Part shown: positions 1 to 64,000 of the stretch, piece by piece
Numbering within the stretch: the stretch's first letter is position 1
Layout: each line of letters begins with the position of its first letter
DNA from: Macrostomum lignano
Lineage: Eukaryota
DNA length: 64,000 nt
Assembly: GCA_002269645.1 (NCBI GenBank)
Contig: NIVC01002707.1
Coordinates: forward strand, 1-64,000
Reading direction: 5' to 3'
The notes under the pieces: model-generated
Seen by the model: the letters and a program-made list of their open reading frames with translations, nothing else
Databases searched by the model: none
Told to the model about the DNA's origin: nothing
Position numbers and translations under genes: made by a program

Positions 1-2609
1 GCAGGCAGCAACCACTCAACATTGCTCGTGTTCATGAACTTAAACACGAAAGAGATCGTTCGAGGTTCTTTGCCTGACATCTTCAAGTCAGCTGACAAAG
101 CGGAACTTGAGTCATGTGGCGGTACTCACCACTAAAGCAACCTGACAATAAGAAAGTAGAAAAGACACCGGATGAAAATTGTGAGAAGACAGAAGCGGAC
201 GAAAGTCGGCAGCGAGTGAAGCCGACTTGAAATCGAAGGCCATCGAGCTACTTCAGCAAGCTGAAGAAGTTTCTGCTAGCTCCTGTCTCATTGATCATGA
301 GGGAAACATCGTTGCTATTGTAAACGCAACAAAATCAGCTGTAGAAGGAGGGCAGAACAACTCAATACTTTCTTCGTTACATTCTCCATCTCTCAAAGCC
401 TCAAGCCCATTTGTATTGTGGACCTTCAGGAAAGCTTCGATATAAAGTACAGTAAAAATTTCGTAAGCCCAAGTCGTCGTCGAATGACTTTCCTTCTGAA
501 GAGAAAGTCCAGATTATACGGTCAAAAAAGCGTTCTTCGTGGTCTGCTGTACGACTGTGACGAAAAGCGCGCTGTTGGGATGACAATATCACCTGAGCAA
601 GACAAGTTCAAAAAGGCTGCATCAAGTTTTGGTGACGGAACGCAGGCTAAATTTACCGAAGACGAGCGACTGCTAGTTACGTCTGGTTCTAAGGTGCTTC
701 TACTTGTGTGGTCCGTGCAAACTGGCGAACTTTTGGAAGGAATCTCCCTGGGAACGGCCGAAAGCTTTCTTTGTGGCCAGCCGAAAGGCACGGACTTCTT
801 CACTATCTGTCATTTTCCTGACGAGTCGGCTGGCGACTCTGACGAGCAAATGTTCATCATGACTAAGGTGTACAATCTGAAACACTTCACGACAAGCTTA
901 GTCACCACAGCGAAGAGGATGCACTGCTCCCCATGTATACTCAGGTCAAGCCGTGTAAGAATGCGACAGGACTCACCGATTGTCACACGGTGGACATTCG
1001 CACTAATGAGGCTCTGATTTCATTGAACACTCGGACACTGGTGGTTAAGAAGTCCTCTTCACGCGACTCGAAAGAAGACGATCAGGTAGAGACGCTCAGG
1101 CTGTCGGATAAACTCCCATTATTGAGCTTCGCCGCGATCCGAAAGCTCCTTTTTCTGTTGGCATCTCAGTGATCAGCAACCAGCTGGTAGAAAAAGTTTT
1201 TGGTAGCACATCAAAGGAGGAACTCCTTCGAAGTCGTAAGTCCAAATCAGTTGGAGGGGTCGAGTTCAAATTTCACGTTGACGCAGAAAACGAATCAAGT
1301 GACAAAGAAATGGAACTACAGGCTTCACTGTGTATCTCAAAGAACAACATCTTCGCCCAGACTCCGATTTCGCATGGATCAAATTCTCTAGAATTAGGAT
1401 TTCTTGATGAATCTCGACAGTGCTTAATTTTACTTAAGTGCCACGTTCAGTACAGCTTCAAAGAGAGTTTTGTCTCACTTGTCCATCTCCCCACAATGGA
1501 GAGCGTGGTATTCAAGTTTACGAAAAATAATCATCTAGACAGCGGCGATGATAGCTCAGACCGACTCTCACAAGATTTTATCGAGCGGTTTTCAGAGGTC
1601 ATCCATGGCGGTGAACAAGAGCTGACGGAAGCGGCTAAGAAAGCGAAGGAAGAAAAGTTTCTAAAAAAGCGATTGAATAATCGCAATGACCTTGTCGACA
1701 TTCAGTTCCTGCCAGAGAAGTGCACGCTCAACCTGGCCTTCAGCCAACACCTCAAAGCGTCCGAGGAGATTCGCGTCGGCGTCGGAGTTCCTCCGATTTG
1801 GCTCGGCGCGGTTGTGCGCCTCGACTACAGCGACGTGGAGAAAGGAAATCCGACCGGAGAGATGCAGTTCCAGCACTCCATCGGCAAAGTGTTCGACATG
1901 GGACCCGCAGTGGCCTTCCTCCACGACAACCAGCACCTGGTCAACTACAAGCTTCAGATTGTGGACTACATGAAAGGCGAAGTGATGCGCTGTCTCAGTC
2001 AGGACGAGGACTTGTACTTTGTTAGACTGCAGGCCACGCCAGACTGCAGCCTGCTTGTTGGCCAGGTGTACTTTCCCGCCTACGAGGTGGAGTTCGCCGT
2101 ATTCGATGACGAATCCATGAACAGTTCGGACCTGTTCGCAATTGTTCCACCTCGAGGCTTGCAGGTAAGATTAGCAACGATTGTTATTGGGAATGGCAAA
2201 TCTTTTAATGCTTACGCTTATAAGAATCCGATCTAAAGATGCCTTTTCTCAATGACTGCGTTTAATTTCTGCACTCCAGGTCTATGTAATCAGTGATGGA
2301 CGCCGCGTTGCAAACTACCTGTTTGAGTCGGATCCTTTCGGACTCTGCTTGGTTGGGGAAGATGGTCGGGACCTGCTGGTGCTGACGCATAACGCACCAA
2401 TCATGCTGTTTGAGCTTCACGACCCGCAACCGCTAGTTGCTGCTGATGGAGCTGCCCAGATGCACTCGATGAAGGCGATCGATGCAACGGCGAATGTAGA
2501 CTCGAGTGTAGGTTCGCCGGCGAAAGCACCTGGTCCAAGACCGGAATACCTGGACATGCTGAGTGAGATTCAAGGGGTTGTTGATTACATCTTAATACGT
2601 GGTAGTTAA
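1..2609 (+). CDS. 3' part of a NACHT/propeller (NWD-like) paralog, copy A; runs off the left edge; five -1 frameshifts in the first ~1.13 kb
   Basis: ORF pieces (frame 1 from base 1, then 114, 227, 418, 933, 1169) align in order with the continuous ORF 20009..22702(-), e.g. [29 protein letters not shown] and [19 protein letters not shown]. Intron 2165-2279 (CAG|gtaag...ccag|GTC) is at the same position as in the paralog. Last exon 2280-2609 ([19 protein letters not shown]...). Confidence 0.8.
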
Positions 2610-2783
2610 TAAGCGTTATTGCCCTAGATGTATTCCGGAAGGCTTAATTGAAGTTGGGACTCTTCGCTGAGGGAAATTACTGATTTTATTTTAATATTTC
2701 ATCCCAGTGGGATTTTCAGAATCCTCAGTATTGTGTCTAGTTTCGTTTGGGCCACAAACGATTGCGTCGACGGAAATTGTGAA

Positions 2784-3356
2784 CTAAGTAAATTTTTGCG
2801 CGCCTTTCAGGCATCGAAACAGGAATACAACAGATTGCTTATCTGCGAATAGTCTATGGTCAAGCCGCCCCCCATCTTTGGATATTCCCAACGGGTTATA
2901 TTTGGATATACCCATTTGCAGATAAGCAATCTGTATATTCCTGTATCAATGCGTTTGTGAGGATATTTTTTATTCAATACAACAAAGCTGAATAAACAGA
3001 TTGTATACATGTACGAAAACGGCCGTAACGTGGGCATAATGAAACGTGGACCAATTGTTCCGCAATAATCGATGAGTAGAGCTAGAATCGACAATAATTA
3101 CACTCACATCAGCCGAATTGCATGGTTTGTTCCGCATGGGATCCTCGGGGCAAGCCTCTTCTTTGCTTGGCAGTGGTGGCAGAGCATCATCGTTACCGCA
3201 TTCAATGAATAGGATGAACTCTATCAACTCTTCGTCATCCGCCTCGTCACGTTCACCCATACTCAAGTCGCTGAGAAAGTTGACCTCATTTCCATTCAAG
3301 CCGTCAATGCTTTCAATCGGCAAATTCGACCAATTTATCATTCGTATGAGTGGCAT
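2784..3356 (-). CDS. hypothetical two-exon protein (~131 aa), acidic
   Basis: ORF 3356..2970 has a donor GAT|gtgagt (3108/3107). Acceptor tacag| at 2931 gives an in-frame 48-codon exon ending at TAG 2786-2784. No recognisable domain. Confidence 0.3.
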
Positions 3357-3992
3357 GAATAGAGGTTAGGGCAAACAGAAGAAACAGGAACATGTATCCT
3401 CTGCTGCAGAGTTCCAGCTTATAAGACCACAACTTCATTTAACATGTTTCGTCTATGGTAATTTCAGACTGTTCCGCTTAACTTTTCGTTCCAGACGATT
3501 AGTCTATGGCCATTATCTGGCTTGCGCCAAGTGGAAAATGCCTATGACACAAATCCCTAGAATCACTCAGTGAACAATTCCCGTCTGGGAAGTTGTGTCC
3601 TAGCCATTTTGAATTGGTTTTTGGACGAAACTAGACACAATTCCACTATCGAGAGTTCACGATTCACACACAACTGCCATAGCGTCGAGGCCGGTAGGCC
3701 GAGACGCGGTAAGGCAGTTGTGTGTGAATCGTGACCTCTTGATAATCATACATTGTGCCTTCAGATTCCTTCATTCCTTCCCAGAGAGTGGTGTCTTCAG
3801 GGTCCTTCCCACATTGGTGTCCCCAAAGTCCTTCCCACAGTGGTGTCTTCTGGGTCCTTCTCCCAGAGTATTGTCTTCAGAGTCCTGCTCAGAAGGCGGT
3901 GTTTCCAGCCTCCTCAGAGAGCGGTGTCTTGAGAGTCTTTACCCTATGGAACACGTTGAGCACTACAAAATCCCCCCATTTTCTCATTCCAG

Positions 3993-4117
3993 AGCCAGCA
4001 CTGGCCAGCTCAATGGCCGAGGTAGCGAACGCGAGGCCCGTGGACCCGATCGAGTTCCTGGCGCAGTGCCTGCTGCGCTGCAAGGCGCAGTGCGACAGCC
4101 AGCAGCCAGATATCTGA
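3993..4117 (+). CDS. terminal exon encoding a Dpy-30 dimerisation motif (DYDC-like)
   Basis: Acceptor ttctcattccag| followed by EPALASSMAEVANARPVDPIEFLAQCLL, which matches the Dpy-30 motif (DYDC1-type AEVARVRPVDPIEYLA). Upstream exon(s) unresolved; candidate donor at 3708/3709. Confidence 0.65.
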
Positions 4118-4919
4118 AGCTGAATTTCCTTGATGTGACTCGCTGTCTTGAAGCTTACTGACCGTGCGCCTTGCCTTATTAATTGCACTCTGGTTAAGTT
4201 GGTCAAGCTGTCATTTGATTAAATTCATTTGAAGAATTCACAGTACGCTAAAGAAGATTACAAATACGAGCTATGAATAGGAAAAAACTGCTTGACCTTC
4301 ACTGGCCGCTTGCCCTTCAAATTACTTTCAATCGGAGTCGCTAATTTTACCTCTTTTTACTAAGAAGCACAAAAGAAATGCCCAGATATTTTTTCAGTCC
4401 ATTTCTGTATCAAGCATTAAGGTGACATCACTGCGCCTATTTTTTGTGCTATTTTTATGGCCTAACCTTAGATTAGAGATTATTGAAACAAAATTCTCTA
4501 CCTAGCAACCAATTCAGCAGATAGACTAAAAAAATTCTTACACTATTTTTATCGCATTTTTACTTTCAGCTATTACTGAATGAATCTTTTATATACAAGT
4601 TTGTCTCTTTTAATAGTAAAATCAGAGTGATTAGTTTTTGATAGTTCAAGAATTCTTTGATTTGCGATAATTTGATCACTGCTGGCACCCGATCTGTCCT
4701 GTTTTATTTGTGCTTCCATTATCTACTAAAATTAATACAGTCAGAGAGACTGCCCTAATACAATTTTTTAAAAAATAAAAGGTGATCCACTTTAGTTAAC
4801 TGGCTTATATTTTCTTATTTTATAAGAAATCAAATATTAACCTGACAATCACCAATCCTGAGAAACTGCTTGTTTGTCGTGTATACTAAGGTGTCATTCA
4901 GAATAATTTAACGTCCTAA

Positions 4920-5570
4920 TAACAGTTCCCAAACTGTTGGCCATGTTCCCAAACTGTTGGACATGTTCCCAAACTGTTGGACATGTTCCCAAACTGTTGG
5001 ACATGTTCCCAAACTGTTGGACATGTTCCCAAACTGTTGGACATGTTCCCAAACTGTTGGACATGTTCCCAAACTGTTGGACATGTTCCCAAACTGTTGG
5101 ACATGTTCCCAAACTGTTGGACATGTTCCCAAACTGTTGGACATGTTCCCAAACTGTTGGACATGTTCCCAAACTGTTGAACGTGCCCCCAAACTGTTGA
5201 AGATATCCCCAAATTGTTGTAAATGTTCGCCAGCTGTTAGACATGTTCCCAAACTGTTAGACATGTTCCTAAACTGTTTAACATGTTCCTGAACTGTTGT
5301 ACGTGTTCCCAAACTGTTAGACATGTTCCTGAACTGTTGTACGTGTTCCCAAACTGTTAGACATGTTCCCAAACTGTTAGACATGTTCCCAAACTGTTAG
5401 ACATGTTCCCAAACTGTTAGACATGTTCCCAAACTGTTAGACATGTCCCCAAACTGTTGGACATGTTCCCAAACTGTTAGACATGTTCCCAAACTGCTGT
5501 TAGACATGTTCCCAAACTGTTGGACATGTTCCCAAACTGTTAGACATGTTCCCAAACTGTTGGAAATGTC
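4920..5570. repeat. minisatellite, 20-bp unit ACATGTTCCCAAACTGTTGG
   Basis: About 30 tandem copies, degenerate at both ends. Explains six overlapping spurious ORFs. Confidence 0.97.
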
Positions 5571-5907
5571 CTCTCACAGCTCGTAAAGATGTCCTTAATT
5601 CTGTTGATAGTTCTCCCCATTGGTAAAGATGCTCCTTAAGTGCCCATTGGACAAGTCATTAGACAAGTGCACGTTATTCAGCAGCTCTTTTCCTGGCAAG
5701 ACCACCAGTATTGTCAAATAAAAGACTAAACGCGGAGAAAGCAGTTTGAAAATTGAAAAAGAAACGAATGGAGCGTTTCGGTCTCTGCTTTGAGCCGTCT
5801 ATAGTTTTACTTCAGATGACGCTTTGCATCCAAATTTACCCAACTCAGCCAGAATTTTTTAGTTTTCACACCCTGTTTTAAACAAAATTATGCGTTGGGT
5901 GCGCGGC

Positions 5908-7487
5908 TCAGGCAGTCGCGGTCTCGCGGTAGAGACTGCACAGCCGGTCGCACTCGTCCAGAGCTTCGCTCATGTCGCCCTCGGTGATGCCCTCCTGCTG
6001 GTACAGGTGGAAGAAGGCCCTCCCGCTGGCAAACAGTTTGCGCACCTGGGTAGCTTGCTGCTCAACCAGGTTAGCTGTGGAGCTCGAGTTGACAAAGAAA
6101 GCCGCCGAGACGGTCTCGCCGCGCGGCGGAATGTCGCAGACGCCGGTTGAGAAGGCGTGAGTCAGCCAATTGGGAAAGACGGCCTCGCGACGCACCCGAA
6201 GGTCGGTGAGCGCTGAGTCCAGCGCCTGGATTGGCACCCGGCCGCGGAAGATGCCGGCCGCTGAGAGGATGCGGCCCGCCGAGGGGTCGCAGGCCGCCAG
6301 CTGCGCCTCCGGGCTCAGCATCCGAGCAGAGAGCTCACGGACCGAGTTGCCGTGCGTGGAGCCCCAGCCCAGCGAGGACAACAGGAAGTGCAGCCTGCGG
6401 AAACGAGTCCGACACTGTTAATCAGCCTTTGAGCACCTTGAAAGCACCTTAATCTTTAGTAACCTGTAGAATTTCAGCTTTCGATGTCTAATATACTTAG
6501 ATTAGCGAGAGACGAACGCGGAGAGAATTTCTTTATTGGAGCTAAGTGAAACTTCGAGCGTAAAACCGAGGGGGAGAAGAGCTGACGAAGCGTACAAGCG
6601 TGGATTCAGAAACCAATCCTTACCTTTAAGGAGTTCGAATTACACCTATACAATCTTAACTACAATGCCAGCTAATGCTAATATTGAGTCTCCATTCTGA
6701 ACTCAAATTTCTCTCAAACGAGTTCTCACCTGGGCAGGGGCACCAGCGCGCTGGCCAGTTTGCCCGGACTGAGGTTTAGCTGTCCAGGAAACCGGACGCA
6801 GGCAGTCAGGCCCAGCATCATGTTGGCCGCTGTCCGGTTCACGTCTTCAATGTCCGGCTTTGGACGTTCGCTGGCCGCGCGCAGGCCGGCCAAGTCCCAG
6901 CAGTAGGTGATCTCGGCACTGCTGGCCAGGTGCGGCGCGCACAGGGTGGCGTTGTAAGCCTCGATGATGGCCGGCTGGCCGGGGAACAGGCTGAAGGTGT
7001 GCACAGGGACGCCGGACAGTCCCTGCTGGAGCAGGCGGCTGGTCAGGCCGGAGCCGGTGCCGCCGCCCAGGCTGTGGACGATGTGAACCGCGCGGACTCG
7101 ATCGCTCAGCTCGAGCTGTCGCTGAACGGAGGTCAGAATTGACTCGGCCATCGCCTTGGCTCCGGGTGAGTCGTAGCCGCGCCCGTATGTGCTGGCGGCC
7201 TCCCCGGTGCCTTCAATGAGGCTGTCCGGCCGGAACAGGCCGGTGCAGGAGCTGGCGGACAGGGCGGCCACGCTGGTGGAGTCCAGATCGGCGAACACAG
7301 CTCTGGGCGAGTGCCGGCCCGACTGCGACTCCGCAAAGTTCACGCCGATCTTTTCAAGCTGCAACGGGCTGGAGCCAACAAACCGGCCCTGACAGTCCAG
7401 GCCGTGCTCGTCGGCCAGGCTCTCCCAGTACTTGAGCCCGACGCAGACGCCGCACTGACCAATGTGGATGGTGATAATCTCCTGCAT
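5908..7487 (-). CDS. divergent beta-like tubulin (2 exons: 7487-6730, 6394-5908; ~414 aa)
   Basis: MQEIITIHIGQCG, PRAVFADL, the GGGTGSG signature, RFPGQLN and VCDIPPRG are present. The phase-2 intron (CCC AG|gtgag...ttccgcag|G CTG CAC TTC) rebuilds the conserved PRLHF motif. Confidence 0.92.
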
Positions 7488-7964
7488 GCCGGCTTTGGTT
7501 AAGCTGTCAGTGTTACCTAAGTCAGTAGTCTAGCGGTGCGGTGAGGCCTTGAGCGAGCTTGGTTGATCGCTGCACTGCTGCTGCGCTCTCAGCTTGGCTG
7601 ACTGAATAAGCCTGGCCAAGCCAAGCAAAAGCCATAGACTATACAGCATACAGCAACCAGATCCCGACATAGGGAAGCCTAGCCACAGACTTAAGCCAGT
7701 TACTCGCTTTCCTTTTTATATTTTATAATTTTGCTAAACTTGAGCACACACATTCACGCAGTTTATACGTACTCAGGGGCACACACACAGGGTTTCCAGC
7801 GTTCCTGACTTTTCTATTCGCAAGGCATGTACACTCTCTGTGTTAAAAAAGGGGTTGGCCCTAATGGGCGTGAATTGCATACATACCAATTGCTGTGTTG
7901 AACATCTCGCACAAAAAGGTATTTTTCTTCAGTGTTTGTCTGTTTCTAGGAATAGATTTAGAAA

Positions 7965-8180
7965 ATCTGTTTCTAGGAATCAGAAAGACTGTTTCTAGGA
8001 ATCAGAAAGTCTGCTTCTAGGAATCAGTAAGTCTGTTTCTAGGAATCAGAAAGACTGTTTCTAGGAATCAGAAAGTCTGCTTCTAGGAATCAGAAAGTCT
8101 GTTTCTAGGAATCAGAAAGTCTGTTTCTAGGAATCAGAAAGTCTGTTTCTAGGAATCAGAAAGTCTGTTTCTAGGAATCA
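7965..8180. repeat. minisatellite, 22-bp unit TCTGTTTCTAGGAATCAGAAAG
   Basis: About 9 tandem copies between two divergently oriented genes. Confidence 0.95.
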
Positions 8181-8769
8181 AAAAAATTGTATAAAATTTT
8201 GTAGCAATTTTACCCTTTGAATATAGTTTTTCTTCAGAACTGTTAGAAGTTTGGTCGGTATTTATTGCTAACAGTAGTTCCTTTGCTTTCTGGCACAGAA
8301 AATTACCAGAGGCTACTTGCAAAGCACCGTCATTCGTCTATTCAGCCTTTCCTCACAACCAGTTAAAAAGTATCAAAGGCTTGATATTACAGTGGGCTAC
8401 TAGAGGTCTCTGCTCTGCTATATTGCTGCTACCGCCGTGGCCTGAGTACTCTGCTCAGCCTCCATTGTCAAGAGAGCGAGAGAGACTCAGGCAAAGCAGC
8501 GAGACCAGCGCCATCGCCGCTCGCCTCCTTTTTATATCTAAGCTCTTCCTTTGGCTCAAGACTAAGTTTTCAAAGCTTTGCACGAGACGGGGAGAGAGAG
8601 AGAATTTCTGACAGGTAGAAGCGGGGCAACTTAAAAAAATGAGCATTTAGAGCTTGGCTGGCCATCTCGTCGCTAAACTAGTCTGTAAATTAGAGCCCCA
8701 ACTCTCGCATTAAGAACCGGCGGCCTCTCAAACAAAATTTGAACTCTCAGAACAACCGAAATCAGCAAA

Positions 8770-11700
8770 ATGGCGTCCAGAGTCAGTGAGCTGCGCCTGC
8801 GACTGGACTCCGAGCCAGCGGACGAAGTCGATCAGGATGAGCCGGACGACAGCGGCTGCTTGGAGTTCCCGCAGCAGCAGCCGCCGACACCACCGCCTCC
8901 GCCGAGGCCAACCAGAGCGGAGCAGCAGCCGCCGCCGCCAGCGCAGTCGCAGTCTGCCACAAAGAAACCTGACGCACCAACGGCTGAGCTGTCGTTTCAG
9001 GAACAGCTGCGCCGCATTGCTTTCGGCGGCAGCCGGCAGAAGCGGCCAACTGCCAGCGGCGGCTCGATCGAAAAGCTGCCGGCGGCGGCGGCGGCTGCAG
9101 CGCCAGTCGAGAAGGCGACAGGCAAAGCTTCAGTTGCGTCGTCGGCGATTGGCGACGAAGATCAGCGACAGCCGTCAACGCTTGACCTGATCGCCAGAGT
9201 GCGGAGCAGCTTGACGACTTATCAGGTACCTGCTGATGCTGTCTCACCGTTCTTTGTAGCCATCCAATCCGCATAATATAGGCCTGGAAGCCGATACCGT
9301 TTCATAGAAACGTACTCTATTTCCTGGAAAACTATTCCTTTTCCAGGAAAACTATTCCATTTCTTGGAAACCTGATTAATTTCCTATTAATCTATTCCAT
9401 TTTCTAGAAATTAATTTAGAAAACCAATTCCATTTCCTGGAAACCTGTTCCATTTCCTGGAAACCTATTCCATTTCCTGGAAACGTATTCCATTTCCTGG
9501 AAACATATTCCATTTCCTGGAAACGTATTCCATTTCCTGGAAACGTATTTCATTTCCTGGAAACCTATTCCATTTCCTGGAAACCTATTCCATTTCCTGG
9601 AAACCTATTCCATTTCCTGGAAACCTATTCCATTTCCTGGAAACCTATTCCATTTCCTGGAAACCTATTCCATTTCCTGGAAACCTATTCCATTTCCTGG
9701 AAACCCATTCCATTTCCTGGAAACCCATTCCATTTCCTGGAAACCATTCCATTTCCTGGAAACCTATTCCATTTCCTGGAAACCTATTCTTGTTTCCAGG
9801 AAATCTATTCTCTTTCCGGAAAACCTATTCTGTTTCCTGGAAACCTTTCATATTTCCTCGAAAGCGATCGAAATCTACTCTCCTACCCGAAAAGCTTTAC
9901 TCTACTTCAAGGAAACCTTCTCCACAGTTTTCTGGAGCAAAAGCACGGCGGAGATTGCATTTTTTCCTTTTTTGCTTACGCAAAGATTTTACAACTTTTT
10001 GAGGACTTTTTTGACTCCTATAGAATCAAAACTTTACGGATAATAGAAATGTATATTATTCGAGCATCTATTGTTAACAGATCTATAAATCGAAATAACA
10101 GGCTTAAAATAGCCACTGCCGCAAATAAGATCCCTGTCCGCTCCGCAGACTGCAGCACCTCCGCCGCCAGCCGCTGTCGAGAATGACGTGGATGACTACA
10201 ATCGCTACTATTACCGAGAGGCGGCGGCCTCCGCCCCGGTGCCCGCTTATCCTGCAGACGACGCCGCCTACGATTATCGCGGCGGGGACGGCAGCAACGG
10301 CTTCAATGATGAGGCAGTCCTCAGAGACGGCGGAATCTTCTTCGAGGACGATCCGTGCTACGATCCGGGCGTCGGATCCCAGGACGACTTCGATGATGTC
10401 GGCTTGCAGCGCCGGCAGCAGCAGCCGGGCTCCATGCTGCGGGAGGTCCGGGCCCGCTGGGCGGCACAGCGCGAGGAAGAGGTCGAACGGCTCAAGGAGA
10501 TGTCGAACCAGCGGCAGCTGGAGACTCAACTGAGAGAGGAGTGCCGACAACTCAATGAAAATGTGAGCACCTAGTGAGACCGGGAGTGAGGGGTAGCTTT
10601 AAAAATGAGTTCACACTAATCAAGCGACATGGATAAGAGATCAGTTCCAGCTGGGTCACGCGCTGCAGGTTCTCAATACTCAAGTTTTAATAGTTAACAT
10701 GTATGCCGAGTCCAATGTCATAATTCTATACCTTGATCCCAATCCCGATTCCAATCCCAATTCCAGTACTGATCCTAAATCCTAAATCCCAATGTCAGTT
10801 CTGATCCCAAATCCCGATCTCAGTTCTGATCCCTAATCCCAAATCCCAATCTCAGTACTGATCCCAAATCCCATTTCCAGCTGTACGAGAAGCAGCGAGA
10901 GGTGCAGGCCATGGCCGACCAGCTCGACTTGCTGAGGCGTCTAAACGAGCAAACCAAGAGCGACCTTATGGCTGCCGTGGAGAAAGGCGACTTTCAGGTA
11001 GGGTCTGAGTCTGCTTGGGCTTTTATATATGCAGCTTTGAGGGCTTTGATTTTACGAGCAAAAGCAGGCAGTAGCCACCATTCGAAATCCCAGGTTCAAA
11101 GGTTCACAAGATCAAAGTGTCACAAGATCAAAGTGTCACAAGATCAAAGTGTCACAAGATCAAAGTGTCACAAGATCAAAGTGTCACAAGATCAAAGTGT
11201 CACAAGATCAAAGTGTCACAAGATCAAAGTGTCACAAGATCAAAGTGTCACAAGATCAAAGTGTCACAAGATCCAAGTGTCACAAGATCCACGTGTCACA
11301 AGATCCAAGTGTCACAAGATCAAAGTGTCACAAGATCAAAGTGTCACAAGATCAAAGTGTCACAAGATTTCACAAGATCAATTTTTCAAAGCCGCGCAAC
11401 GAAAATCCGCCAAATTCTTTATTTCAGGCGAGCGAGCTGAAGCTGGTGATGGAGGAGGACCGGCAGGTGCTCGAGGCCACCCGCCGGGAGAACCTGGAGC
11501 TCAAATCCAAGATGGAATGCGACGAGCTGGAGATGCGCGGCCTGGAGGGCCGCCTGGCCGGCCTGGAGCGGCAGCTGCAGTCGATGCAGTCGGAGAACGG
11601 TCGCCTCGCCCAGCAGATGCGGGAGACGTCGCTCAGCGTCCAGGCCGGCGCGATGGAGCGTCAGGAGGCTGGACGGTTGGGACAGCAGCTGGTGGCGCTG

Positions 11701-14154
11701 GAGACCGAGCTGCTGCGGCTCCGCAGGGAGGTGGCCAATCAGCATCTGGTCGGCAGTCAGCAGGCAGCGGCCGTCGCTGCCGCCGCCGTCAATGTCGCCG
11801 CGCCCACGAAGCTGCCGACGACCACGGCGACCGCATCGACAATGACGACGCCAAGAGTGGCCGCGGTTGAGCAGCCAGCATGCAGAACCACTGCGGGGCC
11901 GAGCAGGCTGCAGCGGGCGCTAGAGGTTTGAGAATGTGTTGAATTTCTGTTTTAATAACTTGCTGGGGAACTTTTCTGACCCTGTCTAACAGTTACAGAT
12001 ACTGTCTAACAGTTGCCTATCCTGTCTAACAGTTACAGATACTGTCTAACAGTTACAGATCCTGTCTAACAGTTGCCGATTCTGTCTAACAGTTACAGAT
12101 ACTGTCTAACAGTTGCCGATTCTGTCTAACAGTTGCCGATTCTGTCTAACAGTGTTAAGATACTGTCTAACATGTCTTACACATTTTGATTTTCTGTAAC
12201 AGGTTCAAGTCCTATTTATCTAACATTTTTTAACAATGCTACTATTTGGCAGCTAATTTAAGTTGAATCTTATTAAAAACATATTACTAATTGTTTAAAA
12301 TAATGTCGGAGCTACGCAATTTTAGATGAGCATTACCGGAACCTCGGCGAAGCCATCGACTGCTGCCTATGAACCGGCGCCCCCTGCGACACAGCCACCG
12401 CCGCCACCGCCGCGTCAGAAGCAGCAGCCGCAGCCCACAACGCCGCCTCCGGCGCCCCGGCTGCAGCGCAGCGCCGAGGACGAGCAAATCTCCGACAGGG
12501 TGCGCGGCTTCCTGACGCGGATGCAGACGCCGCCAGCAACGCCAAAACCGCAGCAGCAGCAGCAGCAACAGCAGCCGATGTCGGAGTCCCGCCGGCGGCA
12601 ACTGCGGCCGGTGCCAATTCAGCGGCTTCAGCAATTGCAGCAGCAGAAGCAGCAGCAGCAGCAGACACAACAGTCGGTTTTTCAAAGTCGACAACAGCCG
12701 CAGATTCGCCGACCAATTCGAACCGGAAGTTTTGGAGCCGGCGGCAGTGGCGGCAGCATTGTCGAACGACTTCGGGCCGAATTTCGCGACGCTCATTCGT
12801 CGGAAATTAAGCGACTCGCCGCCGCGTCGACAGCTGCGTCGCCGTCGGTGCCGGCGATGGCTTCGTCAACCGCGGCGCCACAAAATCCGCAGCTCTCGTG
12901 GCGGCCGCCGGCAGCTCAGCAGCTGCAGCAGCCAAGGCGCAGCGCAGCCTCGTCCATGACGAACATCCTGCAAGGTCTCGAGGCCATGAACTCGTTCCGC
13001 AGCGGCGCCGGCGCTGCCGTCGGGAGCGCGACATCGAGCGCCGTCCCCAGACTGTCTCTGGAGTCGGGGGCTGGCGGCGAGACTGGGAGGTGAGGCCGCT
13101 GCGTTAGCCAGCCATCTGTCACTCTAATAATCTGTCCCTCTGATATCTGTCACCTGTCACTCAGGTAATCTGTCACTCCAATGATCTTTCACTCTAGTAT
13201 TCTGTCACTCCAATGATCCGTCACTCCAATGATCTGTCACTCCAATGATCTGTCACTCTAATGATCTGTCACTCCAATGATCTGTCACTCCAATGATCTG
13301 TCACTCCAATGATCTGTCACTCCAATGATCTGTCACTCTAATGATCTGTCACTCCAATGATCTGTCACTCCAATGATCTGTCACTCCAATGATCTGTCAC
13401 TCCAATGATCTGTCACTCTAATGATCTGTCACTCTTATGATCTGTCACTCCAATGATCTGTCACTCCAATGATCTGTCACTCCAATGATCTGTCACTCCA
13501 ATGATCTGTCACTCCAATGATCTGTCACTCCAATGATCTGTCACTCCAATGATCTGTCACTCTAATGATCTGTCACTCCAATGATCTGTCACTCCAATGA
13601 TCTGTCACTCCAATGATCTGTCACTCCAATGATCTGTCACTCCAATGATCTGTCACTCCAATGATCTGTCACTCCAATGATCTGTCACTCCAATGATCTG
13701 TCACTCCAATGATCTGTCACTCCAATGATCCGTCACTCCAATGATCTGTCACTCCAATGATCTGTCACTCTAATGATCTGTCACTCCAATGATCTGTCAC
13801 TCCAATGATCTGTCACTCCAATGATCTGTCACTCCAATGATCTGTCACTCTAATGATCTGTCACTCCAATGATCTGTCACTCCAATGATCTGTCACTCTA
13901 ATGATCTGTCACTCCAATGATCTGTCACTCCAATGATCTGTCACTCCAATGATCTGTCACTCCAATGATCTGTCACTCCAATGATCTGTCACTCTAATGA
14001 TCTGTCACTCCAATGATATGTCACTGCTCGCAGAAGTGACACCCGCTGGAATCATCTTCGCGACTACGCCGAGGCTCGGGAGCTGACCGCCAGCGCTAGA
14101 AAGTACGCCGACTCGTTGGTGACGAAGTACCTGAGCCAGCAGGGGGCCAGCTGA
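8770..14154 (+). CDS. uncharacterised coiled-coil / low-complexity protein, 6 exons (8770-9225, 10149-10562, 10881-10997, 11428-11925, 12326-13089, 14034-14154)
   Basis: All junctions are GT-AG and phase-consistent (0,0,0,0,2). Exons 2-4 have heptad-like E/Q/R/L-rich sequence. Stop TGA at 14152-14154. No family recognised. Confidence 0.8.
9420..9850. repeat. intronic minisatellite, 20-bp unit CCTATTCCATTTCCTGGAAA
   Basis: About 19 copies in intron 1 of the 8770-14154 gene. Confidence 0.95.
10735..10875. repeat. degenerate intronic ATCCCAAATCCC-type repeat
   Basis: Imperfect repeats of ATCCC(T/A)AAT in intron 2, running up to the acceptor at 10880. Confidence 0.7.
11105..11375. repeat. intronic minisatellite, 16-bp unit ATCAAAGTGTCACAAG
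   Basis: About 16 copies in intron 3; the 16-aa periodicity in the ORF track equals 3 x 16 nt. Confidence 0.95.
11985..12170. repeat. intronic minisatellite, ~20-bp unit CTGTCTAACAGTTACAGATA
   Basis: About 9 copies with variants in intron 4. Confidence 0.92.
13115..14025. repeat. intronic minisatellite, 16-bp unit TCCAATGATCTGTCAC
   Basis: About 55 copies filling intron 5 to within ~10 nt of the acceptor at 14033. Confidence 0.97.
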
Positions 14155-14629
14155 CCTTCATTGTTCCTTCATCGGTGGATACGAATAATTAGGCGCAGGG
14201 GTTACAAAGGTTAGAAATCTTCAGAGACAGTCTTCTCGTAGCAAAAAGTTTTTATCTATCGAATTTCGAAAATAAACTTGATAAAAATTAAGTTCGCTTT
14301 AATTTTTTTCGTCATTTACGCGCATAACATTCTACTGTAGCCAGTAGTAGCTTTGAAACAAGTCCGCTGGGTCGGAGCTTGTCCGGGAATGGGGGCACCG
14401 TCTTCTAGATAGCTGTCATGTGCATTCACGCGTTACAGTTGTGCACCGCTTAGTAAGCACCTGTGGTGCTGTTCACTTTCATACTTTACTCTCGCGAACT
14501 TCGTTTTTTATAGTTCATGTTATTGACGTTTTTCAGCAACCAAATATAGTTCATAAAGGTTATCTATAAAGTAAGATTGATTTAATATTTTGGCGTATAC
14601 ATGTATTTCTCTGTCAGACTCCTAAGCAT

Positions 14630-15990
14630 CACTCTGTATGTATGTCTCACTTGGTCACTCTGTAAGACTCTCTCAGTCACTCTGTATGACTCTCTCAGTC
14701 ACTCTGTATGACTCTCTCAGTCACTCTGTATGACTCTCTCAGTCACTCTGTAAGACTCATTTGGTTACTCTGTATGACTCTCTCAGTCACTCTGTATGAC
14801 TCTCTCAGTCACTCTGTATGACTCTCTCAGTCACTCTGTAAGACTCACTTGGTCACTCTGTATGACTCTCTCAGTCACTCTGTATGACTCACTTGGTCAC
14901 TCTGCATGAGTCTCTCAGTCACTCTGCATGAGTCTCTCAGTCACTCTGTATGACTCTCTCAGTCACTCTGTAAGACTCACTTGGTCACTCTGTATGACTC
15001 TCTCAGTCACTCTGTATGACTCACTTGGTTACTCTGAATGACTCTCTGAGTCACACAGTTTCACTCTCTCAGTCACTCTGTATGACTCCTCAGTCACTCT
15101 CAGTCACTCTGTATGACTCTCTCAGTCACTCTGTATGACTCTCTCAGTCACTCTGTATGACTCACTTGGTTACTCTGAATGACTCTCTCAGTCACTCTGT
15201 AAGACTCACTTGGTCACTCTGCATGAGTCTCTCAGTCACTCTGCATGAGTCTCTCAGTCACTCTGTATGACTCTCTCAGTCACTCTGTAAGACTCACTTG
15301 GTCACTCTGTATGACTCTCTCAGTCACTCTGCATGACTCTCTCAGTCACTCTGTATGACTCTCTCAGTCACTCTGCATGACTCTCTCAGTCACTCTTCTT
15401 CACTCTCTCAGTCACACTGTTTCACTCTCTCAGTCACTCTGCATGACTCACTTGGTCACTCTGTATGACTCTCTCAGTCACTCTGCATGACTCACTTGGT
15501 CACTCTGTATGACTCTCTCAGTCACTCTGCATGACTCACTTGGTCACTCTGTATGACTCTCTCAGTCACTCTGCATGACTCTCTCAGTCACTCTGCTTCA
15601 CTCTCTCAGTCACACTGTTTCACTCTCTCAGTCACTCTGCATGACTCACTTGGTCACTCTGTATGACTCTCTCAGTCACTCTGCATGACTCACTTGGTCA
15701 CTCTGTATGACTCTCTCAGTCACTCTGCATGACTCTCTCAGTCACTCTGCTTCACTCTCTCAGTCACACTGTTTCACTCTCTCAGTCACTCTGCATGACT
15801 CACTTGGTCACTCTCTATGAATCTCTCAGTCACTCTGCTTCACTCTCTCAGTCACACTGTTTCACTCTCTCAGTCACTCTGCATGACTCACTTGGTCACT
15901 CTCTATGAATCTCTCAGTCACTCTGCTTCACTCTCTCAGTCACTCTGTTTCACTCTCTCAGTCACTCTGTTTCACTCCCTTCAGTCACTC
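14630..15990. repeat. complex minisatellite, ~22-bp unit CTCTCTCAGTCACTCTGTATGA with variants
   Basis: About 60 units with recurring variants (CTCACTTGGT..., GCTTCA, GTTTCA). Confidence 0.95.
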
Positions 15991-16564
15991 TGTTTGATAC
16001 TCAACTCGAAAAATATCAGATGAAACTGTTCTGATTCGATGAAAAGTCAAACAAACAGCGACACTTGTTGAGCAGCAGGCCCACAGTGTTCTCAATGAAG
16101 ATTGCAATACGAAAGGCAAGAAGTGTTGGAGACCAGCAGAGCAGGCCAGGGGACAATTCTGATCCCATCTCAGCACCGAGAGCAACAGAGATCATATGGG
16201 CAGAATGAACTGCAGCTGGCTCTAAATTAGGCATCAGATCAAAAACGCTCAGGGCAGGCTCTGTCTCTCTCTCTCTCTCTCTCCACTATTAGAAAAAAAC
16301 TCAGAGCAATGCGATTGTCTAATCTGCAATACTTCTGCAGCCGGTCCAATTCTAAAAAATTTAAGCTGCAATTTGCGTCGCTTTTGGATCGATGGAGAGG
16401 GTCCAGCATCCCGTGGCTCTGGACAGAGAGGCGGAAACCGGGGCGGGCGATGGCTGGGGTTGGAAGGGGGATAGAGATGCAGCAGTCAGTCCGCGGCTAA
16501 GCGTATTAAAGCAGCGATTTCTACCTGAGACCTAGGCAACAAGAGTTGTCTGAAGCAGAGGAAC

Positions 16565-16947
16565 ATGTCCGAGCTGGTGTGGATCGCCCACCTGACCCTT
16601 GCGGTGGTTTTCATCGCACTGCTGGTGGCCTCGTTCGCCAGGTTTCACTGGAAGCGCCAGCAGCAGAGGAAACGCCAGGAGGACAGCAAACTGGCCAGGG
16701 CGCTGCACAGGCAGATTCTGCTCAAACGGATGGCCCAGGCCGGAAGCGCCTTCGCCGCGGGCGCGCGGCTGCAGCAGCAGCAGAGGCAGCAGGCGCCAGT
16801 TCGCCTCGGTGCCATAGTGGAAGAGATGGACCGCGACTGTTCCAACTTTGGCGGCGCCGGGCCGAGCGGCTTCCAGGCCCAGCGAAGTCCGGAGCGGTTG
16901 AAACCGGCCGGACTCAACCTGGTGCTGTCCAACTTCAGGCGGGCAGG
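16565..16947 (+). CDS. first coding exon of a putative single-pass membrane protein
   Basis: ATG, hydrophobic LVWIAHLTLAVVFIALLVASFA followed by a basic stop-transfer RFHWKRQQQRKR. GC-rich coding-like sequence; candidate donor gcag|gtgggc near 16947. Downstream exon not resolved. Confidence 0.55.
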
Positions 16948-17004
16948 TGGGCACGGAAACGGATGAAGCTTAGACTGCACCGCGTGTGAGTTTTTCTGCA
17001 GTGT

Positions 17005-17590
17005 AAACTACCGACTACCTAGTGTAGAATACCAAATACTAGGGTAAACTACCGACTAGCTAGTGTAAAATACCAAATACTAGGGTAAACTACCGACTAG
17101 CTAGTGTAGAATACCAAATACTAGGGTAAACTACCGACTAGCTAGTGTAGAATACCAAATACTAGGGTAAACTACCGACTAGCTAGTGTAGAATACCAAA
17201 TACTAGGGTAAACTACCGACTATCTAGTGTAGAATACCAAATACTAGGGTAAACTACCGACTAGCTAGTGTAGAATACCAAATACTAGGGTAAACTACCG
17301 ACTAGCTAGTGTAGAATACCAAATACTAGGGTAAACTACCGACTATCTAGTGTAGAATACCAAATACTAGGGTAAACTACCGACTAGCTAGTGTAGAATA
17401 CCAAATACTAGGGTAAACTACCGACTAGCTAGTGTAGAATACCAAATACTAGGGTAAACTACCGACTAGCTAGTGTAGAATACCAAATACTAGGGTAAAC
17501 TACCGACTAGCTAGTGTAGAATACCAAATACTAGGGTAAACTACCGATTAGCTAGAGTAGGATACCAAATACTAGGGTAGACTACCGATT
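17005..17590. repeat. minisatellite, 41-bp unit CTAGTGTAGAATACCAAATACTAGGGTAAACTACCGACTAG
   Basis: About 14 copies; period 41 (17101 to 17142). Confidence 0.96.
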
Positions 17591-18479
17591 AGGGATGCCT
17601 ACTTCGATGACGGTAGTAAATAGCTTTTAGACAATACAATACATTTGCGTACTACTTAAGATGTGTACATCCAATCTATTGGAATCAGTCGTGCCGCAGA
17701 TTGTGGATAAATTACACTTGATATTAAGACACTCATGTCTAATATTTTTAAAGCAGTCTACTTGAATATTTACTACATCTTTTGCGCGCATATTCCAATA
17801 TTTAAGGCAAAGCTTTATTAAACTTTTGAAGCTATTTAAAACTATCATTAGAATAGAGCTAGTATATTGCTGGGCACGCCTACTTTTCTATCTATACTCT
17901 GTCGATAGGAAGATATTCATTGATATCCATATAGAAAATGTCAATTTATCTTACTCTGGGATACCTGCCAACTCCAACATGTACTGCCTTACTGCCTAGA
18001 TGTCTTCCCTCTCAGATCCTGTTTCCTGACTTTGGCGGCAAGTTTTACTATACTGCTACTGTAATCCATTCTTCTCTTTGTCTCCGTTTGCTGTGAATTT
18101 GTACTATCTGTATGCTTTGAGACCTCTCCATTTTTGCTGTATTTTTGCAATTAATGATAAATATAAATGCTTACGTACCAAGCAGACATTTAAAAGCGAG
18201 TAATTCTGATGTTCTTCGATAGTAATTTAGCAATTTAGTAATTTAGTAGTTTGATAGTAATGCGGCTTTGTTCTGCGCATATGAAGTGTCCTGCCAACTG
18301 GGGTATTGCAGACAGTGCAACAGGTCGCTTGGACAGGTCAGGCCAGAGTCTATCGTATGAGCCAAGATCTATTGGCCATTGTCTACATGTATGTTCCTTG
18401 CTTCAATGTCTATTTATGGTCTACAACCTGTGCTCTATGGTCCAGGGTCTATAGGCTACGGTCTATATGTTCCCCCACC

Positions 18480-18910
18480 GGTTCAAGGTCTATAAGCTAC
18501 GGTCTATGTTCCATGGTTCAAGGTCTATAAGCTACGGTCTATGGTCCTTGGTCCAAGTTCCATGAGCTACGGCCTGTGTTCCATGGTTTTTAAGGTCCAT
18601 GAGCTACGGTCTATGTTCCAAGGTTTAAGGTCCATGAGCTACGGCCTGTGTTTCATGGTTCAAGGTCCATGAGCTACGGCCTGTGTTCCATGGTTCAAGT
18701 TCCATGAGCTAGGGTCTGTGTTCCATGGTTCAAGGTCCATGAGCTACGGCCTGTGTTTCATGGTTCAAGGTCCATGAGCTACGGCCTGTGTTCCATGGTT
18801 CAAGGTCCATGAGCTACGGCCTGTGTTCCATGGTTCAAGGTCCATGAGCTACGGCCTGTGTTCCATGGTTCAAGGTCCATGAGCTACGGTCTCTGTTCCA
18901 TGGTCTATGG
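18480..18910. repeat. minisatellite, 35-bp unit TTCCATGGTTCAAGGTCCATGAGCTACGGCCTGTG
   Basis: About 12 copies; period 35 (18791 to 18826); degenerate flanks. Confidence 0.95.
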
Positions 18911-19782
18911 CCCACTGGACTCTGTCTATGTTCCTTAGTCCATAGTCCATGGTCTGTGATCTACCGGTCAATGATGAAATGTTCTGTTGGTCTGTCGTCT
19001 ATGGTAAGTGATCTGTGCCCATGATATGACTATTAGCCTCGTACATGGCTCATGGTCGATGATAATGGTTAAAAAAATCCAGATAATCACAATTAAGTCG
19101 AAACTGAGATTAGGATGCAGATTGCAAAGCCAGTCTTTCATGAACATCGCTACAGTGTGTTCTATAAGGCTAAATGGACGCGCCAAGCATATGGAAGGGA
19201 CCGTTGACAGTGCAAGGCCTGCAATCTTTGGGTTGGGAGGCTTATTGACTGAGACAGAGAGAATATACAAACACAAGCAGGCACGCGCAGGGTGAAGGAA
19301 GTACTAGGTAAAAGAAGGCATTGGCTAAGATCTAAACAAGCAAGACATCGCCGAGTGTCTCTGGCATCTAAGTAGCGTTAGATCCAAGCTAAGTAAGCGG
19401 CAACAAGGCAGAGGGCAGCCTCTGCAACGTCGGAATCACGGCTCCCATGGCTGTGTTTGCTCAGGCTTTTTACAGGTTATTGGCCTGTCGGCTCTGTCAG
19501 CTGAAATAAAATCTGAAGCCCTTTCGGCGCCAAGAATCCGAGGCGAAACATGGCTTTTTTATGCGCAAAGTTCTCTACTAATAGTACTGCCGAAAAATCA
19601 TTATGTTTCAAGCATTGAACAAACCGATTAAGATAGTCATGAAGAAGGTCCTGAAGAGGCAAGACAAAAAACTACGCTCGTAAATATAATAAATGGTTGG
19701 ATAAAAATAGTCAAACAATTTTTTCTGCCAAAACAATTGCATTAACGAAAAGTTTGAAATTGTTTAAACAAAGCAATTCATG

Positions 19783-22700
19783 TCAGAGGCAGGTACAGCA
19801 TCGGCGGGGTTGCGATTCCGTCGCATGGGACTCAGTTTTTGACGAATCAGGGGTCGACAGCTCAGATGAGGTTGAGCCGGGAGAGTTTGATTCAGTTGGG
19901 TCAAGCAGCTCAAACAGCATAATGGGCGCATTGTGCGTGAGAACCAGAAGGTCCCGCCCGGCCTCACCGATCAGGCAGAAGCCAACGGGGTCTGACTCAA
20001 ACAGGTAGTTAGCAACGCGACAACCGTCTGATATACGGTACACCTGAGCAAGATCGGGCAATGAGGTGCAAAACTGTGAAGATCCGAACTCTACACCAGT
20101 ATCCGGAATTATAAGTAGTAAAAACTACAAATTTACTAAATCTCACTTGCAAGCCTCGAGGTGGAATAACTGCGAACATGTCCGAATTGTTCATGGATTC
20201 GTCATCGAATACGGCGAACTCCACCTCGTAGGCGGGAAAGTACACCTGGCCAACAAGCAGGCTGCAGTCTGGCGTGGCCTGCAGTCTGACAAAGTACAAG
20301 TCCTCGTCCTGACTGAGACAGCGGATCACTTCGCCTTTCATGTAGTCCACAATCTGAAGCTTGTAGTTGACCAGGTGCTGGTTGTCGTGGAGGAAGGCCA
20401 CTGCGGGTCCCATGTCGAACACTTTGCCGATGGAGTGCTGGAACTGGATCTCGCTGGTCGGAGCTCCTTTCTCCACGTCGCTGTAGTCGAGGCGCACAAC
20501 CGCGCCGAGCCAAATCGGAGGAACTCCGACGCCGACGCGAATCTCCTCGGACGCTTTGAGGTGTTGGCTGAAGGCCAGGTTGAGCGTACACTTCTCTGGC
20601 AGGAACTGAATGTCGACGAGGTCGTTTCTTTTTGACATCCGCTTGTTAATGAAGTCCGCTATCATTTCTTGTCGGTTTTGACTTGTAAAGTCCTGCCGCG
20701 TTTCCAAATTTCCATCCTCTGCTTCATCGGCACGACTGGTAGCTTCAGATGGAAATATTATGTGGTTAAATTTTTTCATGAAGCTTTTTGATAGTACTTT
20801 GTCAAAAGAGTCAGTACTTAGTCCAAATTGGTCGCTCAAATCGGAAAGATTGTACCTGCACCCTCTGAGAGTTGTCAGTCTGATGACTGATAAATAGCTC
20901 TCTTTAATGTCCTGCAGTGTAAGCCTAATTGTAATTAGCAACTTCTTCGCTTCGTTTATAAAGACAATGTCTAGTATGTTGTCTTCAGACAAAATCGGCG
21001 ATTGAAGGAACTTGGTATTCATCATATTAGCTTTTGCTGTCGTCTGAAGGGCGCAGCGTTGCTGTTCCCTTGTGGGATCCTCATTGGGATGCTCTGAAGC
21101 AACAGTAAATCGAACTCCAAATACATCTTTGCTCTCATTCTTAGACTTCGGTTGTTCGTCATTGGCACCGAATAACGACTCAATCAGATCAGAATCGCGT
21201 ATAACAATCGTCGTGACCTCTCTTTGTCCGGGTCGGCAACGAACTTCAATTTGGGGCTTAGTGGAAAGGACGCACTTTTCTTCATCTTGATCAAGCGTAT
21301 TCGAAGACTTTTCGCGAATGTTTATACTAATTGTCTCCTTACCTATGATATCGACTTCGTATTTGTTAGTTAGCGATACAGCGCAACGTGCTTGCCTTCT
21401 CTGGGTAAATTTTGGAAGCATGACGGCAGACTCCTCTCTAATTGACGCATCGTGAAATGACTTAGTATTGTACACCTTAGCCATGATGTACATTCGCTCG
21501 TCAGTGTCACCGGCCGACTCATCGGGAAAATGGCAGATGGTAAAAAAATCGGTACCCCTTGGCTGACCGGATAAAAAACTCTCAGCCGATCCCATTCGAA
21601 TGCCTCTGATGAGTTCACCTGATTCAACTGACCAAACTAGAAGCAGAACTTTAGTGCCAGAAGTAAATAGGAGCTTTTCATCTTCCGTAAATTTTGCTTG
21701 AGTTCCGTCACCAAATGCCGAAACAGCAGATTTAAACTCGCTGTTTGCCTGAGTAATCCTCAGTGGAGTCGCCTTTCGCGCTGCAACATCGAATATGACT
21801 CCCCGAATTGGTTCCTGTTGCGCGTCAGTCAATTTGGCTCGCTTTTTCAAAAGAAAGGCTAGCCTCTCTCTGGAGGCGCTTGCAAAGTTTTGCGAATATT
21901 TCACTTCGAGAACAGTATTCAAATCTATTATGTGAACAGGTTTGAGAGACCCACAAGTAGAAAAAACGACGAAAAACGTTCGCGACTCAACATCTCTATT
22001 ATTAGTCTCTCCAGTGGCAGTTATCATTGCGACAATATCTCCTTTGGGGCCAAAAAGGCAAGCATTTGCTCGAATTTTTTCGGCACTTAATAGTAGATTT
22101 AAAGAGCTCGAGTTGTCCGACACAGCTTTTGCAGAGCTTGACCATGAGTCCATGCGCCACATACGTTTAAGATCAGCTTTGTCCATGGACTGGAAATTTT
22201 CAGAAAAATATAACCGAGAAGTCACTCTAGTCACCAAATTCATAACCACCAACAATGAAGACGCCTTATCATTTATGTCCAAACAGAAGCACAACAGATT
22301 GCTTTTGCCGTCGAGGTTTTGGGTGCCAATATTTGAAGTTCCACTTGTCTCTTCGTCATAAAGAGTAACGAACTTCTTCTCTCCGATTGACAGCAGTCTA
22401 AGAGTGCTTGTTCCCGTTGAGTCACTCTTTCCCTTGCAACAAAGCACATAGTCCTTTGTCACATATTCTACGTCATCAGATGACACACTCCATGATGGGT
22501 CAGAGTCATCAGTTTCGTCACCCTGCCGTTCATGAAGTCGACTCGAACGAGATCTTGCGACTTCTGCGCCTCTTCCTCTCCAGACATCATCTTCTTCATC
22601 ATCCCGTCTACGTCCAGCTTCTCCATGATGCTGTCTGGAATCTCTCCAGCGTTGAGCGATTCCATCATGTCTCGCAGCTCTTGCGGCACATCCTTGTTGC

Positions 22701-25700
22701 ACGCTTCGTATTCTTCGATCTCCTCTTGGATCTTCTTCCGACCCATGTTAAGGACAAGCGCTTGTCTGTCGTCCTCGGTGACACCGGCATTCTTCGAGCG
22801 CATCGATAGCACGTGCATTACGCAGTCGTCTGGGATGTATCCAGTCGACATGTACTTCATGCTGAGGAACAGGTTGTAGTCGGAGCTGAACCGTTTGATC
22901 TCATTTCCCTCGATGTCGTACCAGGTGACTTCGTTGTTGATGAGTGAGAAGGACACCAGCTGACCGTTGGGCATGACCAGTCCCATTCCGAGTCCGAGAT
23001 CAAAGCTGGAGTAGAGAACTCCAGACCCGGAGTCGAAGCACTGCACCTTCGGGATGAGGCAGCAGTTGCTGAGAGCCTGTTTCGACTGGCGACACTGGTT
23101 GAGCAGCAGCTTCACTCGAGGACAGTCCTTCTCGTACATGATGAGCCGACCGATGAGATCAACGCTCAGATTGACAGGGTCGTATACGAGACTCTGAGCG
23201 GAGAGTCGGATTGCATTGTACACGAGCTCGGCCTCTTTGATATACTCGACACCGAGCTTCTGCGGGAGGTCGAGGTCTCTTAGCAGCAGGTACCGAGACG
23301 TGCCCTTCAGCTTGTTGAACATGAAGTCGTAGTCAAACACAATGTAGTCGTAGAACTCGTTCACTCGACCGGACTTGATGAGGTGCCACGGCAGCTCGTT
23401 CAGCTTTCGCAGGTTGTACTGAGCAGTGCCGTCCTCATCTTTGCGGAGCACGAATGGCTGCTCGGGAACGGCTCGGTCCTCCATTGAGAACTCGGGCAGG
23501 TTCTGGAGTGAGAACGAATGCATAAACGGCTCAGTAAGTCGGTTCAGAGAACAGATCAATTTCAGTGCTCATCACTTACGAGCTTCTTGCGCAGATAGGC
23601 TGGGTACACGAACTTCTTTCTCCTGCCGCTCCACAGACCCAAGAAGTAGTCTGCCATGATGGAGTGAATGTCCCGTCTGGTCTTTTCGTCCGACAAGAAG
23701 TACTCCTGAGCCACCTCGATGAACTGTCGGTGGTACCAGAACACTACCCGGATGTTGTCCGCCTCTCTCTCGACCAGGTAAGAGCCAATGTCGTGACGCA
23801 GTCGAGCCCAGCAGATCGGCGGGATGCGGATGAAGGGCGGCAGGTGATGCTGAAACACGTCAATGAGGACGGCGTCATCCAGACTGAGCAGATCCTCCAG
23901 CTCCGACTCTGACAGTCCGTTTCTCGATGCAGTGATGAATGCCAGGGCGTGAGAGGTCTGGAAAAGCAAATGAGCAGAAAGAGCCATTCTGACAGAGAGA
24001 GATAAGTGGCGGATAGTTCTGGGTTATTCTCACTAGCCTGGGCTAATGTAACTAACACGAAGTACTTACAAAAAGCCTGCCGTGCTTCAACTCGAGTTTC
24101 TCGAACAGCTGAAATATTGCCTGACGAACGGTGTAGCGCAGAGACGACTCATCTACCTGTTGGTAAGAGCGCCATCTCAGAACCTCGTGGTACAGCAGGT
24201 GAACATAGATTGGCAGTGAGCACTTGGAGAATGCCTGCTCACCAGAGCCCATTGCTGCTCGTTCAGAGTGCGACCTTGTTCGCTGAGCAGAGCCGACAAA
24301 ATGCTGGTGCACAGACTGGTCTCCAGTGGCGTCACCTCCACGTAGAAGTCTGGGTTCGGCAGCTTCCCTTTGAATGTCTTCAGCAAGTCGAACATGTTGG
24401 GCAGAGTGGACACAACCATCTTCACGTTGGCAGGCAATGGCGTCCGCACCCACGTCAGATGGTAGGCACCGTCAGAGCTGTCCAGCTGATCAACACTGTC
24501 AAGGAACACCAAGATTCTCCTGAACTGGCCCATGCGTTCGAGCATGGAGTAGAAGGTGTTCAAGATCTCCTTGAAGTCGTCGAGTGACTCGCACTTTTCC
24601 TGGTCGTCCTCGTTGCCGAACACAGCGAGCTGACGGCACAGGTACTTGAGTGTCTGTCGAATGCTCGACGTACCGGGACTGGTGCCGAGGAATCGCAACA
24701 GCACGATGGCATCTTTGGAATCGGACTCTGGCAACCAGCTTCGCACCAGACTGGCGGCCTTGCCAAGAAGAGAGGTCTTGCCGCTGCCCGAGTCGCCGTA
24801 CACCACCAGAGGCTCCGTTGTGTTGCTCGCTTGCACATAAGCCTTCACCTTGTCGATGATCTCTTGCCGACCCTGGAACTTCTTCACGTAGTTGACGCAT
24901 GCAGTCGAGTGCTGCAGCACCTCCGAGTAGAGGTCGTCCGATCGGAGCCGCATGCTCTCCCGCACGGATTCGGCCACGAGGCGCTTCACATTATCGCAGT
25001 AGTCGCTGCCGAACTTTTCCAGATAGTCTTTGTGGCTACTCATGCCCACACCCTCAGCGTCATTGGTCCATTTTAGTGAGTAAGTGAATGAATTGGATCC
25101 CACCATTCGAGTCAGAACGTGTCTGTTCAACTCCTTGACCATCGCGTTCACAGCTTCATCAAGAACCTTTACTGCCTCGCCATCTTCGTTCACAGAGTCG
25201 GTCAGGTCGATGAACTTGAACATCTTTCCTCGAGAGAAGTCGCGCTGAGACTCCAGATCAGAGAATTCTCTCACGAATGCGAGAGCCTGAGCCAACTTTT
25301 GCGGAGGTTTTGACAATATTCCGCTGATCACCTCAATCTCGGTGACAGAGGCCGTGAACTTCTTCATTGTCGCGTGCGAGATCAAAGTCTTTTGAAGACA
25401 CAACTCGGCACCTCTCTTCATGAGTCCGATGATGGAGTCTTGGACAGCTTCCCACCGCTGTCGAGCAGCTTTCAAGAGCTCCTTGTCCGCCTAGAACAAT
25501 GAATTACGAGATTAGAGGTTATTAAATTTATCCTGTTGCAAACTCTGAAAAACAAGCGCTGCAATAATCGTAAAAAACCACACTTACCGCCTCTGCTAGA
25601 GTTGCAATCGGTCTCAGGACACAGATTGGTGGCTTGTTGTTCTCGTCGATCGTGTACCACTCGTGTAGACACGAGACGTCGCGTCCGTCCTCTTTCAACG

Positions 25701-26442
25701 CTTCCACGATGTTGTTGAAAACGTCGACCTCGACAAGGGCTGCAGGCGGCTGGTTGCCATAGCGCTGACCCAGCAGACAGATGAAGTAGGGGCCGGCTGA
25801 CATGATGAGCGAGTTGTCGATCTCTTGGTAGCACATGTACGGACCCTGGTGGTCGAGCTGTACCTCGTCACCGACTCCCCATCGCATGTCGATGGTTTGA
25901 AACTCGAGTCCGAAGGAGTCACGGCAGAACTTTTTCAGCCTTGGATTGACGTGCTGCATGAGGTAGTTGCGCTCCGTTCCCATGTCCGAGAAGGTGGACG
26001 ACAGGAAGATGCGCACGACGCGGCTGTTCATGATCGGCAGGTCGTCCAGACGGCCTTTCAGAACATGTCGGTACAGAATAGAGCTAGATGGTCCTTGTTT
26101 ACCAACTTGTTTTTCTTTGGCCGAATGAAATGGTTTTAAAAGCCATTTTCCTTTTTTCGAAGCCTCTGAACATACAATTTCAGAACCTTTCGATGTGCGT
26201 GACGATTTACTTGTACTAGATGATGAATCTGAAGATGCACTTGTTGAAGAGCTGGTATCAGACAGCACAATGGCATCTATTGGGCTGGCTGTCTAGAGTG
26301 GGGGATTATTTTGGTAGTTATACATGTATGCACACTTTGCAGCTATATCATTTCGATATACTAACCATGTGAAGATTACTGGTTCGATTTTGTGATTGTT
26401 TAGATTGACATAATTAAATCTGCACAAACAATTACCTACCAT
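19783..26442 (-). CDS. NACHT and WD-like repeat protein (NWD1/NWD2-like), copy B, ~2040 aa; exons 26442-26440(?), 26292-25588, 25490-24070, 23957-23580, 23502-20147, 20043-19783; two -1 frameshifts (~24240, ~22474)
   Basis: DUF4062-type N-terminus ([18 protein letters not shown]...IDMRWG). NACHT Walker A GDSGSGKT and Walker [17 protein letters not shown]1-type motifs [21 protein letters not shown] and ELPWHL. All introns are GT-AG phase 0; exons 3 and 5 are each one base short of a multiple of 3. Confidence 0.9.
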
Positions 26443-27452
26443 GATGCGATTTCGTTCAGTACTCGTAGTATTTGGAAGTTTTCAATCGCTGTCACGCAGC
26501 AGAATTGTGCTTTAGTGTAATCCTCGGCATGGGCATACCGCCGTACCGATTTAAGATGCCATGCAACTAAGCAATCTTGAGATCGCGCGTAGAGCTACAA
26601 TTAATGCACTTCAATGGTCTACTTGGTATCGACACCCTGCATCGCCGCTAGTTTAATAGGTTATATACAGTGCGAAAAAAATAAATCAACATAAATATTT
26701 TCGTGGGAAACGTCTCATTTAAAGCTTGAGAACAACAGCTTGAATGGCGCGTCAACAAACCTTTTATGTTTGAGAACGAACGCTCCAGAGCAAGGCATTT
26801 TGCTGCTTCATGGCTTGTAACTTGAAGCAACGACATACGACTTCCCACGATCCGCTCTATGGACATCGCTACGAGTTTTTCTCATTTTCGTAGCCACAGC
26901 GTTACTTTCAGAAGGAAGCGCGCAACTTGTAACGCAATACTCGTAATCATTTAACAGTGACTGAAACTGAGGTCAATGAAGTCACGAAATTTTTGCTTCC
27001 ACACACACAAAGCAAATTGCAGCATAAGTAATAAGAGAAATCGTAACTAGCGCTGAGGGATACTTTTTTTAATGAATTAAACTCTTAATAGTTCTTGCTT
27101 GCTGTACTACGCGTATTTCAAACCGAAGTACCCTCGATGGGCAATGAAATTTATTTCTTTTTGAAAATTCCAAACTGCTCTGCAGTACTAGGCAAAATAA
27201 TAGCGAACAAGAAGTGATTAGAGTAAAAGTAAATGTTGGTATTTAAAGAAATGAAAGCGCGAAAACAAACTGGGCACCTCAGTTTAGACTTTAATAATAA
27301 GACTATTTGGCATGAAAATGAATAACAGTTACATAAGTAAGCAAACGTAACTTACAGAGCGTATCGTGGTGATATTATACGGTAGATCGCATGAAGTCGA
27401 ATGCTCATGTCTGGATTACAGAGAGCAAGTTAAGCAGATAGTAAAATCAACC

Positions 27453-28308
27453 TCAAAGTTCGGAGTCTGAAGCTTCTTCAACAGCCGCATCCGGCTCTCG
27501 AATGGCAACAGACCTGACGCCATTCTTCAATCCAGGTGTGCCCATCAGCTTACCTGCAGTTGAGTTTGTAGGGCCTTATGAACTTTAATTTTGCTCCAGA
27601 AATCATATTTCTCTATTCTAACGTTAGTTCTCCAAAGTTAAAGCTACTTTGAGTTCACTTGACAATATTAATTAGCACTAACTTTCTTATTAAGTGTCGA
27701 CGACTATATGAAAGTTCTTAACAGCATACAGGCAGCGCCCCGGCTATATAAAAGTTAGATAGTTCGAAACCAGAAAGTTTAAAACGAAGGTAGACAATAC
27801 GTGATCAAGTAAGATTGTTTGAATGAGAAATTTTAATTGTCCCTCATGCTTTCTCCAGTGCGATATCTGCCTGCATCCCATTGTGTACTGCGTCAGTTCC
27901 ACATCCCTGAGGAAAACTGATCCCACACGCGGCAGAAGCCTCACCGAGTACTCTACCGTGGAAGCGAACAATGAGCATCTGATCCGTAGTGCTACTCTTC
28001 AGAAGCACAGTGGCAAGCATGAGGCCTTCAGTTTGGGCGAACAGTTGAAACACAAATTGATCGCCGTCAGAGCCATTGCAGCAGCTCAGCAGTTTAACCT
28101 GGGACCGCGAGTTCGAGACTGGATTCTGTCCCAGCTGGTGGCGCAGCGCTGGCAGCATGATTTCGTAAACATGGCCGACTTGCAAAAATCCCAGCTGAAT
28201 GTCAATTGACTCGCCGTCTGTGCCCCGCTCGATCGTGATGTCATCCGTGTGGTTGAGCAGATGGTCGGGATTGAAGTGGACCCGCCCCCCTCCTTGCTTG
28301 TCGGCCAT
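27453..28308 (-). CDS. ADISSP: UPF0687 / C20orf27 (ADISSP)-like protein, 2 exons (28308-27945, 27553-27453; 154 aa)
   Basis: RVHF, LGFLQVGHVYEI, VKLLS and EGLM match the family as I recall it. Splicing CTC G|gtgagg...ctgcag|GT AAG gives GRVLGKLMGTPGLKNGVRSV...EASDSEL, matching the C20orf27 C-terminus (GTPML.DGV...SD). Confidence 0.75.
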
Positions 28309-30095
28309 GGCTGCCTGGTTCTTCAGCGGGTCGGCTTACTTTAATGTTGGTTGAATCAGGGGGGATTTTAAAATATTAAATTTAACAATAATTAAATAAT
28401 TTAATACATAGTCAATCCTTGTGTCTCACAGAGTAAGCATGGGTGCAAGGAACTTCAGACGCCAAAATCTCCAAGAATTTCTAGAGAAGAGCATTTATAA
28501 GGTATCCAATATTTTAGAACTTGTACTTGCCTCCCAGCAAGTTTTTTAATCTATACTTATCGATTTAATTAGCACCCCTATACTATTTAAAATCATTAGA
28601 TTCTGCAATACTAAATAAAATGTCATTAAATTAAGCAAATCATGACACTATAATTATGCTCATCATCTCATAATCATTGGCCTATCAGTAAGTTGAAAAA
28701 CAGATAACTATAAAATTTTTGCTTAAGTCTATATTATTTAGTAGGTACATGTATAATATGTTTATAAATTGTATAAATGTTCCATGATTCAAAATTTATT
28801 CATAATTATGAAACCAATATGATTACTGTTCTAATACTAAACTTGTTTAAAATGCTATACAACTATTTATATAGCCAAAAACTTATGTTACTAAGTGGAT
28901 AATTACTGATTAATAAATTAGATGAAGTGATAAAAAATGAATCATAAAAAATAAATCTTGAATTCATTTATCTTTCATTTAACAGATAAAAGTATAATTT
29001 ACATATGAGCATTCAATTTTATTTTTCGTATCTAATGCTTAGTAAAATGAACAAATAAAAGACGAGACACAGAAAAGTAAGCATAAAGTTTATGAAAATT
29101 GAATGAATTCAAACAACCAAAGAGAAATAAGTAATAAACCATACTAAGTATAAAAAGTAAAAGTAAAAACTTCTGTATTCTAAGCTAGAAGTGCTTCAGT
29201 TCAACGTAATTTTCTTCTAATAAAGTTTAAATTTTTAAAACATAATAAAGTATAGTTTGAAGAATTTTTTCCTTAAGGACGTCAAATTTTTATAAGCAAT
29301 ATAGGGGTGTTTCAACACAAAAAATTAATCTCGTGAGAACACCTGATCGTATATAAATATAATTAACACACAATCGTCAATATATCGAGGTCTAGTCAAA
29401 GCGTGAAAAAGTTTTAAATATTTTCCCATAGCCGGCACGATTGCGCGAAAATTAAATGTATTAAAAAAATACAGTTTCACATCAATCGACGCTAAAACTA
29501 GGCGCAGATACATGTAAAATATTTTTTTATAATGAGTTACTTTTTGCTTGTAATACCAGCATCACAACAAATACTATTAAAAAGTTTTTGTTATATTGGG
29601 TAAAACAGAAAATTCTCGTGGTTTGTGAAGCCTTCTATGAAATACTTCAAGTACATGTCATGATGTAGTACTGTAGCTGAAACTTGAATTTGGGTTGCTC
29701 TGCGTCATTCAATTGCATTTATGTACCTTCTGGAAGTTCTAGTAATTTATGTAGGCTTTACTTCGGAAACCGCGAGAACCAATTTTAGCTGTTTTTACCC
29801 AATATTTTGAATTCATAACTGCAAACGAACCAAGACTATCGATACATAGTGAAAATAAGAATGCTTGGGAAGTTCTAACAAGCTTAAACAGTTACAAGAC
29901 TCTCAAATTTAACATTTTAATCCCTGTTTTAGAAGTACTTTCACAGCCGTCGTCTCAATACTTTTTGGTAGATTCTAGGTAGATTCTAGGTAGAATTAGT
30001 TTGTTTCAAGAACACCCCGATCTACATATGTACTAAATAATGCACAAATCAACCAGACTCCAGAGCAGACAGTCATGAATCCAACTTCTGTTCCG

Positions 30096-31351
30096 TTATG
30101 CATGGTAGTAGCACTGCATAACCATATGTGGACGTTTGTTTTGCTGCAGGTGATCCGTTCTCCACCTTGGCTGGCCACGAAACAGACGCACCCCAGCAGC
30201 TCGGTCGGTGCCACCGGCACCTCCGTTCCTAGCTTCTGTTGCGTGCGCACCAAAACAAGGTGCAATGTTTAGCCAGCAGCGGCGTAAGCGAAGTCGAAGT
30301 CTCACACAATAGACGACAAAGTTAACTAAACTGTCCACCAGCATTAGAAGGTTCAGTATGCGAGTGTTGCAGCGTCGATTTTTTATAAATCGAAGTAGGG
30401 CACATACAAATGTTGGACAGTTAAGCGATATAAAAACCAGCGACAGCGGCAGTACTATTCTTGTAGCGCGCATGCACAGGTAGGCCGATACTGACGAGGA
30501 GCGCCGCTTTGCGAAGGTGATAGCAATTACACCAACAGAGCTGACGCCCACAAGAGCCACTGGGAGGGCGCGTGAGAAGATGAAACGACCTAATCATTGA
30601 GGGCATTGAGGTTCATTTTAATTTAGGCAGATTTCCATCTTCTGGAAATAATTATTTGAATAAGAAAATTTTCTACATGTCGCTGCATGTACTAAAGAAA
30701 TATATTACCGAGGCGCAAGTGCGCCAGTAGCGCAGCAGGTAATCCGTTATTCGGAACCAGGTAAACCTCATCTCTGCCGCACTGAACGAAGCGGTTCATA
30801 AAGAAGCTGCCGGTAGAATCAGCCAACGATAGCACCGCCAGAATGCCGATTGCCCAGCGATTTACCAGTGGCCGGCGGAGCACGCGCCATCGGCCAGACG
30901 GCGAGCACAGCAGCGTCTCTAGACGGGCGGCGGACAGCAGGACGATCTGCCAGTTGCGCAGACGCAGTCCTAGATTATTGAGAGTGGCACCAATGGTGGC
31001 CAAACGCAGCAGCGGCAGGCAGAGTCCCGGTCGAGGCACCGGAGCGGCAAACATGCAATCTGTCGGCAGGTGAATGGCAGCCAGTAGGAGGTAGCCAGAG
31101 TTGCAGATGATCTCGCCGATGCACAGCCAGCCGAGGTTCAACCAGAGAGAGCGGTTGTGACCGCGCATATCAGGGAAGACAGTTAGAGCGGCTGCGTTGA
31201 GACAGACGCCAAGCAGGGCGAGCACGGCAGCGCAGGCGTACTCAAGCTGGTAGTCCGGCCTGCTCGAGCAGCCGTAGCACTGGCTTCTCAGCCGGGCTCG
31301 GCTGCAGTTTCCTGTCGCAGTTTCGAACAGAATCGCTCCGAAGTCTGACAT
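30096..31351 (-). CDS. class A (rhodopsin-like) GPCR, divergent peptide-receptor type, 2 exons (31351-30709, 30589-30096)
   Basis: Seven hydrophobic segments: TM1 LGVCLN, TM3 end LSAARL, TM4 W, TM6 LNCPTF, TM7 DSLVNFVVY. Phase-1 intron CTC G|gtaata...attag|GT CGT. Confidence 0.8.
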
Positions 31352-31933
31352 TGGCCTGGCGTTGAGTTTACCGGATTCGACCGGTTTCTTAAGCCGACTG
31401 CATGCTGCCTACGACCGTATATAAGATAAGAAGATACACAAAACACAGACATGCGTAGAGGAAGCAGGATGCAGGATGTCATTTTTATACGGATTCGGAA
31501 AGGAGACAGCGATATGAGCAAACACGACTGGGACTTGCTTGGGGAGAGGATTGGGGAGGCCGCTTGTTAGCCTGGGCTTTTTGCCGAGCAAACACAACAG
31601 CGACGAGCGATCGGCCCGGGTCTTATCAACGGCGAAGGCGGGGGGCTCAGGGAGCGACAGATGTAAGCGCGTTGGCCGCCGAACCGCGCAAATTTGTCCA
31701 ATAAATTTCCAATCGATCACTACATCAGTCAGAGAGAAAATCGACTGCAGCTGTTAATCCGGCACGTACGTGCGACTGTCCGTCAGCCCATTAGTTTGCT
31801 CCCGCCCTGATTTTCCACTCCTCGGGTTTGACTTATGTGTACAGTTCTTGCCCAAGCCTGTGTTTACGGTTGAATATGAGAGTGACTTTTCCATCCACTT
31901 CTAAAACTTGCTCTTGCATTGTTTGATACATGT

Positions 31934-32192
<259 letters not shown>

Positions 32193-32779
32193 GTCGAAGC
32201 TTGTGCGACTCCAGTTAACAAGCTTTCGTGGCGTTTTACTAAACAAACACAAAAGGAATTTAAACACAATAGACTTCCATTGTCAATCGCAAATGAGCCT
32301 CAATTGACAATGTGACAATGCCAAGACCCTCTGTTTCACTTTCAAATTGAATAGAAGAAGAGTTCTCCTTAGCACGGCTTGAGATGATGGCAGGTGAGAG
32401 AACCCCTGAGGCTAGAAAAAAAAAGTTTTTCGTGGCAATTCCACTAAAAATTCCGTTTCCTATCTAGTTTCCTGACTTGATGCGTCTCTGAGAAAGGCGA
32501 AGCGATACCTGGTAAGCAACGAAAAATTCCTGCCAGTAAAACAAAGGAGCTCTGTCGTTGGCAATGGACTGATGCATACTTGAAAAGTGGGGAAAGGAAA
32601 GGTAGAAGAAAAGAAACCTCTTCCTTGATGAATGGGTGAAGTGCTTTTTATTGGAGCTTATAACTGGTCTATGTAGACGCAACATTAAACTAGTGTTTCA
32701 TTTCTGCAAAAGCAAAACAGGAATGGAATGAAAGGTCTATTTTGCTGCTTTTATAGCTGGTACTACTCGTACAGGCGAT

Positions 32780-33360
32780 GTGAGGACAGGCGCCCTACAG
32801 GTGAGGACAGCCGCCTTACAGGAGAGGACAGGCGCCCTACAGGAGAAGACAGGCGCCCTACAGGAGAAGATAGGCGCCCTACAGGAGAAGACAGTCGCCC
32901 TACAGGAGAAGACAGTCGCCCTACAGGAGAAGACAGTCGCCCTGCAGCAGTCGCCCTACAGGAGAGGACAGGCGCCCTACAGGAGAGGACAGGCGCCCTA
33001 CAGGAGAAGACAGTCGCCCTACAGGAGAAGACAGTCGCCCTGCAGCAGTCGCCCTACAGGAAAGGACAGGCGCCCTAAAGGAGAGGACAGGCGCCCTACA
33101 GGAGAAGACAGGCGCCCTACAGGAGAAGATAGGCGCCCTACAGGAGAAGACAGTCGCCCTACAGGAGAAGACAGTCGCCCTACAGGAGAAGACAGTCGCC
33201 CTGCAGCAGTCGCCCTACAGGAGAGGATAGCCGCCTTACAGGAGAGGACAGGCGCTCTACAGGAGAAGACAGGCGCCCTACAGGAGAAGACAGGCGCCCT
33301 ACAGGAGAAGACAGTCGCCCTACAGGAGAGGACAGGTGCCCTACAGGAGAGGACAGGCGC
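32780..33360. repeat. minisatellite, 21-bp unit ACAGGAGAAGACAGGCGCCCT
   Basis: About 27 copies with variants; the LQEKTGA 7-aa periodicity in the ORF track reflects the unit. Confidence 0.95.
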
Positions 33361-33893
33361 ACATTGGGCGTTACGCCGACTGCCCTCTAGCTGACGCCGG
33401 CGCCTAATTTTGTGGACGGTGTGGCCTTCAATTAACAATTTTGCCCAATTTTTTTGTTAGTATTGCTGCTATTGTTAAAGAGTAAGGCTGAGTCACTTTG
33501 CATGTGCTACTACGAGTGGTACGTTAATGAAAATGATTATTTTGAGTAAGAAAATTATCCTACGCGTATTGCTTTCAGAAGAGTCCGTGCAGCCGAGGGA
33601 AAAGCTGTACGTCTAGAAAGCGGTATAACGGTAGGAGAATATATATGATTAGCTACACAATAAAGACATTGTAGTGCTATTTTTAGCTCTATTTTTAAAC
33701 AAGCAGGAAAGTTAAACTTCGGAGAAAAAAGTATGCACGATATATTGGATGTTGAATAACATTCGATTTAAGGAAACAGCACAAAACGATAGACCAGTTT
33801 TAGCAGATAGGCATGCAATTCTTCCCTTTTGAAAAGTATCCTCGTATGATAGAAATTTGGATATCGATCGAGTGATTTTTTCTTTGATCAGTA

Positions 33894-34892
33894 TCAACAA
33901 GCTGGCGTCAGCAGGCACTCAAACGTCTGCATCGAGTAGTCAGGACTCAACGGGTACGCTGACCCGGCGTACACGTAGACCAGACCTTTCCACTCCTGGC
34001 CTGAGGCCGTCAGATTCAGGGCTTCCGGTGGATAAAAATAAACACGGGTTCGGATCGAAGCTGACACACGATCGGTACCACCAGGCGCTGTTGTACATCC
34101 CAGCACACGAGGCGATGTTCAGGTCATTGTCCGAGTCGATAGTGGAGAACCTCATTCCGTCCATCGACCGACCGTCATCGAGTGGAACCTGACCGACATT
34201 CGATCGGGCGGTGTCCAGAGGGCCCATACTCACCCTGAACTTGTCAGACGCGTCCGACACTGAGAAGTGGGTGTTCTCAGCCCAGTACCAGGTCCCGTTC
34301 CAGTCGCTGAACTCCCATCGAACTCTGGAATTACCGTTTCTTGTGAGCTGATGCAGCTTTTCCAGTCCGATCCAGAAGTTTGCATTCTCTCCCTGTCCGA
34401 ACTCGGCTAGGTACTCGTTCCACCCTCGGGAAAATTGCCCTGATGCATCAACTCTGTGCTGGAACGTGGTCCAACAGTCTTTGATTTCTGGTATCTGTCT
34501 AATCTGCAATGAAATAAGAGTTCCTATCTGATCGGACGTGTAATCTTGCAGTAAAGTTCAGTAAGGACTGCTGTTCAAAGACAAAGACTCACCCAAACGG
34601 TTGGCAATGAGCTGTTTCGGTGATTCCTACACTTCCTGCAGCCAGAACGTCCGAGCTTGCACTTGAACTGTCGGCAGGACCGGTCGGTTTCGGAGTAGGC
34701 GACTGCAGACACCTCGTCGTTTCGCTGCGCCTCAACAATGCAGGCGGACCGGCTTGGGACGGAGTCAGCTTTGATTAGTAGGTATTCATCGAGATCTTCG
34801 TGGACGCTGGTGAAAGTTTTATCAGCGCTGATCAGGACAGAAACGCTGCAGAACAGCAGCACATGAGCATAAAGCGTCTGCATAGCACGCAT
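33894..34892 (-). CDS. secreted fibrinogen C-terminal domain (FReD) protein, exons 34892-34593 and 34503-~33900
   Basis: Signal peptide and a Cys-rich N-terminal module. Phase-0 intron TGG|gtgagt...ttgcag|ATT. WTTFQHRVD, GWNEY...FWIGLEKLHQLT, FSTIDSDND and SAWWYRSC are fibrinogen-domain motifs. The frame of the last ~50 codons is ambiguous (stop at 33940 or 33894). Confidence 0.85.
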
Positions 34893-35149
34893 ACAGAAGT
34901 GGGGGCCTTAATTGGTTTCGGTATATTTTTGGGTTAAAATTGTCAAAAAAGCTGGGGAACTAAGTTAAATCTTCTGTTTCTCTACTGCTTGAGCCGGGGA
35001 CGATCGTTTATTGGTTAATTGTTTCTGCCAAATAAAATTTTTGGCATATAAGTTCCCCAAATGCGGCTCCGCTTAATTTTCTAATAGTATTACTTTAAGT
35101 AGACTGGACCGCATGAGAGAATTTAACCATTGAGTATTTCATTTAGGAA

Positions 35150-35610
35150 GATCCAAAAAATCTTCTCAGAGGATCCGAGCCGTCCTCCAGTTCGAAGCGC
35201 TGCACGACCGCCAGAGGGCTCAGCTGTGGCAGGCGGTAATCGAAACCGTCCTACTCTACAACACCGAGACGTGGACGCTGACGACTGGACTTGGCGCACT
35301 CAGGGCTGCTTAGTGCGGCTTTTCGAGCTGACGAGAGCGTCGGGACCGAGACCCTGTACGATCGGGCCAACGCAGCTCCCGTCCACCATCCTGCGCCGGC
35401 GGCGACTTCAACTGGTGGGCCACGTGATCCGAGCCGAGGGCTACTGCCCCCAACCTGTTCAGGACGTCCTGCTGCTAACCTTGCAGGGCCCGTTCAAGTG
35501 GGGTCAGGCCCGAACCCGTCGATACTTGGACTTGCCTGCTTTGCTACGCTGGAGCGCCCGACACTGCCAACGGGGCTCTCAGGCTCTGCAGCGCGCCATC
35601 TGACGCGCCC
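35150..35610 (+). mobile_element. degenerate 5'-truncated non-LTR retrotransposon (RTE-like) 3' remnant
   Basis: Across frames reads QAVIETVLLYNTETWTLT and STILRRRRLQLVGHVIRAE, typical post-RT motifs of RTE-type LINEs. Stops and frameshifts present. Confidence 0.7.
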
Positions 35611-36876
35611 TGCTCTAGCTGTGACCCTGCGTATTTTGTTGTTGTTGTCTCAAAGGATACTCGAACATGTACACAACAAGTGTCTCATGCATACAGATAT
35701 TTTTACTCTTTATTACTTTAATTCTTACTTTGAGCGGTACGAGCGTAAGAAAAACGTTGAATAGCTTGAGAAAATTGAACAAATAAATGAAATTTCATCG
35801 ATTTTCTCTTAACATGGGGGAACAATTAGTCATTGTTCTGACGGCGTCGGCACCTTCAGCAGATGGCACCAGGCGATTATAGATGCCCCCATTTTGAATT
35901 TCTCTGATGCGCGGATCAAGCCTCGACAGTGAGCAAGCCTCAACTGCTCGACATCCTCATCTAGTTTATTCTCGAGTGCGTCATCAGCGAGATCTGCAAA
36001 CGGCATCGGACAATGCTTGCGCATTGTGAGACCGTAAACCGAGCGGCAGACTGACCTACTTGAGTAGCTGTATGAGGGTGCCCGTCAGAACTTCAAGCCG
36101 AGTTGGGCTCTTCTTTAGTTTATATATTAGTCGTGTAAAATGTACATTTTACTGTGCATGTACGCTGATTTACGTAAATAAAGCCATCAAGTGTTTGGTA
36201 TCCGAATTCTGATTCAGTCCAAGGACTACTACTAGACTAAACGAAATGTTCCTAGTGGTCCATGATTCAGTCATGCTAATGCCAGTAAACTGTTTTAGTC
36301 ATTATATCAAAGTTTTTTAATGAACCGGATCAGCGAAATGTACAACGCAAAAATTTTATTTTGATTTAACACGGACTCAACACTTTTCGTGCAGTGTGTT
36401 ACTTTTTGATTTTGTGTCACCATGCGGGAAGTACATGCCTTTATGGTAGCACGCTTAGTACACGGAAAAAGTTTGATTGAGCAGATTCACATGCAATTAG
36501 GATCAGTAGTAATATAGAATTATGTGCTACATATAGATATAAATCAACTGTAATTTGCTGTTACAAAATGTAGAAGACAAGTTCTTCGAGCATGGAAGTT
36601 CTTAGGGTTTAGCCAACAGCTGCATTAATGGACTGCAGGATGCAGATAGTTAGTTTTGGGACATACTACACGCATACATGTTCAGTTAAACACACATGAG
36701 CAAGACACTTGGGAGAAGTCATCAGAGATACTAAAGCAAGGCAGCAAAAAAGGCGCCACTAGGGTGTCGGTCTGTTTTCAAGGTGAAAAATGACAGCCCA
36801 GCTGTCAGATGATCATGGCGTGTCCATTTAGGTTTTGTATTATGTAGTTATGTATACAGAGGCCGATCGGTCGCAC

Positions 36877-37449
36877 TCAGTGACGCCCGCAGTCAGTCGC
36901 TGGTGCCTGTTTGCGATTATCGGCCGAGGCGAAAGCGGGCAGTAGACGCCGCCTGCTGGGGTCCATGGCACTGTGTGCCCTGTGCTTCCGCTGCTGTCGC
37001 TGGCCACGGCTTGAGCGGCTGGCATCGGCTGCGGCTTGAAGCTCCCGCCGATGCCGACGCTCCCGACGGGCCTCTTCGTCGAGATCCAGCGACTCGTAAG
37101 GCGCTTTTGTTTGAACTTCGTCGATGCCGTAGACGGCGAATAGGCGGCGGAGGCCCCGGCTCGGTAGGCCGCAGAAGATGTTAGCGAAGGCGTTGCGCCG
37201 GCTGCGACCCACCGGGCAGTGATCGAAGAGCACCTTGTCGTCCGACTTGACCTCCTCGCCAAGCAATCGGGCGAGCTTGTTGACGCTGGCTATCTTTGCC
37301 GCGGCTAACTGGTCAAGGCCGCTGACGCATTCGTCGTAGCTGCCGCGGCCAGAGGAACTGGAGGCAGCTCCGGATGAGGCACCGCTGCCGCAGCGGCAGA
37401 ATCCATCGCGGGCCTTCTTGCCGAGAGCCGATAGAGTCACGTTCTTCAT
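36877..37449 (-). CDS. hypothetical single-exon protein (190 aa)
   Basis: ATG-initiated GC-rich ORF in AT-richer flanks, with host-like low-complexity segments. No domain recognised. Confidence 0.5.
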   Translation of the reverse strand: MKNVTLSALGKKARDGFCRCGSGASSGAASSSSGRGSYDECVSGLDQLAAAKIASVNKLARLLGEEVKSDDKVLFDHCPVGRSRRNAFANIFCGLPSRGLRRLFAVYGIDEVQTKAPYESLDLDEEARRERRHRRELQAAADASRSSRGQRQQRKHRAHSAMDPSRRRLLPAFASADNRKQAPATDCGRH

Positions 37450-40400
37450 TTCGTGCGCTAGTCAAAGTGTCGATAGAGCCGCGTTTGTGCTTGGTGAAGT
37501 TGCTTCGTAGCCTAAGCTTGAAGCGTCTACCTCGATCGCGCTGCTCGCTTATATAGACTGAGAAGGGCGGAATTCAGTTGCTAATTTTATCCTCCTAGCT
37601 CCCTACTAGTGAGTCACCATCGCTCCGCGTCATTACAGTAGTAATTGTGAAAGCTCCGTCGCTGTTCCCCACTCTCCAGCCTTCCTTACCCCCTCAATTG
37701 TTAGCAAGCGCACAAGGCATGCCTTAAAAAGTAATTTTCCCTGCCTCGCCTCTCCATATTTTTACTCTCAATTCCTTCCTTCCCCTCATCTCCTTCTCAT
37801 ACTTTGGTACTCAGCGTCTACCTGAGCAGGAGGAGGGAGAAGGGAGTCAGCTCAGGCAGGGCAGCGCGAGGCAACCCTGCTGCACCCAATCCAAACTTTG
37901 CATTGAGCATCAAATTAGCCAAAAAAGGTTCAAGCAGCACCTATAGGGATTTGAGGATGCGGGGTTGAATAGAGATTTCCCCCCGCCAATGCGCAGCCCA
38001 CTTCAGCCTCCTCACATTGATTGAGAGCAAGCAGTTCAAAACGAGAGCGAGCCCATACCTCTGTGAGCATCGATTAAACATGGCTCAGGAGGGGATGACT
38101 CAGTGAGCTGGAATGCCTGAGTTTGCACACGCGGCCGCAACTTCCAAATAGGGGTGGAAGGCAATTTTCCACTTTTTTTCTAATTACAGCACAGCAAGAC
38201 AGATCAGTGCAGCTGCGTGCCGTCCTCCGCTGCTGGCATGGCAACAACTAGACGCCAAGCAGCATCAGCTTGCGCTACAATCGCCCACACAACTGTCTGG
38301 AGAGCTGCTGGCAGCCGGAAAATTCCAGTAAGGGTGGCCTCTTAAGAGCCTTTAGGATTTTTTAGCATTTCCGACAACAAGATAGCGTTGGTCGGTTGCC
38401 ATGGCGGTTGCCTTTGGATAAATGTATTTCTATACTATGTACTTATAGACATTCAATTCAAATCACAGTAATTAATCTGTCATTCGGCTCCCTTACTACT
38501 AAGTAAAAATGGTAAGAATTCAGCGTTTGACCCGATATCTCTTTACTGAAAGAAAGAGGCTGATTACGTAGTGTGGCTTAGTGGTGGTGCTTTTCACAGC
38601 CATGAGGACCAACCAAGGCACAGAGAGTGTACATGCTTTACAATTTAGGGTCGATGAGCCCCTCGCTGTGCACCCTGTCAGCGTGTGTACGAGTGTGTCT
38701 GCGTACAGTGTTGACGCACTTGTAAGAGCCCGTATGTGCTCAGGAATGAGCAGAATTGCCTCAGCGCTGCATGCTTGTGGGACCATGTCGCCAAAGGCGT
38801 TACGCCAGTGTGACCCACAACCCTCTTCCGAATATACATCATTGTTATACCATTAAATCCACGCGTACAATCTATACTGGATTAGTATTGGGGGCAACAT
38901 AAGCAAAAACATTATGCCGCAAGGAGCTTTTACAGCAAAGACTTCTTGTAGCAGAAACTTCTGAAATTCGAGCCCGAAAATATTCTTGTTATAGCGTCTC
39001 TCATTACGAGTATAAATTATAGCAGTACAGGAACTCAATTCGAGTTTTCAAATGTAACTAATCTCGAATTTACAAGTATGCCCCGATCCTAAAGCTTGAA
39101 CAATTAGTTTAATTACGCCCGTTTCTTTCATCTCCTCACGTTTGTTCCTGCAATACGACGAGATATCGACGACTAAGCCTTCCTTTATTTGTAGCACGTA
39201 CCGCTACAGGGCCACTGGATCATACAGATGCAACTTCAGTACAACTCCAATATGCATGTTCATGCCGAATTTTTGCCAGCCTATTCATGTCTTTGTCAGC
39301 CGTCGTTTGCCATGCCAGAGATTTGCCAACTAACAATAAGCATCCCATTCTCCCTATTCATTGGTACATTAAGTATACATTTCAATACTCTAAATTCATG
39401 CACATGTACATGTCATGTACCATGTGACTTACATATACTTTCTGAATGACGCTTAAGCAAAATACTGTATATGCGGGGCACGTGGGCCGATGGCGTGCTG
39501 GCTGGCTAGTACTAGGTATCCCACATATATGCGCATGTGTAACTTCGACATGGTCTAAACTATACGTTGTGCGTTTCAATAGTACGCAGGCAAGGAGCTG
39601 AGGAAAGTTTAAAATGCAGATAATTAGATAGAAATAGAAAACTAATACTGTACCAAAAAGTAGCTAGCTTTGATTATGTTGAGTTTTTGAAGGCACTGTA
39701 CATTCATAATAGTAGGGTTCATTCATTCTTCCTTTCTAAGCCGCTAATTTACGTCGACTAGGACCTGATTCTAAAAATAGTAAAGAATTCGATTAAAACA
39801 AATTTTAATTAAGAAACTGTTTTCAATAATTATTTCATTTCTTTTAAAAGTTATTTATTTACGTTTAAAGGGTTTTTGAGATTTTCATAGCCATGCATTA
39901 CTTCTACCAGGATGAGTGTTGCAATCTCAGTCAAGGAAAAAATTCCGGCACGGATCTTTTTATTTCGTCAATTTTTTTAAGCTCTAGTTTGACATTGGCA
40001 TGAGGAATCAAGATTTTATGGTTTGTGAATAGTAATTATTAAGTAGTAATATCATTAAAATAATAAAAAAATAAAAACAAGTTGTTATTCATTGACATTG
40101 AGTCATTGTCTATGATGTCAGTCTTTTGGTTTGGTTTTAGTAGGCCCCCCCTAGGATGGGCGTGGGCGATGGGGGGCTAGCCAGCCAGCTATTGCCTATT
40201 GTTTGGAAATCAAATTGACATGTAGTAATTGCAATGTATCTTCCTAAGTAGCAATCGTACCATCGTGTATAACTCTATTTCACATAAAAAATATATAATG
40301 CAGGATTGCAGGATAGTTTAGTTCAGACATGACTAGCACTAGGCTAGGCCTAGGCCCCTATACATTGGCAAGTTGAGCTAAATGAGACCAAGTAATGCTG

Positions 40401-41147
40401 ACTGCACCAAGGTCAACTAACAGCTATATAACCTAGTAGTGTAGCATAAGTGTTTTTTAATTCATTGCAAACTATCAATCATATTAAAATTTGTTATAAT
40501 AAATATAAAAAATTATGTTTAATTCTAGAGTCTTCAATTATGACTTATTATCTATTTAAATATTCTGTCATCTCCTGCTGCACTGCATTGTTACATTGCT
40601 CCATGCTGCACTAACCTAAAATAAAATTACAAAAATGTGAGCTAGACATATCTAAAAACTTTTTCTATAAGGGCCAATACTACTTTTTTCCAACTTGGCT
40701 GTTGGCAGTCAAGTTTTTCACAAAAGGCCTCAAGTACTCAATTTGAAACTTGGTGAGTTGAATACTCATCTGGCCTGTATTCAGTAATAATCACTATAGA
40801 TGATTTGCCATTTTTGCTGTTGGTTTGAGTATACAATATTACATTGATTGCTAGTCTCTATATATACTAAAAGTGACAATGTTTGTCTGTCTATATGTGT
40901 GTGTATATGTTGCAATTGAACATCTAGACTACTAGAAAGTCAGCATCAAAACTTATAAGAGAAAACTTCTACTTGTAAAAATCAAAACTGTCTATGTGTT
41001 TCCCTAGTCTGGCAAGATGTGGAAAAAATAGGTTTCAAAATTAACTAACTTTTGGCTACTATAAGTTTGCTCCACATAAAGCAATTGACTTCAAACTTGA
41101 CACAATTCTTCATTGACTCTTTCTCTGTCTAAATATAAAGTTTCAAC

Positions 41148-42477
41148 ATGTGAGGGTTCCCCAATAGATAGGCCTATTCCCGACAAATATTTTCTCCTTC
41201 GAACAGATAATTCAAACAAAAAATGAATTATGTTTCGGGATGCATTACTTACTCTGATGCCATATTCAGCTTTAAATTTTTTAGACAAAAATTTTATGTC
41301 TTAAAGAAAAAAAAATATTGGTACAAATACAAAGTGTGTCAAAACAAATTTTATCACACATTCCTTACAAAAAAATTCTCACGCCAAAAAACTTATGAAG
41401 TAATGGAAGCAATGAATTTTTTGTCAGTTTCTGACGCATGTCTCAGCTTTGTAATGACACCTTAGACACATGTCTGACTTTTGTATTTCCCAGGATATCT
41501 GCTTCCAAAGTGTGCTTTCCGTGAGTCATTCATCATCCGTACCAGGACCAACCAAAACTTTGACTTATTGCTCCATATCAAACATGGCATTCCAACAGAC
41601 TATTGCTTGCCAGAAGCAATTTTTTTATTCTTGTCAGCAAGACTCAGTCTACGCAACACAGTTTGCAATCAATTGCTTATGTGGAATTAGATTTGACGGG
41701 ATTCCAATCAAGCAACTACTGAGTTTGAGCAACTACTCACTTTATTCATACAACCATTTGTTCTTTCCCCTCAACTACGATAGTAACTGCAATAATCTAT
41801 ACATAGTACAAGAAGACATTTACACGAATACAGTTGTTCTTAATGAGTTATTATTATTTGTTTTGAGAAACTGCTTGTAATACTTTACAAAAAACTTATG
41901 TCGACAATATACTTTTTGCCACCAGATTTGCCAAGAAACAGACATTGTTCAGGAATAACACAAAAGCTAGCTGGCTTATCTTAAGGTGTCATTTTGAAAC
42001 CAAAGAGCTCAAAAAATATCTCGAAAAATATGCAAACCAAGCATGTGTTTGATTGCATGTCTCGTAGTATGCTTAAGCAAAAGACACAGTGAGAGATATA
42101 TAGACATAACCCACAGAATGCACAATTTGGAAGCAGATATCCAGGAAATACAAAAGTCAGACATGTGTCTAAGGTGTCATTACAAAGCTGAGACATGCAT
42201 CAGAAACTGACAAAAAATTCATTGCGTCCATTACTTCATAAGTTCTTTGGCATGATAATTTTTTTGTAAGGAATGTGTGATAAAATTTGTTTTGACACAC
42301 TTTGTATTTGTACCAATTATTTCTTTAAGACATAAAATTTTTGTCTACAAAATTTTAAAGCTGAATACGGTGTCAGAGTAAGTAATGCATCCCGAAACAT
42401 AAATTCATTTTTTGTTTGAATTATCCGTTCGAAGGAGAAAATATGTGTCAGGAATATCTGTTGGGGAACCCTCACAT
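41148..42477. mobile_element. non-autonomous long-TIR DNA transposon with 9-bp TSD (Mutator/foldback-like)
   Basis: About 375-bp imperfect inverted arms (41148-~41526 and ~42109-42477) with ends ATGTGAGGGTTCCCCAA. Direct repeat AGTTTCAAC at 41139-41147 and 42478-42486. Confidence 0.85.
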
Positions 42478-42882
42478 AGTTTCAACTCTATAAGTCAATC
42501 AGAACAGAAACTGTAAGCATGTGAAGTTTGTCTGCTTCTTCTGTTGTTTGTGCCACTTACTCACTCATTCTCCTGGAGCCAGTCCAAGGGTTAGGCAATA
42601 GGGCTGAATGTACATGTACCTTTCTTATAGCTCTATTGAGATTCATAAAGCTTTTTGTTCTGAAAATTAGGATTCTATATTAATTTTTTTTCTACATACA
42701 ATTGCACATGTCTTGTGCCTGAAGACCATTAAGATGGCACAGCTTGGCTCATTGGTTTTATGAATCTATTTTATCATTTTTAGCTGACTGTGTAAGAATA
42801 TGTATAACAGAGATGATAGATTCATAAAACCAAAGATTCGAGCTATGCCATACATTTTTATGACTTTTAGGTACATGAAATA

Positions 42883-43867
42883 CGAGGGGTGTCCAAAAAG
42901 TAGTGATACTTTCAACTGTAGCTCTCGTTCTATAGCTTCCTGTGATTTAAAATTTTATGAACTGATAGCGGCAAATCTCTTCTATAGACTGCTTTTTGAA
43001 TTTTTAAAATTGATACCAGAGAACAAAAGTTATACCCACAAAAGTAACAGTACCTGTATCATAGAGTTACACAAACTATATCAAAATTTATGATAGTCGA
43101 CTTCTGCACTTATTCATTAAGAAGGCATCGATAAATGTCTTGTTTAAGCAATACCAAAGCCCAATTGCAAAATGACGCTCACTGTGACTGACTGAAATTT
43201 GTCTATGGACAGAATCATGCGCAGAAAAATAAAGCAATAAATTCATTACTTTACTTGCAAACAGAGGAGCTTGCATTTTGCAATTGATTTCATTGCCCAT
43301 ACTCGACAACACACATGGATGTGCACTCAGTTGTTGCTCAGCAAAGTACCATCTTCACTCTTTGGGGTGCTGGCCATAGTGCCCTAGAAATTTACACAAA
43401 ACTTTGCTCTGCGCACGGATCCTCTGCAGTCAGCAAAATGACAGTTTATCGATGAATTGAGCAGTTCAGTGAGGGAAGGACTGACTTGGCAGATCAGCAT
43501 CGGATGGGGCGGCCATACATTCATTGACCTGATGTACTGGCGGACTCCATTCTGAATCTTCTTGACGAGGACTCCCGAATGACCATTAGAGAGATCGCTG
43601 ACAGGTTGGACAAGCCGAAATCAACAATTCATTGAAGCTTACTCAGCATGGATCTCGTGAAGCTCAGCCTATAATTTGTGTAACTCTATGATACAGGTAC
43701 TGTTGCTTTCATGGGTATAACTTTTGTTCCCTGGTATCAATTTTAAAAATTAAAAAAGCAGTCTGTAAAAGAGATTTGCCGCTATTAGTTCTTAAAATTT
43801 TAAATCACAGGAAGCTATAGAACGAGAGCTACAGTTGAAAGTATCACTATTTTTTGGACACCCCTCG
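42883..43867 (+). mobile_element. internally deleted mariner/Tc1 element
   Basis: TA target duplication (42881-42882, 43868-43869). 193-bp TIRs begin CGAGGGGTGTCCAAAAA. Transposase N-terminal remnant at 43315-~43670 (EIYTKL...HG...VSKMTVYR*IEQF.EGRTDL.D..R.GRP...LLDEDSRMTIREIA) has three in-frame stops and no catalytic domain. Confidence 0.92.
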
Positions 43868-44175
43868 TATACATAAATTTAAAAAAAATTGACTTAGAAT
43901 CCTAACTTTCTGAACAAAAAGCTTTATGAATATAAAAACGAAACGAAACAAAAACGAAAACCAGCCTCCTTAACTTTTTCTAAGAGTTGTCCTTGTAGAA
44001 AATTTTTTGCTTTAGGAAATTATGCAATATATAAAAATACTATGATTCTTTATTTTACTGAACTCTAAATAAACATTGGATTGAATAAAATCTTCCAGAA
44101 CGCAGCGCCTCTCGCGCCCGCCCAATTAGCATCAACCAGCCAGCATAGATCAGTCAGCACCGCCACTATCCAATC

Positions 44176-47100
44176 ATGCTAGACTTCTTCACCATATTCA
44201 GCCGGGGCGGCCTGGTGCTCTGGTGCTTCCCATCTACCAGCACTCTGTTCACCAGCTCTGTGAACGCGCTGATTCGCTCCGTGCTTCTACAGGAACGAGG
44301 CGGCGGCGGTGATGCGTTCTGTCACGAGTCTCTGGCGCTGCGGCACCGGCTAGACAACGAATACGAGCTGGTGTTCGTTGTCTGCTACCAGAAGGTGCTG
44401 CAGCTCAACTATGTTGACAAGTTCCTTGACGACATTCATCGGGAATTCCGTGACAAGTACAAAAACGAGCTGACCAGCGGCCAGTTCGCTGCCGGATTTG
44501 ACGACTTCCAGTCCGTCTACGCCCGGGTGCTGCAGGCCAGCGAGTCCGCCGCCCGGGCCAACGCCAAGCGGCCCAAGGAGATGCGCACCTACGTTGAATC
44601 CGAGAAGTCCAAGAAAACTGTCAGCTCAATGATTGTCGGAGCTGAGCAGCCCGCCGCCGCCTCCTCTGCTACCAAATCGGCGCCCGGCGCCAAGTCCGCT
44701 AAAAATGGCGCCAGCGCCAAGGCTCCGGCCAAGGCCCAGCCGGCGGCGCCAGCTGCCGAGTCAAAGAAGCCGACGGAGGCGCCACCAGCAGCGGCCGGGA
44801 GCAACGGCCAGCTGGACGAGGAGACCCGGCTGCGCAATCTGGAGCGGTTGGCCGCTAAGAAGCTCGGCGGCAAAGCCAGCAAGCAGACATCGCCCACAGT
44901 TGCTTCGAGCACGGGCTCGGAGACCGGGTCAGGCAAGCGGGTGAAGCAGAAGACTGTCTGGGCGGACAGCAAGCTGTCCAGAGCCGAGATGGAGGCGCTG
45001 GACCGCAGCGACGATAAGCCGACAGGCCCGAATGGCGCCAGCGACTCCGGCGAAGCCGCCGCCGATCCGGCGCTGATAAAGCAGAAACGCGACATGATTG
45101 GCGACCTGAAGGAACTCAGCGTCCAGCCAGTCGATTCGGCCGACGCCGGTGACGATGACAGCGACAGCGACGGGGCTGCTGACGCTGGCAACGCCGCGCC
45201 TGCGGCTGGTGGCAAAAGCGGCGGCGGCGGCCTATTCGGCATGTTCCGCGGTCTGGTTGGCTCGAAGACTTTGAACCGGGAGGATCTGGCGCCGGTGCTA
45301 GACAAGATGCGCGACCATCTGGTGGCTAAAAATGTTGCCGCTGAGATTGCCGGCAAGCTGTGCGACTCGGTGGCCGCCAGGCTGGAGGGCCGCACAGTTG
45401 GCGCCTTCTCCACCGTGGCCTCCACCGTCCGCTCGGCGATGACGGACGCCTGCCTGCAGATTCTGAGTCCTCGCCGTCGGGTTGACATCCTGCGCGACGC
45501 TTTGGACGCCAAGGCGCGCGGCCGGCCCTACAGCATAGTGATGTGCGGCGTCAATGGTGTGGGCAAGAGTACTAATTTGGCTAAGATCGCCTTCTGGCTC
45601 ATCGCCAATGGCTGCCGCGTGCTGATCGCCGCCTGCGACACGTTCCGGTCTGGCGCTGTTGAACAGCTGCGAACTCACGTGCGGCGTCTGGCTGCCGCGT
45701 ATCCGCCTGGTAAGGACGGTGTGATAAATTATTATCAAGAGTATTGACGTGTGTGTATGTACTAGTCTAAAATGACAAAAAGGTTGCACACTGAAAGACA
45801 TGTCACACTGATTCTACTAGCACTGAGATTCAGGAATTCAGGTTATCACTGATGAGTTTAGCTCAAATAATACAGAAGGGTAGTTAGGTAAATAGGTGTT
45901 TAGGTGTGTACGTTGTTATATAGATGTAACGGGTAGATGTGTCTTCAGGTAGCTGTGTAGCTGTGTAGGCAGGCAGGTAGGTATGTAGTTGTATAGGTAG
46001 GTATGTAGTTGTGTAGGTAGATATGTAGTTGTGTAGGTAGGTATGTAGTTGTGTAGGTAGGTATGTAGTTGTGTAGGTAGGTATGTAGTTGTGTAGGTAG
46101 GTATGTAGTTGTGTAGGTAGGTATGTAGTTGTGTAGGTAGGTATGTAGTTGTGTAGGTAGGTATGTAGTTGTGTAGGTAGGTATGTAGTTGTGTAGGTAG
46201 ATATGTAGTTGTGTAGGTAGGTATGTAGTTGTGTAGGTAGGTATGTAGTTGTGTAGGTAGGTATGTAATTGTGTAGGTAGGTATGTAGTTGTGTAGGTAG
46301 GTATGTAATTGTGTAGGTAGGTATGTAGTTGTGTAGGTAGGTATGTAGTTGTGTAGGTAGGTATGTAATTGTGTAGGTAGGTATGTAGTTGTGTAGGTAG
46401 GTATTTAGTTGTGTAGTAGGTATTTAGGTAGTTAGACATTACGGTTACATTACATTACGGCACCATAGTTGATTAGTAACATGCTTGGGCGCAACCTTGG
46501 GATTCACCCGGCCGTTTCTATTGGCAACACACACATGTAAGTCGCTATTGGACGGAATAGTAGTCACGTGACTGCTCTCAGCCAAAAGCGACTTACATGT
46601 GTGTGTTGCCAATAGAAACGACCGGGTGATTCCCAAAGTTGCGCATGTTTGATTAGTAAGTCTGATTATTAATTCAATAACGTTTGGATTCTTTCTTATC
46701 GGCACAGGGGGTTGCTTACATTTGTCAGCCAGATAAGTTCGGTTGACAGCATTGGAGTCTCGATAAAAAACGATTCGAGAAGCAGTACTGGTCTGCGTTT
46801 TTTAATTCGGTATTTGGCATTTCACAATCCCGAAAATTCGAAAGCTCGAGGCTTCAAAAAGTTGAAACTTATGAAACTCGAAGCCCCCTAAACACAAAAC
46901 TTCATAAAGTCGAAGGCAATGCTTGAAAAACCTTGACAAACAATGCTTCATAAACCCAAATCTTGGTAAACTCAAATCTTGATAAACTCAAATTAAGCTT
47001 CATAAACCCAAAGATTGATGTACTCAAATCTTAATAAACTCAAAACTTCATAAACTCACTCAAATCTTGATAAACTCAAAGCTTCATAAACTCACTCAAG

Positions 47101-47751
47101 TCATGATAAACTCAAAGCTTCATGAACTCACTCAAATCTTGATAAACTCATAGCTTCAAAAACTTGAAAGCAGTACTTAATAATCTTAAACTTCGTAAAC
47201 TCAAAGCTTTATTAATAATCTAAGTATTCATACATTTCAAAACTTCATAAACATCCGCATGATACTACTCGCCAGAGTCGGACGGGTCCAGCTACGTGGA
47301 ACTATACGAGAAAGGCTACGGCAAAGATCCGGCCGGGGTTGCCATGGAAGCGCTCAGGTACGCGTCTACTAAACGATTCAACGTGTGCTTGATTGACACG
47401 GCCGGCCGGATGCAGGACAATGAGCCGCTGATGCGCGCCTTGGCTAAGCTGGTCAGCGTTAACGAGCCGGACCTGGTGCTCTTTGTCGGCGAAGCTCTCG
47501 TTGGCAACGAAGCCGTCGACCAGCTGGTGAAGTTCAACCAGTCCCTGGCTGACATGAGCCAGTCTGAACAGCCGCACACCATTGACGGCATTGTGCTGAC
47601 AAAATTCGACACAGTTGATGATCAGGTTGGTGCGGCTATTAGCATGACGTACATCACCGGACAGCCTATCGTGTTTGTAGGCACCGGACAGACCTACACG
47701 GATCTGAAGGCTCTGAGCGCTAGCGCCGTTGTCAACACTCTGCTGCGTTGA
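44176..47751 (+). CDS. SRPRA: signal recognition particle receptor alpha subunit (2 exons: 44176-45709, 47276-47751; 669 aa)
   Basis: SRX-domain start [16 protein letters not shown]; GTPase motifs [23 protein letters not shown] and TKFDT; [14 protein letters not shown]. Phase-1 intron CCT G|gtaagg...gccag|AG. Confidence 0.97.
45950..46425. repeat. intronic minisatellite, 20-bp unit GTAGGTAGGTATGTAGTTGT
   Basis: About 23 copies in the SRPRA intron. Confidence 0.96.
46478..46649. mobile_element. 172-bp hairpin MITE with 8-bp TSD
   Basis: Termini AACATGC...GCATGTT; ~58-bp near-perfect inner arms (46489-~46546 and ~46587-46644); TGATTAGT repeated at 46470-46477 and 46650-46657. Confidence 0.75.
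46945..47250. repeat. degenerate AAACTCAAA(G/T)CTT(C/G)AT-type repeat
   Basis: Imperfect tandem copies at the 3' end of the SRPRA intron. Confidence 0.7.
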
Positions 47752-48334
47752 ATTTTTTGGATACATTAAGTTAGGCATGTCCCAACTGCGCTACTGAAAG
47801 TAAGGAAAAATGTTTGCATAAATTCAAAAAGATAATAAAATTATTATCTATGGGAATTGATAATAGTTATGAGAATCTGGTTTTGAGGTTCTAACTGACT
47901 TACTTTTAATTCATTCGTTATGCAAATAGCTCGGATTCTTAACGAGCTTGCACTGCAAAAATTGATTTGGGTATTTATTATTATATTCTGCATTGAATTG
48001 TCCTATATTGCTGTTCTATATTGTTGTGTGTGTCTGTGTTTTGGTTAAAATCAATGCTCGATCTTTATTCGCCAAAAATATTTATGTACGCTCGTGAATA
48101 ATCTGTTTGCTAACTCTGTATCGAATCTTTGGTGATCGTTACTTTTGCGCTCTGCCATTTTTTTGCTTGTCTTGTGTGTTGCTTTAATCTTCTTTCTGTT
48201 GGCCACGACTTCAAGTAGAAGAAGGTGATGAAATGAGGACGGTTAAATTTCTTTGGAAACTTAATTATTTCCAAAGAATTACTTTATTACTTAATTACTT
48301 TTTAATCGCTGACACTAGCTGCTAGGGTAAATGC

Positions 48335-48570
48335 ACCCCAATGTACACTCTCCTCACCAGCCCTCTTACCCCAATGTACACTCCCGACCAGCTAGCTCCC
48401 TTACCCAAATGTACACTCCCGACCAGCTAGCTCCCTTACCCAATGTACACTCCCGACCCGCTCCCTTAACCCCAATGTACACTCCTGACCGGCTCCCTTA
48501 CCCCAGTGTACACTCCCTCCCAGCCCCCTCACCAAAATGTGTAGTCCCGACCAGTCCATCCCCCAATGTA
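48335..48570. repeat. degenerate ~35-bp repeat containing CCCAATGTACACTCC
   Basis: About 6 diverged copies. Confidence 0.75.
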
Positions 48571-49394
48571 CGTAGCACACATGATTGACATTATTTTTCA
48601 CATCGAAGCATTCACGCCAGCTTAATTCTTTTTATGTCGAGCAGCCAAGAGTGGTTCTACGTTGTCAATAGTTTTTATTTTTGTGATTTAGCTTCAGCAA
48701 CTATCAGAGCATTATATAAAGATGAAAGGCTATGTTATACAAATCTTCCATTATTCCTCATTATTTTGTGTTATCACAGAGAGCTGTGATTACTCAATCG
48801 CAACGGATTGATGACTTTAATTGTTGTGGCTAAATGTCATCAATGCTCTTATATTTCACGGTCGGTGCGGGGCTCATCTCTATTGGGTACGGTTTAAATA
48901 TGATATAAGTGTGCATTAATATTCTGCTTACCCGTTTTGTCTCCGCAATCTGCACTAATCCCGCGTTTCTATGAAACCAGTCGCATCTTTTTTGTCTGTT
49001 TAGTCGCTGTCAAGTCTGATGCGCAGACTGTGATTGATTGATTAATTCAGCTTTTGCGTTTAGTGAAATCATGCGATCCACTCCCTGGTCTACACACCTA
49101 GCACCTCATGGTGTAATGTGTTGGGTTAATGCGCTAACTGTATCCATATAAATCTTTTAATCTTGACTTGCTCTGACATTATATTATTCTGTTTCCTTTG
49201 TTTATTGATGTTTATTTATTGAGCGTTTATTATATATGTGTGAGTTGTTCTGTCTGGGCCCTGGGTTGCAGATTGGCTGGTAGCGCAGTGACATGGCGCT
49301 TGTTTGTAGTAAAAAAAAATTGAATTGAAGATTTTTTTGTTTTGTTTCCAGTTTGTTGTGATTAAAGTGTCCTTGCCTTAGCCTTCTTTCATGT

Positions 49395-50720
49395 TCTCTT
49401 TCAGTATACAGAGCAGCCTAGAGACTTACAGATCATGTTCTCTTTCAGTATACAGAGAGCAGCCTAGAGACTCACAGATCATGTTCTCTTTCAGTATACA
49501 GAGAGCAGCCTAGAGACTCACAGATCATGTTCTCTTTCAGTATACAGAGAGCAGCCTAGAGACTCACAGATCATGTTCTCTTTCAGTATACAGAGAGTAG
49601 CCTAGAGACTCACAGATCATGTTCTCTTTCAGTATGCAGAGCAGCCTAGAGACTCACAGATCATGTTCTCTTTCAGTATACAGAGAGCAGCCTAGAGACT
49701 CACAGATCATGTTCTCTTTCAGTATACAGAGAGTAGCCTAGAGACTCACAGATCATGTTCTCTTTCAGTATGCAGAGCAGCCTAGAGACTCACAGATCAT
49801 GTTCTCTTTCAGTATGCAGAGAGTAGCCTAGAGACTCACAGATCATGTTCTCTTTCAGTATGCAGAGAGTAGCCTAGAGACTCACAGATCATGTTCTCTT
49901 TCAGTATGCAGAGCAGCCTAGAGACTCACAGATCATGTTCTCTTTCAGTATGCAGAGCAGCCTAGAGACTCACAGATCATGTTCTCTTTCAGTATGCAGA
50001 GCAGCCTAGAGACTCACAGATCATGTTCTCTTTCAGTATACAGAGCAGCCTAGAGACTCACAGATCATGTTCTCTTTCAGTATGCAGAGCAGCCTAGAGA
50101 CTCACAGATCATGTTCTCTTTCAACATACAGAGAGTAGCCTAGAGACTCACAGATCATGTTCTCTTTCAGTATACAGAGCAGCCTAGAGACTCACAGATC
50201 ATGTTCTCTTTCAGTATGCAGAGCAGCCTAGAGACTCACAGATCATGTTCTCTTTCAGCATACAGAGAGTAGCCTAGAGACTCACAGATCATGTTCTCTT
50301 TCAGTATGCAGAGTAGCCTAGAGACTCACAGATCATGTTCTCTTTCAGTATGCAGAGAGTAGCCTAGAGACTCACAGATCATGTTCTCTTTCAGTATGCA
50401 GAGCAGCCTAGAGACTCACAGATCATGTTCTCTTTCAGTATACAGCGCAGCCTAGAGACTCACAGATCATGTTATCTTTCAGTATACAGAGCAGCCTAGA
50501 GACTCACAGATCATGTTCTCTTTTAGTATGCAGAGTAGCCTAGAGACTCACAGATCATGTTCTCTTTCAGTATACAGAGCAGCCTAGAGACTCACAGATC
50601 ATGTTATCTTTCAGTATGCAGAGCAGCCTAGAGACTCACAGATCATGTTATCTTTCAGTATGCAGAGCAGCCTAGAGACTCACAGATCATGTTCTCTTTC
50701 AGTATGCAGAGCAGCCTATA
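49395..50720. repeat. minisatellite, 44/46-bp unit CAGAGCAGCCTAGAGACTCACAGATCATGTTCTCTTTCAGTATG
   Basis: About 30 copies; period 44 (49921 to 49965) with +AG variants. Confidence 0.96.
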
Positions 50721-50847
50721 GATCAGGGTGGCAGAGCTGGAATTAGGTTTAGGGAGTTTCATTTGTAGATGGAGACATCCTGTGGTTAGTCCTATCATCA
50801 GACAGTCAGTTTTAAACGCTAAAGTTTTCATTGCATGTTTCAAAGAA

Positions 50848-53800
50848 ATGGCGAACACCGCGGTCAACGGTACAGAATCCACTGACTGTGATCGTAAGAC
50901 GCATGACGGGCCTAATCCTCCTTTGAATTTGGTATGTATATTTTAGCATTGCCAGTATTCATACACAATTGATAAGTAGTATTTTACTTCTTGCCACGAA
51001 CTTCACAATTATTTTACCGTAGGCTTCAGAGCCGCTTCCGAAGCTTTCCTTCTTTGGACATGCAGACTCTTCCAAAGCTACTATCGCGGACCGATCCGCG
51101 ATTGACAAGGAGAAGCTCCCGGGCCAGACTGCAATTACCAAGACAACAAATTGTGTGGCGTACGCCTTTGACAATCACGATGGGAATTGTAATGAAACAG
51201 TCCAGCTAGTAAGTCATTTTTGTGGACAAATCTGCATTAGCTTGTGGCATCCGAGTAGTAGTTTACCGATTAATCCCACCTGAATCTTGCCTCCTGCAAA
51301 GGGAAAGGAGGGAGAGAAAGGGAGAGAGAATAGAGCTAAGAACAGACAAAAAATGGAGCGGGCCGGATTTCCGTTCTGATCCTATGAAGGAGAGCTGCTG
51401 CGTCTATGTTTGACGAACGCACAGATGTACTTTATATAGCATTCTTGATTTCTATCTCTTTGTAGCCGGACATTGCTGATGGTGACGACCAGCAGCAGCT
51501 GCCTGATGCTTCATCTGCGACAGGCTTGGAGCCACGGCCAGAGGTTGCTGTCCCGCCGAACTCAATACCTGCTCTGTCTATCTTCAGTAGCAAGCCAGCA
51601 CCATCTTTGCAGCAGCTTGCCACTGTCACAGTGTCGCCTTTGGCTTGCTCTCTATCTACAAAGACTGAGCATGAGCACTTCCATAGCTCCCATTCGACAA
51701 AGAATTATCAAAGCATTTCTATTAACCTTGATTGTGCGGCCAAATCATTGCCAAATTTGGAGGTTTTCAGAAACAATCGCCCATCGACCGTTAAACAGTC
51801 GGTTAAGAATAGCGTGAGTTCTTGTAGCCATTCTGTGCAATGCTCTCCTGCAGCTCTTCCGAGTCCTAACCGCCCCTCATTCCCAGGCCCAACTGCCGAA
51901 CTTGCAGTGCATGTTGAAGACGAGAAGCTCACGTAAGCACAGTTCGCAGCGCGGAAAAAAATGCAAAGCTCGGGTGAGCTCTTCTGTTTTTTATTATTTA
52001 TTAACACGTAGAATCAGTTAAGCAATGTGATTGGTGACCCCAGCTGCTCTGGGGCGAGTCTTGTGGCTTTTTAACGACTCAAACGACTGGCAAACGCAGA
52101 GGCAAATGTTGAGTCACGGGCGCATCACGGAAGTTGCAGAATCGGGAAAAATGGCAAAAAAGTCATCCAAGAGTCGTTGTGCTTAGGTGTTTATCTTTCT
52201 ACTACTTCAAGTAGACTAAATAGAGCCGTTATAAATGCGGAATGCAATTATAATTTATCAAGTATCGCAGATGCACTTCAGACGCAACTCGGTGATTCTA
52301 CAGCGACTCAAGCACGTCTCAGATACGACTCTACGGCCCCAGAGTCGTTATAAAAGCGCCCCAGAGTCTCAGATAATAAAACGCCTCAAATTGACTCTTT
52401 GGTGAATTGTGCCGTGACATGTCGTCCTTTTTGGAGTCATCTAGTGTCATTTCTTTTCTATTTACCTGCGTTACCTGCAAGGACTCTGAGGTGATGCAAG
52501 TGACCCTCTAGAACGCTTGTTAGCCTGGGTTCCGTTTTCATTGGGTTGAGGTTTAATTAAAAAAAGAAATTTATGTTTCTTCTTTCAATTTTATTCTTTT
52601 GATTTTTTGCAGTCTCGCAGTCCTATATCGAGAGATGTCAGTATGCCTGATGCTGACCGTCCCGGTGGGTCAAGTGCTGTGAAGCTTGAGGTAAATCTAT
52701 ATTGGCATATAAAAATATTGCATCCAAATAGGATTTGTATAATATTTGACTAAAACTTCCTCTTTTGTGTCAGCCTGACTGAGTGCCGCTCTGCCACATG
52801 TCAACACGTCATCTCGGACACCCGTCAGCTGCGACACGCGTCAGCTCGAACTCATTAGCGCTTTATTCATCGTCATATAATGATGATGAAGTACATGGCA
52901 AGACATACATTATATCATATAATATATAGATTGTATTGTATTGTAATTATATAGTAAAAATTATTGCTACGATTATTGCTTCTTCGTGCACCCTTTTCCT
53001 CCAAAGTGGCAACTTCCATCTTGACCTTTTGTGTTTAACACTCGTATTGCAACATTGTTAAACAATTTAATAGTTGTGTATATAGCTATTTTTAAGGTAG
53101 ATATAGATAGTATGAGAAATATTTAGATATTTTTTCATTCTTTTACTTCACCCATGCATCTTTCATTGCCATACGCTTCTATGTTTGTTTAGAAACAATA
53201 TATATTTTAATACCCAAAAACTTTCTTTATTAAAAGGTACTTTACATTTTCCTTTCGTTTCTCTCATTTTTGGTGTCTAAAAACTAACTAAATATGCATT
53301 AAGGTTCATTAATTGAAATGCTAAAGACAGTTTAAGGCCCTAAATGAATGCTTGGGATTAGTCGGTCTGTTAAATTAAGATTGTCAATGAATAATCGCAA
53401 GGATTAAGCACACATTTTTTATGGATTAAGATATCTGAGCACCCATAGGACTGCAGAGGTAACTGAGCACCCATAGGAATGCAGAGATTTCTGAGCACCC
53501 ATAGGAATGCAGAGGTATCTGAGCACCCATAGGAATGCAGATATTTCTGAGCACCCATAGGAATGCAGAGATTTCTGAGCACCCATAGGAATGCAGAGGT
53601 AACTGAGCACCCATAGGAATGCAGAGGTATCTGAGCACCCATAGGAATGCAGAGGTATCTGAGCACCCATAGGAATGCAGATATTTCTGAGCACCCATAG
53701 GAATGCAGAGGTATCTGAGCACCCATAGGAATGCAGAGATTTCTGAGCACCCATAGGAATGCAGAGGTAACTGAGCACCCATAGGAATGCAGAGGTATCT

Positions 53801-56800
53801 GAGCACCCATAGGAATGCAGAGGTATCTGAGCACCCATAGGAATGCTCGAATCTACGTGAAACACAGACCTTCTCTCCTTTGCTTCAGCGCCAACCCCAG
53901 CCACAATGGGCCTTCTGAAGCCTCCAATCGTGGAGCCCGCCCTGCCTGAGACCCACATCAATCGGCGGGCGATGCGCCTGTTAAAGTACAGCATGTACTT
54001 GGGCGCCGCCGCTGTCACTGTTAGATTTATCTACCGCCTGCCGCTGGCTCGCCCCGGCCTCTACCGGATGTTCTACAAGCAGAAGTGAAAGAACACTGAT
54101 AGCAGATGCTCGCACCTACTGTCATCCAAGTAGCTTATAGCTGGCTCCCCTTCTCATTGTCAAATAGCCGGCCAATAACCGTCTTATAGAGTCCTTGAAT
54201 ACAAATAAATTATCTGTAGCATAAATAAACAAATAAGTTTGAATGCCTTTTCAAACTATAGTTGCTCATCATTTTAGGAGCTTTAGCCAATTTTAATTAT
54301 TTGGCTATTGTTGTTTCAGTTTTGTTTTTTTATTAGATTTTTGCGACAGATGTAATTCCCACCTTAAAATTGCTGTCCCAAGCTACACAGATCCCATCGC
54401 AATCCCAAGCTACACAGATCCCATTGCAATCCCAAGCTACACAGATCCCATTGCAATCCCAAGCTACACAGATCCCATTGCAATCCTAAGCTACACAGAT
54501 CCCATTGCAATCCCAAGCTACACAGATCCCATTGCAATCCTAAGCTACACAGATCCCATTGCAATCCCAAGCTACACAGATCCCATTGCAATCCCAAGCT
54601 ACACAGATCCCATTGCAATCCCAAGCTACACAGATCCCATTGCAATCCTAAGCTACACAGATCCTATTGCAATCCTAAGCTACACAGATCCCATTGCAAT
54701 CCCAAGCTACACAGATCCCATTGCAATCCTAAGCTACACAGATCCCATTGCAATCCCAAGCTACACAGATCCCATTGCAATCCCAAGCTACACAGATCCC
54801 ATTGCAATCCCAAGCTACACAGATCCCATTGCAATCCCAAGCTACACAGATCCCATTGCAATCCTAAGCTACACAGATCCCATTGCAATCCCAAGCTACA
54901 CAGATCCCATTGCAATCCCAAGCTACACAGATCCCATTGCAGTCCCAAGCTACACAGATCCCATTGCAATCCCAAGCTACACAGATCCCATTGCAATCCC
55001 AAGCTACACAGATCCCATTGCAATCCCAAGCTACACAGATCCCATTGCAATCCCAAGCTACACAGATCCCATCGCAATCCCAAGCTACACAGATCCCATT
55101 GCAATCCCAAGCTACACAGATCCCATTGCAATCCCAAGCTACACAGATCCCATTGCAATCCCAAGCTACACAGATCCCATTGCAATCCCAAGCTACACAG
55201 ATCCCATTGCAATCCCAAGCTACACAGATCCCATTGCAATCCCAAGCTACACAGATCCCATTGCAATCCTAAGCTACACAGATCCCATTGCAATCCCAAG
55301 CTACACAGATCCCATTGCAATCCCAAGCTACACAGATCCCATTGCAATCCCAAGCTACACAGATCCCATTGCAATCCCAAGCTACACAGATCCCATTGCA
55401 ATCCCAAGCTACACAGATCCCATTGCAATCCCAAGCTACACAGATCCCATTGCAATCCCAAGCTACACAGATCCCATTGCAATCCCAAGCTACACAGATC
55501 CCATTGCAATCCCAAGCTACACAGATCCCATTGCAATCCCAAGCTACACAGATCCCATTGCAATCCCAAGCTACACAGATCCCATTGCAATCCCAAGCTA
55601 CACAGATCCCATTGCAATCCCAAGCTACACAGATCCCATTGCAATCCCAAGCTACACAGATCCCATTGCAATCCCAAGCTACACAGATCCCATTGCAATC
55701 CCAAGCTACACAGATCCCATTGCAATCCCAAGCTACACAGATCCCATTGCAATCCCAAGCTACACAGATCCCATTGCAATCCTAAGCTACACAGATCCCA
55801 TTGCAATCCCAAGCTACACAGATCCCATTGCAATCCCAAGCTACACAGATCCCATTGCAGTCCCAAGCTACACAGATCCCATTGCAATCCCAAGCTACAC
55901 AGATCCCATTGCAATCCCAAGCTACACAGATCCCATTGCAATCCTAAGCTACACAGATCCCATTGCAATCCTAAGCTACACAGATCCCATTGCAGTCCCA
56001 AGCTACACAGATCCCATTGCAATCCCAAGCTACACAGATCCCATTGCAATCCCAAGCTACACAGATCCCATTGCAATCCCAAGCTACACAGATCCCATTG
56101 CAATCCTAAGCTACACAGATCCCATTGCAATCCTAAGCTACACAGATCCCATTGCAATCCTAAGCTACACAGATCCCATTGCAATCCCAAGCTACACAGA
56201 TCCCATTGCAATCCCAAGCTACACAGATCCCATTGCAATCCCAAGCTACACAGATCCCATTGCAATCCTAAGCTACACAGATCCCATTGCAATCCCAAGC
56301 TACACAGATCCCATTGCAATCCCAAGCTACACAGATCCCATTGCAATCCCAAGCTACACAGATCCCATTGCAATCCCAAGCTACACAGATCCCATTGCAA
56401 TCCCAAGCTACACAGATCCCATTGCAATCCCAAGCTACACAGATCCCATTGCAATGCCAAGCTACACAGATCCCATTGCAATCCCAAGCTACACAGATCC
56501 CATTGCAATCCCAAGCTACACAGATCCCATTGCAATCCCAAGCTACACAGATCCCATTGCAATCCCAAGCTACACAGATCCCATTGCAATCCCAAGCTAC
56601 ACAGATCCCATTGCAATCCCAAGCTACACAGATCCCATTGCAATCCCAAGCTACACAGATCCCATTGCAATCCTAAGCTACACAGATCCCATTGCAATCC
56701 CAAGCTACACAGATCCCATTGCAATCCCAAGCTACACAGATCCCATTGCAATCCCAAGCTACACAGATCCCATTGCAATCCCAAGCTACACAGATCCCAT

Positions 56801-58732
56801 TGCAATCCCAAGCTACACAGATCCCATTGCAATCCCAAGCTACACAGATCCCATTGCAATCCAAAAACCTGCCATTGCATGTAGCAGCAGAAGCATGAGT
56901 ACAGGGAGTCAGACAGACCCTCTAGAGCGGGTCGGCAACCTGTCGGTGGAGTCCGGCCTGGCCTACCAGGGTGGACAGCAAGACCTGGACTCGTTGTTTG
57001 CGATTGAGCAGCAGTCTAACGATGTTGAAATGCTGTCGGACGAATCCAACCAACCGGTTGAGCCAGCGACCCTTGATCTGTATTTTCCCGGCGTCATCGT
57101 CGGAGACTTTAGCGACGTGGACAATTGCTTGGCCAAGGCTCCATCTTGTGAAGATTTGGTGGCCTATTTGGATGAGAAGCCGGACGAAGATGACTCCAAG
57201 AGCAATGACGGCCTGGGTGTCTGCATGGCTATGGGTAAAGTTTCGTCTCAGGCCGACCTTGTTGACCTGTCGGAGAAGCTTAACCTGGAAGAAATGGAGC
57301 TCGTCCCAATGGACCTCGACGTAAGTAAAATTTTTTATCTGATCTCTGTTCTGTATTCCCTGAGTTTTGATAGATTATACAGTTTCATTTCATTGATAAG
57401 TTGGTCCGGATTTCATTGGGAAATTGGTCCCGATTTCATTGGGAAATTGGTCCGGATTTCACTGGAATTTTGGTCCGGATTTCACCGGAATATTGGTCCG
57501 GATTTCACAGAAATTAGTCCGGATTTCACTGGTATATTGGTCCAGATTTCACCTGGAAATTGGTTTGGATTTCACTGGATTTTGGTCCGAATTTCACCGG
57601 AATATTGGTCCGGATTTCACAGAGAAATTGGTCCGGATTTCACAGAGAAATTAGTCCGGATTTCACTGGAATATTGGTCCAGATTTCACCGGAAAATTGG
57701 TTTGGATTTCACTGGATTTTGGTCCGGATTTCACAGAGAAATTGGTCAGGATTTCACAGAGAAATTGGTCCGGATTTCACAGAGAAATTGGTCCGGATTT
57801 CATTGGGAAATTGGTCCGGATTTCACAGGGAAATTGGTCCGGATTTCACAGAGAAATTGGTCCGGATTTCACAGAGAAATTGGTCCGGATTTCACAGGGA
57901 AATTGGTCCGGATTTCACAGAGAAATTGGTCCGGATTTCACAGGGAAATTGGTCCGGATTTCACAGGGAAATTGGTCCGGATTTCACAGGGAAATTGGTC
58001 CGGATTTCACAGGGAAATTGGTCCGGATTTCACAGAGAAATTGGTCCGGATTTCACAGAGAAATTGGTCAGGATTTCACAGAGAAATTGGTCCGGATTTC
58101 ACCAAAAAATGGATCCTTTTCACATAAATTTGTCGGTCCGGTTTTCACATAGAAATTGGTCCGGAAAATCCCACCCGTACAGGAAGTACTGCAGTACGTT
58201 AAGGAGTACGTTAAGGAGGAGGAGCAGGAGCAGAAAGAGAAGCAGCCATCGACTGTCTCCGATCTGCCCGCCTCGCTGACTGGCCTGGCTCTCTCGCCGG
58301 GAACTCCGGCCGAGGCTTCGGACCACTCGGTGACCACCACTCCGCAGCTGCCGTCTCTGCCCGTGCTCGGCCTGTACCAAGCTAAACAGCAACCGCCTGT
58401 CCAGCAGACGCCGCGTTCTGTGGCTTGTCAGCCGTTGCTAAACAGCTTTGAGACCATGGCTGACCCGGCCGACAGTCCTAAAGAAGAGGCAGCCACAGCC
58501 GCCGCCGCTCCCAGCCCCCGCGGCAAGTCGACCGTTCGACGTCGAGCCTCCGCCGCCAGCGGCGCCGATCAGAGCAACAAGACTTACGAGGCCCTGTGCC
58601 AGAAGAACCGAATCTTTGATAGCAGCGCCAAGGCTCGCTACCTCATGGACCAGCAGCTGCAGCGGGACGCCATTGTGGAGAGCATTGTTGGTTATGTGAA
58701 ACGGTGTCTGGATCCCGGTTAGTGCTTCGCCG

Positions 58733-58777
<45 letters not shown>

Positions 58778-58820
58778 ATTAGTTAGTTAATTAGTTAGTT
58801 AGTTAGTTAGTTAGTTAGTT

Positions 58821-58871
<51 letters not shown>

Positions 58872-58933
58872 GTTAGTCAGTCAGTTAGTCAGTTAGTTAG
58901 TTAGTTGTTAGTTAGTTAGTTAGTCAGTCAGTC

Positions 58934-59010
<77 letters not shown>

Positions 59011-59150
59011 ATTAGTTAGTCAGTTAGTTAGTTAGTTAGTTAGTTGTTAGTTAGTTAGTTAGTTGTTAGTTAGTTAGTTAGTTAGTTAATTAGTTAGTCA
59101 GTTAGTTAGTTAGTTAGTTAGTTAGTTGTTAGTTAGTTAGTTAGTCAGTC

Positions 59151-59182
<32 letters not shown>

Positions 59183-60084
59183 GTTAGTTAGTTAGTTAGT
59201 TAGTCAGTCAGTTAGTTAGTTAGTTAGTTAGTCAGTTAGTTAGTTAGTTAGTTAGTTAGTCAGTTAGTTAGTTAGTCAGTTAGTTAGTTAGTCAGTTAGT
59301 TAATTAGTTAGTTAGTCAGTCAGTTAGTTAGTCAGTCAGTCAGCCAGTCTGAGTTGACTTGCTCAGTTCTTTAACTGGGTTTTGGTGGGTTTATTTAGAT
59401 TATCTGTAAATAATTATGCTTATTAAATTACTTTTTTCACAGAGCGCGACCGGGTCCACCGCTTTCTAATGGTGATGCTGGTCGACGGTCAACTGGAGCA
59501 GGGACCATACTGGCGCTTCTTCCAGGATGCTGTGTACTTTTGCGACGCCCGCAAAGAGCGCCTAGTTGGCGAGCCGGGGCCAATGTTTCACATCAGACAG
59601 TCCGCCTACGTTGGCCTGCTCTGGGGCCGCTACAAAGGCAACGAGTGCTGCGACTATGCCACTCTGGGCGACGCGATCAAGTGAGCCTACTTGCAGCAGC
59701 TGCTGTAGAGTTTTGTCTTTTTGAAAGGAAGTCTGCGATTGATCAGATCAGAACATAATAAAACGCCATCTGTCTGTCCGTCTTAGTGTATGTAAGCCTG
59801 TCTGTCTTAATGTCTGTAAGTCTGTCTGTCTGTCTGTCTTAGTGTCTGTAAGTATGTCTTTCTATCTGCCTGTCGTCAGCGCCCCCTAACGCAGCCAGCC
59901 CCAACGCCTGCCCGTCAGGTCCGTGAAGTCTAAGCCCAGTGGCGAGCTGTACTTTGTTGACCCGGACTTTGGCAGCCTGATTGGCAAGCCGAAACGGCTG
60001 TTCCAGTTTGGCGAGGTCGCTTTCAAAGAAATCTGCCGCTACAGGGCCCAGCGCGTTGAGGCAGGCCCGATTGAGGCTAATTAA
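50848..60084 (+). CDS. multi-exon uncharacterised protein; exons 50848-50931, 51023-51208, 51466-51932, (52621-52689 possible), 54350 or ~56885-57320, 58183-58717, 59443-59680, 59919-60084
   Basis: The chain 57320|58183, 58717|59443, 59680|59919 is GT-AG and phase-consistent (0,1,2) and ends in TAA. The 5' exons are phase-consistent (0,0) and the phase-2 donor at 51932 fits phase-2 acceptors at 54349 or 56884. The link between 5' and 3' halves is inferred. Confidence 0.6.
53430..53846. repeat. minisatellite, 28-bp unit CTGAGCACCCATAGGAATGCAGAGGTAT
   Basis: About 15 copies ending ~40 nt before the acceptor at 53888. Confidence 0.95.
53906..54088 (+). CDS. putative 60-aa small membrane protein or alternative terminal exon
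   Basis: Strong acceptor ctcctttgcttcag| at 53888; ACAATGG start context; GC-rich codons; hydrophobic YSMYLGAAAVTVRFIY; AATAAA signals ~120-140 nt downstream. Confidence 0.55.
   Translation: MGLLKPPIVEPALPETHINRRAMRLLKYSMYLGAAAVTVRFIYRLPLARPGLYRMFYKQK
54375..56860. repeat. 27-bp tandem array CCAAGCTACACAGATCCCATTGCAATC (~92 copies), possibly coding (PSYTDPIAI)n
   Basis: Period 27 with no net indel across 2.5 kb. The plus frame is stop-free and continues into unique coding sequence. Confidence 0.97.
57400..58165. repeat. intronic minisatellite, 23-bp unit TGGTCCGGATTTCACAGAGAAAT
   Basis: About 33 copies inside intron 57321-58182. Confidence 0.95.
58733..59345. repeat. (GTTA)n/(GTCA)n microsatellite
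   Basis: Fills most of intron 58718-59442. Confidence 0.98.
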
Positions 60085-60884
60085 GAATGTTTATGGATCG
60101 AGCAAGACTCATGTGAAACTCAGACAGTGCGCCTTGACCTCTCAATATTTAGCATCGTTATTGTGGTTTTCAGATTCCTTTTTTGAAAAAAATCAATTAA
60201 TATCAAATGAAATCTGTATTTTATCGACTGATTAATAACACTGCTAATTCTGTCTTTTTATTAATAGAAGTTTAAAACATTAGTAGTATTGTGTGAATTT
60301 TAACACTATATTTATGTAATATCATTACATTCTTCAATTTTGCGTACACATGTAACCTCACTAAGCCCTTGTTAAGAAGTGATTAGTTAACTCTAGTTAA
60401 TAACGTTTGTGCTAACAATTTTATTCAAATACTAATGTTTTTATTGTGAAACTCGCACATACTACTCCTAATGTCGGCAGGCGCTCTCGAGCCGTCTTGT
60501 CGTATTTTTCCTCAAAATTTATACCACAAAGTTATACTTATGCTATCGTACGTTATTACTCCAGACCAAATTTTAATCTACGATCGTTGATTTTTTTATT
60601 TTAAACGACGGGACACGTCTGCTAAGCACTACTAAATATAAGCTGAAAAGTAGTAAACAATGAAAATTTTCTAACAAAAATATTTCTTCACATGGCTAAG
60701 CGTACAAAAGAACGAACTATTTTGTTTCAGTTTTGATGACGTAGAAATATATCGAACTGAAACGGAGGCTCCAGGCTCCGGCTCCAGTACCTGATATTGA
60801 AACTATTTTTTATCAAAATAATAAATAATTAACACAAATTCTCAACGAATCGCTTTGTTTTGTATTTCTTTTTTCTGTCCATTA

Positions 60885-61900
60885 TATGCCTGTCTGCCTG
60901 TCCACCTATCTATGTCTGTGTCTGCCTGTCTATCTGCGGCTGTGTCTGCCTGTCTATCTGTGGCTGTGTCTGTCTGACTGTCTATCTGTGGCTTTGTCTG
61001 TCTGTCTGTGGCTTTGTCTGTCTGTCTGTGGTTTTGACTATCTGTGGCTGTGTCTGTCTGTCTATCTGTGGCTGTGTCTGACTGTCTCTCTGTGTCGCTC
61101 TGACTGTCTATCTGTGGCTTTGCCTGTCTATCTGTGGCTGTGTCTGACTGTCCATCTGTGGCTGTGTCTGACTGTCTTATCTGTGGCTATGTCTGTGTCT
61201 GACTGTCTATCTGTGGCTTTGCCTGTCTATCTGTGGCTGTGTCTGACTGTCTTATCTGTGGCTATGTCTGTGTCTGACTGTCTATCTGTGGCTTTGCCTG
61301 TCTATCTGTGGCTGTGTCTGACTGTCTATCTGCGGCTGTGTCTGCCTGTCTATCTGTGGCTGTGTCTGTCTGACTGTCTATCTGTGGCTTTGTCTGTCTG
61401 TCTGTGGCTTTGTCTGTCTGTCTGTGGTTTTGACTATCTGTGGCTGTGTCTGTCTGTCTATCTGTGGCTGTGTCTGACTGTCTCTCTGTGTCGCTCTGAC
61501 TGTCTATCTGTGGCTTTGCCTGTCTATCTGTGGCTGTGTCTGACTGTCCATCTGTGGCTGTGTCTGACTGTCTTATCTGTGGCTATGTCTGTGTCTGACT
61601 GTCTATCTGTGGCTTTGCCTGTCTATCTGTGGCTGTGTCTGACTGTCTTATCTGTGGCTATGTCTGTGTCTGACTGTCTATCTGTGGCTTTGCCTGTCTA
61701 TCTGTGGCTGTGTCTGACTGTCCATCTGTGGCTGTGTCTGACTGTCTTATCTGTGGCTATGTCTGTGTCTGACTGTCCATCTGTGGCTGTGTCTGACTGT
61801 CTTATCTGTGGCTATGTCTGTGTCTGACTGTCTATCTGTGGCTGTCTGTGTCTGACTGTATCTGTGGCTGTCTGACTGTCTATCTGTGTCTGTGCCTGCC
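60885..61900. repeat. complex CTGT-rich repeat with a 396-bp higher-order duplication
   Basis: The variant TATCTGCGGC recurs at 60931 and 61327, with the same downstream variant order. Confidence 0.92.
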
Positions 61901-64000
61901 TGTTTCAGGCTTTATCTATCATTTAGATAGTTAATTATCAAGGTGACAGTTGACCACAAGACAGGACATCCTCGCCCTTAGTTGACAGATTCATAATCCT
62001 CAGGCCAGTCTCACTGCATCCTTCATCAATCTACTAAGCCGCTAGAATGCGCGCGTACGTACTGCCTGCTGCCACCCCTACCCAGTCTGCCAAGAGACGA
62101 GGTGGAGAAAGAACGGGAAAAGGAGACACGAGACATAACGGAGTAGGAGGGGCCGGTCAGACAGAGAAGCAAAGCCAGGGACCGCTACTTAGAGAGTCTG
62201 TGGATTAGAGAGAAGCCTACTAGGCTAGACTAGAGACAGGGCCTGTCTGACCCAGCATCGATCTATAAAACCCAGACAGACGTCTAGGAGGGGTTCCGGC
62301 CGGGGAGGGTGGATGGACTGGGACTGGGGAGTGTGTCTGGCTTGTGGGGGTGGGGGCATCGGATCCGATGGGGAAAAATGCTAAAGTGCAAACGAACTGG
62401 CCGAGTGAGTGCGCCTGGTCGGGAATCGGGTTTAGGATTAGGGCGGGGACAGGACAGGGGAGTCCTAAATCTTCACCTTAAATTTTAAGAAACTATTCCG
62501 CTGCCCTATTTAACACCGGCGGAAAAACGGTCTGTTAACGGTAGGAATTCAAAGCCAAATTGTCAGGGGGAATTTCCCAGGGAATTTCCCCTTGGTAGTT
62601 CTACTCTTAGTGAGCATGTTCCCATCCCCCCTCCCAGTGAACGCAAATATCAATAGTTGCAGTGCATTAATCTGTTCCTTTTTGGGAAAGGGGGCACCGC
62701 GCACTAAAATGAGAGCAGATGATCCAGCAGAAGTCGCATCCGTGAGACGCCAACCTGCCCCTAGCAAATAAGACTGGACTCCATTTTTTGTTTTAAAGTT
62801 CAGTTCAGCGAAGAAAGCTGTGGCAAAGTTAACGTCTCAGGGATTTGACTAATCTGCATTGTTGGCTTGTGTAATTTGAGGAAAAAATCGTTTAAGTATT
62901 ATATTAGAGTACAACGTCTACTATACACATGCATGCAGAAAGGTGTGGCTTACCTTTTCGGTCCAGAACTCGGGCCAGACAGACCGAATGACCCAAAGTG
63001 GCACGGCAGAAAAAGCTGTGCCTGCAGCCTGCAGGAAAGTTCTGTAGTTTTTTTGGTTGGTTTGGATTTAAATAAGAAAGAATGGCGGGTGTTAATTCGG
63101 TCTCTCAGTTCGGTCCTTCCCAGCTCTACTTCAGCACGCTCACACCACTGGCATGTCTGTGCCCTGTGGGCCCAGCGCACTTACTCAGCCTAGCTAGAGT
63201 ATCACCAGTATATCTGTAATAGGCTCGGTTTGGGGCGGGTAAGCAGACTCACTAGTGGATTGATCGTTATATAGGTTCCTATTTCTTACCTTCGTATTTC
63301 CTTCCCCTCACCGTATTTCTTCTCTTATAAGCCTTTCTTCACCCTTCTCCAGGAATTGTTAACGCTTTAACGTACTGTATATGAATGTATAGGTTAGTTA
63401 ATATTATGGTGGGGTGGGCCAGTCCAGACGATCCAATGCATCCAATAGGCGGCTTTTAAGGGGCGCGCTTATCTGTGCCCCCACGGGGTCGGCGAAAAGC
63501 TCGCGAGCCAACAACCCCCCCTCCCGCCAGTTCTTTTTTCTAAAAACTCTTAACCAGTCGAGTAAAGTACATGTGCACTCCCAGTCTGTCTGTCTGGGGC
63601 TGTTCTCTTATATAGCCTCGTCCCGAAGCCTCTTGAGTGCAGTTTTTCAAATCCAGTTAGTTCCAAAGCCTAACTTCAACCAAGTTATATTACTTGGTCT
63701 GTGCATTAAATCGGCGGAGAAATTCACACTGGGCTGGGTTGGATGGACTGACTGGTCACGTGACCCTTAAGTTGGAAACCCCTAATGTACATTAACTGAC
63801 TTAGAGGCAGCTTTCAAATTAAGAAGTATGTACAGTTATATTTATACTAATTTATAAGAGCAAATACGAGCTATGTACATGCATTTAGACTTTAACACAA
63901 TCTACGACCCAATTTCGCATAACTACCGGCTTACCCTACCCCCGATTCGCCGATTCCCGATTTGCCGAATTTCCTGATTCGCCGAATTTCCTGATTTGCC

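Follow-up and report, generated by a model that had tools for sequence, protein, structure and literature searches.

How have two genes that are saturated for synonymous change come to share 485 nucleotides that are almost the same? The question arises in the first 64 kb of one Macrostomum lignano contig, NIVC01002707.1 of the Mlig_3_7 assembly; this 64-kb stretch is the window referred to below, and its position 1 is position 1 of the contig. When the window was compared with itself by BLASTN, positions 1688–2172 of the plus strand, in what is here called gene A, were found to match positions 20623–20139 of the minus strand, in gene B; the alignment is ungapped, 485 nt long and 96.9% identical, with 15 mismatches. 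Across this tract, position p of gene A corresponds to position 22311 − p of gene B. The initial annotation had put the difference at about 15 of some 480 nt (~97%) and had remarked on identical stretches of more than 100 bp; both observations hold, the mismatch-free runs being 123, 122 and 100 nt long. The exonic part of the tract comprises 477 nt with 14 differences, and no third copy occurs within the 64-kb window.

The limits of the tract are well defined. At the 5′ edge, 10 mismatches in the 24 nt ahead of position 1688 give way to only 2 in the following 36, while the 3′ edge falls about 8 nt inside the intron. The tract had been described as sharp-edged and lying within one exon, of which the first part stands for the 5′ edge and the second fails by those 8 nt. 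A maximum-chi-square scan placed the low-divergence segment at 1696–2162 with a chi2 of 147, compared with a maximum of 22 in 200 permutations.

The clearest contrast is seen at synonymous sites. Within the tract, 143 of the 146 codons that specify the same residue in both genes are identical, compared with 33 of 104 in the conserved [12 protein letters not shown] block, 22 of 55 just upstream and 16 of 41 in the last exon. Accordingly, NG86 gives a dS of 0.034 for the tract and saturation (pS 0.83–0.89) for every coding segment on both sides of it, a distribution that is clearly not uniform; the earlier statement that the conserved block differs at most synonymous sites is thus borne out. The tract also carries 8 amino-acid changes, for a dN/dS of about 0.8. 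Protein identity between the genes in the flanks is low, as had been claimed, although its measured range of 29–59% by segment is wider than the 35–40% given. The introns that follow the tract, 115 nt in gene A (2165–2279, plus strand, GT..AG) and 103 nt in gene B (20044–20146, minus strand), are essentially unalignable, with 5 of 300 shuffles scoring equally well, and were correctly called unrelated.

The two genes are convergent (tail-to-tail), as the initial annotation recognized in stating that they face each other 17 kb apart; the tract copies are separated by 17,966 bp and the 3′ ends of the genes by 15.7–17.2 kb. Gene A is cut by the start of the contig, and its 5′ part lies beyond it. 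What can be read begins with a middle region (1–1687, plus strand) that is saturated for dS against gene B and that contains a conserved block 96% identical to P0062, a protein of the same species. Reading positions 1–1115 requires five frame changes, and the frame is open from 1115 on. The tract copy (1688–2172, plus strand) consists of 477 nt of exon, or 159 codons ending at 2164, and the first 8 nt of the intron, with a GC3 of 0.74. The penultimate coding exon follows at 2280–2562 (plus strand), its ends taken from the annotated model, P0001, which presents gene A merely as a 420-residue fragment. Over its first 49 codons the encoded protein shares 86% of residues with gene B, but the synonymous sites are saturated (dN 0.10, pS 0.83). 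The terminal exon (3993–4117, plus strand) encodes a Dpy-30-type motif, an ancestral tail in the family that is also C-terminal in the relatives P0065, P0066, P0068, P0070 and P0077.

Gene B is a DUF4062-NACHT-wHTH (NWD1-like) gene that lacks annotation altogether. Its 5′ block (22388–26076, minus strand) covers DUF4062, NACHT and an NWD1-type winged helix and extends into the C-terminal region. DUF4062 (PF13271, E 1.5e-9) was matched at 25528–26268 and NACHT (PF05729, E 7e-10), with the Walker A motif GDSGSGKTS, at 24177–25475, both on the minus strand; the winged helix (PF25469) was detected in gene B at E 2.4e-8 and in P0062 at E 1.3e-10. P0062 also has a NACHT domain. The description of the pair as two NACHT paralogs is therefore secure for gene B, but within the window the domain is seen in that gene alone. 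Downstream of the 5′ block lies a middle region (20624–22387, minus strand) with an open reading frame deeply diverged from the A-type genes, and then the tract copy (20139–20623, minus strand; exon end 20147). The last exon (19783–20043, minus strand) has a conserved 49-codon start, followed by an unrelated tail and a stop codon at 19785–19783, and a search of the window downstream of gene B revealed no Dpy-30 exon. Relative to P0062 and P0091, a second protein of this type, gene B shows single-G deletions at about 24237 and about 22503. The five frame changes in A and the two deletions in B raised the possibility that these are pseudogenes, but they occur at the end of the contig or in sequence present in several copies, which short-read polishing was unable to correct.

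The C-terminal region of gene B is conserved solely among flatworm relatives. No Pfam family, WD40 repeats included, was matched in its C-terminal 852 residues, nor in the tract together with the last exon, and an AlphaFold2 model of the C-terminal 354 residues from a two-sequence alignment had a pLDDT of 31. The best named match of gene B is a flatworm NWD1 (42%). Members of this NWD1-like family fall into about five subfamilies, each with about three subgenome copies, and do not amount to a large receptor expansion.

Comparison with full-length A-type proteins of M. lignano changes the picture considerably. P0062 and P0091 come from UniRef, with no accession listed, and may be chimeric gene models; over their first ~1083 residues they agree with gene B at about 99.6% (about 4 differences). 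In one exon, gene B and P0062 agree at 333 of 333 residues. P0062 then passes from B-identical to A-type sequence, with identity decaying over about 40 codons, and in both proteins the switch lies about 37 codons ahead of the first base of the contig. The paralogs had been called deeply diverged apart from the tract, and this is probably wrong. Because the 5′ part of gene B is nearly identical to that of P0062 and P0091, the tract is probably one of at least two homogenised blocks, and the smaller of two. The A/B pair is thus probably a mosaic, its young part made up of the tract and a 5′ block some 3.7 kb long, its old part of a 1.8-kb middle, intron, last exon and tail. The gene A of the window, like its subgenome sisters, probably has the B-like 5′ block: the first base of the contig lies about 37 codons past the decay point, where an assembler would be expected to break off on meeting a long, near-identical inverted repeat.

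At the level of protein, to which the comparison is confined, the three sequences are also related differently in the tract and in its flanks. Within the tract, A, B and P0062 are equidistant from one another, at 95–97% protein identity (gene B versus P0062, 155/159; gene B versus gene A of the window, 150/158), and for the 8 variable residues three-way parsimony yields a star-shaped tree, with about 4–5 changes on A, 3–4 on B and 0–1 on P0062. In the flanks, A and P0062 are 96–100% identical, and gene B reaches only 59–86%. A search of annotated relatives of the tract returned only P0001, the model of gene A itself. Against the annotated-protein index, the middle region of gene B gave no match, and its N-terminal part had no close M. 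lignano relative.

Such a mosaic probably arose through interlocus (non-allelic) gene conversion between old inverted paralogs. The initial annotation had proposed ectopic gene conversion, and this is the best explanation for a block with a dS of 0.034 between saturated flanks, at a homologous, in-frame position in inverted paralogs. A length of 485 bp, identical runs of 100–123 nt and inverted copies 18 kb apart are typical of intrachromosomal conversion substrates. Protein constraint would not be sufficient to account for the synonymous identity, because the last exon has been under strong long-term purifying selection (dN 0.10) and is nevertheless synonymously saturated. We infer conversion as the process; either copy may have been the donor. 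In the proposed course of events, A and B would be old convergent paralogs of an NWD1-like STAND NTPase with DUF4062, NACHT, a winged helix and a flatworm-specific C-terminal region, and non-allelic conversion between the inverted copies would have overwritten parts of one with the other. One converted block would be the 485-bp tract; the other would be a much longer 5′ stretch containing the signalling and NACHT modules, homogenised more recently or more continuously. The ~1.8-kb middle would have been spared, together with the intron that follows the tract, the last exon and the tail, and all of these would have kept their old divergence.

The edges of the tract could then represent the limits of homology, with an indel-rich linker at the 5′ side and the unalignable intron at the 3′ side. 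Edges of this kind fit conversion that halts where homology ends, and they give no indication of the exon-segment exchange that had been offered as an alternative. Conversion mediated by cDNA was considered in view of the 3′ edge at the exon end and was rejected, since the intron is kept and the next exon is unconverted. Two counterpoints to conversion may be recorded here: the position of the 3′ edge at the exon end would be a coincidence unless homology limited the tract, and most of the gene length is young. As to timing, the nucleotide divergence of the tract is 2.9%, and the three subgenome copies differ by 1.1% in CDS and 2.2% genome-wide (PMC10733133), which fits an event near or before the recent genome duplication of the species. 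Since then, each copy of the tract would have gained a few changes, mostly non-synonymous and clustered.

Of the competing explanations, one that reverses this polarity survives best, and even so it is unlikely. Here A and B would be young inverted duplicates, and the diverged middle and 3′ end of one copy would have reached it, by conversion or recombination, from an older third paralog, or would descend from anciently diverged haplotypes captured in cis. The near-identical sequence does make up the majority of the coding length (~1083 plus 159 residues), and duplicates with at least 95% identity abound in the genome (PMC5730564). An exhaustive search nonetheless found no protein closer to the middle of gene B than the A-type genes are, the nearest being P0062 at 50–61% in that region. 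In the conserved middle block, moreover, A and B are each other's nearest relatives (59–61%, versus about 50% to the paralog P0063), as old tandem paralogs would be, and two separate imports, of the middle and of the 3′ end, would be required.

Another explanation, for which we see rather little likelihood, is reciprocal recombination, in which crossovers between the inverted blocks (inversions or a double crossover) swapped segments. P0062 and P0091 would then be true recombinants with a B-type 5′ end and an A-type 3′ end, and not every A-type gene would have a B-like 5′ end. Inverted repeats 18–22 kb apart are substrates for inversion via homologous recombination, so the spacing suits this mechanism, as does the passage of P0062 from B-identical to A-type sequence within ~40 codons. 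Old sequence is present on both sides of the tract in both genes, however, and would call for two exchanges 485 bp apart, which is operationally conversion. Furthermore, A, P0062 and P0091 all pair an A-type middle with an A-type 3′ end and give no sign of shuffling, and the point at which the contig breaks off speaks for a long repeat at the 5′ end of gene A itself.

It is very improbable that the tract in one of the genes is an artefact, namely a chimeric Canu or Pilon consensus in a highly redundant, triploid-like assembly. In favour of an artefact, subgenome chimeras make up 36% of the scaffold length of Mlig_3_7, 93% of read pairs are multi-mapping (PMC10733133), and gene A lies at a contig end and needs its five frame changes within 1.1 kb. 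A mis-join would, however, hardly produce fifteen dispersed differences at a colinear, in-frame position with two switch points 485 bp apart in unique flanks, and PacBio reads should far exceed 485 bp. Short-read polishing is unable to raise about 60% identity to 97%, and the same tract is present in A-type proteins of another annotation.

Least credible of all is nucleotide-level purifying selection, due for instance to an RNA element within the tract or to an antisense gene across it, that would have frozen the synonymous sites of the tract since the old duplication: a 189-codon antisense ORF (20066–20635) does overlap the gene B tract, but chance alone should produce long antisense ORFs in GC3-rich coding sequence, Rfam and tRNA scans found no Rfam family or tRNA in the tract, and constraint would be needed at nearly every synonymous site of 477 nt that have nevertheless taken 8 amino-acid changes.

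Base composition was also considered as a possible signature of biased gene conversion, the tract having a GC content of 57% and a GC3 of 0.75 in gene B. It was dropped as specific evidence, as unrelated genes in the window have GC3 values of 0.60–0.83: a raised GC3 is the norm for coding sequence here, and its presence in the tract does not count as evidence of biased conversion. The 5′ block of gene B (up to 22540) is similar at 0.71–0.77, and it is the low-GC3 middle region (0.26–0.56) that is the odd part, because the unrelated genes of the window share the higher values.

If it arose by conversion, the locus offers a clean, statistically unambiguous case of interlocus exchange in a STAND/NLR-like pair of a flatworm model organism; a literature search found no paper on gene conversion in M. 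lignano. The conceptual gain beyond other gene families is small, since the event is of a known kind, ordinary gene conversion. Its practical consequences are more immediate. A full NWD1-like gene is absent from the annotation, and its partner appears there only as a 420-residue fragment. Trees of the paralogs and dS dating of the family will mislead unless the tract, the 5′ block and the middle region are treated separately, and knock-out or knock-down reagents directed against the tract or the 5′ block would affect both genes and their subgenome copies. A far more speculative reading, to which we attach very little weight, is that the near-identical blocks are maintained inverted recombination substrates bracketing a diverged “sensor” cassette of an NLR-like pair. 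Were it true, the two genes could trade sensor cassettes, or the Dpy-30 docking tail, through crossovers or conversions between the blocks, and the germline would shuffle cassettes for a flatworm receptor of the innate-immunity type. In another version of this reading, the old segments would be ancient haplotypes, balanced and captured in cis.

Among the closest known systems, animal NWD1 is similar in domain content, as gene B and P0062 have a NACHT domain and an NWD1-type winged helix, and gene B has DUF4062. The M. lignano proteins differ in a C-terminal half without detectable WD40 repeats and, outside gene B, in ending with a Dpy-30-type motif. In Podospora anserina, the NACHT-WD (nwd) genes het-d/e/r undergo concerted evolution of their repeats, and these too are NACHT STAND NTPases whose C-terminal region exchanges sequence among paralogs. 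There, similar WD40 units are shuffled within and between loci, whereas in M. lignano the exchanged piece is a single, non-repeated segment of 159 codons with no Pfam WD40 match.

The geometry of the pair recalls the palindromes of primate Y chromosomes, large inverted repeats in which gene conversion proceeds from arm to arm. Both are inverted on one chromosome, with near-identical blocks attributed to intrachromosomal conversion and a spacer that is retained. In M. lignano, unlike the palindromes, deeply diverged stretches interrupt the blocks, which are placed at a distance from the centre of symmetry, and one arm of the long block is on the contig (gene B, 22388–26076), the other being deduced from P0062, P0091 and the contig break. 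Finally, mosaics produced by interlocus conversion are known from NLR and plant R-gene clusters, from human globin genes and from the micro-conversions of CYP21A2/CYP21A1P. The A/B pair resembles them in having a patch of a few hundred base pairs with synonymous identity between diverged paralogs, sharp edges, patchy differences and conflict among trees. It differs from them in that the genes are convergent rather than tandem, NWD1-like rather than NB-ARC/LRR, and housed in the genome of a neopolyploid flatworm.

Self-comparison of the window by BLASTN, read after exclusion of its many minisatellite arrays, leaves a single strong dispersed match between two convergent NWD1-like paralogs, gene A (+) and gene B (-). 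The match pairs 1688-2172(+) in gene A with 20623-20139(-) in gene B, over 485 nt with 15 mismatches and no gaps (96.9% identity), such that gene A position p corresponds to gene B position 22311-p. The two tracts are inverted and lie 18 kb apart, and their longest perfect runs measure 123, 122, and 100 nt. In a global alignment, sliding windows give 58-60 identities per 60 nt in the tract versus approximately 45-60% with many gaps upstream, and identity collapses again in the intron on the 3′ side. The 5′ edge is sharp (10 mismatches over the 24 nt preceding 1688, then 2 over the following 36 nt), while the 3′ edge falls about 8 nt inside the intron, the tract exon ending at 2164(+) in gene A (CAG/GTAAGA) and at 20147(-) in gene B (CAA/GTGAGA). 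By a maximum-chi-square scan, the low-divergence segment spans 1696-2162 (chi-square 147; the highest value in 200 permutations was 22). Clearly, the tract is real and significant, and the initial annotation, which described a near-identical, inverted, sharp-edged tract with identical stretches of more than 100 bp in two facing genes, was correct wherever it could be measured.

Protein constraint does not explain this similarity. By Nei-Gojobori estimates, dS between the two genes is 0.034 in the tract (dN 0.026), where 143 of 146 codons for shared residues are identical. In the conserved protein block upstream, pS rises to 0.89 (dN 0.35; 33 of 104 codons identical), in agreement with the synonymous difference initially reported there, and in the upstream linker it is 0.84 (22/55). 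In the last exon, the protein is strongly conserved (86%; dN 0.10) and the silent sites are nonetheless saturated, with a pS of 0.83 and 16 of 41 identical codons over the first 49 codons. The introns following the tract (115 and 103 nt) are barely more similar than shuffled sequence (5/300 shuffles), in keeping with their initial description as unrelated.

Within the tract, the 14 exon differences comprise 4 synonymous and 10 non-synonymous nucleotide changes that alter 8 residues, giving a dN/dS of about 0.8. The differences are clustered (8/14 spacings of 10 nt or less; P about 0.007), with patches at 1847-1864 and 2124-2144, and one site is three-state, reading N, A, and T in gene A, gene B, and P0062, a full-length A-type protein discussed below. 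Relaxed constraint once the exchange had occurred could account for this pattern, as could a discontinuous conversion tract with patches left unconverted, or a variable surface loop.

A database search with the tract protein finds a single entry, the 420-aa PAA55783.1 of Macrostomum lignano (BOX15_Mlig023669g3), whose gene lies at 1310-4117 of contig NIVC01002707.1 (GCA_002269645.1). Its model consists of the tract exon, 2280-2562(+), and a terminal exon, 3993-4117(+), encoding a Dpy-30-type motif. Since window position 1 is contig position 1, gene A is truncated by the contig start, and only this 420-residue 3′ fragment of it is annotated. The last annotated intron also contains a near-perfect hairpin (3647-3744(+); arms 3656-3678 and 3713-3735, 22/23 complementary) with an RNA minimum free energy of -73.6 kcal/mol (z = -13.2), no Rfam match, and no further copies in the window. 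Gene B, from about 26076 to 19783(-), looks like a complete, unannotated NWD1-like gene with DUF4062, a NACHT domain with its Walker motif, and an NWD1-type winged helix; its closest named relative is a flatworm NWD1 (42%). Database searches with its tract, middle, and N-terminal parts never returned it from the deposited annotation, and no Pfam family was recognised in its C-terminal 850 residues, tract included. An exhaustive search found the tract region and following exon to be 30-54% conserved across flatworm NWD1-like proteins, most of which end, like gene A, in a Dpy-30-type motif. M. lignano itself has about five NWD1-like subfamilies, each typically represented by three copies in the genome (g1-g3), in line with the three subgenome copies reported for this assembly (PMC10733133).

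Between the paralogs lies a tubulin gene (5908-7487(-)), and neighbouring genes encode a DUF4517 protein (27844-28308(-)) and the signal-recognition-particle receptor alpha subunit (44176-45747(+)). Long minisatellite arrays are also numerous in the window (periods of 16-44 nt), at 4925-5569, 9283-9863, 13168-14025, 14639-15997, 17003-17592, and 18480-18904 in the first half, and at 45975-46427, 49389-50722, 54369-56862 (92 units of a 27-mer, 98% identical), 57401-58102, and 60906-61903 in the second. A 35-mer array lies directly 3′ of gene B, and related 20-mers occur in two inverted arrays (5235-5556 and 11973-12172).

The exhaustive search also returned two UniRef entries from M. lignano that belong to one cluster, P0062 (1901 aa) and P0091 (1964 aa), each with NACHT, the winged helix, and the Dpy-30 motif. 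Over their C-terminal 780 residues they are A-type, with identities to gene A of 96% (conserved block), 97% (tract), and 100% (next exon). The N-terminal ~1083 residues, however, differ from gene B by only about four substitutions (I/M, V/A, F/I, V/T), one exon matching at 333/333, so the 5′ part of P0062 is not simply gene B of this contig. Past residue ~1083, the next 75 residues are 87% identical to gene B, and identity thereafter is 24-61%. In P0062 numbering the contig begins at residue 1121, about 37 codons past the onset of this decay, and a long near-identical inverted repeat would be expected to halt an assembler at its edge, at just such a point. The simplest account of these comparisons is that A-type genes, including gene A, share with gene B a homogenised 5′ block (~3.7 kb genomic; 22388-26076(-) in gene B) as well as the 485-bp tract, with old sequence (the 1.8-kb middle, the intron, the last exon, and the tail) between and after them. 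The initial framing of one patch in an otherwise deeply diverged pair thus calls for revision: the gene pair is probably a mosaic with at least two homogenised blocks, of which the tract is the smaller one. Relative to gene A, P0062 and P0091, which come from the other annotation, are also missing about 125 coding residues (1240-1620(+)) that are homologous to gene B, and carry a short or lysine-rich segment instead; the linker immediately upstream of the tract is thus structurally unstable between subgenome copies or isoforms.

The protein relationships change along the genes. In the tract, gene A, gene B, and P0062 form a star (95-97% mutual identity), while in the flanks A lies close to P0062 and both are far from B. 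Tract nucleotide divergence between A and B is 2.9%, versus 1.1% in coding sequence and 2.2% overall between subgenome copies (PMC10733133), placing the exchange at about the age of the genome duplication or somewhat earlier. Judging from its 0.4% protein difference, the 5′ block appears to have been homogenised at least as recently as the tract.

Gene conversion, already proposed in the initial annotation for the single patch, is the best and a fairly probable explanation of a gap-free, in-frame, colinear block of near-zero dS between saturated flanks. Non-reciprocal homologous repair between the inverted copies could have produced both this block and the second one, seen at the protein level. 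Tract edges would lie where homology gives out: a linker with a 16-codon indel, which also differs structurally between A and P0062/P0091, adjoins the tract upstream, and an unalignable intron follows it downstream. Conversion requires pre-existing similarity, so an old duplication has probably been followed by repeated homogenisation of the blocks, with the remainder drifting beyond its reach. The opposite polarity, in which old segments were imported into a recently duplicated pair, is improbable, as the exhaustive search found no donor and A and B are mutual nearest relatives in the conserved middle block. Reciprocal exchange or inversion between the genes is very improbable: it requires a pair of crossovers separated by 485 bp, in effect a conversion, and A, P0062, and P0091 all retain an A-type middle and 3′ end. 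An assembly artefact might be suspected in an assembly known to be redundant and partly chimeric (PMC5730564, PMC10733133), but it is unlikely given 15 private differences, two switch points within unique flanks, and PacBio reads much longer than the tract. Nucleotide-level selection is not supported, since Rfam and tRNA scans of the tract were empty and eight residue changes are tolerated.

Base composition is compatible with biased conversion where exchange persists, without being specific to it. The tract has 57% GC and a GC3 of 0.75, versus 0.26-0.56 in the adjacent middle region, and the step in GC3 coincides with the step in identity in both genes. A GC-rich tract was considered as specific evidence of biased conversion and rejected, because unrelated genes in the window are equally GC3-rich (0.60-0.83). 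With the 5′ block of gene B at 0.71-0.77, it is the tract that has normal coding composition and the middle region of both genes that is anomalous. These low-GC3 regions (1-1687(+) and 20624-22500(-)) are near the composition of non-coding DNA in the window (37-45% GC), every other coding segment examined there having a GC3 of 0.60-0.83; the gene B frame nevertheless stays open for 2.3 kb.

Gene A requires five frame changes within 1-1115(+), at the contig end, and is open from 1115 to its stop, while gene B lacks a single G at ~24237 and ~22503(-); P0062 and P0091 are intact at the corresponding sites. No Dpy-30 exon was found for gene B in the 64-kb window. These losses may reflect real decay, and the frame losses could just as well be long-read indels left uncorrected at a contig end or within multi-copy sequence. 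The assembly was polished with Pilon (PMC5730564), and residual indels are plausible in multi-copy sequence because multi-mapping reads hamper such polishing (PMC10733133).

Of modest general interest, the mosaic is useful for annotating the NWD1-like family and for dating or targeting its members. It represents a new instance of a well-known process, gene conversion, in a genome known for pervasive near-identical duplicates.
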